A stretch of 64,000 bases of DNA from an uncultured Kiritimatiellota bacterium (GTDB lineage Bacteria > Verrucomicrobiota > Kiritimatiellia > RFP12 > UBA1067), in NCBI GenBank assembly GCA_934675625.1, contig CAKURH010000003.1, positions 4,503 through 68,502 of the forward strand, written 5' to 3'. Positions 1 to 64,000 of this stretch are shown one piece after another. The notes under the pieces are model-generated. The model saw nothing but the letters and a program-made list of their open reading frames with translations. It was not told the origin of the DNA and ran no database searches. A program made the position numbers and the translations under genes. Numbering within the stretch: the stretch's first letter is position 1; the number at the start of each line of letters is the position of its first letter.

Positions 1-6097
<6,097 letters not shown>

Positions 6098-6123
6098 CGC
6101 TCTCTCCATTGTCTGTTCAGCTG

Positions 6124-8787
6124 TCAGCGGATGATGAAAAGGGCGCCGGACTGGTAGGCGAGCGTCGGGAGGACGGCGCCGCCCGCGTCGCGGAAGCCCG
6201 GATAGTAGGTAAAGGACACCTCGGCCGTCCGCATCTCGCCCGACAGGCGCAGCGAGGCCGCCTCTCCGACACGGACGACCCGGCAAGGCGCCCCGTCCTG
6301 GTGGACGACGAGGACGCCCGTGCCCGTGACGGAAAACGGCACGGTCACGAATCCACCCTTCCACGTCACCGTGACTGGAAGCGTCCCGGACTTGAGGAGG
6401 ACGGTCCCGTCCTCCCCGAGCGTCGCATCCGCCCCGTTCAAGGCGACGCGGGCGCATCCCTTGGCGTTCAGCGCGTCCGACAGCGTATCCGTCCAGTCGG
6501 CGGCAAAGGCTCCGATGCCGCGCGTCGCGACCGCATTCGTCGGCGACCCGTTCGGCACGCCGTCCGCCGTGCCATCGAACGCCGCGAAGGCGGGCAGGCA
6601 GTCCGAAAACACCGTATTGTCCGCCCACTGGCACGTGGCGAGGTAGGCGCAGTTCGTCAGCGTGAGCGAATACGTCTCGGGTTTTTCCGGGTTCGGCTGC
6701 GAACGGCCGAGGAACAGCGAGTCGCGGACGGTTCCGCTCCGGGGTCCGAACAGGCGCCCCAGCTCATCCTGCTTCTCGCCCCAGTTGTTCGGCCCGAACG
6801 TGCAGCCGACGACGGAATCCCAGAAGTAGAAGAGGCGGAAGCTGCCCCAGCAACCGTCGATGTACGTGTCGTGCAGCGCGAGACGCGCGCCGTCCGTTCC
6901 CGCACGGTTTCCCTGCGTCCCGGCGCTGCCGATGAAATTCGAACGGCAGTCGAGGATCCGGCACCGCCGGTAGGTGCCGTTGAACACACCGCCGCCGCGC
7001 GGCGCGAAACAGTTCGTGATGACGCAGTTCTCGACGACGGTGTCGGCGTGGACGCAGTAGACGCCGCCGCCCTTGTACGCGTCGGCGTCCGTCGTGGCGT
7101 CGTTCTTCGCCGTACCATTCACGAACGTGAAGCCATCGACCTGCACGGGATGCGTCGATTGGCAGGCAAGGCCGCGCGCAGCCCCCGCGCCGTCGACGAC
7201 CGTCACGTCCGCGCCGTCCGTCGAAACGAGGCGAATGCCCTTGCCCGCCGGGATCGCCACACGGCTCGCGCAGCCGACCTCGCCGCCGCCTGTCTTGTAG
7301 ACGCCCGGACGTACGCGGATGACCGCGCGGTCATTCGCGGCGTTGACGGCGTCCTGGATAGTCTTGTAGGTCTCGTCTTTGCCGACGAACAGCTCCTCCG
7401 ACGCCGCCGCGACGTCCAGTCGGCGGACGCCTGATTCGGGGACGGCGACCTCGACGGTCCCGTCGCGGCTTGGCCAGAACACCTCCGTCGCGTTCGTGAC
7501 TGCGTAGACGCTACCGCCGGACACCAAGGGGACAAGACGGAACGTCGCGTTCGGCGTGTCCGCGTAGAAGCGGCTCAGCGGGAAGGACGCGGGAATCGGG
7601 TGCCCGTTGACGGCGAAGTCAGTGCAGCCGGACGACCCCGTCGCGTGGGAGGTCGTCACGTAGCCGCCGACGGGCGCGGCCGGGACGACAATCGCGCCAC
7701 ACGTCACCGAGCCATCCTCCGCCGCCGTCACGGGATTTCCGTCGAAGTCGATTTGGCGGTAGCCTTCCGGCACGCGTTCCTCCAGCCACGCGAAAAGCCC
7801 CGCGCCGACCGCTTTCGACGTCACGAGCGGACGGAAGTCGTCCGAGCAGGGCGCCATCAGCGTCTCGTAGTAAGCCTCCCGGATGCACGCGCTGGCGAAA
7901 TTTTCGCTCAGCTGCGTGCTCACCACGCAGTTGGTCATGTAGGAATTGAGATTCTTCTTGGCCGAGATCGCGACGCAATTGAGCGACGGGCCTCTCGCGC
8001 CGGCGAAATAGTCACAGCCGACGAAGAACGTACAGTTCACGGACGGCGCAGTGTAGCTATAGACGGGCGTCATGTCGAAGCCGTCGAACACGCAGAACCA
8101 GCTCGGGACTTCCCGGACAGCCGCACCGACGGACGAGGCGGAACAGCCGATGAAGCGGCAGCGCACGGCCGCGCCGAAGGCCTCGTTTACGCCCTTGGCG
8201 TTGTTTCCGACCCCAAGCGCCATGCCGCCGCCAGCACGCGCGACGCAGTTCGAGAACAGGCAGTCGACCGCATATCCCCTCGCCTTCGGGAGGACGAGAA
8301 GGCCCCCGCCGCGGTTGTCCACCGCATCGCCCGAGCCGGCCTTCGTCGCGCCGTCCGTGAGCGTGAAGCCCTCCAGGGTCGCCCCGACCCCGGCGGCCTC
8401 GATGCTGACGCATCGCACGGCATTGTCGCCCAGGCCGCCGTTCTCGGCGTCGCGCGCGCCCCGGATGACCGTGACATCGCGCGTGGCGCGCCCGCCGACG
8501 GACCTGAGCGTGACGGCCTTCGTGATGCGGCAGCGCGTCTGCGCTCCGGAGGCGTCCGCCTCGGACCGGTCGCCGTAGACACCCGGCAGCGCGAGAACGG
8601 TGTCGCCGGCTTCAAGTCCGGGTATGGACATCGCGCCTGTGAGCGTCCGGCGCGCGTCCGTCACGGACGTGCCGCCGTTCTCGTCGTTGCCGTTCACGGC
8701 ATCGACGTACCACGTGGCCGCAAACCCGCCCATGGCGGCAAGCGTCGCCAGCGTCGCGAGAAGCACTTTCGTCTGGACTGCGTTCAT
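6124..8787 (-). CDS. Secreted right-handed parallel beta-helix repeat protein (two helix modules), adhesin/polysaccharide-active candidate
   Basis: Signal peptide MNAVQTKVLLATLATLAAMGGFAA. It has DUF1565-like openers (WYVDAVNGNDENGG...GDTVLALPGVYG, and again YKTIQDAVNAANDRAVIRVRPGVYK) and repeated G-x-x-C/N turn motifs. A strong SD (AAGGAGG) lies upstream. The protein ends ...SGALFIIR. Confidence 0.85.
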   Translation of the reverse strand: MNAVQTKVLLATLATLAAMGGFAATWYVDAVNGNDENGGTSVTDARRTLTGAMSIPGLEAGDTVLALPGVYGDRSEADASGAQTRCRITKAVTLRSVGGRATRDVTVIRGARDAENGGLGDNAVRCVSIEAAGVGATLEGFTLTDGATKAGSGDAVDNRGGGLLVLPKARGYAVDCLFSNCVARAGGGMALGVGNNAKGVNEAFGAAVRCRFIGCSASSVGAAVREVPSWFCVFDGFDMTPVYSYTAPSVNCTFFVGCDYFAGARGPSLNCVAISAKKNLNSYMTNCVVSTQLSENFASACIREAYYETLMAPCSDDFRPLVTSKAVGAGLFAWLEERVPEGYRQIDFDGNPVTAAEDGSVTCGAIVVPAAPVGGYVTTSHATGSSGCTDFAVNGHPIPASFPLSRFYADTPNATFRLVPLVSGGSVYAVTNATEVFWPSRDGTVEVAVPESGVRRLDVAAASEELFVGKDETYKTIQDAVNAANDRAVIRVRPGVYKTGGGEVGCASRVAIPAGKGIRLVSTDGADVTVVDGAGAARGLACQSTHPVQVDGFTFVNGTAKNDATTDADAYKGGGVYCVHADTVVENCVITNCFAPRGGGVFNGTYRRCRILDCRSNFIGSAGTQGNRAGTDGARLALHDTYIDGCWGSFRLFYFWDSVVGCTFGPNNWGEKQDELGRLFGPRSGTVRDSLFLGRSQPNPEKPETYSLTLTNCAYLATCQWADNTVFSDCLPAFAAFDGTADGVPNGSPTNAVATRGIGAFAADWTDTLSDALNAKGCARVALNGADATLGEDGTVLLKSGTLPVTVTWKGGFVTVPFSVTGTGVLVVHQDGAPCRVVRVGEAASLRLSGEMRTAEVSFTYYPGFRDAGGAVLPTLAYQSGALFIIR

Positions 8788-8809
8788 CTTGTGCCTCCTT
8801 TTCAGGTTA

Positions 8810-10345
8810 TCATTTCGGGGCGTCGGCTGACGCCTTCAGTTCGACAGTCTCGCGTTCGGCGACGAGCGCCGGCGCGTCGCGGAGGGGGATTTTCCGCACG
8901 CCCTTGGGCAGGGCCCAGACGCCGCCCGTGACCAGGTCGACAAAGACCGGGTCGTTGAACGCCGGCAGCCCCGGCACCGTGACGTTCGGCATCCAGGCGA
9001 ACGAGTCGTCCGGCCTCCGCCCGGAGAACCAGGCCGCGACAATCGGCCGCCCCTTCTTCTCGAAGCGCGCGAGCGTGACCGCGCGGCCGCCCGCCTTCGC
9101 TGTCGAGAGGCCGAGGGGCTTCACGTCCGCGTCGAAGAATCCATAGACGTTGCGCATCGCGTAGTAGGCTGGTCGGCGGTAGACGAAGCGCTTCAGGAGG
9201 TCACTGCGGATCAGCCCGAAGCTCTGGAGCATGTTCGCGTACAGGTTGTCCGTAATCGCGAAATGCGAGGAGAAGAGGCCGCGCGCGACGTCGCCAATCG
9301 CCCGGCGCAGGACCCATTTCGCCTGCGACACCTCCGTCCACGGCCAGCCGCACAGCGCGTGCGTGAACTCGAGCTGCGCGGGACAGCCGCACTCGCCCTG
9401 GAGGATGTCGTACTTCGGATTGAGGCTCTTGACCCACGCCCGGCGTTCGTCCAGCGGCATGTGCAGCCCCTTGCACCAGTCCCACGACCGCTCGCAGGGA
9501 TAGTGCGGCCCGTCGCAGGGCGCAGAATATGAGTCGTCCGGATTCGCGCGGTAGGGATGAACGGCCCACCAGCGGATCGCATCCTCGAGCCCCATCGCCT
9601 TCACGGCGTCGTAGACGGCCTGCGGGTCCTTCGGATAGCGGCAGGCGGAGATGACGATCTCGGCCTCCGGCTGGACTTTCACGATGCGCGCGATTGTCTC
9701 CGCGCAGAGCTTCGCGTAGGCCTCCGTCTGGTCATAGGGCTCATTCCAGATCTCCCAGCGCGTCACGCGGTCGCGGTAGCGCGAGACGACCGTCTCTGCG
9801 TAGGCGAGCCACGCCGACAGGCCTTCAGGACTGCCCACGACGTCCGCGACCTTCACGCCCAGCCAAGGACGCGAGCCGTAGAGCGAATTGCCGTAGCAGA
9901 GCGTGATCCACGGCGCGATCGCGTTCGTGACGAGGTAGTCGACCTGCGCGTCCAGCCACGCGAAGTCGTAGACGCCCTTCGTCCGCTCCGTCTTCTCCCA
10001 GCCGGACTGCAGGCGCGCCCACTTGACGCCGAGGTCGGGCAGGAACGTCTTGTACATCTCGAAGTTCGCGTAGTCGCGGTCGAGGCATTCGCAGCCGACC
10101 GACCAGGATGACGCGGCGATCTCGCCTGACCGGCGCGTGCGGAGCGTCCCGAGACGCGGCGACGCCAGCGGCGGCGGGGCCTCGTTGAACGCCTTCCAGA
10201 CGACGGACGTCGTCTTGCGGCTCCGGACGCCGGGCGGCAGCCCGCCCACGTCGTCCTCGATGAACGGCTCTGGGGCCTTCGCCGCGGCCGCAGCCGCCGA
10301 ACAGCACAGCGCGGCCAACGCCGCGAACAGGGGCTTCCGCTTCAT
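8810..10345 (-). CDS. Secreted clan GH-A glycoside hydrolase (GH39/GH5-like), tandem paralog 1
   Basis: Signal peptide MKRKPLFAALAALCCSAAAAAA. Motifs WEIWNEP (acid/base) and ILQGECGCP (nucleophile-like). ATGA overlap with the upstream paralog at 10342-10345. Confidence 0.85.
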   Translation of the reverse strand: MKRKPLFAALAALCCSAAAAAAKAPEPFIEDDVGGLPPGVRSRKTTSVVWKAFNEAPPPLASPRLGTLRTRRSGEIAASSWSVGCECLDRDYANFEMYKTFLPDLGVKWARLQSGWEKTERTKGVYDFAWLDAQVDYLVTNAIAPWITLCYGNSLYGSRPWLGVKVADVVGSPEGLSAWLAYAETVVSRYRDRVTRWEIWNEPYDQTEAYAKLCAETIARIVKVQPEAEIVISACRYPKDPQAVYDAVKAMGLEDAIRWWAVHPYRANPDDSYSAPCDGPHYPCERSWDWCKGLHMPLDERRAWVKSLNPKYDILQGECGCPAQLEFTHALCGWPWTEVSQAKWVLRRAIGDVARGLFSSHFAITDNLYANMLQSFGLIRSDLLKRFVYRRPAYYAMRNVYGFFDADVKPLGLSTAKAGGRAVTLARFEKKGRPIVAAWFSGRRPDDSFAWMPNVTVPGLPAFNDPVFVDLVTGGVWALPKGVRKIPLRDAPALVAERETVELKASADAPK

Positions 10346-11835
10346 TTCATTGCCTCCTCATCCTTGATTTCGACGACGTCCCGGTTCGCGACCAGCACGG
10401 GTGAATCCCGCAGGGGAAGTGCCGTTTTGCCCGCCGGGAGCGCGTAGACACCGCCTGTGACGAGATCGACGAGCACGGGGTCGGGGAAGTCTGCGACGCC
10501 CGGCACGGGAACGTTCGGCTTCCAGGCGAGCGAGTCGTCGGGACGGGCGTCCGAGAACCAGGCGACGAGCACGGGACGCCCCTTCTTCGCAAAGTGCGCG
10601 ATCGAGATCTCCCGCCCGCCCGCCACGGCCTTCTCGAACCAGAGCGGCTTCACGTCCGCGTCGAAGAACCCGTAGACATTGCGCATCGCGTAGTAGACGG
10701 GCCGCCGGTAGACGAAACGACCGAGCAGGTCGCAACGTACGAGGCCGTAGCTCTGGATCATGTTCGGGTAATGGTTGTCCGTGATCGCGAAATGCGACGA
10801 GAAGATGCCGCGCACGGCGTCGCCCATCGCCCGGCGCAAGACCCATTTCGCCTGAGACACCTCCGTCCACGGGACGTTGCAGAGCGCGTGGGCGAACTCG
10901 AGCTGCGCGGGGCAGCCGCATTCGCCCTGGAGGACATCCCACTTCGGGTTCCGCGCGCGCACCCAGTCGCGCCGCCGCTCGACCGGCGTGTGCAGCCCCT
11001 TCGCGACGCCCGCATACGAGGCATCCGGATTCTGGTGGTAGGGATGGCACGCCCAGTACCGGATCGCGCCTGCGACGCCCTTCTCGCGGACGGCCTCGTA
11101 GACGGCCTCCGTGTCGGACGGGAAGCGGCAGGCGGAGATGACGATCTCGGCCTTCGGCTGGACTTTCACGATGCGGGAGATCGTCTCCGCGCAGAGCCGA
11201 CCGTAGGCCTTGCCCTGGTCATACGGCTCGTTCCAGATCTCCCACATCGGCACGCGGTCTCGGTAGCGCGCAACGGTCGCCTCCACGTAGGCGAGCCACG
11301 CGGCAAAGCCTTCGGAATTGTCCACGAGCGGCGCCATCGCCATGCCGAGCCACTTGCCCGACTCGTAGAGCGGGTTGCCGTAGCAGAGCGTGACCCACGG
11401 CGCAATCGCGTTCGTGACGAGATAGTCGACCTGCGCGTCCAGCCACGCGAAGTCGTAGACGCCCTTCGTCCGCTCCGTCTTCGCCCAGCCGGACTGGAGG
11501 CGCGCCCACTTGACGCCGAGGTCGGGCAGGAACGTCTTGTACATCTCGAAGTTCGCGTAGTCGCGGTCGAGGCATTCGCAGCCGACCGACCAGGACGATG
11601 CGGCGATCTCGCCTGACCGGCGCGTGCGGAGCGTCCCGAGCCGGGGGAGAGGCGGCGGGGCCTCGTTGAACGCCTTCCACGTCGTCGATGCCACATGCCG
11701 CGTCCGCACGCCAGGCGGCAGCCCGCCCACGTCATCCTCGACAAACGGGGCTTTCCCGCCGGCAAGCGCCGTCGAACAGCACAAACAGGCGACCGGCATC
11801 CAGTCCAACCGCCTTCTCCAGCTCTTTCGCTTCAT
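10342..11835 (-). CDS. Secreted clan GH-A glycoside hydrolase, tandem paralog 2
   Basis: Track ORF 10342..11979 trimmed to MKRKSWRRRLDWMPVACLCC (ATG 11835, AGGAG upstream). Motifs WEIWNEP and LQGECGCP. A ~100-aa block is essentially identical to paralog 1. Confidence 0.85.
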   Translation of the reverse strand: MKRKSWRRRLDWMPVACLCCSTALAGGKAPFVEDDVGGLPPGVRTRHVASTTWKAFNEAPPPLPRLGTLRTRRSGEIAASSWSVGCECLDRDYANFEMYKTFLPDLGVKWARLQSGWAKTERTKGVYDFAWLDAQVDYLVTNAIAPWVTLCYGNPLYESGKWLGMAMAPLVDNSEGFAAWLAYVEATVARYRDRVPMWEIWNEPYDQGKAYGRLCAETISRIVKVQPKAEIVISACRFPSDTEAVYEAVREKGVAGAIRYWACHPYHQNPDASYAGVAKGLHTPVERRRDWVRARNPKWDVLQGECGCPAQLEFAHALCNVPWTEVSQAKWVLRRAMGDAVRGIFSSHFAITDNHYPNMIQSYGLVRCDLLGRFVYRRPVYYAMRNVYGFFDADVKPLWFEKAVAGGREISIAHFAKKGRPVLVAWFSDARPDDSLAWKPNVPVPGVADFPDPVLVDLVTGGVYALPAGKTALPLRDSPVLVANRDVVEIKDEEAMK

Positions 11836-11845
11836 CTTGCTCCTC

Positions 11846-12937
11846 TCATCCTTTCGTCTTGCGTTGCGTCGAGGCCCGAACGACGAGCCGCTCGGGCAGA
11901 AAGAGGCGAACTGGCAGACCGAAGGGTCGTTCGACGCGGTGCAGAAGCCGGTCGAAGACTGTCTGCGCGATCTCGGCATAAGGCTGCTGGATTGTCGTCA
12001 GGGCCATGACCCGGGCAATGTCCATGCCATCGAAGCCGCCGATCATGACGTCTTTGGGAATCGCATATCCAAGCGCCCGCAGCGTCTGCGCGAAGTCCGC
12101 CGCAAGCGCGTCGTTCTGACAGACAAACGCATCCGGGCGCGGACGTCGCTTCATGTAAGCCCGAACCGCCTTCACGTCCGTCGGCTCGGCCCGAAGCACG
12201 TTTCGCGCGTTCGACCAGGCCCGTCCCGACTGGACGACGGCACTGGCGACGCCTCGCACACGCTCCATCTGGTTGGGGAAGGTCCTCGGAAGCATCGCCA
12301 CATGGACGTTTCGCGCGCCTTCCGCGAGGAGATGGCTCGCAAGCGATTCGGCCGCCAGCGCATTGTCGATCGACACGACATCATGCCCGCTTCTGGCCGG
12401 CGGAAGGACGACATCGCTGTCGAGCAGCACGACGGGTATCTTCGCCCGGCGGAAGACGGACACGATGTCCGCGTTCGTCGTGTCGTCTGCCGACAGGAAC
12501 TCGACCGGATGGTAGATCACTCCCGAGACGTGCCGCTTGATGAAGTCGGCCGCGAGCTCGCGGACGTTGTGGCGCAACTGCTTCGGCTCCGCCGCGTCAA
12601 TGTTCACGAACAGGAACGCGCAGTGCGCACGTTGCGCGATCCGAACGAGTTCCAGGGCAATCGGATTGAAATACTCGTAGCGAGAGACTCCCGGCAGAAT
12701 CAGTCCGAACGTCTTCATTTCGGCGCGCTCCGTCACGAAGACGCCCTTCCCCTGACGGCTGCGCACAAGCCCCTCATGCCGAAGCTCGTCCATCGCCTTC
12801 CTCACCGTCGTGCGCGAACAGGCGCAACGGCGGGAGAGCTGCATCTCGCTGGGGACGGCGCGTGACTTCCCGTACTTTCCCCCGAGGATCTCGCCCTTGA
12901 GAAGCGCGTAGACTTCGCTGTGCTTTGTTTCGGTCAT
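11846..12937 (-). CDS. GntR-type winged-HTH regulator fused to a LacI/PBP-type sugar-binding domain
   Basis: Trimmed to MTETKHSEVYALL (ATG 12937, AAGGAG upstream). The N-terminus VPSEMQLSRRCACSRTTVRKAMDELRHEGLV is GntR-like, and the rest resembles a periplasmic-binding-protein fold (IPVVLLD, CQNDALA). Confidence 0.85.
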   Translation of the reverse strand: MTETKHSEVYALLKGEILGGKYGKSRAVPSEMQLSRRCACSRTTVRKAMDELRHEGLVRSRQGKGVFVTERAEMKTFGLILPGVSRYEYFNPIALELVRIAQRAHCAFLFVNIDAAEPKQLRHNVRELAADFIKRHVSGVIYHPVEFLSADDTTNADIVSVFRRAKIPVVLLDSDVVLPPARSGHDVVSIDNALAAESLASHLLAEGARNVHVAMLPRTFPNQMERVRGVASAVVQSGRAWSNARNVLRAEPTDVKAVRAYMKRRPRPDAFVCQNDALAADFAQTLRALGYAIPKDVMIGGFDGMDIARVMALTTIQQPYAEIAQTVFDRLLHRVERPFGLPVRLFLPERLVVRASTQRKTKG

Positions 12938-12963
12938 CGGTCTGCTCCTTGCGGTCTGGGAAC

Positions 12964-12994
12964 ATTGTAGCATATTTCCCGAAACGGATGTCAA
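12964..12994 (-). promoter_or_regulatory. Sigma70-type promoter of the GntR-led operon (TTGACA ... TGCTACAAT)
   Basis: The minus strand reads TTGACA (12994..12989), a 19-nt spacer including TGC, then TACAAT (12969..12964). This sits ~27 nt upstream of ATG 12937. Confidence 0.6.
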
Positions 12995-13009
12995 CTTGTC
13001 ATGACAAGT
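12994..13009. promoter_or_regulatory. Perfect 16-bp palindrome ACTTGTCATGACAAGT, candidate GntR operator
   Basis: Read directly from the sequence. It abuts or overlaps the -35 TTGACA. The GT-N-AC core is typical of GntR-family operators. Confidence 0.5.
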
Positions 13010-13015
13010 TTTTCG

Positions 13016-13040
13016 CCGCCAGGCCGAGCAGGCCTGGCGG
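13016..13040 (-). terminator. 10-bp perfect GC-rich hairpin between GH16 and the GntR promoter (atypical terminator candidate)
   Basis: CCGCCAGGCC-GAGCA-GGCCTGGCGG. There is no U-tract on the minus-strand transcript, so assignment as a terminator is tentative. Confidence 0.35.
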
Positions 13041-13071
13041 ACTGAAGGCGCGACAGAAGACGGGTACGCGA

Positions 13072-13854
13072 TTAGTTCCAGTATCGGAACCAGTCGATCT
13101 CGAACGTGGCCGGAAGCTCGGCGGGCTCCGGCTCGCCGACCCAGCTGTACATGATCTCGCAGTCGAACGTGACGTGCAGCGGACGGTGGAAATGGTCGTT
13201 CGCCCGCGCGAAGACCGCCTCGCCGTCAATGAACCACGTCAGCTCCGTCGGCGTCCAGAGAAAGCCGTATTCGTGGAAGTCCGCCGCCGGATCGAACGCG
13301 AGCGCAATCTTGCGACTCTTCTCCGGCAAGACCTCGACGCCGCCGTGGACGACGCCCTCCAGATACGGCGTCTTCAGGCGATGGACGGTTCCGTACCAGT
13401 CGCGCAGCGAGCCGAAAATCTCGAAGATGTCGATCTCCTCGCTGAAGTCGCCGACGCGGAACTTTTTCTCAGGCGCGTCGGAGAGCGGATCGTAAAGCCA
13501 GAAGGCGTTGCAGACCTTCGACCGCATCGTCCGCGCGCGGCAGGCGTAATAGCCGTAGAACGTCTTCTGCTGCGCGCGCACGTAAGCGGTCGCGTACGTC
13601 GTGAAGCCGCGCCGCAGGTTCTCGACCGTCTTCTCGTCCGCCCGCAGCCGCCGCGCCGTCAGGCTCAGGCAGCCGTTCGTGACGGACACGTTGTCGCGCG
13701 CGAACAGGAACCCGGCCGAGCGCCCCGGAAACGAGGCGACCCAGTCGGACCACTTCGCCTCGTCGAGCGTCGCGCCGTCAAAGTCGTCCGCAAAATCCGG
13801 CGGACGACTCGGCGCGACGAACGCGGCGAGCAGGAACAGCGCGGCGGCGAGCAT
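13072..13854 (-). CDS. GH16 family glycoside hydrolase (beta-glucanase/galactanase type)
   Basis: Catalytic E-x-D-x-x-E motif SEEIDIFEI, a concanavalin-like fold signature, and a hydrophobic N-terminus MLAAALFLLAAFVA. Confidence 0.85.
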   Translation of the reverse strand: MLAAALFLLAAFVAPSRPPDFADDFDGATLDEAKWSDWVASFPGRSAGFLFARDNVSVTNGCLSLTARRLRADEKTVENLRRGFTTYATAYVRAQQKTFYGYYACRARTMRSKVCNAFWLYDPLSDAPEKKFRVGDFSEEIDIFEIFGSLRDWYGTVHRLKTPYLEGVVHGGVEVLPEKSRKIALAFDPAADFHEYGFLWTPTELTWFIDGEAVFARANDHFHRPLHVTFDCEIMYSWVGEPEPAELPATFEIDWFRYWN

Positions 13855-13858
13855 CGCC

Positions 13859-14506
13859 TCAACCGCGCAGCTTCTTCACAAGCGCGGCGGCATCCGCCGC
13901 CAGCTTCTCGATGGCCGCGTAGTCGCCGGCCGCCAGCGCGTCCTTCGGGACAATCCACGTGCCGCCGCAGCAGACGATCTCCGGGACGGCGAGGTAGTCC
14001 GCGACGTTGTCGAGCTTGACGCCGCCCGTCGGCATGAACTTCACGCCCGTGAAGCGGAACGCGCCGAGGAGGTTCCTGATCATCTTGACGCCGCCCGCCG
14101 CCTCCGCCGGGAAGAACTTGACCATCCGGCAGCCCGCCGTCAGGGCCTGCGAGAGCTCGCTCGCCGTCGCGATGCCGGGGCACATCGGAAGCCCCTCGGC
14201 CTGCGCCGCCGCCATCACGACCGGGTCGAGGCCCGGCGCGACGCCGAACACCGCGCCCGCCGCCTTCGCGGCCTTCACCATCTCGGGCGTGAGGAGCGTC
14301 CCCGCGCCGAGGATCGCCTCCGGCACCTCGCGCTTGATTGCCGCGATCGCGCCCGCCGCCGCCGGCGTGCGGAACGTGACTTCGAGGACGGGCAGCCCGC
14401 CCTTCACGAGCGCCCGCGCGAGCGGCACGGCCTGCTCTTCCTTCTCGATGACGATGACCGGGATGATCCCCGCCTTGCCCAACGTTTCAACCATGTTCAT
14501 GTCCAT
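13859..14506 (-). CDS. eda: 2-dehydro-3-deoxyphosphogluconate (KDPG) / 4-hydroxy-2-oxoglutarate aldolase
   Basis: Full-length Eda-like sequence (IIPVIVIE..., VLEVTFRTPAA, VKFFPAEAAGG, FMPTGGV). The SD position suggests the real start may be the third Met (14500). Confidence 0.9.
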   Translation of the reverse strand: MDMNMVETLGKAGIIPVIVIEKEEQAVPLARALVKGGLPVLEVTFRTPAAAGAIAAIKREVPEAILGAGTLLTPEMVKAAKAAGAVFGVAPGLDPVVMAAAQAEGLPMCPGIATASELSQALTAGCRMVKFFPAEAAGGVKMIRNLLGAFRFTGVKFMPTGGVKLDNVADYLAVPEIVCCGGTWIVPKDALAAGDYAAIEKLAADAAALVKKLRG

Positions 14507-14530
14507 CTCTCCTTGTTTTCGTTCCAGCTT

Positions 14531-15130
14531 TCACGGATGCGCCGTCGCCGCCGCGCGACCGAGCGCGAACGCCTTCAGGTTGATGTCGAGCAGCTTCGCC
14601 TTCGGCCCCGTCAGGAGCTGCGCGAGCGCCTCGCGCCAGGTCTTCTCCTCGAACGGGCAGAACGCCGAGAGCGCGCCCGCGATGACCATGTTCATCGTGC
14701 GCGGGTTGCCGACCTCTTCCGTCGCGACCTTCATCGCGTCGACGAGGACGAGCTTCCTGAACGCCTTCTTCAGCTTGCCGTCGAGATCCTCGACATCCGC
14801 CTGCTGTCCGGAGGAGACGGTGACCGGCGTCAGGTACGTGTCGTTCACGAACGCCGTGCCGCCCTTCGCGAGGATGCCCGCATGGCGCAGGGCCTCCAGC
14901 TTGTCGAACGAGACGAGCACGTCGGCCGAGCCCTCCTGGATGATTGGCGAGGCGACGGACGCGCCGAAGCGCACCTGGCTCGTCACCGAGCCGCCGCGCT
15001 GGGACATGCCGTGGATCTCGGACTTCTTGACGTCGTAGCCCGCGAGGGCCGCCGTCTTCGCGAGGAGGTCGGCCGTCAGGATGATGCCCTGCCCGCCGAC
15101 GCCGACGAGCGAAACGTTGACCGTCTTCAC
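14531..15130 (-). CDS. IorB-like subunit of indolepyruvate/2-oxoacid:ferredoxin oxidoreductase (beta/gamma type)
   Basis: Track ORF trimmed to a GTG at 15130 (VKTVNVSLVGVGGQGIILTADLLAK...HGMSQRGGSV). GTGA overlap with the nifU-like stop. No alpha subunit is present in the window. Confidence 0.8.
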   Translation of the reverse strand: MKTVNVSLVGVGGQGIILTADLLAKTAALAGYDVKKSEIHGMSQRGGSVTSQVRFGASVASPIIQEGSADVLVSFDKLEALRHAGILAKGGTAFVNDTYLTPVTVSSGQQADVEDLDGKLKKAFRKLVLVDAMKVATEEVGNPRTMNMVIAGALSAFCPFEEKTWREALAQLLTGPKAKLLDINLKAFALGRAAATAHP

Positions 15131-15348
15131 GCCTCGACCCTCTCGACTGTGATTTCGGGGTCGATCTCCTGCAAGCCCACCTCGATGCCCTGCTTGAGCG
15201 TCATCATCGCGAAGGGACAGCTGCCGCAGTGCCCAACGAGCTTGAGGTACACGACCTTGCCGTCGATCTTCACCAGTTCGAGGTCGCCGCCGTCGGCCTG
15301 AAGCCCGGCGCGCAGCTCCTCCAGTTTCGCCTTGATTTTCTCTTCCAT
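15127..15348 (-). CDS. NifU-like (Nfu C-terminal domain) Fe-S cluster scaffold/carrier protein
   Basis: MEEKIKAKLEELR...GGDLELV...VYLKLVGHCGSCP. The CxxC motif is present. The start sits 10 nt downstream of a TGGTATAAT box. Confidence 0.85.
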   Translation of the reverse strand: MEEKIKAKLEELRAGLQADGGDLELVKIDGKVVYLKLVGHCGSCPFAMMTLKQGIEVGLQEIDPEITVERVEA

Positions 15349-15358
15349 AATGGTTCGT

Positions 15359-15367
15359 ATTATACCA
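15359..15367 (-). promoter_or_regulatory. Extended -10 promoter TGGTATAAT (near-leaderless nifU-like transcript)
   Basis: The minus strand reads TGGTATAAT, followed by ACGAACCATT and then ATG (15348). Confidence 0.6.
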
Positions 15368-15436
15368 CGAATCGGCCTCGGCGGGCAATCGCCCGGCATG
15401 GCCGCAAAAAATGGGTGCGCCCGGCGGGCGTGGCCG

Positions 15437-16513
15437 TCAGTAGCCGCAGTCCATGATCGTCCGCTCGAAGCCGAACGTCGCGGCGATGAGCGCCGCGCGA
15501 ATCCACATGCCGTTGCGCATCTGCCGCCAGTACATCGCGCGCGGGTCGCGGTCGCAGCACGTCGCGATCTCGTCGCGGCGCGGCAGCGGATGGAGAATCG
15601 CGCCCGTCGGCTTCAGGAGCTTCAGCTCCTCCACACCGAACTTGAAGCGCGACGTGTCGATGCGCGCGGACGCGCCCTTCGACGAGTCCCACTCGTCCTG
15701 GATGCGCGTCATGTAGACCGCGTCGGAGATCTTCACCGCGTCGCGCAGGTTGTCGCAGACCTCGAAGGAGATGCCCTTCTTCGCGAGGATCATCACGACG
15801 TCCGCCGGCACCTGCAACTCCTGCGGCGCGACAAAGACCTGCTTCACGTCCCGGAAGTTCGTGAGGAGGTAGGAGAGCGAGCGCACCGTGCGCCCACGCA
15901 TGAGGTCGCCGCAGAACGTCACGGTCTTGCCGTCGATGCCGCCCGACTTCTCGAAGGAGCGCATCAGCGTGTAGATGTCAAGGAGCGCCTGCGTCGGGTG
16001 CTGGTCCTTGCCCGAGCCGGCGTTCAGGATCGGGATCGGGCGATCCGAGTTCGAGAGCTCCCACGCCATCTTTTCCGCGAGCCCCTGTTCGGGGCTGCGC
16101 ATGATGATCATGTCGAAGTAGGACGAGAAGGTGCGGATCGAGTCTTCCTTCGACTCGCCCTTGAACTCGGACGACGTCGACGCATCGCGCACGCTGCCCG
16201 TCGTGATGCCGAGCAGCTGGCAGGCGGCGAGGTGCGAGAGGAACGTGCGCGAGCTCGGCTGCGAGAAGTAGAGCATCGCGCGCTTGTGCGCGAGGACGTT
16301 CTTCAGGTAGAGCGCGCCTTCCTTCGACTTGTTGATGAAGCGGATGCGGTTCGCGAGCGCGCAGAGCCGTTCAAGCGTCGCGCGGTCGAACTGCTGCGCG
16401 AAGAGCGTGTGGTACGGCAAGCCGTCCCCTTCCTCACGCTCCAAATACGGACGCTTGGCGTCCAGTGAAAGTTTCGAGTAGTCTTCCCAGCTGATTTCCG
16501 TAAGTCTGTCCAT
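15437..16513 (-). CDS. pyrB: Aspartate carbamoyltransferase catalytic chain (PyrB-like, with ~35-aa N-terminal extension)
   Basis: Motifs SSRTF (for STRTR), FKGES, IMRSP, DQHPTQ, RGRTVRS, MTRIQ and HPLPRRDEI align with E. coli PyrB carbamoyl-phosphate and aspartate ligands. Confidence 0.8.
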   Translation of the reverse strand: MDRLTEISWEDYSKLSLDAKRPYLEREEGDGLPYHTLFAQQFDRATLERLCALANRIRFINKSKEGALYLKNVLAHKRAMLYFSQPSSRTFLSHLAACQLLGITTGSVRDASTSSEFKGESKEDSIRTFSSYFDMIIMRSPEQGLAEKMAWELSNSDRPIPILNAGSGKDQHPTQALLDIYTLMRSFEKSGGIDGKTVTFCGDLMRGRTVRSLSYLLTNFRDVKQVFVAPQELQVPADVVMILAKKGISFEVCDNLRDAVKISDAVYMTRIQDEWDSSKGASARIDTSRFKFGVEELKLLKPTGAILHPLPRRDEIATCCDRDPRAMYWRQMRNGMWIRAALIAATFGFERTIMDCGY

Positions 16514-16551
16514 CTTTTCGTTCCCCGAAGGTTTGCAGTCCTTGGTCGCTT

Positions 16552-16560
16552 ATTATAGCA
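16552..16560 (-). promoter_or_regulatory. Extended -10 promoter TGCTATAAT upstream of pyrB-like gene
   Basis: The minus strand reads TGCTATAAT ~38 nt upstream of ATG 16513. Confidence 0.6.
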
Positions 16561-16587
16561 TAATCGCCGCTGTCCCGCGTGGTTGCC

Positions 16588-17445
16588 TCACAGCCGTTCC
16601 AGCAGCGGCGCGATGAACGCCTCCGAGACGCGCATGCCGAGCGGAATCGACGGCTTGTTCGCCCCGTGGAAGTCGCTGCCGGCGGACTTGATAAGGCCGA
16701 GACGGGTCGCCATGCGCGTGAACTCGACGTTCTCCTCCGGCCGGTTCGCCCGATAGAGCGACTCCAGCCCGTCCAGCCCCTTCTCCTTCAGCACCGCCAG
16801 TTCGCGCTCGGCCGCCGCAAACTCGCAGCCGACGTGCTGCCACGGCACGCGCCAGTACTTCGGGTGCGCCATCACGCAGAGTCCGCCGGCCGCGTGGACG
16901 ACGGCGAACGCCTCTTCCTGCGGTGGATGGTAGCGTTCCTCGTAGCAGCGCGTCGCGACGGGCGACTCGGGCAGCAGGTAGGTCTCGAACGCCGCGAAGA
17001 TCGACTTCGCGTAGCCGTGCTCCACGAGCCACCGCGCGAAATGTGGACGCGCCAAGACGTCGCCGTGGGCGTAGGACGCGATCTCAGCGCCCATCTCGAT
17101 GCCGAGCCGCCGGAAGTTCGCGAGAATCTGCTCGTTGCGCGCGTTGCGCCCGTCGAGGATTCGCCGCTGGAACGCCTTCAGCGCGGCGTTCGCAGGGTCG
17201 ATGCCGAGCCCCAGCAGGTGGAAGCGGTCGAACGTCCGCCCCGGCTCGATGCTCAGCTCGACGCCGGCAATCGTCCGCACGCTCCGCCGCGCGCCCGCCG
17301 ACAGGAACGCCGCCACGCCGTCCGCATTGTCGTGGTCGGTAAGCGCAAGCGCGGCAAACCCCTCCCGCGCGGCCTTTTCGACGAGTTCGCACGGCGAAAA
17401 CGTGCCGTCCGACGCCGTCGAGTGAACATGGAAGTCAACCGTCAT
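16588..17445 (-). CDS. PHP-domain metal-dependent phosphoesterase (TrpH/YciV-like)
   Basis: N-terminal MTVDFHVHSTASDG, plus LALTDHD and MAHP motifs. The length and architecture are typical of the family. Confidence 0.85.
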   Translation of the reverse strand: MTVDFHVHSTASDGTFSPCELVEKAAREGFAALALTDHDNADGVAAFLSAGARRSVRTIAGVELSIEPGRTFDRFHLLGLGIDPANAALKAFQRRILDGRNARNEQILANFRRLGIEMGAEIASYAHGDVLARPHFARWLVEHGYAKSIFAAFETYLLPESPVATRCYEERYHPPQEEAFAVVHAAGGLCVMAHPKYWRVPWQHVGCEFAAAERELAVLKEKGLDGLESLYRANRPEENVEFTRMATRLGLIKSAGSDFHGANKPSIPLGMRVSEAFIAPLLERL

Positions 17446-17475
17446 GAAACGTTCGCCCTGTGCGCCTCCCCTGTC

Positions 17476-18474
17476 TCAGCCGATTCCAATTGCCCGCGAC
17501 AGGGCCGCAACCCACGCCGCACATTTCGCGGCGGCGTCCGCCTCGACCAAGAGCCGCAGGTAGGGCTCGGTGTTCGACTTGCGCACGCTGATCCAGCCGT
17601 CCGCAAATTCGAGGCGCACGCCGTCAATCTCGCTGCGCCCCGTCTCAGCGCCGAACGCGCGGGCGGCCGCAAGCGCGCGCGCAATGGCCGCATCCTTGTC
17701 CTCGACCCTGAAGTTGAGCTCGCCCGAATTCGCGTAGCGCGAGACGATGGGGCGCATCAGCTCGGAAAACGTCTCGCCGCGCGCCTTCGCGGCGGCGACC
17801 GCACCGAGAACCCGCAGTGCCGCAAGCGCGCCCGAATCGCAGCCGAAGAACTCGCCAAAATAGTAGTGGCCCGCGAGTTCGCCGCCGCAGAGCGCGTTCA
17901 GCTCGCGCATCTTCGGCTTCGCGAACGCATGCCCGACCGGCACCATCACCGGCACGAAGCCCTCCTCGCGCAACGTCTCGATCGCCCCGCGCGACGTGCG
18001 CACGTCATGCAGAACAATCGGCCTCTCGCCCAGTGTGATGGACGCCTGTGCCTGCCGGTTCTGTGCGGCGGGCGCGTTCGCCCGCCGCGTCGCTTCGGCG
18101 ACAACGGGAATCAGGTAGTCGGGCTGGACGAACGCGCCGTTCTCGTCGACGAACATCGCGCGGTCGGCATCGCCGTCGAAAATGACGCCGCAGTCAAGCC
18201 TCTTGTCTCTCACGCACGCGGCGACCTGCGCGCGCGCCTCAGCCTTGAGCGGATTCGGCGAATGGTTCGGGAACGTCCCATCCAGCGTGTCGTTGAGCAC
18301 GACCGCGCCCGGAAACAGGTCGTGCACGAGCAGCGACGCCATGCCGTTCGAGCAGTCGACGGCGAAGCGGAGCCCGTCAAGTTTCGGCTTCCGCCCTTTC
18401 ATCCAGTCCAGATAGCGCGCGCGAAAGTCCATGTCCGCCGACCTTTCTCCGTAATCAGGCGAACCCCAGGACAT
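17476..18474 (-). CDS. Phosphomannomutase/phosphoglucomutase family protein lacking domain I (N-terminally truncated; possible pseudogene)
   Basis: Contains the metal loop FDGDADR, the sugar loop GGELAGHYYF and the phosphate loop RKSNTEP (domains II-IV). It has no TASHNP-type phosphoserine domain. Its 5' end is overlapped by the dapB 3' end. Confidence 0.65.
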   Translation of the reverse strand: MSWGSPDYGERSADMDFRARYLDWMKGRKPKLDGLRFAVDCSNGMASLLVHDLFPGAVVLNDTLDGTFPNHSPNPLKAEARAQVAACVRDKRLDCGVIFDGDADRAMFVDENGAFVQPDYLIPVVAEATRRANAPAAQNRQAQASITLGERPIVLHDVRTSRGAIETLREEGFVPVMVPVGHAFAKPKMRELNALCGGELAGHYYFGEFFGCDSGALAALRVLGAVAAAKARGETFSELMRPIVSRYANSGELNFRVEDKDAAIARALAAARAFGAETGRSEIDGVRLEFADGWISVRKSNTEPYLRLLVEADAAAKCAAWVAALSRAIGIG

Positions 18475-19180
18475 GGCGCATCGTGTAGATGCCGGGGGCC
18501 TGTCCCCGCGCCCAGACGAGCGCCTTCAGCGCGCCGGCGGCGAACGCCGCGCGATCCTGCGCCTTGTGCGTCAGCTCGACGCGCTCAAGGTCGCCCGCAA
18601 ACATGACGGTGTGGTCGCCGACGACCGCGCCGCCGCGCAGCGCGTGAATCGCAATCTCGCCGACGGGACGTTCCCCGATGTCGCCGTGGCGGCCGAAGAC
18701 GAAATCGTCGCCCAGTCCGCGCCCCTGCGCCGCCGCCTTGGCCAGCATGAGCGCCGTGCCCGACGGCGCGTCCTTCTTATGGCGGTGGTGCATTTCCGTC
18801 ACCTCGATGTCGTAGGCGGGCCCCAGCACCGTCGCCGCCCGCTGGACAAGCTCCAGCAGGAGGTTCACGCCGAGCGAATAGTTGCCGCTCTGCACGACCG
18901 GGATCTTCTGCGCGGCGGCATCCACGACCTTCTGCTCGTCGGGCATGAGGCCCGTCGTGCCAATCACATACGGGATTCCCTGCTCGGCCGCCTGCGCGAC
19001 GAAGCCGGGCACGCCCGCGTGATACGAGAAGTCGATGACGCCCTCGGTCTCCTTCGGCCATGTTCGGTCGTAGCCCTCCGCCACGTCGACCTTGGCAACG
19101 ACCTCCAGCCCGGCGTCCTGCGCCAGCTCAACCAGTTTCTTTCCCATGCGCCCGGCGGCGCCGACAAGTGCGATTTTCAT
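18455..19180 (-). CDS. dapB: 4-hydroxy-tetrahydrodipicolinate reductase
   Basis: MKIALVGAAGRMG (NAD(P) fold), EMHHRHKKDAPSGTA signature, full length at 241 aa. Confidence 0.92.
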   Translation of the reverse strand: MKIALVGAAGRMGKKLVELAQDAGLEVVAKVDVAEGYDRTWPKETEGVIDFSYHAGVPGFVAQAAEQGIPYVIGTTGLMPDEQKVVDAAAQKIPVVQSGNYSLGVNLLLELVQRAATVLGPAYDIEVTEMHHRHKKDAPSGTALMLAKAAAQGRGLGDDFVFGRHGDIGERPVGEIAIHALRGGAVVGDHTVMFAGDLERVELTHKAQDRAAFAAGALKALVWARGQAPGIYTMRHVLGFA

Positions 19181-19212
19181 GTGTCTTCTCCCATCTCCGC
19201 TGTTGAGGCCGT

Positions 19213-19221
19213 ATTATAGCA
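19213..19221 (-). promoter_or_regulatory. Extended -10 promoter TGCTATAAT upstream of dapB
   Basis: The minus strand reads TGCTATAAT ~32 nt upstream of ATG 19180, with GGGAGAAG as the SD. Confidence 0.6.
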
Positions 19222-19334
19222 AAATCATCCCCAGCCGTCTTGACGCGGGCTTTCAGGGTTTCCATGCGCCCGTGGGGGGCTGACCACACTTTCCCGCCGA
19301 TTTCACGACGTCCGTCGCCCGCGTTCCCTTCGCA

Positions 19335-19877
19335 TCAGGCCGCTTCAGGGCTTTCGGGAAGAGGCGGCGGGCGGGGCGCAGGAGGCCGAAGAGGTTCGAG
19401 ACGAGCCGAAGCGAATCGTGCCGCTTGGCCGTCGCCGGGGCGCGCGTCGCCGAGAAGTCCGTCCCCGCGCGGAAGCGGAGGCCACGCGCGGCCGCCGATG
19501 CGGCGACCCACGCCCGCGAGCGCGTGGTCGTCCTCGTAAAGCCCGCCGACGTCGCTGTGGACACCAGGAAACAGCGCCTCCTCGACCTGCCCGCCCCGGA
19601 GCGGCACGTAGGCGTAGAAGCACCGCGCCTCGTGTTCGGCGACGGCGTGGCGCGCGAAGCGCACGTTCGCCGGACAGTCCTCCGCGACGGCAAGCCCCGG
19701 CGTCGCGTCCACCGTGTCCCAGAGGCCGAGGTATTCGACCCGCTTCGCCGCCCCGGCGTCAACCGCGTCGCCCGCATTGAGGGGATAGTTGTAGTAGCCG
19801 GGCCAGCGCTCCAGCTGCCCCGCCCGGTACGTCCCGACGAGGACGACCCTCTTCCCTGTCTTCACCTTGAAACTCAT
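19335..19877 (-). pseudogene. Remnant of a DUF2235 (Tle1-like alpha/beta-hydrolase/lipase) gene lacking the nucleophile half
   Basis: Retains YLGLWDTV, HAVAEHEAR-F and FPGVHSDVGGLY, which are C-terminal-half DUF2235 motifs. It has no GxSxG region, the N-terminal 50 aa are unrelated, and the tail is Pro/Arg-rich and low-complexity. Confidence 0.5.
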
Positions 19878-19893
19878 GCCCGTATTATACCAT
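19867..19893. repeat. 27-bp direct repeat copy 1 (TTGAAACTCATGCCCGTATTATACCAT)
   Basis: Identical to 25040..25066. It contains the -10 box plus the first 11 nt of the ORF (ATGAGTTTCAA). Confidence 0.9.
19884..19892 (-). promoter_or_regulatory. Extended -10 promoter TGGTATAAT giving a leaderless transcript
   Basis: TGGTATAAT-ACGGGC-ATG(19877). Only 6 nt separate the -10 from the start codon. Confidence 0.55.
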
Positions 19894-20289
19894 CTTGTCC
19901 GCGCCCCCGCGTCGCGCCAACAACCTCAAGCGCCCAACGCCAGCCTGTCGTGCCGGGCTGGGCCGTCGCCGGGGATAGGCGGGAGGGACGCGCTTGTCGC
20001 GTCCGTTCGCCCCCCTGACTTTACCACAGAGCACACAGAAAGTCGCGAAGGTTTTGCAATGACCTCATGTTTCCCTAAAGCCCTCGGATCCGCTCGGCAA
20101 CCGTCTTCCGGCTGACGCGCGATTCAACAACCGATTTCATGACACCCGCCATCTCCCACATCTGTTTCATTCATCGATCTCACATTTTGTTATGCGCCAC
20201 GCGCCATTTCGGTTTTCCAATCTATAGATGCGGCAATAAATCAGGTTGATTTTTCCCGATGTGAAGACAACTCCGATGATCGGCTTTCT

Positions 20290-20745
20290 TCATTTAGACC
20301 CTGCGTCTTGAGAGGCAAGTGGAAGCAGCTGCAATCCGTAGAGACATCTACCTTTTGTCATGCGCACCGCCATGGCTGTTGGTTCGGGCACGGAAACCAA
20401 GCACGCGGAATTCGTGGTGAAAGATGCTCCCATCGAGCGGAAATCTTTTTTGTACGCCAAGCGGAAACTCACAGCCTCTTGCGTGTTGCGCATCGGTATG
20501 AATGACAGCGAAAGATGCCGGTCACAAACCATGAATTCTGAATCACAAGGCACAGAAACAGCCTCTCCATACCGACTGATCTGAGGATCATGGCCGCCAA
20601 TCGCGTAAAGGTAGCGTCCTCCTGACTTCTTGAATGTGAACACGACATTTGTGCCTGTGGACTCAATGGAATCAAAGAATGACTTTAACGTGGCTTCCGT
20701 GATTTCCGGTTGCTGTACGGCTACGCTTCCACCCTGCGCAAGCAT
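20290..20745 (-). CDS. Hypothetical protein (151 aa), third gene of the low-GC island
   Basis: Track ORF 20290..20994 trimmed to MLAQGGSVAVQQ (ATG 20745, GGAAGGGGA upstream). It overlaps the upstream stop by 25 nt. I recognise no motif. Confidence 0.5.
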   Translation of the reverse strand: MLAQGGSVAVQQPEITEATLKSFFDSIESTGTNVVFTFKKSGGRYLYAIGGHDPQISRYGEAVSVPCDSEFMVCDRHLSLSFIPMRNTQEAVSFRLAYKKDFRSMGASFTTNSACLVSVPEPTAMAVRMTKGRCLYGLQLLPLASQDAGSK

Positions 20746-21743
20746 TCCCCTTCCGTTAACGCTTGCAACAGCCGCTTGCCAAACGTCGTCTTGATTTCGG
20801 ATACAGGCTTCAGAATCTTCGGGCAGCGCAAGACGGCCGCCGCATACCCCTTCGCGTCGTCCCCATCGACGAGATAGGCGAGATAGACGAGTTCGGACAC
20901 TTCCTCCGCCGACAGATGCATCAGCACGGAATTGCCGGCCTGAATGCTTTTCAACCGCTCCATGTGCCGCTCCTTCGGCTCCAAGCCACGCCACGTCAAG
21001 CCCAGAGTTTCGGGAAGCTGATAGTCTACCTGAAAGTCACAGCCTTCGTTCATGCGGAACACGCGATTTGAGAATGCAGCCTCTACCTTGAGTTTCTGCA
21101 TGGCCTGCCGTGACACCATGTTTGTGTAGCCAAGACCAAGAATTCCCGTGAGCGTTTTCTCGCTGGGATGCCATTTGTTCGGCTTTAGTCGAGCCATGTC
21201 CAGTTGAGTCTCTGGCGTCAGCAACATCAAGTGAACGAATTCATCCATGTAAGACTGGTATGGGTCATACGGCGGAAGGTATTTCCAGATCATTCGCCCT
21301 GTCACCCAAACACGCTTTCCCGCCCTCGGATTGCTTCGCGTTCCCTCGTCGAAATAGCAAAAACTCGACGGGGGGGCGATGAGGCCAAAAACATCAAATA
21401 GCGGCGGCAGAGCCTGTGCGCGCCGCGCAGTCTCATAGAGATAGCATCTCCTGTATCCGCCAACGGATACATCGCCCTTCAAGACTTCAACGCAGTATTT
21501 TTCATGCAGTCCAAGTTCTCGTCCCAGAGCGCGAGTGATCAGTGGCAAGTGCCGCTTGTCCTCTTGATGCGACGGCTCATGCATCAGCGCGATTTGCGCC
21601 CCCCTTAGGCAATTCGTGATTTCAGCGACGACAAATTCTTGAATCTCCGTCGAGGCATCGTCAAATCGGAAAGGCACGGCGTTCCCATCTAGGACAAACG
21701 CCAGCAGTCCTGACACGACAAATGCGAATCGAATGCATTTCAT
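20721..21743 (-). CDS. Hypothetical secreted/membrane-anchored protein (340 aa), second gene of the island
   Basis: N-terminal hydrophobic segment MKCIRFAFVVSGLLAFVL. ATGA overlap with the TSP3 gene stop (21740-21743). Codon usage matches the island. No recognisable domain. Confidence 0.6.
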   Translation of the reverse strand: MKCIRFAFVVSGLLAFVLDGNAVPFRFDDASTEIQEFVVAEITNCLRGAQIALMHEPSHQEDKRHLPLITRALGRELGLHEKYCVEVLKGDVSVGGYRRCYLYETARRAQALPPLFDVFGLIAPPSSFCYFDEGTRSNPRAGKRVWVTGRMIWKYLPPYDPYQSYMDEFVHLMLLTPETQLDMARLKPNKWHPSEKTLTGILGLGYTNMVSRQAMQKLKVEAAFSNRVFRMNEGCDFQVDYQLPETLGLTWRGLEPKERHMERLKSIQAGNSVLMHLSAEEVSELVYLAYLVDGDDAKGYAAAVLRCPKILKPVSEIKTTFGKRLLQALTEGECLRRVEA

Positions 21744-24700
21744 GGTTGCTCTCCTTCTTTTACATAGGCCGGATGGACATGATTAATCGGATTGGAACCA
21801 TAGGCTTCCTCATACGAGCAATGGTACCTGTAAGCGGCATTGTAGTTCAAATGGCGTTTGACCGAATATTCCATAAAACCACGGTCTTCAAACCTAATCC
21901 TCAAGGATTCGGCCAATTCCTGATTCACGGCCCTGGCAATCACCGCATCTGCGTTGTCTTCCGCATCTTGCCGTGTCTCGCCCTTCACAATCCATGTTGA
22001 AGTCACAACATTCTGATTCGAGATCGCCTGTTGCGAAACGAAATACTTTAAGCCCTTTATCGTATAGCAGTCCCCTTGTCCGCCTTGAGATGTCGGAACC
22101 TCGCCCCTCACTTGTTTGATGTGAAACTCTTCCTCGGCTCGTACCTTGTCCGCATATTGCCCCGTCCATGTAAAGTTCTGTCCGTCCGGTTCGGTATAGA
22201 TGGAACCTTCCTCAAACTGAAAGGGCTTGAAGACTATTTCACAATACCAATAGTCTTCGCTTGTCGAATGATAGAACTTCGCCTCTCCGCGATGCGTATC
22301 GTTTCCAGTCGGTGGCAACACCAAGGAATGCGCATTTGACTCCGGCCATCCGACAGGACATTTCCTTGAAAGGACAGTTAACCCGTTCTCGCGCAAATCA
22401 AACGCATATTCATGGTGGTATTTGGCGCAATCTCGGTCCGGGAGAACGCCGTACCAATAGATGGGCGATGTCCGCCAAATATGGGTGCCGGTCTTCTCCG
22501 TCGTCACGGTTGTGCCGTGATTGTCATTTACAAGCGTCCCACTTCCAACGGGCCTACAAAGCAATTCAAAGTTTCTGATAGTCAGAGCCGAACCTGTGAC
22601 ACAGGGCTCGACACGGACTGTTGCCGTACGGCTGTCGATCAGCTCCCCATCTTGACACACATCATACGGCATTATCCTGTCTGACCGGACGACGAGTTTG
22701 ACAACATCCAGATAAGCCGCCTTGCTCTCGCCTGAAAAACGGGTGCTCGTGTTGTCGTCCGTGACGAACAGTCCCTTTGGGTCGTCCAGAAAAACGCCGG
22801 ACGTCTGGTCGGTGTCCACCAACAGGAGGCGATAGTCATAATCCGGGTATCCTTCGCCGGAATTTTTGCAAGCCGCCCATCTGAGCTTCACCTCATACCG
22901 CCAGCCAGGCTTAAGCGCAGCCGTCTTCGTCTCGCACTCGCCATACTCTCGGTTCAGGAACACATGCGAACGCGGTAACGGCCCATTCCCAGAGCCCGTC
23001 ACCGGGATGACTGCAAGCGAATACTTCTCGGAACTGCTGCCGCTCGGATCGCCAAACTCCAGACGTACAGGTCTGCAGCTGCCGGGCCTTCCGACGTCCG
23101 ACGCATCGAGAGGATCGCTGGCACCCAGAGCCTCGGCACCGTCCGACACGCCATCTCCGTCGGTATCGGATTGATTCGGGTTCGTCCCCCAGTCGTTTTC
23201 TTCGCCATTCGTCAAGCCATCACCATCGGGGTCGGCATCGGCATCATTGTCAGGGTCTGCGTCCGTGTTGTTGTCCACGGTCGGGTCATACCCCGACTCA
23301 TCTTCCCAGCCATCCGTCAGCCCGTCACCATCCGTATCAGGCTGTCGCGGATCTGTGCCGAGCAACAGCTCAAAGCCGTCATTCAAGCCATCATAATCCG
23401 TATCAGAACGAAACGGGTCTGTTCTGCGACTGATTTCCGCGCCGTCCTTCAGCCCATCGCCGTCTGTGTCGGGGTTGGTCGGGCTTGTCCCGTACACGTT
23501 CACTTCCTGACCATCCGAGAGCCCGTCCCCATCCGTGTCGGCACGGAGCGGATCCGACCCGTGCCCCAGGCGGTACTCGACCGTCGTCCCCGGCAGGATC
23601 GGCCCGCGCTCGGCGAAGTCCCACGTCAGGTTGTAGAGCCCGTCCGGCGTGACGATGCGCCGGACCTGCACGCCGACGACGGCATCCGATCCGTCAAGCC
23701 AGACGTCCGACGCAAGGTAGCTCACGCGCACGACGGAACCAGTCCCGCCGGGGACGATGACCTGATAGGTCATCCTGCGGTCGTCGGACGTCCCTCGCAG
23801 CCTCACGTTGCGGTATTCGACGACGAAGCAGCCGTTGCTCTCGACGATCCCCGTCCGCATGCACGACGAGGCGTCGCCGTCGACCAGCGCCGTGCTGCAC
23901 CAGTAGGGCGCAACCAGGATGTCGCCCATGCTGTAGGTCCCCCTGTCCAGCGGCGTCGCGAGTTCGGGGAAGACAAGAGCAACGTTCGATCCGGGCGCAT
24001 CCAGGTACATAACCCCGTTGTCGAAGCACACCGCCTTCGACATCAGGCTGCCAAGGACCGTCAGGCCGTCAGGCAGCGAAGCGATCGCTAACGCCCCCCA
24101 GTAGCTGTGCAGACCCTCTCCGTATGAGGTTCCGTAGACCGTCGCCCAGCCCGACGTGTCGTACCACTCGAAAGCGTCCGTCCTGACGATGCATCCCGTC
24201 TCCACGCCGTCCGCGAGCCCGTCGCCGTCGGTGTCTGCGCCCAGGGGGTCTGTCCCCAGGGCAACCTCATCGCCGTCGCCCAGCCCGTCCCCGTCCGTGT
24301 CGGGGTTCGCGGGGCCTGTCCCCAGCGTCCACGCCTCATAGGCGTCCGAGAGGCCGTCGCCGTCCGAGTCGTCCTGCGTGGCGAGCCGGAAGAACGCCGC
24401 GCGTTCCATCGCGTTCGTCTGGAAGCTGTCAATGCCGATCTCGACAGCCGCGGGGGACTGCGCGCCGGACACGTCGACCTGCGCGAGGCGCGTCCAGCCG
24501 CCCGATGCCAGCTGCCAGTGCCCAAAGACGTCGAGACGGCCGTTGGGCAGGGAGAGGCCGTCCGGCCACGCCACCCCCAGCGTCACCGTGTCAGTTCCCC
24601 TCTCGATTCCATAGAAACAGGGGTTTGTCACCGAAGACAATGTGAGGTTGCTGTCGCTTAATGCGGAGTTGTTGGAGGCGGGGAGGCGCGGAGGGTCTTT

Positions 24701-25021
24701 GACAGGATTTACAGGATTTGAGGCGTTTGGCGTATCCGTCTCGGCAATCCTGTCAATCTTGTCAATCCCGTCTAAAAAACCACCCGCCGCTTCGGCGCAC
24801 CGTTCCTTGTACGTCCGCGTCACCGAGCCCTCCATCGTCGCAAAGGCCATGAAGCCGCCGAGGACGAAGACCGTCGGCCAACCAAGCCGCCGGACCGCCG
24901 CGCGCACACGGGCGGAACAGCGCGACAGGCCAAGCGCCAGCGCGGCAAGGGCGACACCGCCCAAGCCAAGGCAACAGCCCCACAGCACGACCGAGTCGAA
25001 AGCCGCTCGATCCATCGTCAC
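21740..25021 (-). CDS. Membrane-anchored thrombospondin type-3 repeat protein with NIDO-like insert and ~450-aa C-terminal domain of unknown function
   Basis: Two N-terminal TM helices (aa 10-32 and 48-62). D-x-D-x-D-G-x-x-D-x-x-E Ca-binding repeats lie at aa 217-274 and 489-640. The insert carries ILVAPYW...VVEYRNV (NIDO-like). GTG start at 25021, with an alternative ATG at 25015. Confidence 0.85.
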   Translation of the reverse strand: MTMDRAAFDSVVLWGCCLGLGGVALAALALGLSRCSARVRAAVRRLGWPTVFVLGGFMAFATMEGSVTRTYKERCAEAAGGFLDGIDKIDRIAETDTPNASNPVNPVKDPPRLPASNNSALSDSNLTLSSVTNPCFYGIERGTDTVTLGVAWPDGLSLPNGRLDVFGHWQLASGGWTRLAQVDVSGAQSPAAVEIGIDSFQTNAMERAAFFRLATQDDSDGDGLSDAYEAWTLGTGPANPDTDGDGLGDGDEVALGTDPLGADTDGDGLADGVETGCIVRTDAFEWYDTSGWATVYGTSYGEGLHSYWGALAIASLPDGLTVLGSLMSKAVCFDNGVMYLDAPGSNVALVFPELATPLDRGTYSMGDILVAPYWCSTALVDGDASSCMRTGIVESNGCFVVEYRNVRLRGTSDDRRMTYQVIVPGGTGSVVRVSYLASDVWLDGSDAVVGVQVRRIVTPDGLYNLTWDFAERGPILPGTTVEYRLGHGSDPLRADTDGDGLSDGQEVNVYGTSPTNPDTDGDGLKDGAEISRRTDPFRSDTDYDGLNDGFELLLGTDPRQPDTDGDGLTDGWEDESGYDPTVDNNTDADPDNDADADPDGDGLTNGEENDWGTNPNQSDTDGDGVSDGAEALGASDPLDASDVGRPGSCRPVRLEFGDPSGSSSEKYSLAVIPVTGSGNGPLPRSHVFLNREYGECETKTAALKPGWRYEVKLRWAACKNSGEGYPDYDYRLLLVDTDQTSGVFLDDPKGLFVTDDNTSTRFSGESKAAYLDVVKLVVRSDRIMPYDVCQDGELIDSRTATVRVEPCVTGSALTIRNFELLCRPVGSGTLVNDNHGTTVTTEKTGTHIWRTSPIYWYGVLPDRDCAKYHHEYAFDLRENGLTVLSRKCPVGWPESNAHSLVLPPTGNDTHRGEAKFYHSTSEDYWYCEIVFKPFQFEEGSIYTEPDGQNFTWTGQYADKVRAEEEFHIKQVRGEVPTSQGGQGDCYTIKGLKYFVSQQAISNQNVVTSTWIVKGETRQDAEDNADAVIARAVNQELAESLRIRFEDRGFMEYSVKRHLNYNAAYRYHCSYEEAYGSNPINHVHPAYVKEGEQP
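23102..23557 (-). repeat. Coding TSP3 repeat block 2 (~7 units)
   Basis: DTDGDGLSDGQE, DTDGDGLKDGAE, DTDYDGLNDGFE, DTDGDGLTDGWE, DPDGDGLTNGEE, DTDGDGVSDGAE. Confidence 0.85.
24200..24373 (-). repeat. Coding TSP3 repeat block 1 (3 units)
   Basis: DDSDGDGLSDAYE / DTDGDGLGDGDE / DTDGDGLADGVE. Confidence 0.85.
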
Positions 25022-25039
25022 GGATCAATCACGGGAACA

Positions 25040-25066
25040 TTGAAACTCATGCCCGTATTATACCAT
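25040..25066. repeat. 27-bp direct repeat copy 2 (contains TGGTATAAT -10 box and ATGAGTTTCAA)
   Basis: Identical to 19867..19893. The flanking bases differ on both sides. Confidence 0.9.
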
Positions 25067-25106
25067 ACTCATGTCCGTCGATTCTCTAAGGCCCGATGGA
25101 TGACAA

Positions 25107-28100
25107 TCACAAGTCCACGGCCTTGGACGGCCTGATCTCATCGGCGAAAAGGGAAACGAAGCCTGTCGCAAACGCATGGCAGCAACTTGCCTGCGGCGCG
25201 TCATGTTCCCACAGTGTTCCGGTGCGGTCTGCCATGTCCGCATAGTAGGCAAGGGCTTCCTTTCGGGCGAGTTCGGGCATTCCCGCACGCGCAAGGCAGA
25301 GGAAGCGCAATTGCATGCCGGGGAAGAGGCCGGCCTTCTTCAGAGAGCCGCGTTCGCCCCGCACCAGACGCCCCCAAAGTTCGGCGTCGCGGACAGAGTC
25401 CGCCGTACCCGTGAAGAACGCATAGTACTGACACGTCTCGGTCGCTTCAGGACGCACGGCAAGTGCGCCATCCTTCCCGCGCACCGCATGGTCACGGAAC
25501 TGGACGCCATCAAATGCCTGTGCCCGGACAGCGGAACGGATCGCATCCGCACGACGGACGCAACACTCCCATCCGTACAGTCGCCCGACCGCATCCAATG
25601 CGGCGGCATAGAGCATGTTCGCCGGATAGTTCACGTCCTGCACATAGCCGTTTGACGCATCCCAACCGACGAATACCCATGACGGAAGCTTTTCAAGAAG
25701 TCCATCTGCGTTGACATATCCATCAAACCACTTCAACAGCTCCCTCACGCGTCCCTCCAGCAGCTTCGCCGTCTCGCGATCTCCGGTTCGGCGCACATAG
25801 TCCTCGATTTCAAGGAGGAACCACAGCGCATACGTCGGAATGTAGAGCCCATCCGTATGATCCGACGGATAGCACATCGCCACCATGCCCTTCGGAAGAT
25901 GCGGAAATCCCTTCGCAAGCGCATAGTCGCGAAGGAACGCACGCTCTACCGACGCATTGCCTGCAAGCAACTGCAGACTTGGGCCCGAAAAATAGGAATC
26001 TCCCAGCCAGCCGGCGCGTTCGCGGCTCGGGCAGTCCATTGGCACGTCCGTTGCGCACTGCGCAAGCGTCCGGGCGGCCGCCGCCAAGACCTTGGCGGCC
26101 ACGGGATCCGCCCCCACATAGACGTTGTTGAAAGCCTCGGCATTCCGATAGCGACGCACGACAGGCGCCTTCCACGTCGCCTTGCCGGAGAGCATCGCCA
26201 AGCGGGCAAACTTGAACGTCTGAGGCTCGAAGAACTCCAGCACATATCGCCCCGGGCGCCTGATGTCCCATATTGCGCCGGCCGCGATTTCGATGCGTAG
26301 CGGGTTCACGTCTCCATCAGGCGTACGCAACTCGTCCACGGCCGCCATGAACCGCCCCGGCTCCGTACACGCCAGCTCGACCTGAAGGAATCCAGTGGTG
26401 TTATGCTCTCCGGCATAGAGCTTCGCCGGAACCTTTCGCCCTGCCACGCCAGGCTTGGCCCTACGCCATTTTGCCAGTTCGTGCCACACGTTCACGTCGC
26501 ATTCCTCTGCCTTATACCCGCAGAAGACAGGCGGCGCGACATTCTCGAAGCATCGCGTCCTGGGCAAAGGCGTCGATTCGTCGCAGACAATGTCGTAGGC
26601 ATCGACCTCGACGAACGACCTGTCGAGACTGAAGTCACAAAGCGGCACCTCCCGTGCGAGAAAGCGCGGCGCGGTGACAGTTTCCAATTCCCGCGACGGA
26701 GCCGGCGCACCGCCGATCAGGTACGCCTCCGAGAAGCCTCTCTGGAAACTGGCTCGCGGCGTCTTGACGATGCGTTCGGATGCCCGTGCCGTCCAGTTTG
26801 TTCCGCCAGTCGCGGAAAGGACTCGCCCGTTTTGCACGACTTCCGCCGCGAGAAACGGAGACTGGTCCATGTACACGAAGTTGTTGCACCGATACGCGTT
26901 CACTTCGACGCGCAGTCGGTTTCTCCCCGCATTCAGCCGAACCGGAAGAGCATCGACACGCGCAAGGCCAGTCGGCGCGCGCGCAGGGCCCGCCGAGACG
27001 AATGCGCCGTTCAACTCGGCCTTGTAGCAGGACGCGGCCGCAATCCGCAACTCTGCCAGGCCATCCTCAGCCGTCAGTTCCGTCTCGAATGCGAACGTCT
27101 CGTTCATCGTGTCGCCCGCGCCCTTTGGCCACACCGCCTGTGCAGCAAGGAACAGGTCAGGCGCATTGAATTTCTTGTGGTTCAGGAACTCCCAGACGCG
27201 ATCCAGCCACGTGTAGCTGCCCGTACCCGGTGCGGCGGCGTTCATGAAGCAGTGATCCCTCGTCGCCAACGTATGCAAATCGCCCTGCACCCCCATGCGA
27301 CGCAACTGTTCCCAGCACTTGACCGAATTCATCGCCGCCCATCCGTCCGCATCGCCGTGCAGGAACAGCATCGGACAGGTCGAAAGGTCGAAGGAGAACT
27401 CCGGCGCGAGACGCGCCGCATCGTCATTGCCGCCCGTGCGATTCGGCTCGTCAAGACCGTCCGTCAGTGCATAGGCCGGATACAGCGCAATGCCCCACTG
27501 CACATTGCACGGAATAAGATCTGTCTCATCGACCGGCCAATATGACTTGCGCCGAGAACTTGTCGCCCCCATGATCGTGAGATGTCCACCGGCGGACGCA
27601 CCCATGATCCCAATGCGGTTCGGATCGAGGTGACGCGCCTCCGCTTCGCGGCGCACGACGCGGACTGCACGCTGAAGATCCTGCCAGGCGCTCGTATGCT
27701 TCGCGAGGCCTGTCGGACGCGGTGTGCGGTATTTGAGCGTCACGACCGTCATGCCCTTCTCGTTCAGGTAGCGTCGCGCCGACGTTACGCCATCCCAGGA
27801 ATCCGGACGGTTATCGAAGTAGGCTCCGCCGGAATAGATGATCTGGATGCCCTTGGTGCGAGGCGTCTTCGGAAGATGCCATTCGAGATATGGAACGCAC
27901 TGGTTCGTCTGTGCAGCCGGCATCTTGCCTTCTGGCCAAAGGGGCATCCGTTCGTAGCCACCCCGATCGGCATCATCCGGGAAACGCGCGGCAAGGCCGA
28001 CCTCATCGCCGAGCCGTCCATCGAAGTTCATCTGGCGGATGAACTCAAGCGCGCGGTCAAACCAGTGATCCCATGCCGTGCCGTCATCGCCACGGTTCAT

Positions 28101-29009
28101 GTCGCCGTGAAACCCATGCCAGCGATCCGCGAAAAGATGCAGCTCGGCAGGTATCTTCATCCGGCGGAGCTGACGGTATATCTGCGTTGAACCCAAAGGG
28201 GAGAAATCGTCCGCCCCCCCGTGGAACAGGCACATCGGGCAGGTCTTGCCGTCAAACGCAAGCTCTTTCACGAGCGCGACGTCGGGCGCATCTCCCTCGC
28301 GGGCGTTCGGCACGCCCTCGCCGTCTGTCAGCACGTATGCCGCAGCCTGCGGCACGGCGAAGAGCAGGTTGCACGGCAAGGCATCGAGTTCGTCGACCGG
28401 GGCATACGCCGCCGTCTCCGACGATGTGGCCAGAAGGAGGACGAGCTTGGCGCCGGCCGATATTCCCGTGGCGCCGATCTTCTCCGGGCTGAAGCCCCAC
28501 TTCGACGCATGCGCCCGCATGAACCGTATGGCCCTCTGCGCATCTTCCCAGCCGGACTGGTGTATTGCAAGCCCCTTCGGACGAGGTGTACGGTACGTCA
28601 GGTTCGCGACCGTCACGCCCGCGCGGACGAATCTGTCAATGGCCGGCTGCAGGCGTTCCGCGTCACAGCAGGACGAGAAGCCGCCGCCCGAGACCATGAG
28701 CACGGCAAGGTCGGTTCGATTGGACGGATTCGGCGCGTACCAGTCGATGTACGGTCGCCGAAAGTCCTCCGCGCGAAACATCTGGGCACGGGTCTCTTCC
28801 GCCTGCGCGGCGATCTGATGCGGCTGCTCGTCCGGCATCTTGCCTTCGGGCCAGATGTATTCGCGCAGGACTGGCCTTGCCGAAGGCGTCAGCGGCCCGA
28901 ACGACGCCCGGTCATCCGGCGAACCCCATGTCCCAAACGCCCAAGACGATGCCGCCGCCACAAGGCAGACGAGTGACACGGCACACTTTCGCACGCATTC
29001 AGCGTACAT
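25107..29009 (-). CDS. Secreted tri-domain enzyme: two tandem alpha/beta-hydrolase (carbohydrate-esterase-like) domains fused to a GH78 alpha-L-rhamnosidase domain
   Basis: Start at MYAECVRKCAVSLVCLVAAASSWA (ATG 29009, GGAGAGGA upstream). Esterase motifs are SGGGF/GISAGA and SGGAY/GASAGG, each followed by H(G)GADD or HGDADG. The GH78 hallmark DCPSRERAGWLGD is present. Confidence 0.85.
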   Translation of the reverse strand: MYAECVRKCAVSLVCLVAAASSWAFGTWGSPDDRASFGPLTPSARPVLREYIWPEGKMPDEQPHQIAAQAEETRAQMFRAEDFRRPYIDWYAPNPSNRTDLAVLMVSGGGFSSCCDAERLQPAIDRFVRAGVTVANLTYRTPRPKGLAIHQSGWEDAQRAIRFMRAHASKWGFSPEKIGATGISAGAKLVLLLATSSETAAYAPVDELDALPCNLLFAVPQAAAYVLTDGEGVPNAREGDAPDVALVKELAFDGKTCPMCLFHGGADDFSPLGSTQIYRQLRRMKIPAELHLFADRWHGFHGDMNRGDDGTAWDHWFDRALEFIRQMNFDGRLGDEVGLAARFPDDADRGGYERMPLWPEGKMPAAQTNQCVPYLEWHLPKTPRTKGIQIIYSGGAYFDNRPDSWDGVTSARRYLNEKGMTVVTLKYRTPRPTGLAKHTSAWQDLQRAVRVVRREAEARHLDPNRIGIMGASAGGHLTIMGATSSRRKSYWPVDETDLIPCNVQWGIALYPAYALTDGLDEPNRTGGNDDAARLAPEFSFDLSTCPMLFLHGDADGWAAMNSVKCWEQLRRMGVQGDLHTLATRDHCFMNAAAPGTGSYTWLDRVWEFLNHKKFNAPDLFLAAQAVWPKGAGDTMNETFAFETELTAEDGLAELRIAAASCYKAELNGAFVSAGPARAPTGLARVDALPVRLNAGRNRLRVEVNAYRCNNFVYMDQSPFLAAEVVQNGRVLSATGGTNWTARASERIVKTPRASFQRGFSEAYLIGGAPAPSRELETVTAPRFLAREVPLCDFSLDRSFVEVDAYDIVCDESTPLPRTRCFENVAPPVFCGYKAEECDVNVWHELAKWRRAKPGVAGRKVPAKLYAGEHNTTGFLQVELACTEPGRFMAAVDELRTPDGDVNPLRIEIAAGAIWDIRRPGRYVLEFFEPQTFKFARLAMLSGKATWKAPVVRRYRNAEAFNNVYVGADPVAAKVLAAAARTLAQCATDVPMDCPSRERAGWLGDSYFSGPSLQLLAGNASVERAFLRDYALAKGFPHLPKGMVAMCYPSDHTDGLYIPTYALWFLLEIEDYVRRTGDRETAKLLEGRVRELLKWFDGYVNADGLLEKLPSWVFVGWDASNGYVQDVNYPANMLYAAALDAVGRLYGWECCVRRADAIRSAVRAQAFDGVQFRDHAVRGKDGALAVRPEATETCQYYAFFTGTADSVRDAELWGRLVRGERGSLKKAGLFPGMQLRFLCLARAGMPELARKEALAYYADMADRTGTLWEHDAPQASCCHAFATGFVSLFADEIRPSKAVDL

Positions 29010-31035
29010 ACGTGATCCTCTCCCCATCTGCTTCAATGAATGGCACGCCCTCCTCCGGCATTCCGGCCTTCACGCCGAGCCCCTCAATCCACCAGCCATA
29101 GGGCGCCAGGCGATGCCCGTCAATCGTCCGAGGCACATCGCCAAGGTTCACGAGGAAGCGCACGCCACCGTATGTCGCCACAACGGTTCCGTCGTCGGAC
29201 GGCGTGGCCGGATCAATGCCACGCGCGAACAGGGGTGATCTGTCGTGTACAAACTCCGTGACACGGCCACCAACAGTCCGTGAAAGCACACGGGACTGTA
29301 GGGCGTGCAACCAGGCATACCAGCGCCGAATACGCTTATCCTTCGTCAGCTCATCTGCCTTGTACGCCACGACAATGTTGTAGCCGAGCGCAAGAACCCA
29401 CGCGAGGACACGCTCGTTCCTGGTGAAACCCGCGAGATCATGATGGTAGAAAAGGAGCTTGTCTCGGAAGAGGCGCTGGGCCACAGGTTCGAGAACCCAC
29501 GTGTCAGCGGGGAAACGCTTTTCCTTGTGCAGTTTCCGTCCGACCATGTCCTCAAGCGGAACAGTCCCCCAGGCGCAGCCGGTCAGTCCGAGTTCTGAAT
29601 CCGCCACCATGTCAAAGCCGTCCTCCGTGAAGAGCGGCATGTGGCGGCTGTCCTCCTCTACAATGGAAATCATACCCTCCTCATGCGCCGTGACGGACGG
29701 GGAATGCGGGCTGAAGTCGCGAAACCACGGCAGGGAACCGCACTGATCCTGAAACAGGATGTCAGAGCCATAGGTCTCGCGCGCTTCACGCCGGGTGGCG
29801 CGGTTCGCCGCCTGCACGACCGGATGCCAGTACGTGATGTTGTAGCCCTTGTGCGGCCCGTACCTGAGCGTAATCGGGCTGCCGTCGCGCTTTCTGGCGA
29901 TCGGCTCCATGCCGGCCTTCTTGAACACCTCCGACTTAAAGGGTTCGGAACCCCACCAGCATGGATTCGTGTACGGCATGAACAGTCCGCCACGGGCATG
30001 GATGGCCGCCACCATGTTCTTGAAGTCGTCGGAGCTGCCAAACGTCTTCCGGGGCGGGAAGAAATCGGGATATGCGTTGTCGAAGCCATGCGGCATGTAG
30101 TCGTGGATATGGACGAGCGTCGGCATCGGCAAGTCCTCGGCAAGTGAGGTAATCCGCTTCGCGTCGGCAGCGAGGACGAGCAACAGCGGAGAGGCGGCAA
30201 GCTTGCGCAGAAACGCCGTCCCGTCACGCGGCGGCAGTTTCGACGACAGCGAACGGCCGAGGCCATTTTCCTTCAGGTACGCCGCGAGGGACGAATCGAC
30301 GGTTCCGCCCTCGACGATCCGCACCACTGGCGTCTCGACCGATTCGCCGGGCTTCAGCCAGTACGCCGATGCATGCGAATAGTATCCGCCACGGCTATCG
30401 CCAGCCACAGTCGCCGATCCCGGAACGAACGGATGCGGATTCTTCCACGGCGCAAAATACCCGCGACGCTGGACGCCATAGACCTGGATGGACGCGCCGG
30501 ATTTCGTCTCCAGCCGCGCCCAGTCCGCAAAGAGCGGCGGGTAGGGGACGGAGTAGTTGCACTTGGACGTGAAGAATTTCTCGTTGAGCGCCATGCCCGT
30601 CGTCTCGTTGCCGCGACCCGGGTAGACGAACCTCGCCACATCGGCTGGACGAAAGCGCAGGTTCGCAGGGAAGTGGAATTCCTCGACGATGCCCTCCTTC
30701 GCCGTCAAACGGGCTTTCATCGTCAAGGATCCGTCGCGCGGACGCACCGTCGTTACCGTGACATCCAAGACGGGAGACGACCATTTCGAGACAACCGTAT
30801 CGCCGCGTCGCGTCTCTGTGAATCGTCCGCCGATGCGGTCCTCCCGTTCGACCTGCGCCGCAGAAAGCCTATTCGTCTCGGCGAACTTCACGCGCCACAG
30901 GCCGTGTTCGCCGGATTCAAGATAGGTCTTTCCATGGACATCACGGGCCACGATACGCCCCTTCTCGCACCGCACCTCGCCCTTGGCGACCAAAAGCGTG
31001 CAAGCAACCGCCGAAAACGCAAGCAAAGCTCTCAT
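28999..31035 (-). CDS. Secreted hypothetical protein, putative glycanase-like (distantly resembles the 54.5-61.9 kb paralog family)
   Basis: Trimmed to MRALLAFSAVACTLLVAKG (ATG 31035, GGGAGGGG upstream). The HGFDNAYPDFFPPRKTFGSS...MPYTNP and LFTEDGFDMVADSELG segments parallel GGHDGPFPDLFPADERFGG...HLNQHN and FGGYSSECGCDHFAAELDN. Confidence 0.6.
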   Translation of the reverse strand: MRALLAFSAVACTLLVAKGEVRCEKGRIVARDVHGKTYLESGEHGLWRVKFAETNRLSAAQVEREDRIGGRFTETRRGDTVVSKWSSPVLDVTVTTVRPRDGSLTMKARLTAKEGIVEEFHFPANLRFRPADVARFVYPGRGNETTGMALNEKFFTSKCNYSVPYPPLFADWARLETKSGASIQVYGVQRRGYFAPWKNPHPFVPGSATVAGDSRGGYYSHASAYWLKPGESVETPVVRIVEGGTVDSSLAAYLKENGLGRSLSSKLPPRDGTAFLRKLAASPLLLVLAADAKRITSLAEDLPMPTLVHIHDYMPHGFDNAYPDFFPPRKTFGSSDDFKNMVAAIHARGGLFMPYTNPCWWGSEPFKSEVFKKAGMEPIARKRDGSPITLRYGPHKGYNITYWHPVVQAANRATRREARETYGSDILFQDQCGSLPWFRDFSPHSPSVTAHEEGMISIVEEDSRHMPLFTEDGFDMVADSELGLTGCAWGTVPLEDMVGRKLHKEKRFPADTWVLEPVAQRLFRDKLLFYHHDLAGFTRNERVLAWVLALGYNIVVAYKADELTKDKRIRRWYAWLHALQSRVLSRTVGGRVTEFVHDRSPLFARGIDPATPSDDGTVVATYGGVRFLVNLGDVPRTIDGHRLAPYGWWIEGLGVKAGMPEEGVPFIEADGERITYVR

Positions 31036-31066
31036 CCGCCCCTCCCAGCTTCCAGGCCTCATACCA

Positions 31067-32602
31067 TCACACCAACTTCATCCAGTTAGACGCGACAGAA
31101 TGCCCCTCATTTCCCCAGCAATCCGCCGGCGTGACCACAAAACGCACACTTCGGTTGCGCGGTATCACGTCACCGAAGAACGCACAGGTGCAAGAGCCCT
31201 TCTCGCGAGACTCGGCCTGCATGCCATCCGGCGGGAAAACCCGGCTCTCGGCTGCCGTCCGCACCGTATCCGCATCGCGCACCTCGCAACGAACGCCAAA
31301 ATCGTAGGCCCGTACCGGCGAACCGGCAAGCGTCGTGACGGGCGGGAACGAAACCACGACCTGCTCGCGCGGCGTCTTGTCGTCACTGTAGCCGTCCTTC
31401 GCCCGGCGATGTCCATCCTTCACGCGCTTGGCCGTCACCTTCGCGCCCGGCGCGAACTGGGGAGGCGTGGCCTTCGCAGCCTCGGCGCGGCGGCGGAAGT
31501 CGAACGTCGCCACGCCCTGCGGCGGAACCGTGCGCCCGCCGTAGAGAGGAATAATCCAGTCCGGTCCAAGCGACTGGTCGTGCGTCCACTCGCGCCGCTC
31601 GAATACGATGCGGTCTCCGTAGACCGACATCAGCATACCCTGCCGGACGCTGTGCACGTCCACCTTCGGCATCTCCTGCGGCGGCGTGCGGTTGAAGTCG
31701 GCGCAGTTGAAGCCGTTTTCCCTGCCCGGAACGGTGAACTCGTGCCCACGTGCACAGGAACATCCGACCGAGGTGAACTCACCCTGCCAAACGCACTTCT
31801 CGTCCGTCAGCGACTGGTGCTCGTGCCCCGTGAGCGCAAGGCAGTTGGGATAGCCGTTCAGGGCCTTGCGCGTCAGGCCCCTGTCAAAGGACTTGATCCA
31901 CTTTTCGCCGCGCAGGAGCCACGTTGCGTATGTCGTGTCCTCCACATACTCGTGCTGGACGTAGAAGAACGGCCGATCCTTGGGGAGATCGAGCGTGGGC
32001 AGGAACTCCGGCAGCGGCGTACGCTCGTTTTTGAAGCCCTTGGCGTACTTATGGCCCTGCTCGTCGCCGAGGATGCTCATCCAGTTGCGCAGAATGAACG
32101 TGTACCCCTTCACGGTCTTCGCGCAGATCGGCTTGTAGTCCTCGCCGAAGCAGCTCTGCCAAACCTCCTGCTTGCGCCAATGGAACGCTTCGGCCTTCGA
32201 CTCGTCAAACGTCTTGTACCAGCTTCCGGCGAATGCGTCCTCGTCGTGGTTTCCGGTCACGAAAAGCTTCTCGATGCGTACGCCGTCCGAACGTCGGTCA
32301 TCCGGGAAGACCTTCCGCCAGGTACGTGCCACCGACTCGAACTCGCACCTGCGGCTCGTGGTCGTGAGATCCCCGGCGATCAGCACGGCGTCGACCTTGC
32401 GGCTGTCGTAGAAGCGCAGCGCCTTCTCGAAGAAATTGGCGTTGTCGTCCCGCGTGATGTGGATGTCCGAAAGAACCCCCACGACCAGGTTGGGCCTTGC
32501 GCCCTTCGGCAAGGAGGCCAACGCCGTGTGCGCCGTCTTCGACATGGCAGACGGCACAAGCGCCGCCCCTGTCGCACCGAAAAGGAATTCGCGTCTGTTC
32601 AT
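31067..32602 (-). CDS. Tat-exported calcineurin-like metallophosphoesterase
   Basis: Twin-arginine signal MNRREFLFGATGAAL. Motifs LSDIH, AGDL, GNHD and GHEH. Confidence 0.85.
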   Translation of the reverse strand: MNRREFLFGATGAALVPSAMSKTAHTALASLPKGARPNLVVGVLSDIHITRDDNANFFEKALRFYDSRKVDAVLIAGDLTTTSRRCEFESVARTWRKVFPDDRRSDGVRIEKLFVTGNHDEDAFAGSWYKTFDESKAEAFHWRKQEVWQSCFGEDYKPICAKTVKGYTFILRNWMSILGDEQGHKYAKGFKNERTPLPEFLPTLDLPKDRPFFYVQHEYVEDTTYATWLLRGEKWIKSFDRGLTRKALNGYPNCLALTGHEHQSLTDEKCVWQGEFTSVGCSCARGHEFTVPGRENGFNCADFNRTPPQEMPKVDVHSVRQGMLMSVYGDRIVFERREWTHDQSLGPDWIIPLYGGRTVPPQGVATFDFRRRAEAAKATPPQFAPGAKVTAKRVKDGHRRAKDGYSDDKTPREQVVVSFPPVTTLAGSPVRAYDFGVRCEVRDADTVRTAAESRVFPPDGMQAESREKGSCTCAFFGDVIPRNRSVRFVVTPADCWGNEGHSVASNWMKLV

Positions 32603-32627
32603 TTTTATTCCTCTCTTTTGTTCATGG

Positions 32628-34925
32628 TTAACGAATAATCAGGCAGAAGCCAATACCCAAAGTCACCGAACCAAGACCTTCCACCCAGTCGCAGTCCAAG
32701 GCCGTCCACGTGCCGCGCCGGAAGGTCTCCCCCGACACGGTCGCACTGCGGAAAAAGGCCGCTACCCCCGGTGCCACAGACAGTCTCGCTCCTCGTGAAA
32801 GTCTTGCACGCGTTCCGCTCGTGACCTTGTCGTTGCGGTCGATGCCGAAATCCACGGCATCGAGCGACAGGATGGAATCTGTCGGCAACGACAGCACACC
32901 ATCCGTCTCAATCCCGAACCGATCATCTGACGCATAGGCGACCTCAAGGCCATCGATCAAAACAGATGTCGTGCGGCCACCGGTGGCCGACGTGAACGCA
33001 AGGTAGGCCTTTTCGCTACCGCAGATTTCCGTAAGATCCACCCCCGTCCACATGCGGGTAAACACGACAGGCTCAACCTTGTCGTCCTGCTCCTGCTTGA
33101 GCGTAAGCGTCACAGTCTTTGCGACCGTATCGCTTTCAAGCGCAAAGTCAAAGATGCGCGTCAGCAGGATGTCCTTGCCGTTCGCATCCTTCTCCCCCGC
33201 ATACGTGTTGAAGTAGATCATCGGGTCTGTGATGTAGCGGTTGTCCGGGCTCTTCCTGTCAAAGGCGTCCTCCCACCTGCCGTTTCGCCCGAAGCGGTAC
33301 TGCCCCATGTGATCTGCCATGCTGTAGTTGACGAAGCCGACAGCCAAGCTGTTCGTGATCGAGGCGGACGCATTTGTCGCCGAATAGTAGCCCAAGTCAC
33401 TGCTCACATTCCATTCGCCGCAAGCCGAGAAGCCGCGCGGATCGTTATGGAGGACGAGCGCAAAGCCCCATGCGCCCGAACCGGTCATCGCTGCCCGTCC
33501 GGAAACTTTCATCCGCCCGGCAATCGCAAGGGGACGCTTTCGCGCCGTCAGGGACACGCTGTTTCCAGCCGCACTCCCAACCCGTAAACCAAGCGTGCCA
33601 TTCGCATTCTGCTGATAGGGAGATTCTGATGCGGTAGCGACAGAATCGCCATTGGCATTGAACCTATCATAATGCCAAAGTCCGTTCGCGGCATCTGATG
33701 GCACCGAAACGGTATCCGGTAGGCTTGAAAACGCGATGTTACCGTCTGACACGCAGGTGCCGAAGTTCAATGCCTGATCGTGGGAATCGAGATTCACGAG
33801 AGACACGTCCGTCTGTGTCGCAGCGAAACGGACGGATTTCGCCAGACGATTGGTCGCAAACGTGGAATTCGACGAAACAAAAATCTCTGGTGATGCCGTC
33901 GTAACGACAAGCGACTTCAAGAATGTGTCATCCTGTCCGTCTTCGATTTTGAGATTTGAAACCGTGCCAACCGTCGTACGTCCGCCCGAATCCGTCGTAA
34001 ACGCAAGGTACGCCGTGTTGCCTTCGCAGATCTCCGTCAGGTCCGTGTCCGTCAGCGTACGCGTAAAGACGACATCCGCGCCGTCCTGTTCCTGTGTGAG
34101 CGTCAGCGTCACCGTCTTCGCGGACGTGTCGCTCACAAGCGCGAAATCAAACACCCGCGTAGAGGCGACCTCGGGCGTCACCGTCGTGTCAGCCGTGTTG
34201 AAGTAGATCATCGGATCCGTCGTCGCCGTCTCCGTCCAACTGCCGTTTCGTCCAATCCTGTAGCGGCCAAAATAGCCCTGCTGGTGGAAATTGACGAAGC
34301 CAACGGCAAAGCTCTTCAGGATTGGATCGGTCGTCTGGGCATAGCAAAGTCCCTCGTTGCCGGCTTGCGCCCCCTTCGCCTCGTAGCCACGCGGATCGTT
34401 GTGAAGGACAATCGCAAGACCCCAAGCACCGGCGCCGGACAGCGTTACGCGCCCGGAGATCGACATCTTGCCATCGAGCCGCACCGGCACCTTGCGAGAC
34501 GTGACCGTCGAGCTCCAACTGGCATTGGTGCCGACGGCAAGCGCCCCTCCGCCAAGATCAAAAGGATCGCCCGTCTCGGTTCTGATTGACTGGGTCTCGT
34601 TCCCGACCTTAATTGCAGTCTCGGCCCGATAATACCAGTCTTCAGGCACCTCCCTCGCACACATAAGCTCCAGAGAACCGGCCTCGTAGACAAGGTCAAG
34701 GTCTCTCGCCGCAGTCCTCGTCAGCGCAAGCCGCCCCTCGCCACGCTTGTGGACGGTCTCGCCCGCAAGTGAAGCAAAGTCCGAGGCCGTCGGCCTTGCA
34801 CACGCTTCGGCAGGGACATTCACGACCCACGTGCCGTCCTCCTTCTCCACGATTTGCGCAAACAGAAGCAGACACGGAAAAAGAGCCGTGACCAGGCTGA
34901 CGACCGCCTTTTTACTGTTGAACAT
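32628..34925 (-). CDS. Secreted protein with two tandem concanavalin/L-type-lectin-like domains
   Basis: ATG at 34925 follows AAGAGG, with signal peptide MFNSKKAVVSLVTALFPCLLLFAQ. There is an internal duplication (about 33942..34559 and 32937..33599) sharing G(A/S)GAWG(L/F)A(I/L)VLHNDPRG, AVGFVN, DPMIYFNT, AKTVTLTL and AYLAFT. The protein ends ...GFCLIIR. Confidence 0.8.
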   Translation of the reverse strand: MFNSKKAVVSLVTALFPCLLLFAQIVEKEDGTWVVNVPAEACARPTASDFASLAGETVHKRGEGRLALTRTAARDLDLVYEAGSLELMCAREVPEDWYYRAETAIKVGNETQSIRTETGDPFDLGGGALAVGTNASWSSTVTSRKVPVRLDGKMSISGRVTLSGAGAWGLAIVLHNDPRGYEAKGAQAGNEGLCYAQTTDPILKSFAVGFVNFHQQGYFGRYRIGRNGSWTETATTDPMIYFNTADTTVTPEVASTRVFDFALVSDTSAKTVTLTLTQEQDGADVVFTRTLTDTDLTEICEGNTAYLAFTTDSGGRTTVGTVSNLKIEDGQDDTFLKSLVVTTASPEIFVSSNSTFATNRLAKSVRFAATQTDVSLVNLDSHDQALNFGTCVSDGNIAFSSLPDTVSVPSDAANGLWHYDRFNANGDSVATASESPYQQNANGTLGLRVGSAAGNSVSLTARKRPLAIAGRMKVSGRAAMTGSGAWGFALVLHNDPRGFSACGEWNVSSDLGYYSATNASASITNSLAVGFVNYSMADHMGQYRFGRNGRWEDAFDRKSPDNRYITDPMIYFNTYAGEKDANGKDILLTRIFDFALESDTVAKTVTLTLKQEQDDKVEPVVFTRMWTGVDLTEICGSEKAYLAFTSATGGRTTSVLIDGLEVAYASDDRFGIETDGVLSLPTDSILSLDAVDFGIDRNDKVTSGTRARLSRGARLSVAPGVAAFFRSATVSGETFRRGTWTALDCDWVEGLGSVTLGIGFCLIIR

Positions 34926-34981
34926 ACACACCTCTTATGGTTTGAACAATTATTGGACAGTGCCTCTTCAAAGGCATTTGA

Positions 34982-34990
34982 ATTATACCA
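34982..34990 (-). promoter_or_regulatory. Extended -10 promoter TGGTATAAT upstream of the lectin/CAZyme block
   Basis: The minus strand reads TGGTATAAT ~57 nt upstream of ATG 34925. Confidence 0.6.
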
Positions 34991-35058
34991 AATTCGGTCA
35001 CGCAACAGAGAACAATCTATCCGCTAAAAGGCGAACAAATCGTCCGATACGCCGAATC

Positions 35059-36252
35059 CTATCGACACGCCGAACGCGACTTTTCGCGCCACTGCGTGAG
35101 CGTGTGTCCCGTTGCCGCCTTGAACACGCGGCGCAAGTCGACCAGAGACGAAAAGCCGCAGTAGTCGGGCAGGGACGCCAGGTCATGGCCACCGCCCCGA
35201 ATCAGTTCCTTCACCCGCGCAATGCGCTGACTGCGAATCTCATCCAGAATCGTATGGCCCAGGCACGCGCGAAAACGCTGATAGCCGTAAGAACGCCGAC
35301 AGCCCATGACCGCGATGACATCCTCCGACGTGATGCGGTCGGTCGCGTGTCGGCGGATGAACTCCAGCGCCCGCATGACGCGCCCGTCACAGACGGGCAG
35401 CCGCTGCGTCGACGCACGGCGCACGACCTGCGCAACGCCAAAAGTCACAGCCTGTCCCCGGACGTCCTCGCCCGACAACAGCCGATCTAGCGTCTGCGCG
35501 GACAGGTAGCCGCACGACTCGAAGTCCTGTTCGACGCTCGTCAGCGTCGGGTCGACGCTTTCGCAGATGTCGCGCCGGTTGTCCACACCCACGAGCGCGA
35601 TCTCCTCCGGGATGCCGATGCCCTCCGCCAGGCAGATGCTGCGGACGCACTCGGACACCACGTCGTTCGCGGCGAACACGCCGCAGGGTTTCGGCAGAGC
35701 CGTCAGCCATGTCCGCAAGGCGCGCATCTGCCGTGCCGCCGTCGTCGCCGGGACGGAAAACCGGCTGAACGTCGCGCCGTGGGCTCGCGCCCGCCGCGCA
35801 AACACGTCGCCGCGCCCCATGCTCCACGCGCGGCGCGGGTCGGCGACGAACGGCACATAGGCGAAATGGCCAAGACCCTGCCGGACAAGCTCGTCGAACG
35901 CCGCGCCCGCCACGGCTTCCGCATCGCTCGACACGTACGCGCTTGGCGCCTGGCCTGCGCCAACCGCGTCCGGCGAGCTGTCGCAGAACACGACCGGGAC
36001 CCCGTTCAGCCCGGGAACTTCGGACAGCGTCTCGGCCGAAAGCCCCGCATCCGCCAGAAGCCCGACCGGACGCCACAGGTCAACGAGCCCGTCCAGGATG
36101 TCCCGGTAGTCGATGCGGAGCAGCGTCCAGCCCGCCATGTCGGCATAGCGCCGAATGCCCTTCACAAGGCGCACAGACGACTCGTCCACCGCAATTCTCA
36201 AGACCAGCACGCACGGACGCGCGGCAGCCACGACAGAGGGGCGTTTGACCAT
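35059..36252 (-). CDS. XylR-like regulator: PBP-type sugar-binding domain fused to C-terminal AraC-family HTH
   Basis: The N-terminal domain resembles the LacI/PBP fold (CGVFAANDVV, ALVGVDN). The C-terminus RALEFIRRHA...ITSEDVIAVMGCRRSYGYQRF...GFSSLVDLRRVFK is AraC-type. SD GGAAGGAG. Confidence 0.85.
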   Translation of the reverse strand: MVKRPSVVAAARPCVLVLRIAVDESSVRLVKGIRRYADMAGWTLLRIDYRDILDGLVDLWRPVGLLADAGLSAETLSEVPGLNGVPVVFCDSSPDAVGAGQAPSAYVSSDAEAVAGAAFDELVRQGLGHFAYVPFVADPRRAWSMGRGDVFARRARAHGATFSRFSVPATTAARQMRALRTWLTALPKPCGVFAANDVVSECVRSICLAEGIGIPEEIALVGVDNRRDICESVDPTLTSVEQDFESCGYLSAQTLDRLLSGEDVRGQAVTFGVAQVVRRASTQRLPVCDGRVMRALEFIRRHATDRITSEDVIAVMGCRRSYGYQRFRACLGHTILDEIRSQRIARVKELIRGGGHDLASLPDYCGFSSLVDLRRVFKAATGHTLTQWREKSRSACR

Positions 36253-36276
36253 ATGCCGACTCCTTCCGCAGCCTCT

Positions 36277-37614
36277 TCAGACCGGGACGCCAATCAGAAT
36301 CTGCGGATGCGCTTCGGTGATGCGGATGCGGACGAGCGAGCCGATGGCCGGCGTCTGCCGCGCACAGGCCGGATCTCCGGCCGGCTCCCAGACGACGATG
36401 CGGTTGCCCGAATCGCGTCCCGACAGGCGCGCCCGGTTGCGCTTCGACGGCCCTTCGACCATGACCTCGCGCACCGTGCCGACAAGCGCGTCGTTGCGCC
36501 GCTGGCCGCGCACCTCCTGGTCGGCGAGGAGCACCTGGTCGCGGCGCTCCTTCTCCGCCGTCGGCACGTCGTCCGGCAGCGCCGCGCTGCGTGTCCCCGG
36601 TCGCGGCGAGTACTTGAAGACGAAGGCGTTGTCGAAGCCGGCCTCATCCATCAGCGACCGCGTCGCCTCGAAGTCCGCCGCCGTCTCGCCCGGATAGCCG
36701 ACAATCACGTCCGTCGTCACCGCAAATTCGGGGTCGAACGCGCGGAGCTTGCGCACCGCGTCGAGATATTCCGCACGCGTGTAGTGCCGTCCCATCTCCT
36801 TCAGGATGCGGTCGGAGCCAGACTGCACCGGCAGGTGCAGATGGCGACAGACCTTCGGGCAGTCCCGGTAGGCGGCCAGCAGCTCGTCTGTGCACCCCTT
36901 CGGATGCGCCGAGGTGAAGCGGATGCGTTCCAGTCCGTCGATTTCCTGCAACGCGCGCAGGAGGCGCGGAAACGCCTCGCCTTCGTCCGTCTCCCACGCC
37001 TTGTTGCGGATGCCGTAGCGGAGGACGCTCTGCCCGAGGAGGCAGACCTCCTTCACGCCACGCGCGGCGAGGCTCTTCACCTCGGCGATGACTTCCTTCG
37101 CGGGCCGCGAATACTCATGGCCGCGCACATCCGGCACGATACAGTAACTGCAGCGGTTGTCGCAGCCCAGCAGCACCGTCACGTAACTCTGCACGGCGGC
37201 GAACGTCCCGGCGCGGCGCGTGTCGGGATGGGCGTCCAGCCCCTGCGGCACCTCGTCGTCGCCCAGCTCCAGCGTCGGATAGCGCGCGTCCGCCACGATC
37301 TTCGGAATGAGGCCGAAGCGACGCGGCCCGACGGCGAAGTGCAGTTTCGGCAGACGTTTGAAGACGTCCGCCCCCATCCGCTTGACGGCACAGCCCATCA
37401 TCCCGACAATCTTGCCCGCCGCGAGCAGGTTCCCGGCCTTGCCGACGGCCTTCTCCTCGGCCTTCTGGCGGACGGTGCAGCTGTTGATGAGAACGAGGTC
37501 GGCCGCGTCTTCCGTCGCGACCTCCTCATGGCCCGCCGCGACGAGCAGCGCCGCGACCGCCTCCGAGTCGCGCACGTTCATCTGACAGCCGTAGGTATGG
37601 ATGAGGAACTTCAT
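36277..37614 (-). CDS. miaB: tRNA-2-methylthio-N6-dimethylallyladenosine synthase (radical SAM methylthiotransferase)
   Basis: MKFLIHTYGCQMNVRDSE, the radical SAM motif CDNRCSYCIVP and a TRAM-like C-terminus. ATGA overlap with the ABC-F stop. Confidence 0.9.
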   Translation of the reverse strand: MKFLIHTYGCQMNVRDSEAVAALLVAAGHEEVATEDAADLVLINSCTVRQKAEEKAVGKAGNLLAAGKIVGMMGCAVKRMGADVFKRLPKLHFAVGPRRFGLIPKIVADARYPTLELGDDEVPQGLDAHPDTRRAGTFAAVQSYVTVLLGCDNRCSYCIVPDVRGHEYSRPAKEVIAEVKSLAARGVKEVCLLGQSVLRYGIRNKAWETDEGEAFPRLLRALQEIDGLERIRFTSAHPKGCTDELLAAYRDCPKVCRHLHLPVQSGSDRILKEMGRHYTRAEYLDAVRKLRAFDPEFAVTTDVIVGYPGETAADFEATRSLMDEAGFDNAFVFKYSPRPGTRSAALPDDVPTAEKERRDQVLLADQEVRGQRRNDALVGTVREVMVEGPSKRNRARLSGRDSGNRIVVWEPAGDPACARQTPAIGSLVRIRITEAHPQILIGVPV

Positions 37615-39599
37615 AAGCCTTGCGCATGCGAGCCCGACTCAAGGGATTCAAGCTCCGTCGCCGCCTCTTCCCAGTCGGCCGTGTAGCGGTCAATCTCGAA
37701 CTGGAGCGTCCGCACCTTCCGGTTCGCCTCGGCGAAGTCGGTCGTCGGCTTCGGGTTGAAGAGTTCGGCGGACGCCTCGTCGAGCGCCTTCTGCAGCTCG
37801 TCGATCTTCTGCTCCGCCGTCTCGACGCGCTTCTTCAGCTCGCGCAGCTTCGGCGCGACCTTCGCCCGCTCCGCCGCGCGCTGCTTCCGCAAGTCCTTTT
37901 GGGACAGCCGGACGGGTGCCGAGGCCTCCGTCCCTCCCGTCTCTCTCGCCTCACGCGTCTCGCGCGCCCGGCTCTCGCCCGACGCCGCCCGCTCACGCTC
38001 CGCCTTCTTCTCACAGTAGTAGTCGTAGCCGCCCGGATACTGGCGGATGCCCTCGCGCGTGATCTCCAGGATGCTCGTCGCGACGGCCCGCACGAAGTCG
38101 ATGTCGTGCGAGACGAGGAGAATCGTCCCCGCGTACTTCTGGAGCGCGTCCTGCAGGAGGCGGCGTCCGTCGAGGTCGAGGTGCGTCGTCGGCTCGTCGA
38201 GCAGCAGGAAGTTCGGCGCCGTCAGGAACAGCCGCAGAAACGCGAGGCGAATCTTCTCGCCGCCCGAAAGGACGCCCGCCGGCTTCTCGACGTCGTTCTC
38301 GTCGAAGCCGAACGCGCCGAGCTGGTTGCGAAAGACTTTCTCCGGCCCGCCGCCGTGTGCGTCCCAGGCGTTCTTTGCGTTGCGGTAGACGGTGAGGTCG
38401 GGCGGAATCGTCTCGGCGAACTCCTGCGAGAGGTAACCGGGCACGACGTTGTGCCCGAGGACGGCCTTGCCCTCCGTCGGCGAGCGCGTCCCGGCGATAA
38501 TGCGCATCAGCGTCGTCTTGCCGAGGCCGTTGTAGCCGATCAGGGCGACCTTGTCGCCGCGCGTGATGTTGAATTCGAGCCCCGAAAAGACCTGCTTCAC
38601 GCCGTCGTAGCTGAAGCCGAGGTTTTCGCAGCGGAACATCTCGATGCCGCTCGGCGGCGGCTCCGCAAGCCGCAGACGCCCGGAGTTTGTGTAGCGCTTC
38701 GGCAGCACGATCCGCGCCTCGTCGATCTTGTCGATGAGCTTCTGCCGCGACTGGGCCTGCGCGGCCTTTGTCGCCTGTGCGCGGAATCGGTCCACGAACC
38801 GCTGCAGCTGCTCGCGGTGATGGTCCTGATTCTCCTTCGCGGCCTTCAGGTGCGCGTAGCGCACTTCGCGCTCGTTCAGGTACCAGTCGAGGTTCCCCTC
38901 GTAGCGCGTCGCCGTGCCCGCGTCGACCTCGACGATGATGTTCGTCAGCGTCCGCAGGAGATAGCGGTCGTGCGAAATGAGCATGAGCGTGCCGTCGTAC
39001 GCCTTCAGGAACTTCTGCAGCCAGTCGACGGCAGGGAGGTCGAGGTAATTCGACGGCTCGTCCAAGAGCAGCAGGTCGGGCTTCGACGCGAGGACGCGCG
39101 AGAGTTCCGCGCGCATGCGCCATCCGCCGGAGAACGACTTGAACGGCTTCGTGAACTCCTCCGTCGTGAAGCCGAGGCCGCCGAGGGCGATCTTGACGCG
39201 CGTCTCGATGTCGTAGCCGCCAAGATGCTCGAACTTCGTCTGAAGTTCGCCGTACCGCTTCATCTTCGCGGGATCCGCGAGGTCGGCCTCCAGCGACGCC
39301 ATCTCGGCCTCCATTTCGGAGAGGCCGGGGATGCCCCTGAGCGCGTAGTCCAGCAGCGTCTCCTCCGGCGTGTCCGGCGCGGGGTTCTGCCGCGTGAAGC
39401 CGATGCGCGGATTCGACTCGATGACAAGCTCGCCCGTGTCCGTCGACATCTCGCCGAGGATGATCTTGAAGAGCGTCGACTTGCCCGAGCCGTTCGGGCC
39501 GACGACACCGATGCGGTCGCCCTTGTTGACGCGGAACGTGACATCCGTGAGGACGTCCTGATGTCCGTAATGGACGGAAATCCCCTTAAAGTCCAGCAT
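37611..39599 (-). CDS. ABC-F family ATPase (two ABC domains, no TM domain; translation-factor type)
   Basis: Two Walker A motifs (GPNGSGKST, GYNGLGKTT), two signature motifs (FSGGWRMR, LSGGEKIR) and a charged C-terminal coiled coil. Confidence 0.9.
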   Translation of the reverse strand: MLDFKGISVHYGHQDVLTDVTFRVNKGDRIGVVGPNGSGKSTLFKIILGEMSTDTGELVIESNPRIGFTRQNPAPDTPEETLLDYALRGIPGLSEMEAEMASLEADLADPAKMKRYGELQTKFEHLGGYDIETRVKIALGGLGFTTEEFTKPFKSFSGGWRMRAELSRVLASKPDLLLLDEPSNYLDLPAVDWLQKFLKAYDGTLMLISHDRYLLRTLTNIIVEVDAGTATRYEGNLDWYLNEREVRYAHLKAAKENQDHHREQLQRFVDRFRAQATKAAQAQSRQKLIDKIDEARIVLPKRYTNSGRLRLAEPPPSGIEMFRCENLGFSYDGVKQVFSGLEFNITRGDKVALIGYNGLGKTTLMRIIAGTRSPTEGKAVLGHNVVPGYLSQEFAETIPPDLTVYRNAKNAWDAHGGGPEKVFRNQLGAFGFDENDVEKPAGVLSGGEKIRLAFLRLFLTAPNFLLLDEPTTHLDLDGRRLLQDALQKYAGTILLVSHDIDFVRAVATSILEITREGIRQYPGGYDYYCEKKAERERAASGESRARETREARETGGTEASAPVRLSQKDLRKQRAAERAKVAPKLRELKKRVETAEQKIDELQKALDEASAELFNPKPTTDFAEANRKVRTLQFEIDRYTADWEEAATELESLESGSHAQGL

Positions 39600-39607
39600 A
39601 GCCGATG

Positions 39608-39628
39608 GCGCGGCCGTGCACGCCGCGC
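39608..39628 (-). other. GC-rich inverted repeat GCGCGGC-N7-GCCGCGC between fucosidase stop and ABC-F start
   Basis: Read directly from the sequence. No U-tract. It could be a terminator or attenuator, or a processing site. Confidence 0.3.
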
Positions 39629-39644
39629 ATGGAACAGGAGCCCC

Positions 39645-41078
39645 TCACTTCTTCAGCCAGATCTCGATGACGGGAATCTCGACATTCGGCTTCTTCATCG
39701 GCAGGACGATGTTGTCGCGCCGGCCGAGGTCGCCGCCCTGCGAATGCTGGATCGACGCGCCCTTGCGGATTCCGAGTTCCGAGGCGTCATGCAGGAACTG
39801 CGCGTACTCGACCCTGTCCGCGAAGTCGAACGGCAGCGCGCCCATCGGGTAGTTGACGAGGTGGATGTAGAGCCGGTTCGTCTCGGGGTTGTAGGTGAGC
39901 AACGAATCGACCGGCGTCTTGAATTCGGCCGGCGCGGCGGTGCACCCGTAGATCGCGCGGCTGTTGACGCGCATCCAGTCGCCGATCGCGTCGAGGCGGT
40001 CGCAGGCCCGATAGTCGAATTCGCCGCGCCCCGTCGGGCCGACGTTGAGGATGAGGTTGCCGCCGAACGCGACCGAGTTGACCAGAAGCTCGATGAGCTG
40101 GTGCGGGCTCTTCCACGTCTCCTCATCGCGGTAGTAGCCCCACGAGCCGGAGAACGTCTGACACGTCTCCCACGGCGCGTTCTTGCCGTCCACCTGCGGC
40201 CACTGGGTGACGCGGCACTGCTCCGGCGTCACGAAGTCCCAGCCGTCCTCGGTGTCCATCAGGTCGAGGCGGCTGTCGACGAGGATGCCGGGCTGAAGCT
40301 TCCGCGTGAGCTTCATCAGCTCGACCGACTCCCAGTGCTTCCAGTTCTTGCCGTATTTCGACTTGACCGTGTAGTCGTACCAGATGATGTCGATCTGCCC
40401 GTAGTTCGTCAGCAGCTCCCGCACCTGCGCGTACATGTAGTCGCGGTAGCGGTTCCAGTCGCGGCCCTTGTTAAGTTCTTCGTAGATCTCGTCGGTAAAC
40501 TTGCCGTCCGCCGGGCGGAGCGGGTGGGTCTGGTCGATCAGGTAGTCGGGGTGGTGCCAGTCCTTGATCGAGAAGTAAAGGCCGACCTTGAGCCCTTCCG
40601 CACGCGCCGCCTCGACGTATTCGCGCACGAGGTCGCGTCCGAACGGGGTCTTCGTGATCTTGTAGTCGGTCGTCTGCGTGTCCCAGAGGCAGAAGCCCTC
40701 GTGGTGCTTCGCGGTAAGCACCATGTACTTCATGCCGGCCTTCTTCGCGCGGCGCGCCCAGTCCTTCGCGTCGAAGAGGTCGGGGTTGAAGCGCGGCAGG
40801 TAGCGCTTCTCGTAGGCGTCGGGGGCGATGCGGCGGTTCGACTGCACCCACTCGTGGGCGGCGAGCTCGGAGTAGAGGCCGAAGTGGATGAACATGCCGA
40901 AGCGGTCATGCGTCCACCACGCGCGGCGGGCGTCGCGCTGCGCGGCCGTTTCGCCGAAGATGTTCCGAGGGGGCGTCGGACGGTCCTTGAGCGCGTCAAA
41001 GGCCGAGGCCGGGAGGATGGTCGCGGCCAGCGCCGCCGTCAGGATCGTGGTCTTCTTCATTGTCTGTGTCGCTTTCAT
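39645..41078 (-). CDS. Secreted GH29 alpha-L-fucosidase
   Basis: FGMFIHFGLYS, LTAKHHEGFCLWDT, IIWYDY and NVGPTGRG are GH29 hallmarks. Signal peptide MKATQTMKKTTILTAALAATILPASA. The start may instead be 41060. Confidence 0.88.
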   Translation of the reverse strand: MKATQTMKKTTILTAALAATILPASAFDALKDRPTPPRNIFGETAAQRDARRAWWTHDRFGMFIHFGLYSELAAHEWVQSNRRIAPDAYEKRYLPRFNPDLFDAKDWARRAKKAGMKYMVLTAKHHEGFCLWDTQTTDYKITKTPFGRDLVREYVEAARAEGLKVGLYFSIKDWHHPDYLIDQTHPLRPADGKFTDEIYEELNKGRDWNRYRDYMYAQVRELLTNYGQIDIIWYDYTVKSKYGKNWKHWESVELMKLTRKLQPGILVDSRLDLMDTEDGWDFVTPEQCRVTQWPQVDGKNAPWETCQTFSGSWGYYRDEETWKSPHQLIELLVNSVAFGGNLILNVGPTGRGEFDYRACDRLDAIGDWMRVNSRAIYGCTAAPAEFKTPVDSLLTYNPETNRLYIHLVNYPMGALPFDFADRVEYAQFLHDASELGIRKGASIQHSQGGDLGRRDNIVLPMKKPNVEIPVIEIWLKK

Positions 41079-41104
41079 GTTGATGTCGTGTCGTATGGTC
41101 GTGT

Positions 41105-41113
41105 AGTATAGCC
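41105..41113 (-). promoter_or_regulatory. Possible -10 element GGCTATACT upstream of the fucosidase gene
   Basis: The minus strand reads GGCTATACT 26 nt upstream of ATG 41078. The match is weaker than the other boxes. Confidence 0.35.
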
Positions 41114-41154
41114 TAAACCCAAGGCCCAAATCAAGTGCCGAACCGGGGCGCGCG

Positions 41155-43602
41155 TCAGAAGAACGTCATCTGCCCCGGCATGTCCGAGAGGCGGCGGCGC
41201 GGCTTGCGCACGGCCTTCGGCGCATTCACGTCAAGCTCGTTCGCCTCCAGGTTCTTCAGGATCTCGCCCGCGCGCGCGACGACTTCCGCCGGCAGCCCCG
41301 CCATCGCGCCGACGTGGATGCCGAAGCTCTTCTCGGCCACGCCGGGGGCGATGCGCCGCAGGAAGACGACGCGCCCGCCCTCCTCCTTCACCTTCACCGT
41401 GTAGTTCTTGATGCCGGGGAACGTGTCCGCGAGGTCGGTGAGCTCGTGGTAGTGCGTCGCGAAGAGCGTCTTCGCCTTCGCCTGCGCCTTGCCGTAGAGG
41501 TACTCGGCGACCGACCACGCGATCGAGATGCCGTCGAACGTCGACGTGCCGCGCCCGATCTCGTCGAGGACGATGAGCGACTTCGGCGTCGCGTTGTTGA
41601 GGATGTTCGCCGTCTCCTGCATCTCGACGAGGAACGTCGAACGGCCGCGCGCGAGGTCGTCGCCCGCGCCGATGCGCGTGAAGACGCGGTCGAGGACGCC
41701 GAGGCGCATCTTCGCCGCCGGCACGAACGAGCCCATCTGCGCCATCACGGCGAGCGTCGCGACCTGCCGGATGTACGTCGACTTGCCGGCCATGTTCGGC
41801 CCGGTGATGAGCATGATCTGGTCGGTCGTCGTGTTGAGGAACGCGCCGTTCGGCACGAACGGCTCCGCGTCCGGCAGCTGCTCGACGATCGGATGCCGCC
41901 CGTCGACGATCTCCAGCACGTCCGAGTCGTCCACGTCGGGACGCACGTAGCCCGCCGCGAGCGCGCGGTCGGCGAGGGCGAGCGTCGCGTCAAGCGCGCC
42001 GAGCGCGAGGGACGTCTCCTGGATCTCGACCGTCTTCGCCGCGATCGTCGCCAGGATCTCCTTGTAGAGCTTCTGCTCCAGCGCGACGGCCCGGTCGTGC
42101 GCGCCAAGCACCTTCTGCTCGTATTCCTTCAGCTCGGGCGTCACGTACCGCTCGCCCGTCGTCAGCGTCTGCCGCCGGATGTAATCCGCCGGGGCCTGCG
42201 CGACAGACGCCTTCGGGATCTCGATCAGGAACCCGAAGGCGGGCACGTGCTTCACCTTCAGCTTCGCGATGCCCGTGCGCTGCTGCTCGCGCGCCTGGAA
42301 CTCGGCGATCCACTGGCGGCCCTCGGTCGCGATCTGCCGCAGCTCGTCCAGCTCCGCCGAATGGCCGGACGCGATGAAGCCGCCGTCGGACAGCATCACC
42401 GGCGGGTCTTCGGCAATCGCGCGGTCAATGAGCGAAACGATGTCGGGCTGGGGCGAGAGATTCTTGACGTGAGCGGCAAGAGGGGCTTGAGAGACCTGAG
42501 GCCGCGCGTCGCTCTCGTCTCTCATGTCGCCCAACCGTGCCAAAATCTCCGGGATCGGGCGGAGCGACGCGGCGAGGCCCTTCAGGTCGCGCGGGTTCGC
42601 GCGGCCGGCGTCGACCTTGGCGACGAGCCGCTCCAGATCCCGGACGCCCGTCAGCTGGCTGCGCAGGTGCGCAAGCGCGGCGCGGTCGTCCACGAACGCC
42701 TGCACGGCGTCGAGCCGCGCGTTCACGTCCGCCGCGCGCGCCAAGGGCCGCGCGATCCAGTTGCGCAGTGTCCGCGCGCCCATCGGCGTCTTCGTGACGT
42801 CGAGGACGCCGAGCAGCGAGGCGTCTTTCGCGACGTCCCCGCCCGGCAGGAGCTGCAGGTGGCGCAGCGTCCCCGAATCGAGCACGAGCCCGTCGTCGGA
42901 CTGGCGGATGCGCACCTTGCGAACATGGCCGAGCGAGTGGTGCAGGGTCGTCCCGACGTAGTAGAGCAGCGCGCCGGCGGCGCAGATGAGGTCGGGCCGC
43001 CCCGTGAGGCCGAAGCCGTCGAGCGCGAGCACCTTGAAATGGCGCGTCAGGCAGTCCCACGCCGCGTCCAGCGAGAACGTCCAGCTGTTCGCGTCCGTCG
43101 GCTTCAGCAGTTCGGCGGGGCAGTCGCGCGCAAGCGCCTCGTCGAGCTTTTCCTGCGACGCGAACGGCTCCACGACGAACTCGCCCGTCGAGAGGTCGAG
43201 GAGCGCGAGCCCCAGGCCCGAGACGGCCGCGACGTAGTTGTTCGTCGTCTCGTCGAGGAGTCCGTCCTCCGTGACGGTGCCGGGCGTGACGATGCGCGTC
43301 ACCTCGCGGCGCACGAGCCCCTTCGCGGTCTTCGGGTCCTCCACCTGGTCGCAGAGGGCGGCGGTCTTCCCCGCGCGGATGAGCTTCGCGAGATAGGCGT
43401 TGAGCGCGTGGTGCGGCACGCCGCACATCGGCTGGTCGTTGCGGTGCGTGAGCGTCGCGCCGAGAATCGGCGAGGCGACGATCGCGTCCTCGCCGAACAT
43501 CTCGTAGAAGTCGCCGAGGCGGAACATGACGATCGCGCCCGGCGGCACCTCGCGCTTGATCGCGAGGTACTGCCGCATCATCGGTGTCAGTTCGGCGGCC
43601 AT
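41155..43602 (-). CDS. mutS: DNA mismatch repair protein MutS
   Basis: N-terminal TPMMRQYLAIK...FRLGDFYEMF, Walker A GPNMAGKST and STFLVEM. Length 815 aa. Confidence 0.93.
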   Translation of the reverse strand: MAAELTPMMRQYLAIKREVPPGAIVMFRLGDFYEMFGEDAIVASPILGATLTHRNDQPMCGVPHHALNAYLAKLIRAGKTAALCDQVEDPKTAKGLVRREVTRIVTPGTVTEDGLLDETTNNYVAAVSGLGLALLDLSTGEFVVEPFASQEKLDEALARDCPAELLKPTDANSWTFSLDAAWDCLTRHFKVLALDGFGLTGRPDLICAAGALLYYVGTTLHHSLGHVRKVRIRQSDDGLVLDSGTLRHLQLLPGGDVAKDASLLGVLDVTKTPMGARTLRNWIARPLARAADVNARLDAVQAFVDDRAALAHLRSQLTGVRDLERLVAKVDAGRANPRDLKGLAASLRPIPEILARLGDMRDESDARPQVSQAPLAAHVKNLSPQPDIVSLIDRAIAEDPPVMLSDGGFIASGHSAELDELRQIATEGRQWIAEFQAREQQRTGIAKLKVKHVPAFGFLIEIPKASVAQAPADYIRRQTLTTGERYVTPELKEYEQKVLGAHDRAVALEQKLYKEILATIAAKTVEIQETSLALGALDATLALADRALAAGYVRPDVDDSDVLEIVDGRHPIVEQLPDAEPFVPNGAFLNTTTDQIMLITGPNMAGKSTYIRQVATLAVMAQMGSFVPAAKMRLGVLDRVFTRIGAGDDLARGRSTFLVEMQETANILNNATPKSLIVLDEIGRGTSTFDGISIAWSVAEYLYGKAQAKAKTLFATHYHELTDLADTFPGIKNYTVKVKEEGGRVVFLRRIAPGVAEKSFGIHVGAMAGLPAEVVARAGEILKNLEANELDVNAPKAVRKPRRRLSDMPGQMTFF

Positions 43603-43609
43603 GCGGCGT

Positions 43610-45691
43610 TCAGGCCTTGACCTTGCCGAAGATGTTGCCGTAGCGGTTGACGTTCAGGGCCTCGACGAACGAGGCGATCTTCGTCACCGTCGAGCACGGG
43701 TCGATGGACGCGTCCATGCAGTCGCCCTCCAGCGTCAGGAGCGGCACGTTGATCGAGCCCAGCTCCTCGCGCAGGTGCTTCGAGAGCGCACGGTCGGCGA
43801 GCGAACAGCGCCCGAACCCGTGCGTGTAGAGGATGACGCCGTTGAACTGGCCCGCCGGCACGGCGCGCTTGACGTACGAGACGCGCAGCTCCGGGTCGAG
43901 GAAGCCCGACTGCAGCAGCTTCTTCGCGAGCGAGCGGTACGGGTCCTTCGGGTCGAGCGGATCCCAGCCGACGAAGTTCGTCTCCTCGAAGACGATCGGC
44001 GCGTTGCAGGTCGTCTCGATGTAGTCGAGGTGCCGCGTGTCGTAGAACGGCGGCAGGTGCAGCCAGAGGAGGCGGTGCGTGTCGCCGATCGCGTAGCGCT
44101 TCTCGGCCCACTCCTTCTTCATCAGCAGCTCGTCGAGATACGCCTTCTGGATGTCGACGAGCTCCTGCCGGCCCCAAAGCTGCGAGAAGACGATCGCGTT
44201 GTAGACCGCCTCGCTGCCGCGCACGAGCGGCGGCGACGCGAAGCGGAGCTCCTGGCACTTCTTCGCGAGCGCGGCCGCCTCGTTCGAGAGGACGCACGCC
44301 TCTTCGAGCCGCGCCGGGTCGAGCTTGCGCCCGAACGCCTTCTCCATCTCCGAGACGGCCTCGGCAAGCCCGTCCGCCATCATCTCGATCGCGTTGCGCG
44401 AATGCGCGTTGATCGGCGTCTGCAGCGAGTAGAGCCGATCGGAGATCTTGTATTCGCGCGCGAGGTCGGCGAAGACGCGCTCGGCCTGCTGGCACGGCTG
44501 GACGGTCGAGACGATGAAGTCGGGCCGGTCGAGATCCATGCCCTCCAGCATGCGGAGGAACGAGCAGGTCTGGCCGTCGAAGCCCTTCTGCGCGGCGCGG
44601 CCGAGGGCCTCCTTCACCTTGTCCGCCCGGCGGCCGAAGAGCGCGGCGTACGTCTCCAGCGTCCGCACGCGGCAGTCCATCGCGTTCAGGATCTCCGTCG
44701 GGAAGAAGAGGTTGCGCCAGACGAGCGGCTTCGACGTGTCCTTCGAGAAGAAGTCGTGCTTCGTCGACTTGATGCGCAGGAGGACGGACTTGCCGCGCGT
44801 CGGCTCGTACTCGACCTTCGCGAGGTCGAGCTTGCCGGTGTCCTTCAGGCCGTCGAGCTGCTTGGCGATGACGGCCGCGCCGAGGGCGCCCATGACCTCG
44901 TGGTACTGCGGGATGATGATCTCGCTGCCGGTGAGCTTGCCGAGGAAGTAGGCGACGGCCTTGTTGAACGCGACGCCGCCCTGGAAGAGGATCTTGCGGC
45001 CGGGGGCGTTCAGGAGCAGCTGGCCGACCGAGTTGAGGATCGTCCGCGCCTGGGCCTTGCACGCGCCGGCGAGCAGGTCGCCGATCGGCACGCGATTCTT
45101 GAACTTGTTGATCGACGTCGCCGAGAGGACGGCGCAGACGGAGCTGAACTCGGTCTTCGAGTCGTAGTTCACGCGGTCGGCGACGTCCTCGATCTTCACG
45201 CCGAGCTTCTGGGCGACGGAGTCGAGGAAGCTGCCCGTGCCCGCCGCGCAGACGCCGCTCATCATGCTCGTCCAGAGGTTCATCGGCGGGTTGTAGACCA
45301 TGCACTTCGAGTCCTGCCCGCCGCAGTCGATGATCGCGTCGACGTCGGGGTGCAGGAACTTCGCGCCCGCGACGTGCGCCGTCACCTCGCTGACCTGGAA
45401 GTCGTAGGGGATGAACCGCTTCGTGTCCTCGACGATCTGGCTGCCCGTGACGACGATCGCGGCGATCTTGTCGAAGCTCGTGCCGGCGACCTTCAGGAAC
45501 TCCAGCGCGAGGCGCTTCACCGCGCCGCCCGAACAGCAGCCGCACGCGCTGCAGCGGCCCGTGCAGGCGACCTTGCCGGCCTCGACGGGCTGCGTGCGCT
45601 TGTAGACGGAGCGCAAGACCTTGCCGTCTTCCGAGAGAAGGACGGCCTTGAAGGTCGTCGAGCCGATGTCGATGCCGAGATACGTTTTCAT
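43610..45691 (-). CDS. Fusion of BadF/BcrA/HgdC-type ATPase (radical-enzyme activase) with a 2-hydroxyacyl-CoA-dehydratase/BcrB-like domain
   Basis: Trimmed to MKTYLGIDIGSTTFK (ATG 45691). DCGGQDSK and VCAAGTGSFLD are activase motifs. The C-terminal ~400 aa resembles HgdB/DUF2229-type dehydratase subunits. An unusual CTGRCSACGCC insert is present. Confidence 0.75.
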   Translation of the reverse strand: MKTYLGIDIGSTTFKAVLLSEDGKVLRSVYKRTQPVEAGKVACTGRCSACGCCSGGAVKRLALEFLKVAGTSFDKIAAIVVTGSQIVEDTKRFIPYDFQVSEVTAHVAGAKFLHPDVDAIIDCGGQDSKCMVYNPPMNLWTSMMSGVCAAGTGSFLDSVAQKLGVKIEDVADRVNYDSKTEFSSVCAVLSATSINKFKNRVPIGDLLAGACKAQARTILNSVGQLLLNAPGRKILFQGGVAFNKAVAYFLGKLTGSEIIIPQYHEVMGALGAAVIAKQLDGLKDTGKLDLAKVEYEPTRGKSVLLRIKSTKHDFFSKDTSKPLVWRNLFFPTEILNAMDCRVRTLETYAALFGRRADKVKEALGRAAQKGFDGQTCSFLRMLEGMDLDRPDFIVSTVQPCQQAERVFADLAREYKISDRLYSLQTPINAHSRNAIEMMADGLAEAVSEMEKAFGRKLDPARLEEACVLSNEAAALAKKCQELRFASPPLVRGSEAVYNAIVFSQLWGRQELVDIQKAYLDELLMKKEWAEKRYAIGDTHRLLWLHLPPFYDTRHLDYIETTCNAPIVFEETNFVGWDPLDPKDPYRSLAKKLLQSGFLDPELRVSYVKRAVPAGQFNGVILYTHGFGRCSLADRALSKHLREELGSINVPLLTLEGDCMDASIDPCSTVTKIASFVEALNVNRYGNIFGKVKA

Positions 45692-45748
45692 TTTTGCAGC
45701 AGGTTCCTCTGGACGTTCATTCTTAGGCTTCCCTAAAAAAGAGCGCAT

Positions 45749-45757
45749 ATTATAGCA
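45749..45757 (-). promoter_or_regulatory. Extended -10 promoter TGCTATAAT upstream of the activase-fusion/mutS unit
   Basis: The minus strand reads TGCTATAAT ~57 nt upstream of ATG 45691. It also rules out the track start at 45748, which lies 1 nt from the box. Confidence 0.6.
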
Positions 45758-45828
45758 TAAACTGCCGCCATGCGGTTTCTCGAATCATCAACGCAAAAGT
45801 CCGCAACGAAACCCCGCTCAACTTCCCC

Positions 45829-47859
45829 TTAAAACCAGATCGAGAAGAGGTCGCCGCCCTCGCTGCACGGCACGTCCGTCCCGCTCGCGAAGTCGCAGAC
45901 CTTCGCCCGAATCGTCCGCGCACCCGGCTTCGTCAGCTCCAGATTCCAACGGCCCCACACGAGGCCGTCCGACGGGCGCGGCGTCAGCGTCGCGCGGTAG
46001 CCCTTGCCGTTCACGGTGAACGCTTCGCCAATCTCCTCGCGCGTGGCGCCGGCGAGCCGCGACTTCGCCAGAACCAGCGGCCCCCACATCACCACGGCGG
46101 CCGGTGTCGTCCGATAGCCGTCCGTAAGATCGCGGTTCACGAGGGGGCTTCCGTGGTCGGGATAGCGGCGGAAGGCCCAGTTCTTCCGGTCTTGCCCGTT
46201 CAGCTCCGGCACCGTCGCCAGCCGGTCGACGACGCGCGCGTTCATGTCGAACGAAAGCGCGTAGACCTGCGCCGCGCGGACGTCCTCCGCGCCGATTGCC
46301 GCCACCTGCTCCACATTCATCTGCGGACACCACGCCGGCTTTCGGAACGCGACCTTCGCGGACGGATCCGACACCCGAACCGTCACGACGCCCTCGACCG
46401 GGTAGTTGCCCGCAATCGTGAACGTGACGTCCTCGAACGTGACCGTCGCGTCCTGATAGAGGTTCACGTGGAAGACGCCCGTCCGGTCACGCGTGACCGT
46501 CACTTCCGCAATGTCCATGAACGTGCGCGGCAGGTTGTTCACGCAGCACTGGTTGTAGGCGTAGCCGCACTGGCGCTGCTCCGTGTGACGACCGTGGCCG
46601 CGCAGGAAGAACGGGCCGAAGGCGCCGTCGCGCCAGATGCCGGCGAGGAAGCCGTTCAGGTAGGCCGCCTCGACCGAATCAAGGTGCTTCTCGTCGCCCG
46701 TCACAAGAAAGAGGTCGACGTTCAGGCGAATCCAGTGGATGACGTCGCAGACCTCGTTCAGGGCGTTGCAATACTGCGGCGCACCGATGAGCTTGTCGCC
46801 GTAGCCCACGGCGCCGAGCGGATTGGCGTCCGTCTGCGCGAGGTTGTCGCGCACGCGGCGCGCCGTCTCAAGGCAGCGCGTCTCGCCCGTCACACGATAG
46901 TATTCGAGAAGCCCGTCCACGCAGCTCAGGAACTCGTAGGTCTTCGCCCAGCGCTCGGGCTTCGGATACCACGTGTGGAGCGGCTGATCCTTGGACGCAT
47001 TGCGGAAGAAGTTCGGGATCCGCCCGTCGTCGCGATCCCAGTCGGACAGAATCTCGGCGGCGTAGTCGAGGTATTTCCGGTTCCCGGTCTCCTCGTAGAG
47101 CAGGACGAGCGGCTTCAGAATTGACATCGAGGGAAGACCGCCCAGCGCCCCGGTGTCGCACAGGCGCAGCCCCAGACGGCGGAGCATGTCGATGAGCTGG
47201 TTCGCCTGACGCTCGACCGAGGCGAGAATCGCCCGGTCGCCCGTCGCCTTGTAGGCCCTGAGCAGGCCCCACAGGCAGTATTTGCGATTCCAGACGTTCC
47301 AAACGGTCTGCCAGCCGTAGACCTTTCGCGTCGCTTCGGGGTCCCTGATCGAGACGAGTTCCTTGTCCTTGTAAGAGCCGAGGTAGCCGTCGGGATCCTC
47401 CAGCGCGATCAGCCGATGACATTCCGCCGCAACAAACGCCTTGACGGACGGATCGTCCAGGTAGTCCGCGACGCGCGCGGCGCCCAGCATGAGCTTGCCC
47501 CAAAACTCGCCGCGCCAGACGCCGCCGTGCCCCAGCACGTCGTCGTCGCGTTCCTCGAACGCGCGCCGGGCCTCGCCGAAGACGTTCTTCTGCGCAAACG
47601 CTGAGGTGACGCGCGCGTGGATGAGGGCGTCGAGCTTCTGACCCGGATAGCCCAAAAGTCTGACGTCCCGAAGCGGTGGCGTGCGCATCGCGTCCGGCAC
47701 CTCGCACAAGAGACGACCGTCGGCCGGCCCCGCAAGCCCGGCCTGAGCCAACCCGATCAGGGACAGGACGGCGAAGACCTTGCCCAACCCGACCACTCGA
47801 ACCCGACCACGGGGGTCAGACACTTTTTCAGACGTATGTTTTTTCGTATGTTTTTTCAT
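45829..47859 (-). CDS. GH127/GH146-like (DUF1680, beta-L-arabinofuranosidase-type) Cys-glycosidase
   Basis: Trimmed to MKKHTKKHTSEK (ATG 47859, ATGA overlap with the upstream stop). E-x-C (NEVCD) and C-C-x-x-N (NQCCVNN) match the GH127 Zn/Cys catalytic-site pattern. Confidence 0.8.
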   Translation of the reverse strand: MKKHTKKHTSEKVSDPRGRVRVVGLGKVFAVLSLIGLAQAGLAGPADGRLLCEVPDAMRTPPLRDVRLLGYPGQKLDALIHARVTSAFAQKNVFGEARRAFEERDDDVLGHGGVWRGEFWGKLMLGAARVADYLDDPSVKAFVAAECHRLIALEDPDGYLGSYKDKELVSIRDPEATRKVYGWQTVWNVWNRKYCLWGLLRAYKATGDRAILASVERQANQLIDMLRRLGLRLCDTGALGGLPSMSILKPLVLLYEETGNRKYLDYAAEILSDWDRDDGRIPNFFRNASKDQPLHTWYPKPERWAKTYEFLSCVDGLLEYYRVTGETRCLETARRVRDNLAQTDANPLGAVGYGDKLIGAPQYCNALNEVCDVIHWIRLNVDLFLVTGDEKHLDSVEAAYLNGFLAGIWRDGAFGPFFLRGHGRHTEQRQCGYAYNQCCVNNLPRTFMDIAEVTVTRDRTGVFHVNLYQDATVTFEDVTFTIAGNYPVEGVVTVRVSDPSAKVAFRKPAWCPQMNVEQVAAIGAEDVRAAQVYALSFDMNARVVDRLATVPELNGQDRKNWAFRRYPDHGSPLVNRDLTDGYRTTPAAVVMWGPLVLAKSRLAGATREEIGEAFTVNGKGYRATLTPRPSDGLVWGRWNLELTKPGARTIRAKVCDFASGTDVPCSEGGDLFSIWF

Positions 47860-48941
47860 CGTTTTAATGGTGGACGGGCGAGGAAGAGCGCGAGCGGCGC
47901 TTCGGCCCTGATTCGGAATGCCCCGCAGGCGGCGGGGACGAAAAACTGGTCTCCGGGGCCGATCGGCGCCACACCGGCGGCCGTCTCCAGCGCGCCGCGC
48001 CCCGACAGCACGAAGAGCCCGCAGAACGTCCCGTCCGCCGCCGGGAACGGCATCGCACCCGTGACGTCCAGCCGCTCCAGCGCGAAGCACGGCGTCGTGC
48101 GCGGCCCGACGAGCTCCGTCCGGCAAAATCCGTCGCCCGCTTCCATGACGCGCGGCGCCACCCGCTGTCGCGCGCGCGTCTCGGCCTCGTTCCGTCCGTC
48201 GTAGTGGAAGCACGTGAACATGCTGTCGAACCCGACGCCATAGTGGCACGCCGCATCGGAAATGCGGAATCCCTGCGGCGTCACCTTCTCCGTGCGGAAC
48301 GTGTAGTCGGTCGGCTCCTGAATCTCGACGAGAAGGCAACCCGCGCCGATGGCGTGCGGCGTGCCGCCCTCGATGAGGAACGTGTCGCCCGGCGCGACCT
48401 CGATGCGGTTGAGCATCGCAAGCATGGCCGGGATGTCCTGCCGGTCGAAGACGTTGCGCCACGCCGCCGGCGTCACGCCCGGCCTGAAGCCCAGGTAGAC
48501 GCACGGTCGCGCGCCGCCGATTTCCCGTCCGCCGACGATGTGCCAACATTCGGTCTTGCCGAACGGCGAGCCGAAGAGCCGTTGCGCCGCCGCGCGGTCG
48601 GGGTGGACCTGCACGCCGAGGCGCTCGGCCGCGTCGATGAGCTTGACGAGCACGGCGGGGGTCTGTCCCCACGTCGCGACGTGCGCCGCGCCGAGCAGTT
48701 CGACCGGATGCGCAGCCAGCGCGGCCTTCAGCGTGAGGTCTGTCCCCGCGACGCGGCAAAGTCCCTCGACGATCTCCTCGCGCCCCGGGTTGACGGCGCG
48801 GACGGCGGAGCAGATCCACTCCTCCGGGAAGTGCGTGTCGGCGGCTGGCGTGACGCCGTGCAGCTCGTCGAGGAACCTGCCGCCGAGATACGTCCGCCAC
48901 GCACGCGCGGACGTGAGCCGGATGGGCGCGTCAAACCTCAT
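47856..48941 (-). CDS. Class I phosphomannose-isomerase-like cupin
   Basis: Trimmed to MRFDAPIRLTSARAW (ATG 48941, ATGA overlap). Metal-ligand pattern QVHPD ... KTECWH ... GTPHAIGAG. Confidence 0.8.
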   Translation of the reverse strand: MRFDAPIRLTSARAWRTYLGGRFLDELHGVTPAADTHFPEEWICSAVRAVNPGREEIVEGLCRVAGTDLTLKAALAAHPVELLGAAHVATWGQTPAVLVKLIDAAERLGVQVHPDRAAAQRLFGSPFGKTECWHIVGGREIGGARPCVYLGFRPGVTPAAWRNVFDRQDIPAMLAMLNRIEVAPGDTFLIEGGTPHAIGAGCLLVEIQEPTDYTFRTEKVTPQGFRISDAACHYGVGFDSMFTCFHYDGRNEAETRARQRVAPRVMEAGDGFCRTELVGPRTTPCFALERLDVTGAMPFPAADGTFCGLFVLSGRGALETAAGVAPIGPGDQFFVPAACGAFRIRAEAPLALFLARPPLKR

Positions 48942-51169
48942 GCCGCCGTCGCCTCCGGGTTGACGCTCCGCACGCGGTCGACCACCAGCTTGCGGAACTT
49001 CGGCGAGAGCATCGCGAAGAACGCCGTGAACCCCGTCACGCGCACGACGAGGTCCGGATATTTCGCGGGATCCCTGTCCGCGTCGAGGATCTTCTGCGCG
49101 TCGACGATGTTGACGTTGAGGAGCGTGTTGCCGGTCGCGAGGATGGCGCGAACCATCGCGCACATCTTGTCGAGGCCCTCCGCGTCGTTCGCGACCATCG
49201 GGTCGACCTCCAGCTGCACCGGCGCCGTGTTGCCGTAGCCGGGCTGGATCGCCGCGATGGAATTGCACATCGCCGAGACCGCGCCGTCGTGCCGAAAGCC
49301 GCCGTTCGGGTTCGCGCCGTGGTTGATCGGCTCGCCCGCCTTGCGTCCGTTCGGCGTCGCCTTCAGCCGCGCGCCGAGCAGGATCGTGTTCGACCACGAG
49401 AAGAAGCCCGGAATGAAGTTGACGTGACGATAATCGTCCGCATGCTGCCGCACGAGGTCGCGCACAAGCGCCGTCCACAGCTTCGAGACGCGGACGGCCC
49501 AGGCGTCGCCGCGCGTCTCGCCCCCGCCGTAGCGTTCGGAGTGGCTGAGAAGCTGCCGGACGCGCTCGCCCTCGACGCCCGCGAAGTCCGCGTCGAGCCA
49601 CCGCTTCAGTTCCGCATACGAGAGGCGCTTCTCGCGGTCGCAGCGCTGTTCGAGCGCGGCGAAGCTGTCCGCGACGACCGCGAGCCCCGCGCCGTCCACG
49701 CAGATGTTGTAGTAGCTCGCGCCGCCGTCCGTGATGTTGACGCCCTTCTCGACGAGGCCGTGCTGCATCAGGTTGAGGATCAGCTCGGGCTGGCTTTCCG
49801 TCTGGTAGTTGAGATGGTGGATGATGCCCCGCCCGGTCGCGTCGACGGCGACCTTGAGGTGACGTCCGTAGATCTCCCAGAGCGCCTCCGCCGACTTCGC
49901 GCCGTCGGATGCCATCAACTCGTCCCACGCGACCTCGAACACTTTCGCGAGGTTGACCTTCACGGTGTCGTTCATCGTGTACTCGCGTCCGGGGATGCAC
50001 ATCCAGTGACATCCGGCGGCGACGCGGCGACGCGCGAGCTCCTTCGGGTAGCCGCAGCGCATGAAGCCCTCCATGAGCGCTTTGTCCGAGGAGTAGCGCG
50101 GCCAGCCCTGCCGGTTGCGGAAGAGACATTCGACCGACTTGCGGAAGAAGACGGGGTCGAGCCGGTCATGCACGCGGATCGTCAGGTTCGTCGCGAGATT
50201 GAGCCTGTCCGCCGCATCCAGCGCGAGGTAGCTGAGGTGGCACGTGCGGTCGTTGTCGTTCTCGTCCGGCCCGGCGAGCTGCCAGTAGCGGCTGTCCTGC
50301 AGGAAGAGGCACGCGAGGTAGAAGACGGCCTCGTCGTCCGTCAGGCGTCCGGCGGCGACGTCGCGTTCGTAGTAGGGATTGAACAGATCCTCCAGCTGTC
50401 CGCCCGCACTGCCCCGGTTGTAGGTGCGCGAGAGCATCGAGAACCAGCAGCTCCACTGAATCGCCTCGCGGAACGTCTGCGGCGGCTCGGTCGCGAGCCG
50501 CAGGTCAATCTCGCCCATCGTGCGCAGGTTCGCGGCGAGCTGCGCGTTGCGCTCCGTCCGCGCCAGCGCAAGGATCTCCTCGCCCGCGCGGCGGATGAAC
50601 GCGCTGACATGCTCGACGACGGTAATCTCCGCGTCGTAGAATGCGTGGTGCGTCGCGTCGTGCCGCGCGCGACAGTCCTTCAGCTCCTTCAGCACGCCGC
50701 CCCAGCCCTTCGCGAGCCCGATCTGCAGGTCGGGCGTGAAGTGGTGGCAGTTGTCGATGCCGGAGATGACCTGGTAGCGGTCGAAGACCGCCTGAAGGTC
50801 GGGGTAGGCGTAGGCGGGGTTCCACTTGCACATCGGCGGGCGCAGCCGCTCCAGGAAGAGGAAGCCCTTCGCCGCGAAAGCGTCGAGCGCGTCCACGTAG
50901 ATCGGGTGCTGGTCGAGGAGCGCGCAGTAGTTCTCGCACCACGCCTCGTAGCCGTAGATGGAGCCGTTCGGGTGGTTCGGCTTCAGCTTGTAGCGGAAGA
51001 CGTCCTGCTCGATGAGGCCGTAGTCGTCCTCGTCGGCGCCGCCGGCCTTCGCCTTCTCGGCGGTCTGCGCGACCTTGCGCGCCCGCAGGAGCGCAATGCG
51101 CTCGTCGTAGGTGAACGTGCGGTCGGCCGGAAACTCGTTGACGAACTGGATCTTGCTCATGGCCGTCAC
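48938..51169 (-). CDS. Glycyl radical enzyme (PFL2/dehydratase-like fold), divergent, 743 aa
   Basis: C-terminal glycyl-radical motif VVRVTGFTAFFAM (Gly713). The Cys loop AAGCHWMCIPG (Cys387) lies 326 residues upstream, which is the expected spacing. The N-terminus is PFL2-like. Confidence 0.88.
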   Translation of the reverse strand: MTAMSKIQFVNEFPADRTFTYDERIALLRARKVAQTAEKAKAGGADEDDYGLIEQDVFRYKLKPNHPNGSIYGYEAWCENYCALLDQHPIYVDALDAFAAKGFLFLERLRPPMCKWNPAYAYPDLQAVFDRYQVISGIDNCHHFTPDLQIGLAKGWGGVLKELKDCRARHDATHHAFYDAEITVVEHVSAFIRRAGEEILALARTERNAQLAANLRTMGEIDLRLATEPPQTFREAIQWSCWFSMLSRTYNRGSAGGQLEDLFNPYYERDVAAGRLTDDEAVFYLACLFLQDSRYWQLAGPDENDNDRTCHLSYLALDAADRLNLATNLTIRVHDRLDPVFFRKSVECLFRNRQGWPRYSSDKALMEGFMRCGYPKELARRRVAAGCHWMCIPGREYTMNDTVKVNLAKVFEVAWDELMASDGAKSAEALWEIYGRHLKVAVDATGRGIIHHLNYQTESQPELILNLMQHGLVEKGVNITDGGASYYNICVDGAGLAVVADSFAALEQRCDREKRLSYAELKRWLDADFAGVEGERVRQLLSHSERYGGGETRGDAWAVRVSKLWTALVRDLVRQHADDYRHVNFIPGFFSWSNTILLGARLKATPNGRKAGEPINHGANPNGGFRHDGAVSAMCNSIAAIQPGYGNTAPVQLEVDPMVANDAEGLDKMCAMVRAILATGNTLLNVNIVDAQKILDADRDPAKYPDLVVRVTGFTAFFAMLSPKFRKLVVDRVRSVNPEATAA

Positions 51170-51981
51170 CCCACCTTGACCGTCAGGCCCTTGACGTCCG
51201 CGAGTGCCGCGCGGATCTCGGCGAGCCTCGCCTCCGGGAACGGCTTCGCGTCCGCAAAGGCGTCCGCGACGCCCAGCGCCGCGCGCTTCGCGCCGCCGAG
51301 CGGATTGAAGTTCAGAACCTCATAGCGGACGATGTTTTCCATCTTCGAGATGTACTCGGCGATCGCGTGCAGGTTCTCGATGTCGTCCGTCACGCCCGGC
51401 ACGAGAGGCGTGCGCACGACCATCGGGATGCCGAGGCGGGACGTGCGCCCGATCGAGTTGAAGACCGTCGGGTTGTCGAGCCCCGTCTGCTCCTGATGCG
51501 GAATCGTCAGGTTCAGCTTCAGGTCGCACATGATGAAGTCCATCTTGCGGAGCATCGGCTCGATGACCTGCCAGGGCCGCGACATGTTCGTCTCGATCGC
51601 GACGGAGATTCCCTCGGCGTGGCAGGCGTCCGCGAGCGCGCACACGAATTCGGGGTGCAGCGATGGCTCCCCGCCCGAGACCGTCACGCCGCCGCCCGAC
51701 TCGGCGTAGTAGGCCCTGTCCTGCACGACCTCGCGCATCACCTCGGCGACGTCCATCTCGCGCGACGAGCGGACGCGCGCGCCGGCCGTGCAGCCCTCGG
51801 CACAGTGTCCGCAGCCGAGGCACTTTTCCCGGTAGAAGAGCTCGACCGGCTTCAGCGGAATCGTCTCCGGGTTGTGGCACCAGGGGCAGTGCATGTTGCA
51901 GCCCTGCAGGAAGACGGTCGTGCGGATGCCCGGCCCGTCCTGAAGCGAGAACCGCTGGATGTCCGTGACGTAGGCCTTCAT
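51166..51981 (-). CDS. Glycyl-radical-enzyme activating enzyme (radical SAM)
   Basis: Trimmed to MKAYVTDIQRFSLQDGPGIRTTVFLQGCNMHCPWCHN (CX3CX2C), with an auxiliary CLGCGHCAEGC motif. ATGA overlaps on both sides. Confidence 0.9.
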   Translation of the reverse strand: MKAYVTDIQRFSLQDGPGIRTTVFLQGCNMHCPWCHNPETIPLKPVELFYREKCLGCGHCAEGCTAGARVRSSREMDVAEVMREVVQDRAYYAESGGGVTVSGGEPSLHPEFVCALADACHAEGISVAIETNMSRPWQVIEPMLRKMDFIMCDLKLNLTIPHQEQTGLDNPTVFNSIGRTSRLGIPMVVRTPLVPGVTDDIENLHAIAEYISKMENIVRYEVLNFNPLGGAKRAALGVADAFADAKPFPEARLAEIRAALADVKGLTVKVG

Positions 51982-52760
51982 CGGCGCACCCCCTTCGCGT
52001 CGAAGGCGGCGTGCTGGCCCGTCGGGATGTGGGAGGCGTCCAGCCGCCGAAGCGCAAGCTCGTTGTCCGGGTAGAAGTCGATCCAGAGGTAGTGGCAGTG
52101 CTGGCCCGCGCGGATGTCGACGCCGTGGATCGACCCCAGCGGGATGTAGAGGAGCTCGTTGCCCTTCATCGGCGCCGCCTCGTAGTCGATCAGGACGTCC
52201 ATCTCGTTCTCCTCGAAGCTGAAGAAGAACTGGTCGAGCATCGGATGGTCGTGGCTCTTCACGGCGTCGATGCCGTAGGTCTCGACCGAGCCGAGCGCGA
52301 AGCGCGGAATGCGCCGCTGGTCGACGCAGCTGCGGGAGATCGTCTTCGCGCTCTTGTTGCGGTCGCGATACTGCTTCGAGTTGCGATAGACCTGAATGAG
52401 CGGAAACTGCGTCTTGTAGTCGGCCGCGAGCCGGTCGTCCTCCCCTGCGCGCCGAAACCAGCGGATCTCCAGGATCTGCACGTCGGAAAGCGCCTCGATG
52501 CGCACGGCCCGCTCCGGCGCGGGAACGAAGACGACGCGTTCGTGAAAGACGTATTCGTTGCCGTCCGTCGCGAAGCGCACGTCGCCCTTCAGGACGGTCA
52601 GCACATGGTGTCCGTCCATCGGGGCGAGTTCGAGCGCCGCGCCCGCGCGAATCGTGTGATGCCAGGGCGTCGCGCCCGGGATGCAACCGTCCAAGGCCTT
52701 CCGCGACTGGCTCTCCGTCGCCGAGAAGTCGAGGGCAACCTTCTGGATGTCGTATTTCAT
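51978..52760 (-). CDS. Bicupin protein (two cupin barrels), function unknown
   Basis: Trimmed to MKYDIQKVALDF (ATG 52760, ATGA overlap). The C-terminal barrel carries SHDHP...E...HGV metal-site-like residues. Confidence 0.7.
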   Translation of the reverse strand: MKYDIQKVALDFSATESQSRKALDGCIPGATPWHHTIRAGAALELAPMDGHHVLTVLKGDVRFATDGNEYVFHERVVFVPAPERAVRIEALSDVQILEIRWFRRAGEDDRLAADYKTQFPLIQVYRNSKQYRDRNKSAKTISRSCVDQRRIPRFALGSVETYGIDAVKSHDHPMLDQFFFSFEENEMDVLIDYEAAPMKGNELLYIPLGSIHGVDIRAGQHCHYLWIDFYPDNELALRRLDASHIPTGQHAAFDAKGVRR

Positions 52761-54487
52761 TTTCTCTTTTCGTTGTTCAGTTTCTTCAGGATGGGCCGCA
52801 GGGCGAGGCCCGACAGGGCCGCCACGGCCGTCAGCGCGCTCGCCGGGGCCGTCCGACCGTAAATCCACAGGCCGACGGCGAACATGAGCGCATAGACGCA
52901 GACGCACGCCACCGTCATCGCGAACAGGCCCCAGGCGATGTCATGCCGGTCGCCGCCGACCTTCGCGCGGAACGCCGCCCGCTTCGCCGCCTCGGTCGGC
53001 GGCGTCAGGAGCGTGACGGCGACCCACGCCGCCGTCGTGACCGCCATGACGACGAGGAGCCGCTGCCACGCGGCGAGCGCCGGCCCGCCGAGGTGCGGAT
53101 AGACGAGCTGCACGAAGACGGCCACGGCGAACGAGACGGCCATCGCCGTAATCTCGCTCCACGCGTTGATGCGCATCCAGAACCAGCGCAGGAGGTAGAT
53201 GAGGCCCGTGCCCGCGCCGATCTGGAGAATGAGGTTGAAGACCGCGCCCGCCGAAACGAGGTAGGGCGCGAGGACGCTGGAGAGGATCATGAGGACGACC
53301 GCCGAGACGCGCCCGACGTGGATGAGCTCGCGCTCGGACGCCGCCGGGCGGACGAACCGCTTCCAGAAGTCGTTCGCGAGGTAGTTCGAGCCCATCGACA
53401 GGTGCGCCGCGACCGTCGAGAACAGCGCGCCCATCATCGCCGCCGCGACGACGCCCAGCCAGCCGTTCGGCACGAACGTCAGCATGGCCGGATAGGCGAG
53501 GTCGCCCTTCACGAGCGACGGGTCGACGTGCGGGAACGCCCGCTGGAGCGAGGCGAGGTCGGGGAAGACGATGAGCGAGGCGAACGCCGTCAGGTACCAC
53601 GGCCAGGGGCGGATCGCGTAGTTCACGACCTGGTAGAGCATCGAGCCCGCGATGCAGTGGCCCTCGCTCTTCGCCGAGAGCATGCGCTGGACGATGTATC
53701 CGCCGCCGCCCGGCTCGCTGCCCGGATACCAGACGTTCCACCACTGGATCGCGACCGGGATCACGAACACGGCGACGAACGTGTCCGTGTCGTCGAGGGA
53801 CGGGAAGAACGAGAGGTGCGCCTGCACGGACGGGTTCGCCATCATCTGCGCGAAGCCGCCGACCTCCGGCAGGGCCAGCGCATAGTGCAGCCCGACGAAC
53901 GCGCCGACCAGGATGACAAGGAAGAGAACGAAGTCCGTGTAGATCGCGCCGCGAAACCCGCCGAGCGCCGAATAGGCGATCGAGGCGACCGACGTGACGA
54001 CCAGCACCGTCGTCTGGCTGACGCCGAAGAGCGTCTGCCCGATCTTGATCGCCGCGAGCATGCAGAGCGCCGTCGTGATCACGTTGAAGACGAGGCCGAG
54101 GTAGACGGCCCGGAACGCGCGCAGGAACGCCGCCGGCCTGCCGGAGTAGCGCAGCTCGTAGAATTCGACGTCGCTCTGCGCGCCCGACCGCACCCAGAGC
54201 TTCGCGTAGACGAAGACCGTCAGCATGCCCGTGAGGAGGAACGCCCACCACTTCCAGTTCTCGCCGAGCGACGAGTTGCGGATGAACTCGGTGAACATGT
54301 TCGCCGAGTTCGAGGAGGTCGACGCCGCGCACATCGAGACGCCGATGAGCCACCAGGGCATCGACCGCCCCGAGAGGAAGAAGTCCTTCGCGTCGCGGCC
54401 CGCCTTGCGCGAACACGCGAAGGCGATACCGAAGAGGACGGCGAAGAAGCCGAGGATGACGAGACCGTCGACGAGATTCAGGCGCAT
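52757..54487 (-). CDS. Sodium:solute symporter family (SSS/SGLT-like) transporter
   Basis: About 13 hydrophobic segments, with an N-terminus DFFLSGRSMPWW typical of the SSS family. Confidence 0.88.
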   Translation of the reverse strand: MRLNLVDGLVILGFFAVLFGIAFACSRKAGRDAKDFFLSGRSMPWWLIGVSMCAASTSSNSANMFTEFIRNSSLGENWKWWAFLLTGMLTVFVYAKLWVRSGAQSDVEFYELRYSGRPAAFLRAFRAVYLGLVFNVITTALCMLAAIKIGQTLFGVSQTTVLVVTSVASIAYSALGGFRGAIYTDFVLFLVILVGAFVGLHYALALPEVGGFAQMMANPSVQAHLSFFPSLDDTDTFVAVFVIPVAIQWWNVWYPGSEPGGGGYIVQRMLSAKSEGHCIAGSMLYQVVNYAIRPWPWYLTAFASLIVFPDLASLQRAFPHVDPSLVKGDLAYPAMLTFVPNGWLGVVAAAMMGALFSTVAAHLSMGSNYLANDFWKRFVRPAASERELIHVGRVSAVVLMILSSVLAPYLVSAGAVFNLILQIGAGTGLIYLLRWFWMRINAWSEITAMAVSFAVAVFVQLVYPHLGGPALAAWQRLLVVMAVTTAAWVAVTLLTPPTEAAKRAAFRAKVGGDRHDIAWGLFAMTVACVCVYALMFAVGLWIYGRTAPASALTAVAALSGLALRPILKKLNNEKRK

Positions 54488-54491
54488 GCGG

Positions 54492-56354
54492 TCACTTCCC
54501 GTAGAAGACGTAGCCGAGCGGCTTCACCTCGCGGCCGCGATAGGTGAACGGCGTGTCGTCGGAGTAGTTGACGACGATCTCCTCGCCGTTCTCCCAGCGC
54601 GTGCGGAAGACGTTCTCGGCGAGCCGGTCGTGGCGGTCGATGAACTCGTAGACGAGGTGCTTCATCGGCTGCCAGGCGTCGTACATCTCCTTCATCGGCG
54701 CGAGCGTCGCGTACTGCTGGAAGTAGAACGTCGGGCGTCCGCCGTATTCCCAGACCTTCAGCGTGCGGTGCGCCGCGTCCCACAGGTAGTCGCTCATGCC
54801 CGACATCTTGTGGATGTCCGTGCGCTTCGCGGGCGGAACGACCTTCTTCAGCGGGTCGCCGCCGCGTCCGTAGGAGGCGTCGACCGTCGCCCAGTAGGGC
54901 TGGCTCAGGATGATGCCGTTGTAGGCGATCTGCCAGAGCGGCACCTCGCCGTCGACGAGTTCCGTCGCCGGCTGCTGCTTCGAGGCGAACGTGCCCACGT
55001 AGAGCGCGTTGTCGAGCCCCGGCGCAAGGTGATCCATGCCGGCCTCGGACGAGTAGCCGCCGAAGACGGCGCGCGCCTTCTCGCACGTCTTGAGCTGCCA
55101 CTCCGCCATCTCCTTGCGGTTCGCGGGGTGGTTCGGCGCGTGGCACGGCGTCGGGTAGCGCGCGCTCGTCACGTCCACGTGGTGGATGCCGTCGAGGCCC
55201 ATCTCCTTCAGGTGCGCCAGATCCTCGTCGAGCCAGCGGTTGTTGACGACCTGGAAGCACGTGTGGTAGGCGAGACCGCCCTGCAGATAGCCGTAGACGC
55301 GCAAGTGGCCCTTCGGGTTGACGCACACGTCGTCCTCGTTCCAGCGGGGCCGTCCGCACGCGCGGTAGATGTTGTGGTTGTTCACGTGCACGCTCATGCG
55401 GTAGCCGAGCGACTTGCCGTAGGCGATCGCGTCCCTCATGCCCGCCTCGCCGCCCAGTTCCTCCGGCACCGGCCAGAGCTTCGGGAACGGGCCGTCGAAG
55501 CCGAGGTAGTTCCAGCCGACGATGCACATGTCGACGTCGTCCATCCCCAGGTCCTTCACCTGCTTCATGAGCTTCTTGTAGTCCGCGAACGTGCGCTTCC
55601 AGAGGATCGGCGGCATCGCGTGCGTCGGGTTGTCGCGGCTGTGCCCGTCGCAGTGCGCGAGCTTGCAGCGCATAAAGACGGACTTCGCCGACCATTCGAG
55701 CGCGGGGTTCCCCTTCACGCGTTCGCGGAGCGGCTTCACCCAGCCGCGCGCGAGATTCCAGTTCCGGTAGACCTTGGCCATGCCGGAGTAGTTCGCGTCG
55801 TCGCCCGTCAGCTCGTAGTAGTCGACCACGATGTCCTCGTAGGGGTCGAACTCGATCTGGTCGATCTCGAAGCGCGGATAGTAGTGGTAGACGCCCTTCT
55901 CGACGGACAGGTTCAGGATGAACTCCAGCCGCAGGCCCTTGACGATGCCGACCCAGCAACGGTCAGCCGTCTTGAGCCCGAAGATCGGCATCTGGAGGTG
56001 GCCGCGCGTCGACTGGAACTGGCCGTGCTCGCGGTCAAGCCGCCCGTAGCGGTTGTCGCCCGCGACCCAGTAGCCGTCCGCGCAGTTCGGCGCGAGCGCG
56101 CCATCCGGCACGACGTCGATCCACCGCGTCCGGCGCGGGATGTCCTTTGTCGCGAGCCGGTAGCGGTAGGCGCCGTCCGGCATGCGCTCGGCCTTCTGCG
56201 AAAGGCGATACTTCTCGCCATTCTGCTTCCAGATGCGGAAGAAGCCCTTCTCCAGTCCGGCGTCGGCCCGCGCCGCCGCCGTCGCGCATGCGAGCGCCGC
56301 GCCCAGCGCCAGCGCCTGCGGCAGAAGCCGGACGCGCCGCCCCGCCGTTTCCAT
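54492..56354 (-). CDS. Secreted paralog A (type 1) of an unassigned putative glycanase family
   Basis: Trimmed to METAGRRVRLLPQALALGAALACATAAARA. Shares FDPYEDIVVDYY, MCIVGWNYLGFDGPFPKLWPV, MSVHVNNHNIYR, HHVDVTSARYPTPCH and FGGYSSEAG with paralog C. Confidence 0.75.
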   Translation of the reverse strand: METAGRRVRLLPQALALGAALACATAAARADAGLEKGFFRIWKQNGEKYRLSQKAERMPDGAYRYRLATKDIPRRTRWIDVVPDGALAPNCADGYWVAGDNRYGRLDREHGQFQSTRGHLQMPIFGLKTADRCWVGIVKGLRLEFILNLSVEKGVYHYYPRFEIDQIEFDPYEDIVVDYYELTGDDANYSGMAKVYRNWNLARGWVKPLRERVKGNPALEWSAKSVFMRCKLAHCDGHSRDNPTHAMPPILWKRTFADYKKLMKQVKDLGMDDVDMCIVGWNYLGFDGPFPKLWPVPEELGGEAGMRDAIAYGKSLGYRMSVHVNNHNIYRACGRPRWNEDDVCVNPKGHLRVYGYLQGGLAYHTCFQVVNNRWLDEDLAHLKEMGLDGIHHVDVTSARYPTPCHAPNHPANRKEMAEWQLKTCEKARAVFGGYSSEAGMDHLAPGLDNALYVGTFASKQQPATELVDGEVPLWQIAYNGIILSQPYWATVDASYGRGGDPLKKVVPPAKRTDIHKMSGMSDYLWDAAHRTLKVWEYGGRPTFYFQQYATLAPMKEMYDAWQPMKHLVYEFIDRHDRLAENVFRTRWENGEEIVVNYSDDTPFTYRGREVKPLGYVFYGK

Positions 56355-56358
56355 CTTC

Positions 56359-58197
56359 TCAGTTCTCGAACAGTTCATGGCTGACCTCCTTGATGATGCG
56401 TCCGCGATAGGCGAACGGCTTTTCCGAATAGTTGACGACAAGTTCCTCGCCGTTCTCGTAACGCGTCGCGTAGACCTGCGGCGCGAGCTCGGCATGCTCG
56501 CGGATGAATTCCAGCTGAAGATGCCGCAGGGGCTTCCACGCCCGGTAGACGCGCGCGACGTCCGCGATCTGGCGGCGGTAGTCGGTGTAGTAGAACATCG
56601 GCCGCCCGCCGAACTCGAACAGCGTGAGGAGCGACTTCTCCGGCGTCTCGAGGAACTCGAAGACCTTGCGGCTCGCCCCCACGGCGTCCGACGTGCCGTT
56701 CGGCTCGCGCGGCACGCCCGCGTCAAGCGTCGCGTAGAACGGCGTGGACATGATGATGCCGTTGTAGACGATGGACCACGTGGGCAGGTAGCCGTCCACG
56801 AGCGACGTCTTCGGCACGCTCCAGCCGGGATACGGCGCCTGGTAGAGCACGTTGTCGAGCTCCGCCGCGAAGTGGTCGCAGCCGCACTCGGACGAATAGC
56901 CGCCGAACGCCGCGCGCGCCTTCCGCGCAATCCGGCGCAGCCAGCCGCGTTCCCCTTCGGACGAGTTCGGGTGGCGCGGGTCGTGGCACCGCTCCGGCAG
57001 GCGCGCGCTCATCACGTCAACATGGACGAGCCCGTCGAGGCCGAGATCCTTCATGTCCGCAAGATCCCTGTCAAAATACCTGTTGCAGATGACCTCGTAG
57101 CAGCTGTGGTAGACGGGTCCGCCGGGGAGCGTCGTGTAGCGGCGCACCTTCCCGTCCGGCCCTTTCGCGACGTCGGCTTCGCACCACCGCTTCGCGTTGC
57201 GGTAGAAGTTGTGCTGGTTCAGGTGAATCGACATGCGGTAGCCGAGCGACTTGCCGAACGCGATCGTCTCGCGCATCCCCGCGTCGCCGCCGAAGCGTTC
57301 GTCCGCCGGGAAGAGGTCGGGGAACGGGCCGTCGTGTCCACCCGGCTGAAAGCCGACGAGGCACATCTCCGCCTTGTCGATGCCCGCGTCACGGCAGTCC
57401 TGCATGACCTTCCGGAAGTCGGCGAACGTGTAGTCGACGACGACGGGCGGCATGTTCGTCTCCCAGTCCGCCCGCGTCGACGTGCGGCGGTCGCAGCGAC
57501 CGAACTTGCAGCGGAGGAAGATTGATTCGGACGCGTACGCGAGCGCGGGATTTCCTTTTATGCGTTCCCGCAGCGGACGGCATCCGCCCTCGGTGAGCTG
57601 GTGGGCGCGGTAGCGGCGCGCCATGCCCGAATAGTTTGCGTCCGCGCCCGTGAGCGGATAGAAGTCGACCACGATGTCCGCGTAGGGGTCGAACTCGATG
57701 CGCGGCAGGTCGTAGCGCGCGAAGACGGAGTAGACGCCGTTTGTGACGTGTACGTACTGCCGGTGTTCGAGCGGCATGCCCTTGACAATCGCAACGAAGC
57801 AGACTTCCGGCGTCTTGATGCCGAAGATCGGCATCCGCCACGTCCGCGTGAACGTCTCCTGCGGCTTCTTCTTGCCCGGTTCCGGCACGGCTGCGTCGCG
57901 GTTGAACGCGCCCCAGCGGCAGTCGCCGAGCGTCCAGTAGCCGTCGCATTTCGGCACGACCGCCGCGTCGGAAACGACGTCAAGCCATTTCATGTCGCGC
58001 GTCATGTCGATTGTGCGGAACTGCGCGCGATAGGCGCCGTCCGGCTGACGCGCGGCGGTGGCCCTGCGCGTCTCGACGCGCCCGTCGGCGTAGGTGATGC
58101 GGTACGTGACCCGCGCGAGCGGACTCTCCGCCCGCGCCGCCATCGCGCACGCACAGAAAACACCCGCGAGAAACAGTCCTTTGATCGTCTTCTTCAT
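56359..58197 (-). CDS. Secreted paralog B (type 2) of the same family
   Basis: Signal peptide MKKTIKGLFLAGVFCACAMAARA. Motifs MCLVGFQPGGHDGPFPDLFPADERFGG, HLNQHNFYR, CHDPRHPNS and FGGYSSECG. Closest to paralog D. Confidence 0.8.
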   Translation of the reverse strand: MKKTIKGLFLAGVFCACAMAARAESPLARVTYRITYADGRVETRRATAARQPDGAYRAQFRTIDMTRDMKWLDVVSDAAVVPKCDGYWTLGDCRWGAFNRDAAVPEPGKKKPQETFTRTWRMPIFGIKTPEVCFVAIVKGMPLEHRQYVHVTNGVYSVFARYDLPRIEFDPYADIVVDFYPLTGADANYSGMARRYRAHQLTEGGCRPLRERIKGNPALAYASESIFLRCKFGRCDRRTSTRADWETNMPPVVVDYTFADFRKVMQDCRDAGIDKAEMCLVGFQPGGHDGPFPDLFPADERFGGDAGMRETIAFGKSLGYRMSIHLNQHNFYRNAKRWCEADVAKGPDGKVRRYTTLPGGPVYHSCYEVICNRYFDRDLADMKDLGLDGLVHVDVMSARLPERCHDPRHPNSSEGERGWLRRIARKARAAFGGYSSECGCDHFAAELDNVLYQAPYPGWSVPKTSLVDGYLPTWSIVYNGIIMSTPFYATLDAGVPREPNGTSDAVGASRKVFEFLETPEKSLLTLFEFGGRPMFYYTDYRRQIADVARVYRAWKPLRHLQLEFIREHAELAPQVYATRYENGEELVVNYSEKPFAYRGRIIKEVSHELFEN

Positions 58198-60080
58198 TCT
58201 CTCCGTGCCTCCGTGACGCCGTGTGACTTTTCGGCCTGACTGTCTGCATAGAATTCGTAGCCGAGCGGCTTCACCGTGCGCCCCCGGTAGGCAACAGGCC
58301 TGTCCGAGTAGTTCACCGCGATTTCATCGCCGTTCGCCCACGTCGTCACAAAGGCGTCCGCCGCGATTTCGCGATGGTCGTCGATGAGCTCAAGCTGCAA
58401 GTGCTTCAGCGGCTGCCAGAGGTCATACATCCGCTTCATCGGCTCCAGCGTCTCGTATCGGTTGAAGTAGAACGTGGGACGTCCGCCCCATTCCAGCACC
58501 TTGAGAATCCGCGCCGAGGCGTCGGCGCCGCCCAGCCAGTCGCCCGGCCCCATTTTCGCAAGCGGGAGGCTGCCGTTCCCGTGCGGATAGGTCGGGTCGC
58601 ACGTCGAGAACGTCGGCTGGCTCATGATGATGCCGCCATAGGCGATCGGGAAGAGCGGCAGGATGCCGTCCGACATCCAGCGGCCCTCCTTCGGTTCCTC
58701 GTCCCGATACTGGTTGACGGGATACGGGCAGACAAAGAGCACGTTGTCGAGCGCGGGCGCGAAATGGTCGAAGCTCGACTCCGAGCTGTAGCCGCCAAAG
58801 GCCGCCCGCGCCTTGAGCGCCGTCTTCATCTGCCAGTCGGCCATCTGCTGCCGGTTCGCCGGATGGCGCGGGTCATGGCACGGCGTCGGGTAGCGCGCGC
58901 TCGTCACGTCCACGTGGTGCACGCCGTTGAGGCCCATGTCGCGCAACTGGCGGAAGTCGGCGTCGAGCCAGCGGTTGTTGACGACCTGAAAGCACGTGTG
59001 GTAGGCCAGCCCGCCCATGATGACCTGGTATTCGCGGCAGGTGCCGTCGACGTTCTTGCAGACGTCCTGCCGCTTCCAGAACTGGCCGCTCCCGCGATAG
59101 ATGTTGTGGTTGTTCACGTGCACGCTCATGCGGTAGCCAAGCGACTTGCCGAGCGCAATCGCCTCGCGCATCTTCGCCTCGCCGCCAAGCGGCTCGTAAA
59201 CCGGCCAGAGCTTCGGGAACGGCCCGTCGAAGCCGAGGTAGTTCCAGCCGACGATGCACATGTCCAGGTCGTCCATGCCCATCGCCTTGGCCTGCCGCAG
59301 GAGATCCATGTACGAATCGAACGTGCGGTTCACGACAATCGGCGGCATCGAGTAGTTCGGCATCTGCCGCGCATGTCCCTGGCAGTTCGCCAGTTTCGTG
59401 CGCACGTACATCGACTTCGCCGACCACGCGAGCGCCGGGTTGCCGACGATGCGCGCCTTCAGCGGCTTGACCCAGCCGCGCGCGAGGTTCCAGTCGCGAT
59501 ACTTCCGGGCCATGCCGGCGTAGCTCGCGTCCCTCCCCTCCAGCGGATAGACGTCAACGACGATGTCCTCGTAGGGATCGAACTCGATGCGGTCGATGTT
59601 GAAGCGCGGGAATATCCAGTACTTGCCCCGTTCGCCCTTTTCGGCGACGACCTTGAGCGAATATTCGAGGCGAAGGCCCTTCACGATGGCCACAAACGCA
59701 TAGGCGTCGCGCTTGACGCCGAAGATCGGCAGATGGCTCTCGCGGATCTCCAGTTCGCCCGCGTCCCGGTCGAAGCGCCCCCAGCGGTAGTCGCCGCTGA
59801 CCCAATAGCCCGGCCCCTTCGAGATGTACGCCGCCACGTCGGGGATGACGTCGAGCGTGCGCGCCTCGCGCGGGATGTCGGCCGTCGGCACGCGGTAGCG
59901 GTAGGCGCCGTCAGGCTCGCGCGTCGCCTGGATCCGGCGTTGCTGACACGGCTTTCCGTCGCCCGGCGTGATGCGCAGGACGCCCTGCTCGAATCGCGGA
60001 TTCGCCCAGAGGGCGGCCGCCGCGCCCGACAGCGCAACCGTCAGGATCCATGTGCGGCTCATTGTCTTTTTGTTTTTCAT
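58194..60080 (-). CDS. Secreted paralog C (type 1) of the same family
   Basis: Signal peptide MKNKKTMSRTWILTVALSGAAAALWA. Near-identical blocks to paralog A. A 16-aa C-terminal extension is read through the duplicated leader. Confidence 0.8.
   Translation of the reverse strand: MKNKKTMSRTWILTVALSGAAAALWANPRFEQGVLRITPGDGKPCQQRRIQATREPDGAYRYRVPTADIPREARTLDVIPDVAAYISKGPGYWVSGDYRWGRFDRDAGELEIRESHLPIFGVKRDAYAFVAIVKGLRLEYSLKVVAEKGERGKYWIFPRFNIDRIEFDPYEDIVVDVYPLEGRDASYAGMARKYRDWNLARGWVKPLKARIVGNPALAWSAKSMYVRTKLANCQGHARQMPNYSMPPIVVNRTFDSYMDLLRQAKAMGMDDLDMCIVGWNYLGFDGPFPKLWPVYEPLGGEAKMREAIALGKSLGYRMSVHVNNHNIYRGSGQFWKRQDVCKNVDGTCREYQVIMGGLAYHTCFQVVNNRWLDADFRQLRDMGLNGVHHVDVTSARYPTPCHDPRHPANRQQMADWQMKTALKARAAFGGYSSESSFDHFAPALDNVLFVCPYPVNQYRDEEPKEGRWMSDGILPLFPIAYGGIIMSQPTFSTCDPTYPHGNGSLPLAKMGPGDWLGGADASARILKVLEWGGRPTFYFNRYETLEPMKRMYDLWQPLKHLQLELIDDHREIAADAFVTTWANGDEIAVNYSDRPVAYRGRTVKPLGYEFYADSQAEKSHGVTEARRE
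58195..58227. repeat. 33-nt repeat (start codon plus 30-nt leader of type-2 genes), copy 1
   Basis: CATTCTCTCCGTGCCTCCGTGACGCCGTGTGAC is identical at 61914..61946. Confidence 0.9.
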
Positions 60081-60110
60081 GGTCTTCTGCCTGTCTTCGG
60101 ATTTTCCGTT

Positions 60111-61916
60111 TCAGTTCGCGGACGCATACAGCTCATACGCGAGCGGCTTCACCGCGCGCCCCCGGTAGGCGAAGTCCGAGGCCGTGTAGTTGACGACGAC
60201 CTCCTCGCCGTTCTCGTAGCGCGTCGCGAACACGTCCGGCGCGAGTTCGACATGCTCGCGGATGAACGCGAACTGCAGGTGCTTCAGCGGCTGCCAGAGG
60301 TCGTACATCCGCTTCATCGGCGCGAGGTCCCGGTAGTCCGCATAGTAGAACATCGGACGCCCGTTGAGCTCGAAGACCTTGAGCGTGCGCCGCGCCGGCG
60401 TCCCGAGATAGCCCGTGACCTCCGTGTGGGGGCCGACCGCGTCCGTCCGTCCGCTGCCTTCGCGCGGATAGGGCGCGTCAATCGTCGCGTAGAACGGATT
60501 CGACAGGATGATGCCGGAATACGCGACGTGCCAGACGGGGAAACAGCCTTCGACCAGTTCGGTCTTCGGACTGTGCCACCCCGGATAGCTGCTGACATAG
60601 AGCACGTTGTCCAGAATCGGCGCCACGTGGTCGATGCCGCATTCCGAGCTGAAGCCGCCGAAGCGGGCACGCGCCTTCTCGCCGATGCGCTTCTGCCACT
60701 CGGCCATGCGCGCACGGCTGTTCGGATGGCGCGGGTCGTGGCAGGGGATCGGCGCGGTGGCGCTCGTCACGTCGACGTGGAAGAGCCCGTTGATGCCGAA
60801 CGACGCCATGTCGTCCATGTCCTTGTCGCAATACCTGTTGCAGATGACCTCGAAGCAGCTGCGGTAGACCTGTCCGCCGGGATAGACGGTATACTTGATC
60901 GGCTGGCCGTACCGGTCCTTCGCGACGTCCGCCAGGTTCCAGCGCTTCGCGCTCCGGTAGAAGTTGTTCTGGTTGATGTGCATGTCCATGTGATAGCCGA
61001 GCGACCGTCCGTAGCGGATGGCCTCGACCATCTTCGCCTGCCCGCCGAAGCGTTCGTCCGCCGGGAAGAGGTCGGGGAACGGGCCATCGTGCCCGCCCGG
61101 CTGGAAGCCGACGAGGCACATCTCGGCCTGGTCGATGCCCATCTCCTTCGCGCGGCGCATGATGTCCTTGAAGTCGTCGAACGTGTGGTCGACCACGACG
61201 GGCGGCATCGCCTTCAGCCAGTCCGCCGGCCCCGACTTCGTGCGGTCGCAGCGGCCGAACTTGCAGCGGACGAAGATCGACTCGGCCGCATACGCGAGAT
61301 TGGGATTCCCCTTGACCCGTTCACGCAGCGGCTTCACCTCGCCACGGCCGAGCTGATAGGCGCGGTAGAGCCGCCCCATCGCCGAGTAGTTCGCGTCCGC
61401 GCCCGCAAGCGGATAGTAGTCGATGACGAAATCCTCGTAGGGATTGAACCCGACGGCCGTCAGGCGCAGCTGCACAAAGTGCTCGTAGACGCCCTCCCGC
61501 ACGTCGATGCCCTCGGTCGTCTCGTAGCGCATGCCCTTGACGATGCCGCACCAGGCCGTCTGCGGGCCCGTCTTGCCGCCAAAGAGCGTCGTGCGCAGAT
61601 CCATCCGAATCGGCTGGCCGTCCCGGCGCGTGTAGGCGCCCCAGCGCCCGTCATTCAGCATCCACCAGCCCGGTTCGCCCGCCCGGCAACGGCCCGCGAG
61701 GTTCAGGACGCGGATCGAGCGGATGTCGGGCGTCATCCGAATCGTCGGGAAGGCGAAGCGCCAGGCGCCATCCGGCTGTCGCGCCAGACGAACAACATTC
61801 GTCTCAACGGTGCCGTTCAGGCGCTCGACCGCCACTTCCGCCTGATCGAGCGGCCCCGCCGCCTCGGCGGCAAGCGCCGCGCAAAAAGCGACCGCAAAAA
61901 ACATCCCTTTCATCAT
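60111..61916 (-). CDS. Secreted paralog D (type 2) of the same family
   Basis: Signal peptide MMKGMFFAVAFCAALAAEAAG. Motifs as in paralog B. Confidence 0.8.
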   Translation of the reverse strand: MMKGMFFAVAFCAALAAEAAGPLDQAEVAVERLNGTVETNVVRLARQPDGAWRFAFPTIRMTPDIRSIRVLNLAGRCRAGEPGWWMLNDGRWGAYTRRDGQPIRMDLRTTLFGGKTGPQTAWCGIVKGMRYETTEGIDVREGVYEHFVQLRLTAVGFNPYEDFVIDYYPLAGADANYSAMGRLYRAYQLGRGEVKPLRERVKGNPNLAYAAESIFVRCKFGRCDRTKSGPADWLKAMPPVVVDHTFDDFKDIMRRAKEMGIDQAEMCLVGFQPGGHDGPFPDLFPADERFGGQAKMVEAIRYGRSLGYHMDMHINQNNFYRSAKRWNLADVAKDRYGQPIKYTVYPGGQVYRSCFEVICNRYCDKDMDDMASFGINGLFHVDVTSATAPIPCHDPRHPNSRARMAEWQKRIGEKARARFGGFSSECGIDHVAPILDNVLYVSSYPGWHSPKTELVEGCFPVWHVAYSGIILSNPFYATIDAPYPREGSGRTDAVGPHTEVTGYLGTPARRTLKVFELNGRPMFYYADYRDLAPMKRMYDLWQPLKHLQFAFIREHVELAPDVFATRYENGEEVVVNYTASDFAYRGRAVKPLAYELYASAN

Positions 61917-61946
61917 TCTCTCCGTGCCTCCGTGACGCCGTGTGAC
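61914..61946. repeat. 33-nt repeat, copy 2
   Basis: Identical to 58195..58227. Here it is intergenic. Confidence 0.9.
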
Positions 61947-61952
61947 CCTTGT

Positions 61953-64000
61953 TTACCGAATGAGCAGGAGCGACCCGCGCGCAAGCCGCAGGACGGGGCC
62001 GGTCGCCGCGCCACCGTCCGCGACAAGTTCGACGACCGCGCCCGCCGGCAGGCGGCCGAGCTCCAGAATCCCCGTCGCCGCGTCCAGTTCGCCCACGACG
62101 ACGCCGTTGACCTTCACGACGAGCTTGCCGTCCGTCACCGTCGCCCGAACCAGCCACGACAGGTCAGACGCCGCGTCCACGACCGCCGTGAGGCTGCCGC
62201 CGGACGCGAGCGAGAGCCGCCCGTCCTCTATGCGCACGTCGCCCGCTGTCCCTGTCACGGTCGCCGTGCCGCGCCGCGCGAACGCCTTCGTGCAGTCGGC
62301 CATCCGATCCAGCTCGTAGCAGCCGATGTCGATCGTGCCGTTCTGGACGCGCTGGACGCCCGCGAGATCCGTCCCGTCCGGCGCGGCCGCATTAGCGCCG
62401 CGATCCACACCGACGAAGTCCGCCGTCGGATGCCCGTCCCACGCTTCCGCCCAGGTTACCTCGACCGTCTGGTTGTCGAGGAGACAGTCCGTCGCGTTCA
62501 CGCCGTTCGTCACCACCCAGTTCCACGACTGCCAGCCAATCTTCGGCACGAGGCAGTTCACGAGCGTCGGCATCGCCATGTTCGCCATCGTCGGCGCGAG
62601 GATCAGCGCCGAGTTGCGGATGACCGCGCCGTCCGCCGCCTCGCCGAACGAGTAGGCGCGCGTCGCGTTGCCGAGGCTTGCGTTGTCATTGAGGAACGTG
62701 CAGCTGTCGATCCGCTCGTAGCCCTTCAGGAGGCTGCCGCCGCGATTGCCCGTGAAGAGGCAGTTCTCCGCGACGCGCAGCCAGCCGACGGAATACGCCC
62801 CGCCCATCGCCCAGTTGTTGCGGAACACGCACCGCCGGAACGTGCCGCCGACGACTGCGCCGTACTGATACGAATGGCTGTTCTCGATCACGCAGTCCTC
62901 GACGGTCGCCGTCGCGTCCGCCAGAACGCCCGCCGCGCAGCCGTCATCCGTCGCGGTCGCCTTCGTCTGGCAGAGCCCGTCCGCGACCGTGACGCCCTTC
63001 AGCGTCGCGCCGGCCATCAGGACAACGCCACGGACAAGCTCGCCCGCGCCCTCCGCCACGAAGCCGCCGCGAATCGTCGTCTGGTCGGACCCGGCACCTG
63101 CCAGCGTCATCTGCTCCCGCACGCAGACGCGCGCCGGCACGGCGAAGCTCTTGCCGTCGACAAGCGGCTGAAGCTGCGTCATCGTGCCCTCGGCATACGT
63201 GCCGGCCGCCAGATGCAGCGTGTCGCCGCAGCCGGCAACCGCGAGCGCCCCCGCCAGCGTCCGCTTCGCCGTCGCCGCCGTCAGGCCGTCGCCGCTGTCG
63301 TCCGGACGCGCCGCGTCCGCATAGACGTCCTTCGGCTCGTAGCGCGTCTGGAACGCGCCCGCCGTCACCTTCCCCGCCACGACTTCGACGGGATTCCCCT
63401 CCAGGTCGTCCACGAGAACCGTCCACGGCGCAGGCAGGCTGATCGCGGCCTTCTGCGCCACGTCCCACGCGCCGATCGCCGCCGAACCCGCCAAGAGACG
63501 GCCGAAGCCGCCGTCGGGATTGGCCACGAGGGCCGCATCCGTCGTGAAGCCGCCCGTCACGGCAATCGCGTACGGGTTCTGGTCGAAGACGGAGCCGACG
63601 GTCGGCGTCGCCTTCTCGAGCTTGCCGCCGCAGACGACGACACCCTGAAGGAAGCTCGACACCGAGGCCACGCTCTTCCACACGCCCTGATACCGTGCGG
63701 ACACGGTGCAGCAATTGGCCTCGCATCCGTTGGCCAGCAGCTGATTGTTCCTGAAGTCGTTCTCGTAGAGGTAGCACGACGAGAGAATCGCCTGACGCAC
63801 GACCGAATTGCCGCCCGTCGGCTGGGCGCTGCCGCGAATCACGCACCGCTGAAGCCAGCCGCCCCAGACGGCCGCCGCGTTGCCGCCCGCACAGTCCACG
63901 ACGTCGCTGTCGAGCAGCTGGACGCGCGTCATGTCAAAGCCCTGCGCCTTGTCCGCCGCGACGAAGAAGCCGCCGGCCTTCGCCGCGTCGCCCCACGTCT
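61953..64000 (-). CDS. Right-handed parallel beta-helix repeat protein (5' end beyond window)
   Basis: Track ORF 61953..63932, but the frame stays open to 64000 (…TWGDAAKAGGFFVAADKAQGFDMTRVQ…). Has the DUF1565-like opener TAKRTLAGALAVAGCGDTLHLAAGTYAEG. The protein ends ...RGSLLLIR. Confidence 0.8.
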   Translation of the reverse strand, partial: TWGDAAKAGGFFVAADKAQGFDMTRVQLLDSDVVDCAGGNAAAVWGGWLQRCVIRGSAQPTGGNSVVRQAILSSCYLYENDFRNNQLLANGCEANCCTVSARYQGVWKSVASVSSFLQGVVVCGGKLEKATPTVGSVFDQNPYAIAVTGGFTTDAALVANPDGGFGRLLAGSAAIGAWDVAQKAAISLPAPWTVLVDDLEGNPVEVVAGKVTAGAFQTRYEPKDVYADAARPDDSGDGLTAATAKRTLAGALAVAGCGDTLHLAAGTYAEGTMTQLQPLVDGKSFAVPARVCVREQMTLAGAGSDQTTIRGGFVAEGAGELVRGVVLMAGATLKGVTVADGLCQTKATATDDGCAAGVLADATATVEDCVIENSHSYQYGAVVGGTFRRCVFRNNWAMGGAYSVGWLRVAENCLFTGNRGGSLLKGYERIDSCTFLNDNASLGNATRAYSFGEAADGAVIRNSALILAPTMANMAMPTLVNCLVPKIGWQSWNWVVTNGVNATDCLLDNQTVEVTWAEAWDGHPTADFVGVDRGANAAAPDGTDLAGVQRVQNGTIDIGCYELDRMADCTKAFARRGTATVTGTAGDVRIEDGRLSLASGGSLTAVVDAASDLSWLVRATVTDGKLVVKVNGVVVGELDAATGILELGRLPAGAVVELVADGGAATGPVLRLARGSLLLIR

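Follow-up and report, generated by a model that had tools for sequence, protein, structure and literature searches.

A perfect 27-bp direct repeat as a probable remnant of two truncated methyltransferase genes in a gut Kiritimatiellae genome

Background

Two rearrangements linked to restriction-modification (R-M) genes are among the closest described relatives of the locus reported here: insertion of R-M genes with a long target duplication, and allelic substitution of R-M genes. Both are described in PMC2853133 (2010), which cites earlier work on Helicobacter pylori. In the insertion type, homologues of both an R and an M gene lie between repeats of more than 30 bp, the insert is shorter than 20 kb and carries no mobility genes, and a comparator genome has just one repeat copy at the corresponding position. 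A literature search on R-M in Kiritimatiellae returned nothing relevant.

We analyzed a 64,000-nucleotide stretch of DNA (the window) from an uncultured Kiritimatiellota bacterium. The segment from approximately 19,250 to 25,066 is most probably an eroded composite island of gut Kiritimatiellae from which both R-M operons have been deleted, and it would therefore be a defence island in decay, not a recent insertion into a DUF2235 gene.

Results

The sequence TTGAAACTCATGCCCGTATTATACCAT forms a perfect 27-bp repeat with exact copies at 25040-25066 (copy A) and 19867-19893 (copy B). The original observation of an exact repeat at these two places is confirmed: the window holds exactly two copies versus 0 expected, no further match occurs in it even at 3 mismatches, and none arises in 100 shuffles. 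The copies can be aligned over 30 nt with one mismatch. All genes here are read from the minus strand, to which every feature described below also belongs, and on it the repeat reads ATGGTATAATACGGGCATGAGTTTCAA. It contains an extended -10 box TGGTATAAT and an ATG with 8 more bases, which places a predicted promoter and a start codon on both sides of the foreign-looking gene block, as had been proposed. The box and ATG occupy 25057-25065 and 25048-25050 in copy A, and 19884-19892 and 19875-19877 in copy B. They are 6 nt apart in both copies, and this ATG is probably leaderless.

The motif TGNTATAAT occurs 7 times versus 0.1 expected, always on the coding strand, and at least four of these sites are directly upstream of ORF starts. 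The promoter motif of the repeat is typical of this genome, and the enrichment of the extended -10 motif suggests that both copies have promoter activity. A two-hexamer promoter scan called neither copy on the minus strand because a -35 match is absent.

Both copies recur with identical spacing at 18 loci (L001-L018), drawn from no fewer than 13 separate ENA metagenome assemblies built with different assemblers. Duplication during assembly, a possibility raised along with the original prediction, is ruled out as the source of the repeat because independent assemblies carry both copies. The spacing between copies is 5173 bp in the window versus 6894 bp in the related locus L109.

Copy B begins a methyltransferase gene fragment. 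Window positions 19861-19737 match an L020 gene for a 657-aa C5 methylase at 85-86% in its 5' part, and positions 19911-19737 and 20040-19737 are 93% and 91% matches to the beginnings of two L109 methylase genes. The ATGAGTTTCAA start in the repeat had been assigned to the resident DUF2235 gene. These matches indicate that it is instead the 5' end of what we call the head, an extended -10 promoter, an ATG and an approximately 180-codon N-terminal domain that begins Type II methyltransferase (MTase) genes in relatives. The window retains the first 47 codons of the downstream head (19737-19877; 85-93% nucleotide identity to the L020, L109 and L115 heads). The head domain has no Pfam match, and in a profile search of PDB sequences its sole match was a short C5-MTase motif that ends the aligned proteins. 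An AF2 model of the head (pLDDT 62) has weak structural matches of ASCH and 5hmC-REase-like type (E 0.06-0.6), and the domain is possibly PUA/ASCH-like.

At codon 47 the head meets approximately codon 111 of a DUF2235 gene. The deletion junction (19735-19740) carries the microhomology GGTCGA, which is common to both sides, and both parental contexts are present in L115. Beyond it lies the 3' ~60% of an approximately 255-aa DUF2235 gene (19313-19740), so that the 180-aa ORF annotated here consists of 47 head codons fused to a DUF2235 remnant. Its match to Pfam PF09994 is limited to profile positions 171-271 of 287, and it lacks the relatives' first ~110 residues, including FLFGFSRGA, where GFSRG is a GxSxG-type motif. 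The DUF2235 homologues, which are approximately 255 aa long, match only 41% of the ORF. A deletion of 11 bp near 19518/19519 leaves the 3' part of the remnant out of frame, and its alignment to L115 (94% nucleotide identity) shows the corresponding 11-nt gap. Given this fusion and frameshift, the 180-aa ORF is a chimeric pseudogene without the full-length PF09994 catalytic domain of a DUF2235/Tle1-like hydrolase. Neither does the window contain a Type II R-M system, because in place of an MTase catalytic domain and an endonuclease it has only the 47 non-catalytic head codons. A T6SS effector locus, suspected from the Tle1-like match, was rejected because the neighbors are glycan-degradation and housekeeping genes and the match is a 100-residue fragment. 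Synteny with L029 and L032 restarts at 19248/19249, by the dapB gene (18455-19249) that forms the right chromosomal flank and has its own TGCTATAAT promoter at 19213-19221.

The DNA preceding copy B also matches the island of relatives. Non-coding DNA upstream of the downstream head (19894-20075) has 91-97% nucleotide identity to L109 positions 13926-13962 and 14085-14231, and the sequence ahead of the L115 head is almost the same. Next to it is a 73-nt relic (20084-20157) of a YkuD-like 238-aa gene, with 90% nucleotide identity to L109 positions 13278-13350 and a tblastn match to codons 33-56. The intact 238-aa gene of L109 has a weak YkuD match. A low-GC spacer (20158-20720) contains a doubtful ORF (20290-20994) that has no family match in Pfam, and part of this spacer is homologous to the C-terminal extension of a 409-aa gene and a 57-aa ORF in L121.

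The TSP3 gene, which lies between the repeats and encodes a TSP3-repeat envelope protein, is chimeric. It is 96% identical at the nucleotide level to L032 down to 23443 and then diverges, and window positions 23542-20735 are 88% identical to L108. The 5' half (23444-25021) encodes two N-terminal hydrophobic segments and TSP3 repeats (Pfam TSP3_bac), with 78.5% nucleotide identity to L109 and 95% amino acid identity to the N-terminus in L121. The swapped 3' half (21740-23443, GC 0.53) encodes a variable C-terminal region, for which only 19 homologues were recovered. An AF2 model of this C-terminus (pLDDT 66) has beta-sandwich domains followed by helices. Foldseek comparison with the PDB gives no significant match to it, only generic beta-sandwich matches with E >= 0.003.

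A gene for a 340-aa protein with a hydrophobic N-terminus (20721-21743) follows, and its counterparts are directly downstream of the TSP3 gene in L108, L109, L121 and L110 too. The protein shares 88% amino acid identity with its homologue in L108, 48% with those in L109 and L121, and 38% with that in L110. The family is rare (68 representative clusters). The 348- and 239-aa genes of L024 were compared as candidate homologues of the 340- and 238-aa genes and rejected. The variable TSP3 C-terminus co-varies with this downstream partner gene. PADLOC has no match to either protein, Pfam has none to the 340-aa protein, and neither resource identifies a toxin or immunity domain in the pair.

Composition confirms a lower-GC island in part. 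Windows of 1 kb within 19,900-23,450 have a mean GC of 0.525 versus 0.661 +/- 0.031 elsewhere (z = -4.4), and the strongest tetranucleotide deviation of the whole stretch falls at 20,001-23,000 (z = 4.9). The interval 23,444-25,021 has a GC of 0.664, which is typical of this genome. The anomaly is thus real and affects only part of the interval, and the repeats that had been proposed as its borders do not bound it. It corresponds to the swapped 3' part of TSP3 together with the partner gene. Its left edge is inside the TSP3 gene at approximately 23,440-23,540, where the match to L032 stops and the match to L108 starts.

Copy A keeps only 11 nt of head coding sequence. To its left is a 1309-aa esterase/rhamnosidase-like gene (25107-29036; Pfam BD-FAE, Abhydrolase_3 and Bac_rhamnosid6H) that constitutes the left chromosomal flank. 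It has orthologues in five sister species with 92-97% amino acid identity, and in the window a DUF6259 gene adjoins it on its upstream side. To the right, the head start and junction DNA form a 10-codon relic ORF (25018-25050, MSFNVPVIDP), and its TGA shares bases with the TSP3 gene's GTG at 25021. The end of this ORF has a weak likeness to the 3' end of the L109 REase gene located ahead of TSP3 (~13/17 nt). On this short similarity, the far endpoint of the copy A deletion may lie in the 3' end of such a REase gene.

Related loci preserve fuller versions of this arrangement. L109 consists of a head-N6/N4 MTase gene with its REase gene, a TSP3 module of TSP3, 336-aa and 238-aa (YkuD-like) genes, and then a head-C5 MTase gene, an HNH REase gene, a small ORF and a DUF2235 gene. 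Its two methylases (PF01555 and PF00145) are 97% alike over their first 180 aa, and its REase has a PADLOC REase_II match. The two heads form a 567-bp direct repeat, 99.5% identical, around the MTase-REase-TSP3-336-238 segment. The same architecture occurs in L121 in a third chromosomal context, with a 431-bp repeat (97% identity) and an upstream R-M pair already reduced to a stub and remnants. Single heads are found in L020, at another site, and in L115, where a YkuD-like gene is followed by an intact downstream operon of head-MTase, REase, DpnD and DUF2235. The L115 operon adjoins an orthologue (92% amino acid identity) of the window's DUF6259 gene in an otherwise rearranged setting without the esterase gene, and its head and the DNA preceding it are almost identical to copy B and its surroundings. 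Intact R-M pairs are present in L109, L115, L020 and L121, and no genome was found in which both are intact at the exact site of the window.

Other relatives show reduced versions. L028, L032 and L111 carry an identical copy A stub at this position and lack any copy B. L032 keeps copy A and the TSP3 gene and has no scar, and L029 has neither copy and only a TSP3 fragment; these sister species represent further stages of decay. L031 has one copy only, flanked by A-type sequence on the left and B-type sequence on the right, and a TSP3 gene is still next to it. This copy differs at 3 of 27 positions, and ~58 nt of head coding sequence are kept at the copy A site, with ~45 nt of B-type head sequence beside the 27-mer. 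From this flank and head remnant, a head appears to have formerly occupied the copy A site. In L121 and L113, the sequence immediately before the TSP3 module is a longer head stub joined to REase remnants. L032, L029 and L031 are not clean single-copy empty sites, and none was found among the 80 best loci of a scan of species-representative genomes or in a JGI metagenome pattern scan.

These loci suggest a history for the window, with the series from L109 through L121, the window and L032 to L029 being a reconstruction across different species and sites. In the ancestral state, the first R-M pair and the TSP3 module would have lain between two near-identical heads in direct repeat. Both R-M pairs would then have been lost by deletion. 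The upstream head would have been cut back to +11, leaving the copy A promoter that now probably drives the TSP3 operon, and the downstream head would have been joined at codon 47 to the distal DUF2235 gene through the 6-bp microhomology, after which the remnant would have lost its further 11 bp. The perfect 27-mer would be the overlap still common to two differently truncated heads. In a separate event, a crossover within the TSP3 repeat-coding region would have replaced the 3' half of this gene and its 340-aa partner with a lower-GC allele.

An alternative that we consider improbable is promoter capture. Under this model, no R-M operon ever existed at the copy A site; ectopic conversion or a small duplication would have placed a short promoter/start segment of the downstream head there, which persisted because the TSP3 operon is driven from it. 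The 100% identity of copies A and B, when the L031 copy differs at three positions, is compatible with such copying, as are the weak similarity to the REase 3' end and an imperfect extra copy ACGGACATGAGT of ACGGGCATGAGT in the A-type flank that hints at local duplication. However, L031 has the same site and left flank with ~58 nt of head coding sequence, the longer stubs of L121 and L113 are accompanied by REase remnants upstream of the same module, and L032, L028 and L111 have copy A with no copy B as a donor. Since only 27 bp are shared, one copy may also have been recently converted by the other.

It is very unlikely that the 27-mer is an att or crossover site for a recombinase encoded elsewhere, with the TSP3 block an excisable integron-like cassette or mobilizable island. 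Identical direct repeats with no recombinase inside would fit this idea, as would the presence of the TSP3 module in at least three chromosomal contexts. However, the homology between copies in relatives extends for hundreds of bp with no tRNA-type or att-type short core, the truncation points differ by lineage (+11, ~+58, codon 47 and codon ~102-109), neither dyad symmetry nor an inverted repeat is seen at the repeat ends, and no single-copy excision product is among the metagenome matches. A phage or viral origin was rejected, since a 26-mer pattern has no match in IMG/VR and PADLOC is blank for the TSP3 and 340-aa proteins.

Least likely of all is the original reading, in which ~5.1 kb of foreign DNA entered an intact DUF2235 gene at its very 5' end and produced a 27-bp target duplication that regenerated the promoter. 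A perfect repeat does surround a compositionally atypical block in which Pfam detects no integrase or transposase domain, as had been noted. Against this reading, the duplicated start is that of a methylase head, the DUF2235 part is 5'-truncated and frameshifted, the repeat around the same module is 431-567 bp in relatives, copy B is missing from L032 even though copy A and the TSP3 gene are there, and the low-GC boundary falls within the TSP3 gene instead of at copy A. What had been taken for a target-site duplication appears to be the overlap of a truncated longer repeat (567 bp in L109, 431 bp in L121). The broader suggestion that DNA was inserted or recombined in survives as likely recombination, not transposition, and the DUF2235 start is not the site.

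Discussion

For the window itself, the decayed-island interpretation is mainly corrective. A tidy island with a target duplication becomes two deletion scars, the annotated DUF2235-family gene becomes a chimeric pseudogene, and the borders of the compositional island move. In the relatives, which belong to an uncultured lineage of the human gut and rumen, one island plan recurs. MTases of two classes begin with almost the same promoter and N-terminal domain, R-M cores are swapped while the head and DUF2235 tail on either side stay constant, and R-M pairs are repeatedly lost with the promoter stub retained. These loci provide material for studying turnover of R-M specificity by plain homologous recombination, and they raise the question of what roles the head domain and the small DUF2235 protein have. 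One tentative reading, which we regard as doubtful, is that head and tail are dedicated homology arms of a modular gut-Kiritimatiellae defence cassette. Recombination in these arms would swap MTase-catalytic and REase cores of different classes in frame and stack cassettes around an envelope-protein module that travels with them, and DUF2235 would be a functional and so far unrecognized Type II R-M partner.

Among known systems, the locus is a new example of R-M-linked rearrangement. It does not resemble a transposon, insertion sequence or integrase island, as it has no such Pfam domains, no terminal inverted repeats and no match to viral contigs. The TSP3 gene and its partner are similar to polymorphic toxin-immunity loci in having a conserved N-terminus with repeats, a variable C-terminus that changes together with the gene after it, and a crossover in repeat-coding DNA. 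This resemblance is in genetics only, and no toxin or immunity domain was recognized. The 6-bp junction microhomology, chimeric ORF and secondary 11-bp frameshift are like the microhomology deletion scars that accompany pseudogenization of defence genes. In this respect the window is not unusual, except that an upstream promoter stub has apparently been kept and is possibly reused for the neighboring operon.

R-M insertion with long target duplication (PMC2853133) is matched most closely by L109 and L121, in which near-identical direct repeats (431-567 bp) enclose Type II R and M genes, the insert is shorter than 20 kb without a transposase or integrase, and the repeat is also single-copy at other loci. 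Both R and M homologues lie between the repeats in L109, and in L121 they are reduced to remnants; the window has only the TSP3 gene, the 340-aa gene and relics there. At 5173 bp (window) and 6894 bp (L109), the inserts are within the size limit and free of mobility genes. The repeat of the window, at 27 bp or 30 bp with one mismatch, does not exceed 30 bp. The window thus differs in having no R-M genes and only 27 bp of the repeat left in both copies. The island as a whole differs in that a non-R-M module of TSP3, 340-aa and YkuD-like genes travels along, and in that what is duplicated as the target is another methylase gene's promoter and N-terminal domain, with the result that every duplication makes a new in-frame head-MTase fusion.

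Allelic R-M substitution (PMC2853133) is paralleled by the constant head (82-91% amino acid identity) and DUF2235 tail (85-97%) that bracket unrelated MTase-catalytic and REase cores. Four such cores occur between head and tail (N6_N4 with a 309-aa protein, C5 with HNH, C5 with NgoBV, and C5 with a BsaWI-like enzyme), and DpnD-PcfM precedes the DUF2235 tail in three of the four contigs. Unlike in the described cases, the conserved arms are not housekeeping genes. They belong to the cassette, with one of them within the methylase ORF, and the whole head-to-tail unit is found at several chromosomal sites.

Gene order and the promoter-like repeat

All genes of the region lie on the minus strand. 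In transcription order, the segment comprises a 1309-aa esterase/rhamnosidase-like gene (25107-29036), copy A of the 27-bp repeat (25040-25066), the gene (21740-25021) of a 1093-aa protein that has eight TSP3 repeats and a pair of N-terminal hydrophobic segments, a gene (20721-21743) for a 340-aa protein that is hydrophobic at its N-terminus, some 830 nt in which the sole ORF is doubtful, copy B (19867-19893), a 180-aa ORF (19335-19877) and dapB (18455-19180). A DUF6259 gene (28999-31062) sits just upstream of the esterase gene. The organism is a member of Kiritimatiellae according to the source annotation on a homologue, and genome records concur. Neither the C-terminal half of the TSP3 protein (only 19 homologues) nor the 340-aa protein (a family of only 68 representative clusters) has a Pfam or PADLOC hit. 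In the structure model of the TSP3 C-terminal part (pLDDT 66), helices follow a set of beta-sandwich domains, and the model has no significant match in the PDB. Beside dapB, a 318-aa phosphoglucomutase-like gene (17476-18474, minus strand) encodes PGM domains II-IV without domain I, for which the space upstream is insufficient; it is called identically in all related contigs.

The perfect repeat of the original prediction is confirmed. The 27-mer TTGAAACTCATGCCCGTATTATACCAT occurs at exactly two sites in the window, with no third site even when up to 3 mismatches are allowed, and is absent from shuffled sequence (0 occurrences); the match reaches 30 nt if one mismatch is allowed. Read on the minus strand it is ATGGTATAATACGGGCATGAGTTTCAA, in which an extended -10 box, TGGTATAAT, is followed by six bases and then ATGAGTTTCAA. 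The extended -10 motif TGNTATAAT is found seven times in the window (15359, 16552, 19213, 19884, 25057, 34982 and 45749, all minus strand) versus 0.1 expected. Because this motif is enriched, is confined to the coding strand (7/7) and lies just 5' of ORF starts at no fewer than four sites, for example that of dapB (19213-19221), it is reasonable to read the repeat as a promoter. A two-hexamer promoter scan did not call it, since a -35 match is absent. The ATG lies 6 nt past the -10 box in both copies of the repeat, which suggests that leaderless mRNAs would be made from them. Just upstream of the copy A -10 box, ACGGACATGAGT (25067-25078, minus strand) matches 11/12 positions of ACGGGCATGAGT, the segment after that box (25045-25056, minus strand). 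This feature also occurs in the related contig L031 and may be left over from a small tandem duplication that involved the promoter/start unit.

An assembly error can be ruled out as the source of the arrangement, as both copies recur at the same spacing in 18 loci (L001-L018), which come from no fewer than 13 distinct gut metagenome assemblies produced with different assemblers.

Two probable truncated methylase heads

The start codon within the repeat does not belong to a DUF2235 gene, as had been proposed, but to a "head", the promoter and ~180-codon N-terminal domain with which methyltransferase (MTase) genes begin in related gut Kiritimatiellae. The intact relative, contig L109, carries three blocks: a head-N6/N4 MTase (512 aa) with a restriction endonuclease (REase; 309 aa, PADLOC REase_II); a TSP3 protein with 336-aa and 238-aa proteins, the latter with a weak YkuD hit; and a head-C5 MTase (505 aa) followed by an HNH REase (282 aa), an 82-aa protein and DUF2235 (257 aa). 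Its two MTases are of different classes, and their first 180 residues are 97% alike. The corresponding direct repeat spans 567 bp at 99.5% identity, starting ~39 nt before the ATG and ending at codon ~176, and both heads start with TGGTATAATACG(G/C)GCATGAGTTTCAAGG, the sequence repeated in the window. Between its two copies, the window has the same module as L109: the 5' part of the TSP3 gene is 78.5% identical at the nucleotide level, the 340-aa and 336-aa proteins are 48% identical, a 73-nt relic of the 238-aa gene is left in the window, and identity is 91-97% in the non-coding DNA that precedes the second head.

In contig L121, the L109 architecture recurs in yet another chromosomal context, the third; here the repeat is 431 bp long (97% identity), and the TSP3 N-terminus is 95% identical to the window's. 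The upstream restriction-modification (R-M) pair of L121 is already reduced to a 109-codon head joined to an REase remnant, and the downstream operon (head-C5 MTase, BsaWI-like REase, DpnD, DUF2235) is intact. Contig L115 adjoins a gene orthologous to the window's DUF6259 gene (92% aa identity), lacks the esterase gene, and has a YkuD-like gene followed by head-N6/N4 MTase, REase, DpnD and DUF2235; the L115 head, with the flank upstream of it, is nearly identical to copy B and the DNA around that copy. Copy A retains only -16 to +11, whereas in copy B 141 nt of coding sequence and 150 nt or more before it are left. By these comparisons, the 27-mer is probably the overlap of two heads truncated to different extents.

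A group of defence-related genes lies directly upstream of the L109 island (L109 1304-6659), where a UvrD-family helicase, a 636-aa protein and an ABC/AAA_21 ATPase give PADLOC hits to mad3, AriA and GajA; the composite island is part of a larger defence neighbourhood.

The 180-aa ORF as a deletion scar

The original prediction placed an insertion at the 5' end of a DUF2235 gene, and this reading does not survive. The 180-aa ORF matches only positions 171-271 of 287 in Pfam PF09994, and its database relatives, ~255-aa DUF2235 proteins, cover only ~41% of it (residues ~47-125) at 85-96% identity. Its first 47 codons are not DUF2235: 19861-19737 aligns, at 85-86% identity, with 5' sequence of the contig L020 gene for a 657-aa C5 methylase, and 19740-19313 aligns with the distal ~60% of DUF2235 genes. 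Both parental contexts are present in L115, as GAAGCGGGTCGA followed by CGAG in the methylase and GTCGAGGTCGA followed by ATAC in DUF2235, and the window reads GAAGCGGGTCGAATAC at the junction. By this alignment, the junction is a deletion across the 6-bp microhomology GGTCGA, which joined the head codons to a 5'-truncated DUF2235 remnant. The remnant lacks the region with the relatives' GFSRG motif, and an 11-bp deletion puts its 3' end out of frame. The supposed resident gene is thus a scar. Several independent assemblies (L017, L018) end at about 19677, ~200 nt into this ORF and within the DUF2235 remnant, which suggests more DUF2235 copies elsewhere in the genome or strain variation there.

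Sister species and the low-GC segment

Among the loci recovered, five species-level relatives have the esterase gene at 92-97% aa identity. L028 is collinear with the window up to the contig end. L032 has copy A and a TSP3 gene with 96% identity to the window as far as 23443, beyond which it has a different C-terminal half, a 226-aa ORF and then dapB directly, without copy B or the scar. L029 lacks the repeat wholly and keeps only a ~930-nt TSP3 gene fragment between the esterase gene and dapB. In L031, a single 27-mer with 3 mismatches has an A-type left flank and then ~45 nt of B-type head coding sequence, followed by a 1221-aa TSP3 protein 61% identical to that of L032. Because B-type head sequence stands here behind an A-type flank, head coding sequence probably once existed at site A and was trimmed differently by lineage. 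L030 has unrelated low-GC cargo at the same site; this DNA (L030 10784-18444, GC 0.50-0.58) encodes 1193-aa (weak Laminin_G_3 hit) and 661-aa proteins. Downstream of the esterase gene there seems to be a hotspot for variable DNA. The single-copy empty site expected from an insertion was not found in clean form among the loci recovered by a species-representative genome scan (best 80 loci) and a JGI metagenome pattern scan.

The predicted low-GC island holds for only part of the interval between the repeats. GC is 0.525 in 19,900-23,450 versus 0.661 +/- 0.031 elsewhere (z = -4.4), and the window's largest tetranucleotide deviation falls there too (z = 4.9), but 23,444-25,021 is typical at 0.664, and the left edge lies inside the TSP3 gene. 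The window tracks L032 down to 23443 and then, from 23542 to 20735, contig L108 (88% nucleotide identity), whose genomic context differs; the ~100 nt common to both parts is TSP3 repeat-coding DNA. Across L108, L109, L110 and L121, the gene after TSP3 varies together with the TSP3 C-terminal region. From these alignments, the TSP3 gene is chimeric, and the low-GC segment is an allele swap of its 3' half together with the partner gene. This swap is independent of the 27-bp repeats.

The head domain and a possible mechanism

The head domain has 132 database relatives and no Pfam hit. Many of the relatives are ~250-aa proteins in which the head is followed by no more than the initial 30-50 residues (motif I) of a C5 methylase; these could be widespread truncated methylases or a distinct family. 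In one contig, such a relative (L117 8001-8723) is followed by ORF6N and HNH_2 genes. The head model (pLDDT 62) has a beta-rich core, and its matches, to ASCH and to a 5hmC-specific endonuclease, are all weak (E 0.06-0.6). PUA-like binding of modified bases or nucleic acid is a lead and not a result.

Beyond the observed homologies, repeat lengths, microhomology junction, frameshift and chimeric TSP3 gene, we infer how the arrangement may have arisen. The duplicated heads would come from homologous recombination between heads, either by Campbell-type integration of a circular intermediate or by unequal exchange, which would necessarily leave a long, near-identical direct repeat and corresponds to a class in the literature, "R-M insertion with long target duplication" (PMC2853133). 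Head identity is 99.5% within L109 versus ~90% between genomes, which fits a recent event or conversion. The R-M pairs would afterwards have been lost through illegitimate deletions, and the upstream promoter stub would have been retained because the TSP3 operon is transcribed from it. This stub is 100% conserved in the window, L028, L032 and L111, and is absent in L029, whose TSP3 gene is dead.

Comparison with known systems

The closest known systems are R-M complexes between long direct repeats and allelic substitution of R-M systems (both PMC2853133), together with ordinary microhomology-mediated deletion. The window falls outside the long-target-duplication class (PMC2853133), because there is no R or M gene between its repeats and the repeat is shorter than 30 bp. 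L109 has the gene content, repeat length and size of that class, whereas the R-M pair between the L121 repeats is already reduced to remnants; the empty site that also defines the class was found for none of the three.

Six different Type II R-M operons or defence clusters, which occupy different chromosomal sites (L115 6162-9588, L020 7084-10846, L121 15964-19684, L109 14248-17699, L024 6196-10798 and L019 280-4387), end with a ~255-aa DUF2235 (Tle1-like) gene, and a 62-aa DpnD-PcfM gene precedes it in half of them (3/6). The six DUF2235 proteins are 85-97% identical to one another and the R-M cores are unrelated; from this distribution, DUF2235 may be an unrecognised R-M accessory gene. Directly past DUF2235 in L020, a 45-aa ORF (10843-10980) preserves, as a relic, the 3' end of a 340-like gene (63% aa identity), so the R-M/DUF2235 operon and the TSP3/340 module are also neighbours in reverse order.

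The less ordinary feature is the constant head and DUF2235 tail of the relatives around unrelated cores. In four contigs, a head (82-91% aa identity) and a DUF2235 tail (85-97%), preceded by DpnD-PcfM in three of the four, enclose four unrelated MTase-catalytic/REase cores, and the head is joined in frame to methylases of two classes. That head and tail form a modular cassette is the more novel possibility left by this evidence.

Follow-up and report, generated by a model that had tools for sequence, protein, structure and literature searches.

How bacteria that are common, and almost uncultured, in human and ruminant gut communities compete with their neighbours can be asked of the Kiritimatiellia and their relatives, for which, to our knowledge, there is no information on the subject. 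The locus considered here lies in a 64,000-nt stretch of DNA from an uncultured Kiritimatiellota bacterium (hereafter, the window) and encodes a very large protein followed by two small open reading frames (ORFs). A sequence-only reading had likened this layout to polymorphic toxin–immunity or surface-effector cassettes, and the question is whether the locus is indeed of this kind. On the basis of comparison with homologous loci (all of the sequences compared being metagenome assemblies), we consider it probable that the locus belongs to a new, previously uncatalogued Sec-dependent polymorphic toxin–immunity-like family. We use the word ‘toxin’ on genomic logic, as the effector domain (tail A) and its partner (p340) have no match of known function.

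Architecture and composition of the locus

As previously described, three ORFs lie on the minus strand: a 1093-aa ORF with a GTG start (21740-25021); a 340-aa ORF (p340; 20721-21743), coupled to the first through an ATGA stop/start overlap at 21740-21743; and a 151-aa ORF (p151, counted from ATG; 20290-20745), which overlaps p340 by 25 nt. However, the three do not make up the three-gene cassette that had been proposed, but rather a two-gene unit (that is, the effector and p340) and the remnant of another unit’s partner. A promoter-like element (TGGTATAAT, an extended -10; 25037-25066, minus strand), identified by consensus match only, is located approximately 30 nt upstream of the 1093-aa gene and occurs twice as a 30-nt direct repeat, the second time at 19864-19893. 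An ARAGORN tRNA-Arg call inside the 1093-aa ORF (24064-24156; no Rfam match) was discarded as a false positive.

GC content at 20-24 kb is 0.52-0.58, compared with 0.65-0.70 in the flanks, and GC3 changes within the 1093-aa gene itself, from 0.78-0.89 for aa 1-490 to 0.54-0.68 from the second TSP3 repeat block to the end of the 151-aa ORF. The proposal that the cassette sits on an acquired island therefore applies to its 3′ part, which is foreign in GC3, but not to the 5′ part (aa 1-490); by composition, only the 3′ half of the cassette looks recently acquired.

The 1093-aa protein starts with a leader (aa 1-63; 24833-25021, minus strand) that consists of a hydrophobic helix, an Arg-rich loop (SRCSARVRAAVRRLG) and a short second hydrophobic helix. 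Of the two transmembrane helices suggested earlier, the first (aa ~10-33) is strongly hydrophobic, and the two-segment pattern recurs in many homologues with different tail types, but the second (aa 49-63) is only marginal (Kyte-Doolittle 1.61 over 15 residues). The first 40 aa are 78% identical to those of L014, and verrucomicrobial members have plain signal peptides whereas the window protein has the hydrophobic N-terminal leader only. By the positive-inside rule, the leader is predicted to form a membrane hairpin, with the remainder of the protein outside the cytoplasm.

The leader is followed by a Pro-rich linker and small conserved domain (aa 64-215; 24377-24832, minus strand; 91-94% identity to L001-L003 and 72% to L014; no Pfam match), a first block of TSP3 calcium-binding repeats (aa 216-285; 24167-24376, minus strand; Pfam TSP3_bac; DNA repeat families D1/D2), a mid domain (aa 286-490; 23552-24166, minus strand; 98% identity to L001-L004, 67% to L010 and 48% to L014) and a second TSP3 block, also detected by Pfam (aa 491-645; 23087-23551, minus strand; GC3 0.645). 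Repeated Dx(D/N)xDGxxDxxE calcium-binding units are present above the Pfam threshold, and the nine stretches that match TSP3_bac (PF18884; E = 9e-45, 150.5 bits against a cut-off of 25) bear out the ‘ten or so’ repeats counted by eye. The mid domain had been described as a NIDO-like insert, for which we found no support: Pfam gave no NIDO match in the whole 1093-aa protein at E <= 1, no match of any kind to the isolated mid domain at E <= 5 and no NIDO match in four whole homologues (E <= 5). Scans of all three proteins against Pfam, NCBIfam, PHROGs and PADLOC returned TSP3 only, and the sub-threshold NCBIfam matches to CglD (NF033765; 93 bits against 400) and MtsD (NF047639; 38 bits against 800) align to the repeats only.

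A constant pre-module and an exchangeable tail

The C-terminal region (aa 641-1093) had been treated as one orphan region of ~450 aa; it is indeed without a Pfam or NCBIfam match, but it consists of two parts, a pre-module (aa ~646-778) and tail A (aa 779-1093). The pre-module (aa 646-778, ~130 aa; 22688-23086, minus strand) is a β-sandwich with the motifs FGDPSGSxSEKY, YGECETKTA and PDYDY that is modelled by AF2 at pLDDT ~80-93, is absent from Pfam and is common to all 19 homologues irrespective of tail. Its end, GxGKxAxxxV, is a recombination junction.

Tail A (~315 aa) is divided into a β-rich part (aa 779-950; 22172-22687, minus strand), delimited by profile search, alignment and AF2 strands, and a C-terminal α/β part (aa 951-1093; 21743-22171, minus strand), delimited by profile search and alignment. 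Across 20 diverse sequences, about 20 mostly polar residues are invariant, including D796, N832, W856, G858, C865 and Y872 in the β-rich part and Q955, Y956, E963, E964, H967, Q970, G980, G981, E1035, E1051, K1055, C1068, Y1070 and H1083 in the α/β part. This set appears enzyme-like, in that an acidic/His/Lys constellation is typical of a catalytic site, and the α/β part, which is all that many of the profile matches span, is a candidate catalytic or toxic domain. An ExxH (LAS-peptidase-like) reading of E964/H967 was dropped because no fitting invariant upstream His/Asp pair accompanies it. The tail A family comprises 124 clusters and occupies the C-terminal position in every member inspected.

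Neither Pfam, NCBIfam, PDB sequences nor Foldseek gave a match to tail A, and profile searches of PDB sequences, run with alignments of tail A and of p340, returned nothing even at E <= 10. Foldseek searches with the model of aa 640-1093 against PDB and BFVD yielded generic Ig/MG/FN3-like β-sandwiches only (TM <= 0.2), which agrees with the earlier impression that the C-terminal region belongs to no specific known family. Confidence in the tail A model is patchy, with pLDDT < 50 in the final ~50 aa.

The partner of tail A and a remnant behind it

The N terminus of p340 is signal-peptide-like by hydropathy, which qualifies its earlier description as signal-anchored. The AF2 model of p340, for which we collected homologues (n=25), is confident (pLDDT 84.6, pTM 0.83), and Foldseek found no match to it in PDB (best E = 1.4). 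In 8/8 independent loci checked, tail A is followed by a signal-peptide-bearing, size-matched ORF (277-331 aa, and 1076 aa at L019), with an overlap of 4 nt in 6/8; five of these eight partners clearly belong to the p340 family and the other three are related to it weakly (p340 profile E between 0.0035 and 0.25). Given this pairing, p340 is a putative periplasmic immunity protein for tail A.

In contrast, p151 is not the coupled, overlapping gene that it seemed to be. The window has a G4 run at 20747-20750 where L005, which is 99% identical, has G5 and encodes p340 and p151 fused as a single 484-aa protein; the p340/p151 split, and with it the overlap, thus stems from a one-base difference in the G run. 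The copy of p151 in L001-L004 has a different frameshift. Moreover, p151 is an N-terminally truncated copy of a ~170-aa lipoprotein partner family that has lost its signal peptide and lipobox: stand-alone homologues are 157-197 aa long (most 170-197), have signal-peptide N-termini and mostly a lipobox-type Cys close to where cleavage would occur, and are found directly downstream of TSP3 proteins with tail B (HExxH). Its cytoplasmic appearance is accordingly misleading, as the family is one of signal-peptide-bearing lipoproteins. Neither p340 nor p151 has a Pfam or NCBIfam family, none of the three proteins matched a family with housekeeping functions, and p340 and p151 are each members of a conserved family.

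Tails and partners across related loci

A genome scan for the pre-module identified 68 loci in Kiritimatiellia, Lentisphaerae and Verrucomicrobiota (including Akkermansiaceae), 66 of which have a complete tail and a downstream ORF. Behind this one pre-module, the complete loci carry tails of 12 unrelated clusters, and at every one of them a partner ORF on the same strand begins between -60 and +91 nt relative to the stop codon. Tail and partner clusters correspond closely (adjusted Rand index 0.78, 66 loci); for example, tail 0 is paired with partner 0 in 19/19 loci, and tail B is followed by a p151-family lipoprotein. The variable C-terminal module with a cognate downstream gene that the sequence-only reading had envisaged is therefore a recurrent arrangement, and single genomes can hold several such loci with different tails.

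A signal-peptide-like N terminus is present in most partners (60/66), and partners that are exported or lipoproteins fit effectors that act in the envelope. Other tails have hydrolase signatures, among them GxSxG with a weak Abhydrolase_6 match, HExxH with a weak Reprolysin match, and DUF6973 (E = 2e-13); when ten alternative tails were compared with Pfam, NCBIfam and PDB, only DUF6973 was above threshold, and most enzymatic assignments of these tails lie below curated thresholds. Clustering of neighbouring ORFs at the 66 loci revealed no conserved secretion or transporter gene; besides the partner genes, it yielded a single small ORF, located upstream, in 6 loci.

Mosaic recombination and orphan modules

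Between the window and L002, identity is 88-100% over aa 1-520 and 42-55% thereafter, with a fall from 92-100% to 60-78% in the second TSP3 block (aa 491-645). At the DNA level (blastn against L002), the 5′ half is 96% identical and the downstream flank 92-95%, whereas the sequence between them is ~70% identical or undetectable. As identity and GC3 both break inside the 1093-aa gene, the comparison points to recombination that recently replaced both tail and partner genes. A sharp boundary separates L002 (tail A) from L014 (tail B), which are 80-92% identical through the pre-module and 15-25% identical right after GEGKVAxxYVL.

Orphan and remnant modules are found at several loci. Tail-A loci have a truncated p151 after p340, and tail-B loci have N-terminal fragments of p340 after p151. 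In L006, two p340 genes stand in tandem with no effector; partner paralogues are likewise in tandem in L018, and in L007 tail A and p340 make up a chimera. L025 and L027 contain arrays of partner-like genes and N-truncated pre-module-plus-tail genes, the L025 array being drawn from several partner families. Truncated pre-module-plus-tail genes with partners also occur downstream of full-length genes.

Comparison with known systems

The loci combine three of the features by which polymorphic toxins are recognized: a conserved region with an extremely variable C-terminal domain (12 tail clusters, 66 loci), a tail-specific gene immediately downstream, and recombining cassettes with orphan modules (that is, the breakpoints, the p340/p151 remnants in swapped order, and L006, L025 and L027). 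The earlier comparison with toxin–immunity cassettes was in this sense apt, with many tails that have their own partners, a collapse of identity at the junction and orphan partners, although its three-gene composition was not.

Rhs (YD-repeat) and CdiA/CdiI systems similarly have a sharp motif at the constant/variable junction (VENN or PxxxxDPxGL there, GxGKxAxxxV here), a downstream cognate gene, displaced orphan tail-and-partner modules and an exchanged segment of foreign composition. Unlike them, the present loci have no YD repeats, TPS, FHA repeats, PAAR/VgrG association or adjoining partner transporter gene. The periplasm-acting type VI secretion system (T6SS) pairs (Tle/Tli, Tae/Tai and Tge/Tgi) are comparable in that the partners, being exported proteins or lipoproteins, imply a target in the envelope and in that several alternative tails are lipase- or peptidase-like (family membership not being established), and the L001 island has a Tle1-like (DUF2235) gene; however, no T6SS marker is fused or adjacent, and the effector is far larger and has its own membrane leader.

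A close parallel in layout is with Sec-exported polymorphic toxins, including MafB, which have lineage-specific constant N-terminal domains (Zhang et al. 2012, PMC3482391). As in Neisseria MafB/MafI, we see a predicted Sec-type signal, an N-terminal region that is constant and restricted to the lineage, a C terminus that is hypervariable, a tail-specific downstream gene, additional orphan cassettes and genomes with several loci. Differences are that the window protein lacks MAFB-N/DUF1020 and has a scaffold of hairpin, TSP3 repeats and a new β-sandwich pre-module, that the partners are exported rather than mostly cytoplasmic, that the hosts belong to other phyla and that tail A and p340 are uncatalogued. 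Myxobacterial CglD, MtsD and TraB are likewise large envelope proteins with calcium-binding repeats of the bacterial TSP3 type, but the likeness does not extend beyond the repeats, and exchangeable C-terminal modules followed by cognate genes have not been described for them. Literature searches on TSP3, Kiritimatiellia or these DUFs in connection with polymorphic toxins turned up, apart from work on myxobacterial TraAB and the 2012 survey, nothing of relevance.

Proposed function and alternatives

Pfam signatures of known delivery routes (TPS, PAAR/VgrG, LXG/WXG, Rhs, HINT, SpvB/TcdB, PrsW and MuF) were not found in the window protein, and a hydrophobic leader without specific trafficking domains fits only the default Sec-dependent class. 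We envision that the 1093-aa protein would be exported via Sec and held in the inner membrane by its N-terminal hydrophobic hairpin, and that a calcium-stiffened TSP3 stalk, the mid domain and the constant β-sandwich pre-module would follow, with the exchangeable effector domain tail A, probably an envelope-acting hydrolase, at the tip. The coupled p340 would be exported as well and, we infer, would bind and neutralize tail A in the periplasm of the producer and of kin cells. p151 is a leftover from the lipoprotein partner of an HExxH metallopeptidase-like tail, probably kept after recombination at the pre-module junction swapped tail and partner; in the fused form (L005), the p151 part would be exported along with p340.

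Considerations that speak against a toxin include the inner-membrane hairpin, which would tether the protein to its producer, and the size of the mature partner (~315 aa), which is large for an immunity protein. The first of these, together with the failure to find delivery machinery, would suit a non-antagonistic scaffold for envelope or surface enzymes. In a bacterium that degrades polysaccharides, such a scaffold would carry interchangeable hydrolases for substrate degradation or envelope remodelling, and the partner, as the chaperone, inhibitor or anchor of its particular tail, would shield the producer alone while export proceeds. The esterase-, rhamnosidase- and glycoside-hydrolase-type neighbours and the hydrolase-like motifs in the tails are compatible with such a scaffold, and effector–partner adjacency suits an enzyme/inhibitor pair equally. 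Even so, we regard this explanation as unlikely, given that effector-less partners (L006), tandem paralogues (L018) and mixed arrays (L025) are unexpected of a private helper, and that truncated pre-module-plus-tail genes with partners downstream of full-length genes, a sharp junction, a tail and partner jointly foreign in composition, and several loci with different tails per genome also tell against it.

Polymorphic tails with matched partners could instead define compatibility groups, the TSP3 protein being an adhesin and tail and partner non-toxic heterotypic binders in cell–cell recognition or cohesion. TSP3 proteins do act in myxobacterial recognition and cohesion (PMC6372800, PMC12045341), and the sub-threshold CglD and MtsD matches run through the TSP3 region; those matches, however, cover repeats only and fall far under their cut-offs, the invariant acidic/His/Lys set of tail A is typical of a catalytic site, other tails have GxSxG or HExxH, and the partners, whether lipoproteins or soluble exported proteins, lack the obvious anchors of surface receptors, which together make this quite improbable. 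An origin as a phage receptor-binding protein swapped as a cassette with its assembly chaperone is scarcely credible: a variable C terminus with a small cognate downstream gene also suits tail fibres, viral models gave weak Ig/FN3-like Foldseek matches (best E = 5.5e-05, TM 0.15) and restriction-modification genes are near the locus in L001, but PHROGs matched none of the three proteins, the flanks have no phage genes, the partners have signal peptides or lipoboxes, the effector has a membrane leader and the viral matches are generic β-sandwiches of very low TM.

If the polymorphic toxin–immunity reading is correct, Kiritimatiellia and their relatives would possess a large recombining arsenal of at least 12 tail types, several per genome, built on a scaffold and a junction domain that no current catalogue lists. 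The family would also be a source of numerous new candidates for envelope-targeting enzymes and for inhibitor folds, p340 being a confident model without a PDB neighbour, and would pose the mechanistic question of how a TSP3-stalked, inner-membrane-anchored protein delivers its tip, as tail A would have to cross the outer membrane and reach another cell. More tentatively, and with doubt prevailing, gut and environmental PVC bacteria may share an undescribed form of interbacterial antagonism, with a leader (membrane hairpin or signal peptide), a TSP3 stalk made rigid by calcium and the β-sandwich pre-module as scaffold, at least a dozen new envelope-targeting toxin folds, new exported immunity folds that match them and a contact-dependent route unrelated to T5SS, T6SS and T7SS. 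The three pre-module motifs provide a handle for mining metagenomes for such loci.

The edge of the island

At the downstream edge of the island is a chimeric ORF (19335/19338-19877, minus strand) that has, in its C-terminal part, a fragment of a Tle1-like (DUF2235) hydrolase. It matches only profile positions 171-271 of 287 of Pfam T6SS_Tle1-like_cat (PF09994; E = 6.6e-09), and the complete DUF2235 catalytic domain was not found in the ORF with this profile. Judged by blastn against L002, the chimeric ORF marks a deletion of restriction-modification genes that L002 retains. The window has only a fragment of the Tle1-like gene that is present in the L001 island, where restriction-modification genes are close by, and the neighbouring genes are of esterase, rhamnosidase and glycoside-hydrolase type.

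Three minus-strand ORFs and a shared leader

The three open reading frames (ORFs) of the sequence-only reading are all present in the window on the minus strand: a 1093-aa ORF at 21740..25021, with a GTG start and an in-frame ATG two codons further downstream; a 340-aa ORF at 20721..21743; and a 151-aa ORF at 20290..20745, counted from an ATG, the open frame of which reaches upstream to a GTG at 20994. The predicted coupling also holds: the end of the large gene and the ATG start of the 340-aa gene share bases within the sequence ATGA. TSP3_bac (that is, thrombospondin type-3 calcium-binding repeats; nine stretches, E = 9e-45) was the sole Pfam family matched by the 1093-aa protein, and NCBIfam returned only CglD and MtsD, both sub-threshold and aligned through the repeats; the 340-aa and 151-aa ORFs had no matches in Pfam, NCBIfam, PHROGs or PADLOC. 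The NIDO-like insert that had been proposed was not recovered at E ≤ 5 from either the isolated mid domain or four whole homologues. A 93-nt tRNA-Arg(ACG) called by ARAGORN at 24064-24156 (minus strand), inside the large coding sequence, is very probably a false positive, because Rfam found no tRNA or other RNA family over 19000-25400 (E ≤ 0.1).

Two N-terminal transmembrane helices had been assigned to the large protein; by hydropathy the first (aa ~10-33) is strong and the second (aa 49-63) marginal, with an Arg-rich loop between them, and most of the protein would lie on the periplasmic side by the positive-inside rule. This leader (hydrophobic helix 1, basic loop and short helix 2) is conserved across tail types, and many Kiritimatiellia and Lentisphaerae homologues have a G[AS]TK motif after it and often HEHGIxP..R in the basic loop (shared-leader N-termini compared: L010, L033, L035-L037, L039, L042, L047, L049, L060, L063 and L064). 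With its G[AS]TK motif, the leader may be a module specialised for export or anchoring. Verrucomicrobiota scaffold proteins carry ordinary signal peptides and a different N-terminal domain (FLRWYGH..RTYFIQVSDPNDH). No known delivery signature was found in the large protein, and no secretion gene is conserved beside the loci.

A conserved module followed by alternative tails

The ~450-aa C-terminal region, previously taken as a single orphan domain, splits into two when its homologues are aligned: a pre-module (residues ~646-778; motifs FGDPSGSxSEKY, YGECETKTA and PDYDY, ending in GxGKxAxxxV) common to all 19 C-terminal homologue matches, and tail A (residues 779-1093), present in only eight of them, the rest continuing with unrelated sequence. 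Among these alternative tails, one has HEIGH and a weak Reprolysin match, one has a GxSxG motif with Abhydrolase_6 just under threshold, and two have weak DUF6345 matches. In the AlphaFold2 model, the pre-module is a confidently predicted β-sandwich (pLDDT ~80-93), followed by a second β domain and a partly low-confidence α/β end; Foldseek of this model against PDB and BFVD found generic β-sandwich neighbours only.

When 1.84 billion representative proteins were scanned in full with a tail A HMM profile, 124 clusters matched. Tail A is C-terminal in every inspected member (protein lengths 330-1368 aa), and many matches cover the last ~140 residues alone. The inspected proteins have plain signal peptides at the N-terminus, and TSP3 occurs in only 7 of 64 scanned. 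Twenty diverse tails share D796, N832, W856, G858, C865 and Y872 in the first part and Q955, Y956, E963, E964, H967, Q970, G980, G981, E1035, E1051, K1055, C1068, Y1070 and H1083 in the rest, a constellation that appears enzyme-like; the two invariant Cys residues may be linked by a disulfide.

Each tail is followed by its own partner gene

In four related loci with tail A (L001-L004), the large homologue likewise precedes a homologue of the 340-aa protein (family p340). Identity to the window is 91-94% in the N-terminus (aa 1-215) and 98% in the mid domain (aa 286-490), and it is 72% in the second TSP3 block, 49% in the pre-module, 54% in tail A and 48% in p340. In L010 and L014, the large proteins have the leader, mid domain, repeats and pre-module of the window and end in a ~320-aa tail B with HEAHH, and the gene directly 3' encodes a lipoprotein of the family of the 151-aa ORF (p151).

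A degenerate DNA pattern for the motif GYNAAxxYHCTY located eight further tail-A loci in metagenome-assembled genomes of Kiritimatiellia, Verrucomicrobiota and Lentisphaerae. At all eight independent tail-A loci the next ORF has a signal-peptide-like N-terminus and encodes 277-331 aa (in L019, a 1076-aa p340-like fusion), and at six the two genes overlap by 4 nt. Five of these following ORFs are clear p340 relatives; the other three match p340 weakly (E 0.0035-0.25), mostly with an LSxxE(A/V)SE motif.

Scanning the genome collection for the pre-module yielded 68 loci, from Kiritimatiellia, Lentisphaeraceae, Akkermansiaceae, Luteolibacter, Haloferula, Opitutia and Chthoniobacterales, with more than one locus in several genomes. 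For the 66 loci with a complete tail and a downstream ORF (a set that takes in loci fetched before the scan), tails formed 12 clusters and downstream ORFs 21; the two partitions agreed with an adjusted Rand index of 0.78, a rough measure because start-codon choice is approximate. For instance, all 19 loci with tail cluster 0 have partner cluster 0, and all four with tail 4 have partner 4. Partner ORFs start -60 to +91 nt from the tail stop codon, and 60 of the 66 have a hydrophobic signal-like N-terminal segment. Three pre-module loci (L038, L046 and L055) lie in bins labelled Faecalibacterium, Eggerthellaceae and Eubacteriales; as their contigs are short (2-9 kb) and their sequences PVC-like, mis-binning is likely, rather than transfer to Firmicutes or Actinobacteria.

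The two small ORFs and the G run between them

The window's p340 begins with a signal-peptide-like segment by hydropathy. Its 25-nt overlap with the 151-aa ORF is present as had been described, but it is not a designed pairing: P0001 (99% identical to p340, 484 aa) and P0002 (91%, 487 aa) continue unbroken into the 151-aa sequence, and GGGG (20747-20750) in the window versus GGGGG is the single junction difference in the alignment with the contig encoding P0001. The overlap therefore comes down to a one-base homopolymer change, which could be a true frameshift or an assembly error; the p151 copy of L001-L004 carries a different frameshift. The 340-aa product is itself of normal length, since most p340 members have ~320-345 aa and end a few residues past a conserved GGM motif (most often GGML). 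The structure of p340 was modelled confidently (pLDDT 84.6, pTM 0.83), and comparison with PDB gave no structural neighbour (best E = 1.4) and no sequence match.

The p151 family is separate from p340, with stand-alone members mostly of ~170-197 aa that have signal-peptide N-termini and, in most cases, a Cys of lipobox type (as in LIACGS) close to the cleavage position. Taken alone, the window's 151-aa copy is without any export signal, because its start falls where the family signal peptide would end. A third small family (~200 aa, motif IIPNY.R) has an ORF of its own in L008 (9355-9957), where it lies upstream of a p340 homologue. In P0019 and P0024 it is a C-terminal fusion to p340 homologues, a further case of partner-family domains joining at the conserved GGML end.

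Recent exchange of the 3' segment

Sliding identity places sharp breaks within the large genes. The window and L002 (both tail A) are 88-100% identical over aa 1-520 and 42-55% afterwards. L002 and L014 (tail B) remain at 80-92% through the second TSP3 block and pre-module and drop to 15-25% directly past GEGKVAxxYVL, and L014 and L010 (both tail B) share 15-30% at the N-terminus and mostly 75-95% in the pre-module and tail. In nucleotide sequence, the window is 96% identical to L002 over 25004..23523, ~70% or unalignable from 23523 to 20318, and back to 92-95% from 20157 to 19295. For aa 1-490, GC3 is 0.78-0.89, near that of the flanking dapB (0.88); every later segment is lower (second TSP3 block 0.645, pre-module 0.68, tail A 0.55, p340 0.64, p151 0.54). 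The acquired island of the sequence-only reading is therefore borne out for the 3' part of the large gene and its partner genes, which were exchanged recently, but not for the native-looking 5' half.

Remnants of tail-partner pairs are found at several loci. Tail-A loci carry a truncated p151 after p340, and tail-B loci carry N-terminal fragments of p340 after a full-length p151. In L007 (9971-10738), a tail A fragment (GDCFTVKGLKYFIS) is joined in frame to residues 83-334 of a p340 homologue (the C-terminal 250 aa), a deletion remnant of an effector-partner pair. In L006 (10001-11988), a tandem pair of p340 genes lacks an upstream effector gene, L018 (2072-3978) has two tandem partner paralogues past tail A, and the single 1076-aa ORF of L019 (511-3741) contains p340-like units in two to three tandem copies. 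In L027, two genes for an N-truncated pre-module and tail lie in succession, each followed by its own partner. Four partner-like genes, which represent at least two families, are arrayed in L025, and one of them is homologous to the HEIGH-tail partner of L027. The TSP3 scaffold gene of L025 (232-3852) is called as two ORFs (583 and 610 aa), which suggests a frameshift or assembly error within the repeat region.

A candidate polymorphic toxin system

The loci share with polymorphic toxin systems the defining traits of a constant scaffold, a sharp junction and many unrelated C-terminal domains, and also a tail-specific gene directly 3', orphan and displaced modules, partner-gene arrays, several loci per genome and foreign composition of the exchanged segment. 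On the basis of these traits and the exported partners, we suggest that the 1093-aa protein is an effector with tail A as its putative active domain, that the 340-aa protein may be the cognate neutralising partner, and that the 151-aa ORF would represent an orphan partner displaced from tail B, for which export as a second immunity domain might still be possible in the fused form on sister contigs. Given that nearly all partners are exported or lipoproteins and several tails have lipase-like or metallopeptidase-like motifs, such effectors would most plausibly act in the cell envelope, where periplasm-acting T6SS effectors likewise work.

Of the alternatives, a self-protective pair of enzyme and inhibitor that would serve digestion or remodelling has perhaps a one-in-several claim, and fits poorly with partner arrays that have no effector. 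A recognition or adhesion system is a good deal more doubtful, as the invariant residues of tail A look catalytic, and a phage tail-fibre/chaperone locus is unlikely. The effector-partner interpretation belongs to a known kind of system; its new elements are the scaffold and junction module, the majority of tails and partners, and the host clade. MafB proteins, for example, are Sec-exported polymorphic toxins with lineage-specific constant N-terminal domains (PMC3482391), and neither thrombospondin nor TSP repeats come up in the same 2012 survey. Our literature search found no description of TSP3-scaffolded polymorphic toxins and no polymorphic toxin work on Kiritimatiellia, and the pre-module, tail A, p340 and p151 families are not in Pfam or NCBIfam.

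Genomic surroundings

The genomic context of the cassette differs among the window, L002 and L014. In the window, one flank consists of housekeeping genes (dapB, phosphomannomutase-like, PHP and carbamoyltransferase). On the other (25107-29036, minus strand), a 1309-aa protein combines a bacterial rhamnosidase six-hairpin domain with two α/β-hydrolase regions of BD-FAE/esterase type, an unusual fusion that is not related to the TSP3 cassette. At the downstream edge, a 180-aa chimeric ORF (19335-19877, minus strand) combines ~46 aa resembling the start of an ORF present twice in L002 (5918-6184 and 11841-12146) with a piece of a Tle1-like (DUF2235) hydrolase that is limited to its C-terminal third. 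DNA methylase and BsaWI-like restriction genes lie between these points in L002 and are absent from the window, and the chimera marks the deletion of these restriction-modification genes.

A 30-nt direct repeat (25037-25066 and 19864-19893; copies 97% identical; minus strand ATGGTATAATACGGGCATGAGTTTCAA(G/T)GT) holds an extended -10-like TGGTATAAT. One copy precedes the large gene and the other lies where the chimeric Tle1-like ORF starts; upstream of dapB (19209-19228) there is a related CCGTATTATA element.

Follow-up and report, generated by a model that had tools for sequence, protein, structure and literature searches.

We analysed a window of 64,000 nt from an uncultured Kiritimatiellota bacterium (assembly GCA_934675625.1, contig CAKURH010000003.1, positions 4,503 to 68,502 of the forward strand; GTDB Verrucomicrobiota; Kiritimatiellia; RFP12; UBA1067). 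The coordinates below are window positions. The window contains a string of co-directional genes that includes a symporter, a bicupin, a radical-SAM activase, a glycyl radical enzyme (GRE), a PMI-like cupin, and a GH127-like glycosidase (Table 1). Pfam and NCBIfam searches confirmed the coordinates and identities given for these six genes in a preliminary description. An ATGA overlap had been claimed for all five junctions between them; we observe it at four (52757-52760, 51978-51981, 48938-48941, and 47856-47859), whereas the activase/GRE junction reads GGTGGGGTGACGGCCATG and shows a GTGA overlap solely when the GTG at 51169 is taken as the GRE start. The GRE most likely starts at the ATG at 51160, which replaces the length of 743 aa first reported, since close homologues have 739-740 residues and gene callers on identical contigs place the start 5 nt past the activase stop.

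Table 1 Features of the operon, in order of transcription, with the two active-site loops of the GRE.
Feature	Position	Strand	Basis or remark
3' part of a 1262-aa gene, beta-helix-like	61953..64000	-	First visible gene of the co-directional string; continues beyond the window end
DUF5696 paralogue a, exported GH129-like putative alpha-glycosidase	60111..61916	-	PF18952 99 bits; weak GH101 match
DUF5696 paralogue b, exported GH129-like putative glycosidase	58194..60080	-	PF18952 109 bits
DUF5696 paralogue c	56359..58197	-	PF18952 110 bits; ATGA overlap with paralogue b
DUF5696 paralogue d, 620 aa	54492..56354	-	ATG 56354; ends 4 nt before the symporter start
SGLT-like Na+/solute symporter (SSF), 576 aa	52757..54487	-	PF00474 108 bits
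Bicupin of a small uncharacterised family, 260 aa	51978..52760	-	Sub-threshold Cupin_2 match only in Pfam
Radical-SAM GRE activase, 271 aa	51166..51981	-	TIGR02494 263 bits, cut-off 174
Glycyl radical enzyme, CxW clade, 740 aa	48938..51160	-	PF02901 273 bits and PF01228 49 bits
GRE Cys loop, residues 381-395, AAG-C384-H-W386-M-C388-IPG-R-E393-YT	49976..50020	-	From translation
GRE Gly loop, residues 705-715, VVRVT-G710-FTAFF	49016..49048	-	Glycyl radical site, from translation
Class-I PMI-like cupin, 361 aa	47856..48941	-	PF21621; TIGR00218 68 bits, cut-off 116
Exported GH127-like cysteine glycosidase, 676 aa	45829..47859	-	PF07944 97 bits

The open reading frame at 61953..63932 is only the 3' part of its gene, which is called at 1262 aa on identical contigs; its product shows a weak right-handed beta-helix match below the cut-off (PF13229, E 1.4e-3), and a 61%-identical copy lies upstream of the DUF5696 genes in locus L073. 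The next four genes had been described as secreted putative glycanases. All four products do carry an N-terminal signal peptide, but they are DUF5696 paralogues with 44-59% mutual identity, and paralogue d starts at 56354 rather than with the long TTG reading frame. Paralogue b gives weak PDB sequence matches to GH129 NagBb and to the 3,6-anhydro-D-galactosidase ZgGH129. The same two enzymes appear in a Foldseek search with the AlphaFold2 model of paralogue d (pLDDT 92.5), NagBb on top (TM 0.71, E 8e-31) and ZgGH129 at TM 0.63; the predicted DUF5696 fold is GH129-like. At the other end of the operon, the GH127-like product matches PDB 6EX6 and 5MQO, and its translation shows the motifs NEVCD and QCC as well as an N-terminus resembling a signal peptide. 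Elsewhere the window also encodes GH16, GH29, a rhamnosidase-like domain, esterases, and a KDPG aldolase.

The GRE scores far below the cut-off of every NCBIfam GRE model, with 244 bits for the subfamily model TIGR01774 (cut-off 678), 90-195 bits for the equivalog models of the 1,2-eliminases (cut-offs 1000-1150), and 67 bits for the pyruvate formate-lyase (PFL) model TIGR01255 (cut-off 994). The best PDB match is E. coli PflD (170 bits, other GREs being at about 140), and the identities to PflD, YbiW, and PflB are 28, 24, and 22%, respectively. G710 is invariant across a set of 56 family members, as is the Cys loop with the exception of position 392. In the alignment, C384 falls on the cysteine that carries the radical in PflD, YbiW, and PflB, and W386, which is Trp in 56/56 homologues, occupies the position of the CxE glutamate. 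The CxE motif is retained by all known GRE eliminases and isomerases, and its Glu hydrogen-bonds the substrate (PMC13450708). The GRE shares with the 1,2-eliminases (glycerol/propanediol dehydratases, HypD, CutC, IslA/IseG, and HpsG/HpfG) the fold, the type of activase, the Gly loop RVxG[FY], and a loop tip with one radical Cys, but it has C-H-W instead of their universal CxE (PMC13450708) and lies outside any BMC or aldehyde dehydrogenase context.

In a neighbor-joining tree of 50%-identity representatives, calculated without bootstraps and with E. coli PflD, YbiW, and PflB as its only characterised members, the GREs with a G-C-x-W...P-G-x-E-Y motif are monophyletic and separate from the CxE enzymes; for the remaining characterised GREs, the comparison with ours is by HMM scores and PDB searches only. 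Residues 1 to about 140 can be aligned only with members of this CxW clade. As judged from sequence, this oxygen-sensitive enzyme belongs to a large unstudied branch of the superfamily and falls in no characterised clade, given the missing CxE glutamate, the scores below all NCBIfam cut-offs, and the separate position in the tree. The activase translation contains C28-x3-C32-x2-C35 and a single auxiliary C54-x2-C57-x2-C60-x3-C64 motif.

Two metal-dependent, isomerase-like cupins and a transporter accompany this pair. The AlphaFold2 model of the bicupin (pLDDT 94.9) retrieves the bicupin fold in Foldseek through generic matches (TM about 0.68), and the invariant residues H170, H172, Q177, and H212 form a predicted metal site in the C-terminal cupin. 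Only 277 homologues were found, every one annotated as hypothetical, and the gene adjoins the GRE gene in 47 or more loci. The PMI-like cupin matches PDB 1QWR at 66 bits and has an intact metal site (Q111/H113/E131/H196), with each ligand at least 97% conserved among 55 sequences. The closest solved homologue of the symporter is the Na+/galactose transporter vSGLT (118 bits), against 45 bits for the sialic-acid transporter SiaT.

The neighbourhood is conserved in relatives: among the 70 genome loci surveyed, about 50, from Kiritimatiellae, Clostridia, and Sphaerochaetaceae, keep the activase, GRE, bicupin, and PMI-like genes together. As this core order recurs across three phyla, the arrangement is not due to chance. 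The same four genes occur in 9/32 loci of a sister branch whose GREs are 50-55% identical. Around this sister clade lie sugar ABC transporters and genes of the GH130, GH38, and GH63-like types. The conserved unit is this quartet and not the six genes initially grouped. The symporter can be counted as a member within Kiritimatiellae, where it adjoins the bicupin gene in five loci, but not beyond. Similarly, the cassette had been called hard-wired into a glycan operon, which is true of the source lineage but not of the cassette in general. No GH127 gene was found after the PMI-like gene in loci L073, L002, and L049, and it is lacking even in an 88%-identical relative, while the DUF5696 genes are restricted to the source species and the relative nearest to it. 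All five glycosidase genes, GH127 and the four DUF5696 paralogues, are thus additions specific to the lineage and lie outside the conserved cassette, which makes them weak pointers to the substrate.

Most of the other lineages combine the cassette with genes for a GFO/IDH/MocA oxidoreductase, a xylose-isomerase-like TIM barrel, and an FAD oxidoreductase, and with transporters of the TRAP, ABC, or MATE type. The GFO/IDH/MocA enzyme is nearest to DgpA (77 bits), with PDB 2GLX and 4KOA among its weak matches, and the TIM barrel (AP_endonuc_2), which resembles ketose 3-epimerases and 3-keto-glucoside 4-epimerases, is nearest to ketose 3-epimerases, YcjR, and TM0416, all of these similarities being far below family cut-offs. 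This pair recalls the 3-keto-glycoside sets, namely DgpA/DgpBC for C-glycoside cleavage, E. coli YcjS/YcjR, and Thermotoga IolG/IolO, but both genes are missing from the window itself. To our knowledge, none of these pathways includes a GRE.

The preliminary description had noted no kinase, aldehyde dehydrogenase, or microcompartment shell gene in the window, and our searches agree. Probing the window by tblastn with the E. coli Eut, Fsa, and Frw proteins gave no homologue of a shell protein, an acylating aldehyde dehydrogenase, a phosphotransacetylase, the Fsa aldolase, or a PTS, and Pfam found no significant sugar-kinase domain among the scanned large ORFs (above 200 aa and other than 3..2513); the only FGGY matches are sub-threshold and fall inside a BcrAD/HGD-D fusion. 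In the flanks of the 70 loci, likewise, neither a kinase nor an aldolase recurs, and a PTS, a BMC shell, and an aldehyde dehydrogenase are absent. These absences fit a pathway whose product is itself a common sugar.

With the genes, motifs, clade, and synteny established, we infer a substrate class, a pathway direction, and a chemistry. We somewhat favour the view that the core and the SGLT-like symporter form a portable cytoplasmic cassette, which would take an unusual sugar derivative, unphosphorylated, of pyranose type, and probably neutral, and make from it an ordinary hexose open to housekeeping enzymes. A sugar-type substrate, as suggested earlier, is consistent with the vSGLT-like symporter, the intact PMI metal site, and partners resembling sugar oxidoreductases and epimerases. 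On the best reading, the GRE would activate a C-H bond of such an unphosphorylated, neutral derivative by radical chemistry, probably in a sugar reaction that nobody has yet described. In the source organism, the exported GH129-like, GH127-like, and large beta-helix proteins would release the compound from a glycan, and the symporter, judging from its homologues, would take it up. The activase, in which all motifs are present, would place the radical on G710, from which it would move to C384, and the C384 thiyl radical would take a hydrogen from the sugar. With W386 in place of the CxE Glu, the next step is presumably not a classical Glu-assisted ketyl elimination. W386 is probably stacked on the sugar ring, and acid-base help, if any, might be given by residues particular to the clade, for instance E393, H385, and H139/H140. 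The result could be C-O cleavage, ring-opening, or a hydroxyl-shift isomerisation, and the two cupins may catalyze ketol isomerisations that either precede or follow the radical step.

Some transporters outside Kiritimatiellae count against a neutral substrate. TRAP transporters usually carry carboxylates or sulfonates, and Firmicutes cassettes often adjoin them, which would point to an acidic rather than a neutral substrate in those lineages. DctPQM genes lie beside the cassette in at least seven core-family and about five sister-clade loci, and in locus L071 UxuA-like and SDR genes adjoin them. In that case the GRE might act as an eliminase or decarboxylase and release methanol, sulfite, or CO2 from a sulfosugar such as sulfoquinovose or from an acidic sugar such as aceric acid, 4-O-methyl-glucuronate, or another uronate, with a KduI-like bicupin and a PMI-like cupin that binds the C6 anion instead of a phosphate. 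Such a built-in anion would explain a PMI-type enzyme in a cluster without a kinase; the bicupin fold resembles the IolB/KduI-family protein 2QJV (TM 0.68), and the GH16, GH29, and other domains mentioned above, with the KDPG aldolase, suit plant cell-wall glycans. We nevertheless consider an acidic substrate unlikely, as the symporter of the window is far nearer to vSGLT than to SiaT, the bicupin does not match the KduI/IolB family in the Pfam scan, and the Glu needed by known eliminases is missing. Moreover, no sulfite-handling gene, sulfoquinovosidase, or KduD recurs in the flanks of the loci, and the GRE family has no Arg at the positions that we take, from alignment offsets, to be the Arg/Gln/Arg sulfonate site of IslA/HpsG (a weak test). 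A substrate that is no sugar at all, such as a plant cyclitol carboxylate (quinate, shikimate) or another small metabolite, would make the glycan context incidental, in line with the lineage-specific glycosidases and with the TRAP and MATE transporters beside many loci. Among the fold matches of the bicupin are BacB and AerE, isomerases of prephenate-derived carbocycles, and 3-dehydroshikimate dehydratases are xylose-isomerase-like TIM barrels as well. The chance of this is slight, however, considering the intact PMI-type active site, the SGLT-like symporter, the accessory enzymes nearest to glycoside 3-oxidoreductases and ketose 3-epimerases, and the glycosidases and sugar ABC transporters around the sister clade.

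Other alternatives follow from the characterised GREs. PflD and YbiW, the ring-opening isomerases of 1,5-anhydromannitol-6-P and 1,5-anhydroglucitol-6-P in anhydroglycolysis, are the nearest solved relatives; they too are PFL-like GREs with a dedicated activase, and they act on a carbohydrate without needing a microcompartment. Our GRE could accordingly open free, non-6-phosphorylated 1,5-anhydroglucitol or 1,5-anhydromannitol to 1-deoxyfructose. Mammalian SGLT-type transporters carry both anhydrohexitols (PMC12441222). The GFO/IDH/MocA family, which is represented among the neighbours of the cassette, includes 1,5-anhydrofructose reductase (2GLX and 4KOA above). We find this improbable, because the Glu that deprotonates the C2-OH in PflD/YbiW is Trp here, the identity is low, the clade is separate, and the N-terminal 140 or so residues cannot be aligned. 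In addition, neither cupin has a role in that pathway. No PTS, Fsa-type aldolase, or kinase that could use 1-deoxyfructose was found in the window or as a recurrent neighbour in the 70 loci, and no phosphatase partner is present either. The second loop cysteine, C388, would point to a PFL-like C-C lyase, whose thiyl would add to a carbonyl group (in a keto-sugar, diketo-cyclitol, or 2-keto-3-deoxy acid) and break the chain or ring apart: C388 is invariant in the 56 homologues, and among non-RNR GREs two Cys-loop cysteines occur in PFL and TdcE only (PMC13450708). The missing general base would suit addition over elimination, and the accessory genes resemble a Thermotoga-type inositol set (IolG-like oxidoreductase, IolO/TM0416-like TIM barrel, IolB-like bicupin fold). 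This too has little probability in our view. The cysteines are four positions apart (i and i+4) and not direct neighbours as in PFL/TdcE, C388 is not kept across the wider CxW clade, and identity and TIGR01255 score are low; the cassette has no PflA-type short activase, no FocA formate channel, and no CoA-handling phosphotransacetylase or aldehyde dehydrogenase nearby, and the window operon has no oxidoreductase to make a keto substrate. A diol dehydratase acting on propanediol or glycerol in fucose or rhamnose fermentation was suggested by a GH29 alpha-L-fucosidase on the same strand 5 kb downstream (39645-41129), as GRE propanediol dehydratases are common among gut users of these sugars. However, mutS and one unrelated gene part GH29 from the operon, and the scores are far under the PFL2/glycerol-dehydratase cut-off. 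We regard this function as ruled out, since the catalytic Glu and the pathway genes are both lacking, with no shell, aldehyde dehydrogenase, or phosphotransacetylase in the window or the 70 loci.

As for the lineage-specific glycosidases, red-algal galactans are not expected in the human or ruminant gut where these Kiritimatiellae live, and no member of the non-radical DauA-D pathway, which acts downstream in Zobellia, is present at the window operon. The operon nevertheless pairs GH127-like with GH129-like enzymes as do the carrageenan 3,6-anhydro-D-galactosidases of Zobellia (GH127 and GH129), and in the structural comparison of DUF5696 ZgGH129 ranks second, at an identity of only 16-17%.

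The glycyl radical enzyme (GRE) of the window belongs to a new, widespread clade that stands apart in its catalytic loop and in its obligate partners, which are likewise a new set. It lies in a window of about 66% G+C in which nearly every gene is on the minus strand. The preliminary description had proposed six consecutive genes, from a symporter to a GH127-like protein; all six are present, with families assigned by Pfam and NCBIfam, at the coordinates listed below. Upstream of the symporter are four DUF5696 paralogues (44-59% mutual identity, a signal peptide on each), and further upstream comes a beta-helix-like gene of 1262 aa, of which the window holds only the 3' part. The gaps along this gene string are 36, 30, -4, 4, 4, -4, -4, 5, -4, and -4 nt.

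Genes of the symporter-to-GH127 string and their profile matches
Feature	Position	Strand	Profile match
SSF symporter	54487..52757	-	PF00474, 108 bits over residues 36-443
Bicupin, 260 aa	52760..51978	-	Cupin_2 only, sub-threshold
GRE activase	51981..51166	-	TIGR02494, 263 bits vs cut-off 174
Glycyl radical enzyme	51160..48938	-	PF02901 273 bits, PF01228 49 bits; both above cut-offs
PMI-like cupin	48941..47856	-	PF21621; TIGR00218 68.5 bits vs cut-off 116
GH127-like protein	47859..45829	-	PF07944, 97 bits vs cut-off 25

Four of the five ATGA overlaps originally described between these genes hold, but the activase-to-GRE junction, AAGGTGGGGTGACGGCCATG, forms an overlap (GTGA) only if a GTG start is assumed. 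The close GRE homologues are 739-740 aa long, and on identical metagenome contigs the gene callers put the GRE start 5 nt past the activase stop; the GRE is therefore most likely a protein of 740 aa, not of 743 aa as first read. A promoter and terminator consensus scan between 44.5 and 64 kb gave counts at or below shuffled expectation, so that the operon boundaries are drawn from the tiny intergenic gaps alone, and Rfam and tRNA scans gave nothing relevant. The same locus, with a 100%-identical bicupin, occurs on at least 23 contigs (L110-L112), and the contig collection indexes its sequence in 47 blocks. These include contigs from a Hadza hunter-gatherer gut metagenome, which identifies the window organism as a member of the human-gut Kiritimatiellae; its relatives come from rumen and deer gut.

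By every sequence criterion that could be tested, the window enzyme is a member of the GRE superfamily. Both the PFL-like barrel and the C-terminal glycine-radical domain are present, the Gly loop reads VVRVT-G710-FTAFF, with RVT-G710-F invariant in the family, and the invariant C384 takes the alignment position of the radical cysteine in PflD, YbiW, and PflB. The adjoining activase carries the CX3CX2C motif (C28/C32/C35). This activase is short (271 aa; Firmicute homologues have about 300 aa), with a deletion of about 28 residues in the TIGR02494 alignment and a single auxiliary ferredoxin-like Cys motif (C54/C57/C60/C64).

The catalytic loop is where the enzyme differs. In the HMMER alignment to PflD, AAG-C-H-W-MCIPGREY stands opposite VVG-C-V-E-LSIPGRTY, so that W386 occupies the position of the Glu in the CxE motif of known GREs, and C384-H-W386 is found in all 56 homologues. 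Among these 56 family members, taken from genome assemblies, only position 392 varies in the loop A-A-G-C384-H-W386-M-C388-I-P-G-x-E393-Y-T, and 315 of the 740 GRE positions are at least 95% conserved. The CxE motif, whose Glu hydrogen-bonds or deprotonates the substrate, is kept by all GRE C-O, C-N, and C-S eliminases and by all three GRE isomerases, and two Cys-loop cysteines occur only in PFL and TdcE (Imrich et al. 2026 review, PMC13450708). The eliminases and isomerases (GD, PD, HypD, CutC, IslA, HpsG, HplG, YbiW, and PflD) thus keep CxE, whereas the window family has C-H-W; the PFL and 2-ketoacid formate-lyases have two adjacent cysteines where the window family has G383-C384. Enzymes with this G-C-x-W...P-G-x-E-Y loop, the CxW clade, thus depart from the CxE rule common to every known eliminase and isomerase.

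The preliminary description could not match the locus to a named pathway, and the GRE indeed falls within no characterized clade: it scores below every NCBIfam cut-off. The PFL2/glycerol-dehydratase-type subfamily model TIGR01774 gives 244 bits (cut-off 678). The equivalog models (PFL, HypD, CutC, two sulfopropanediol dehydratases, and indoleacetate and hydroxyphenylacetate decarboxylases) all reach at most one fifth of their own cut-offs, with 67 bits vs 994 for PFL (TIGR01255), 167 vs 1100 for HypD, 157 vs 1050 for CutC, and 175 vs 1000 for HpsG. The top solved structure in a PDB sequence search is E. coli PflD (170 bits), and MAFFT alignment gives 28% identity to PflD, 24% to YbiW, and 22% to PflB. 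A match to a characterized GRE was rejected, as these NCBIfam scores, the PDB search with its alignments, and a representative-library search agree in setting the enzyme outside the known clades.

The genetic context differs as well. The E. coli PflD/YbiW anhydroglycolysis loci have frw PTS genes and fsaA/fsaB, whereas probes with E. coli FsaB, a PTS IIC component, and YbiV found nothing in the window or in 70 loci of the GRE family. GRE microcompartment loci also differ, as no microcompartment shell, acylating aldehyde dehydrogenase, or PTA gene lies near the window GRE: the tblastn probes EutM/N/K/L/S, EutE, and EutD matched nothing in the window (E <= 1) or in the 70 loci (E <= 1e-5). The preliminary description had likewise seen no shell or aldehyde dehydrogenase gene in the window. 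Because the GRE lacks the defining features of the eliminases and isomerases, of the PFL group, and of the microcompartment group, we assign it to none of them. It may work somewhat like PflD/YbiW, by radical chemistry on a carbohydrate ring, which would be a resemblance rather than membership.

Searched exhaustively with HMMER, 1.84 billion cluster representatives yielded a graded set of full-length relatives of 32-49% identity that align from about residue 15, whereas for ordinary GREs the alignment begins only near residue 140 and scores stay under about 215 bits. The closer relatives all have G-C-x-W (CNW, CHW, CFW, CQW, CGW, and CPW variants) followed by P-G-x-E-Y, with Q for E in two; the remoter matches are mostly of CxE types, with a few CVQ, CST, or CQH loops. 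In a neighbor-joining tree without bootstraps and with PflB as the root, the CxW sequences group together in a single clade apart from the CxE sequences, PflD and YbiW included; characterized GREs other than these three E. coli proteins were compared by HMM scores and PDB searches. The clade spans dozens of 50%-identity clusters, and the window's branch alone accounts for more than 100 clusters at 79-82% identity from gut metagenomes. A branch of about 80% identity, abundant in metagenomes of the human gut, is binned as Oscillospiraceae (L003). No paper on the CxW clade was found in the searchable literature, subscription papers being outside its scope, and nothing relevant combines 'glycyl radical' with cupin or PMI. 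None of 29 bioRxiv preprints from 2024-2026 mentioning glycyl radicals concerns this family, and NCBIfam release 20 (June 2026) has no curated model covering the clade.

Some members show unusual features. P0250 (1052 aa), inside the CxW clade, is a natural single-chain activase-GRE fusion, which independently supports the activase-GRE pairing. In P0249 and P0326, one inside the clade and one outside, the Gly loop is R-P-T-G-F or R-P-A-G-Y, with Pro replacing the usual Val before the radical glycine. In an Oscillospiraceae locus, the CxW cassette is preceded at a distance of a few kb by another GRE (L037:1624-4124), which is unrelated (24% identity, with a CVE-type loop) and has an activase of its own.

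Seventy loci from GTDB species genomes encode a GRE 65-84% identical to that of the window. They come from Kiritimatiellae, many Clostridia (Oscillospiraceae, Christensenellales, and Lachnospiraceae), and Sphaerochaetaceae and other Spirochaetes, mostly of human and ruminant guts, including Hadza, Nepali, and livestock gut MAGs; such conservation across three phyla suggests horizontal spread of a useful cassette. Searched by tblastn with the window proteins, about 50 of the 70 loci hold activase, GRE, bicupin, and PMI-like cupin together, and most exceptions are truncated contigs. The order is symporter-bicupin-activase-GRE-PMI in Kiritimatiellae and activase-GRE-bicupin-PMI in other lineages. 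Of the six-gene synteny whose recurrence in relatives was to be checked, it is thus this four-gene core that recurs, and GH127 appears in no other locus. GH127 was rejected as a part of the cassette, being absent from all other loci and from an 88%-identical relative, where a rubrerythrin gene follows the PMI-like gene. The proposed wiring into a glycan operon applies here, with DUF5696 genes upstream, but among the loci compared these genes are confined to the window species and the 88%-identical relative.

Clustering of all flanking ORFs identified the recurrent partners: a GFO/IDH/MocA oxidoreductase (53 loci, 80 copies), an AraC-type regulator (38 loci), a xylose-isomerase-like TIM barrel (23), a PF12831 FAD oxidoreductase (20), and MATE (10), TRAP (7), and ABC (6) transporters. 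In two other Kiritimatiellae loci, symporter-bicupin-activase-GRE-PMI is followed by ORFs of about 440 aa and 270-320 aa, which in L049 are a GFO/IDH/MocA oxidoreductase and a TIM barrel, then a regulator. Among the 128 unclustered neighbor proteins, GH94 (3 loci) is the one recurrence; kinases, aldolases, and other glycosidases do not appear repeatedly. In a sister branch (50-55% identity, CNW loop), activase-GRE-bicupin-PMI is found in 9 of 32 loci, and others of these loci have the GRE amid glycoside hydrolases and sugar transporters, two isolates included. The locus of Lachnotalea sp. AF33-28 has GH130, GH38, and ABC transporter genes and a weak GH63/MGH1-like match, and that of Paenibacillus sp. 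S150 an esterase, a GFO/IDH/MocA oxidoreductase, and a GH63/MGH1-like gene.

The bicupin family has only 277 detectable homologues, every one named 'hypothetical'. Its AlphaFold2 model (pLDDT 94.9) has a bicupin fold and matches quercetinase, DR1152, BacB, AerE, and an IolB-like protein (TM ~0.63-0.70). In the C-terminal barrel, the invariant H170, H172, Q177, and H212 look like a metal site. Compared with the bicupin isomerases KduI and IolB, the likeness is at the fold level only (2QJV, TM 0.68), with no profile match in Pfam or NCBIfam. In the other cupin, Q111, H113, E131, and H196, which correspond to the Gln/His/Glu/His metal ligands of PMI motifs, are at least 97% conserved in 55 sequences; we call the protein only PMI-like because TIGR00218 falls below the cut-off for a true Man-6-P isomerase (manA). 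The symporter matches the Na+/galactose transporter vSGLT with 118 bits and the sialic-acid transporter SiaT with 45 bits, and is also far nearer to SGLT1/2 than to SiaT. Among the recurrent partners, the GFO/IDH/MocA protein is nearest to DgpA, a C-glycoside 3''-oxidoreductase (77 bits), then to YjhC, and the TIM barrel is nearest to ketose 3-epimerases, the 3-keto-glucoside 4-epimerase YcjR, and TM0416; the FAD oxidoreductase matches PDB entries by its dinucleotide-binding motif alone, and so uninformatively.

The GH127-like protein has a signal-peptide-like N-terminus and NEVCD (E-x-C) and QCC (C-C) motifs, presumably the Cys/Glu zinc-site motif of GH127 cysteine glycosidases, as in HypBA1. 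The model of the DUF5696 paralogue nearest to the symporter (pLDDT 92.5) has as top structural matches GH129 NagBb (TM 0.71, E 8e-31) and the 3,6-anhydro-D-galactosidase ZgGH129 (TM 0.63), with 16-17% sequence identity between DUF5696 and GH129 and sequence E-values of 3e-5 or weaker. No literature on DUF5696 was found. Elsewhere (P0408, P0428, P0446, and P0509) DUF5696 domains are fused to GH130 and GH43, to GH76 (alpha-1,6-mannanase), to DUF1080, named '3-keto-disaccharide hydrolase', and to Exo_endo_phos. Since GH130, GH38, and GH63-like genes also neighbor the GREs of the sister clade, these fusions hint at a mannoside-related theme.

We hypothesize, with slightly better than even confidence, that the radical cassette acts on an unphosphorylated sugar derivative; for any single substrate our confidence is much lower. 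In the window, exported enzymes of GH129-like and GH127-like type would set this derivative free, and the SGLT-like symporter would take it up. The predicted C384 thiyl radical would abstract a hydrogen from it while W386, as placed by alignment, would stack on the ring at the site where other GREs hold a base. C-O cleavage, ring-opening, or a hydroxyl-shift isomerization would follow, with acid-base help, if any, from residues particular to the clade, for instance E393. Ketol isomerizations by the two cupins would yield a common hexose, and this would account for the lack of an accompanying kinase or aldolase. Elsewhere than in the window lineage, 3-keto or related sugars would probably reach the same step by way of the DgpA-like oxidoreductase, the epimerase-like TIM barrel, and the FAD enzyme.

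A bolder reading, which we hold to be unlikely, is that the CxW clade is a new GRE reaction class without an active-site base, a radical hydroxyl-shift or 'radical hydratase' isomerase. The hydrogen may then be abstracted beside the ring oxygen of an anhydro-ketose, giving an ordinary aldose, e.g. mannose, from which the PMI-like cupin may make fructose; 1,5-anhydro-D-fructose and 3-keto-anhydro sugars from oxidative glycoside or C-glycoside cleavage may be the substrates. This would explain the loss of the CxE Glu and the Trp on the catalytic loop, as well as the SGLT-like importer, the DgpA-like and AFR-family oxidoreductases, and the lack of a kinase or aldolase. If true, it would be an oxygen-free 'hydrolysis' of a sugar ether and an anaerobic counterpart to the Sinorhizobium P450 step.

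An acidic or sulfonated sugar would suit the TRAP transporters that flank some cassettes and the PMI-type site, in which a C6 anion could be bound, but seems rather improbable as the importer in the window is SGLT-like. A sulfonate lyase would moreover be expected to have an IslA-type Arg/Gln/Arg site, and no Arg is found at the positions where it would be presumed to lie; because these positions are provisional, we downgrade the idea but keep it. Ring-opening of free anhydrohexitols would fit PflD as the closest solved relative of the GRE, but with the catalytic Glu missing and no route for 1-deoxyfructose, a PflD/YbiW-like reaction of this kind is improbable. We give equally little credence to PFL-like C-C cleavage: the loop does hold a second invariant Cys, C388, and accessory genes resemble those of inositol pathways, but the loop cysteines are non-adjacent and CoA-handling genes are absent. 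The inositol papers found, that on Dysosmobacter and myo-inositol among them, are silent on GREs, formate lyases, and cupins, and inositol-like chemistry is retained just as a minor rival. A non-sugar substrate such as quinate is less probable again; the glycosidases are lineage-specific and the bicupin fold matches BacB and AerE, but the PMI site is intact and the partners are of sugar type. Finally, the GH29 fucosidase nearby could suggest an ordinary diol dehydratase serving fucose or rhamnose, which is hardly credible with both the Glu and the pathway genes missing.

GREs are the main route of strict anaerobes to chemically hard reactions, and newly assigned clades have revealed gut-relevant pathways, namely choline to TMA, hydroxyproline, sulfonates to H2S, and anhydroglucitol. 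The existence of uncharacterized GRE clades is already known; new here are the CxW loop, the invariant cupin pair, and the unphosphorylated-sugar context, and the question is directly testable. Experiments are feasible because sister-clade GREs are also present in two isolates, Lachnotalea sp. AF33-28 and Paenibacillus sp. S150. Identification of the substrate would add a reaction type to the GRE superfamily, give functions to the orphan families DUF5696 and that of the 260-aa bicupin, and probably account for the anaerobic use of a sugar derivative now considered unfermentable.

Other genes of the window deserve mention. A protein of 712 aa (43610-45748, minus strand) joins a BcrAD/BadFG-type ATPase (activator) to a 2-hydroxyacyl-CoA dehydratase D-component-like domain (HGD-D). 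Its gene follows the GH127 gene after 80 nt and precedes mutS by 7 nt, as on the identical contigs; it is not conserved with the GRE cassette. A 1309-aa protein (25107-29036, minus strand) has a rhamnosidase-like six-hairpin domain in addition to two domains of esterase type, BD-FAE and Peptidase_S9-like, and is followed by a DUF6259 protein (28999-31062, minus strand) that also weakly matches the DUF5696 paralogues. A low-GC island (20000-25000, 52-58% vs ~66%) contains two ORFs without Pfam match (20290-21743) and a 1093-aa bacterial TSP3-repeat protein (21740-25021), within which ARAGORN calls a 93-nt 'tRNA-Arg' (24064-24156) that is probably a false positive. Three very large minus-strand ORFs without Pfam match (2471-6634, 6124-8787, and 8810-11979), of which the 1387-aa one has only a sub-threshold GH127 match, probably encode further uncharacterized glycan-active proteins. 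Genes for GH16, a KDPG/KHG aldolase, and a pyruvate:ferredoxin oxidoreductase gamma domain are consecutive at 13072-15388 (minus strand); this aldolase, 33 kb from the GRE, is the sole one among the window ORFs scanned.
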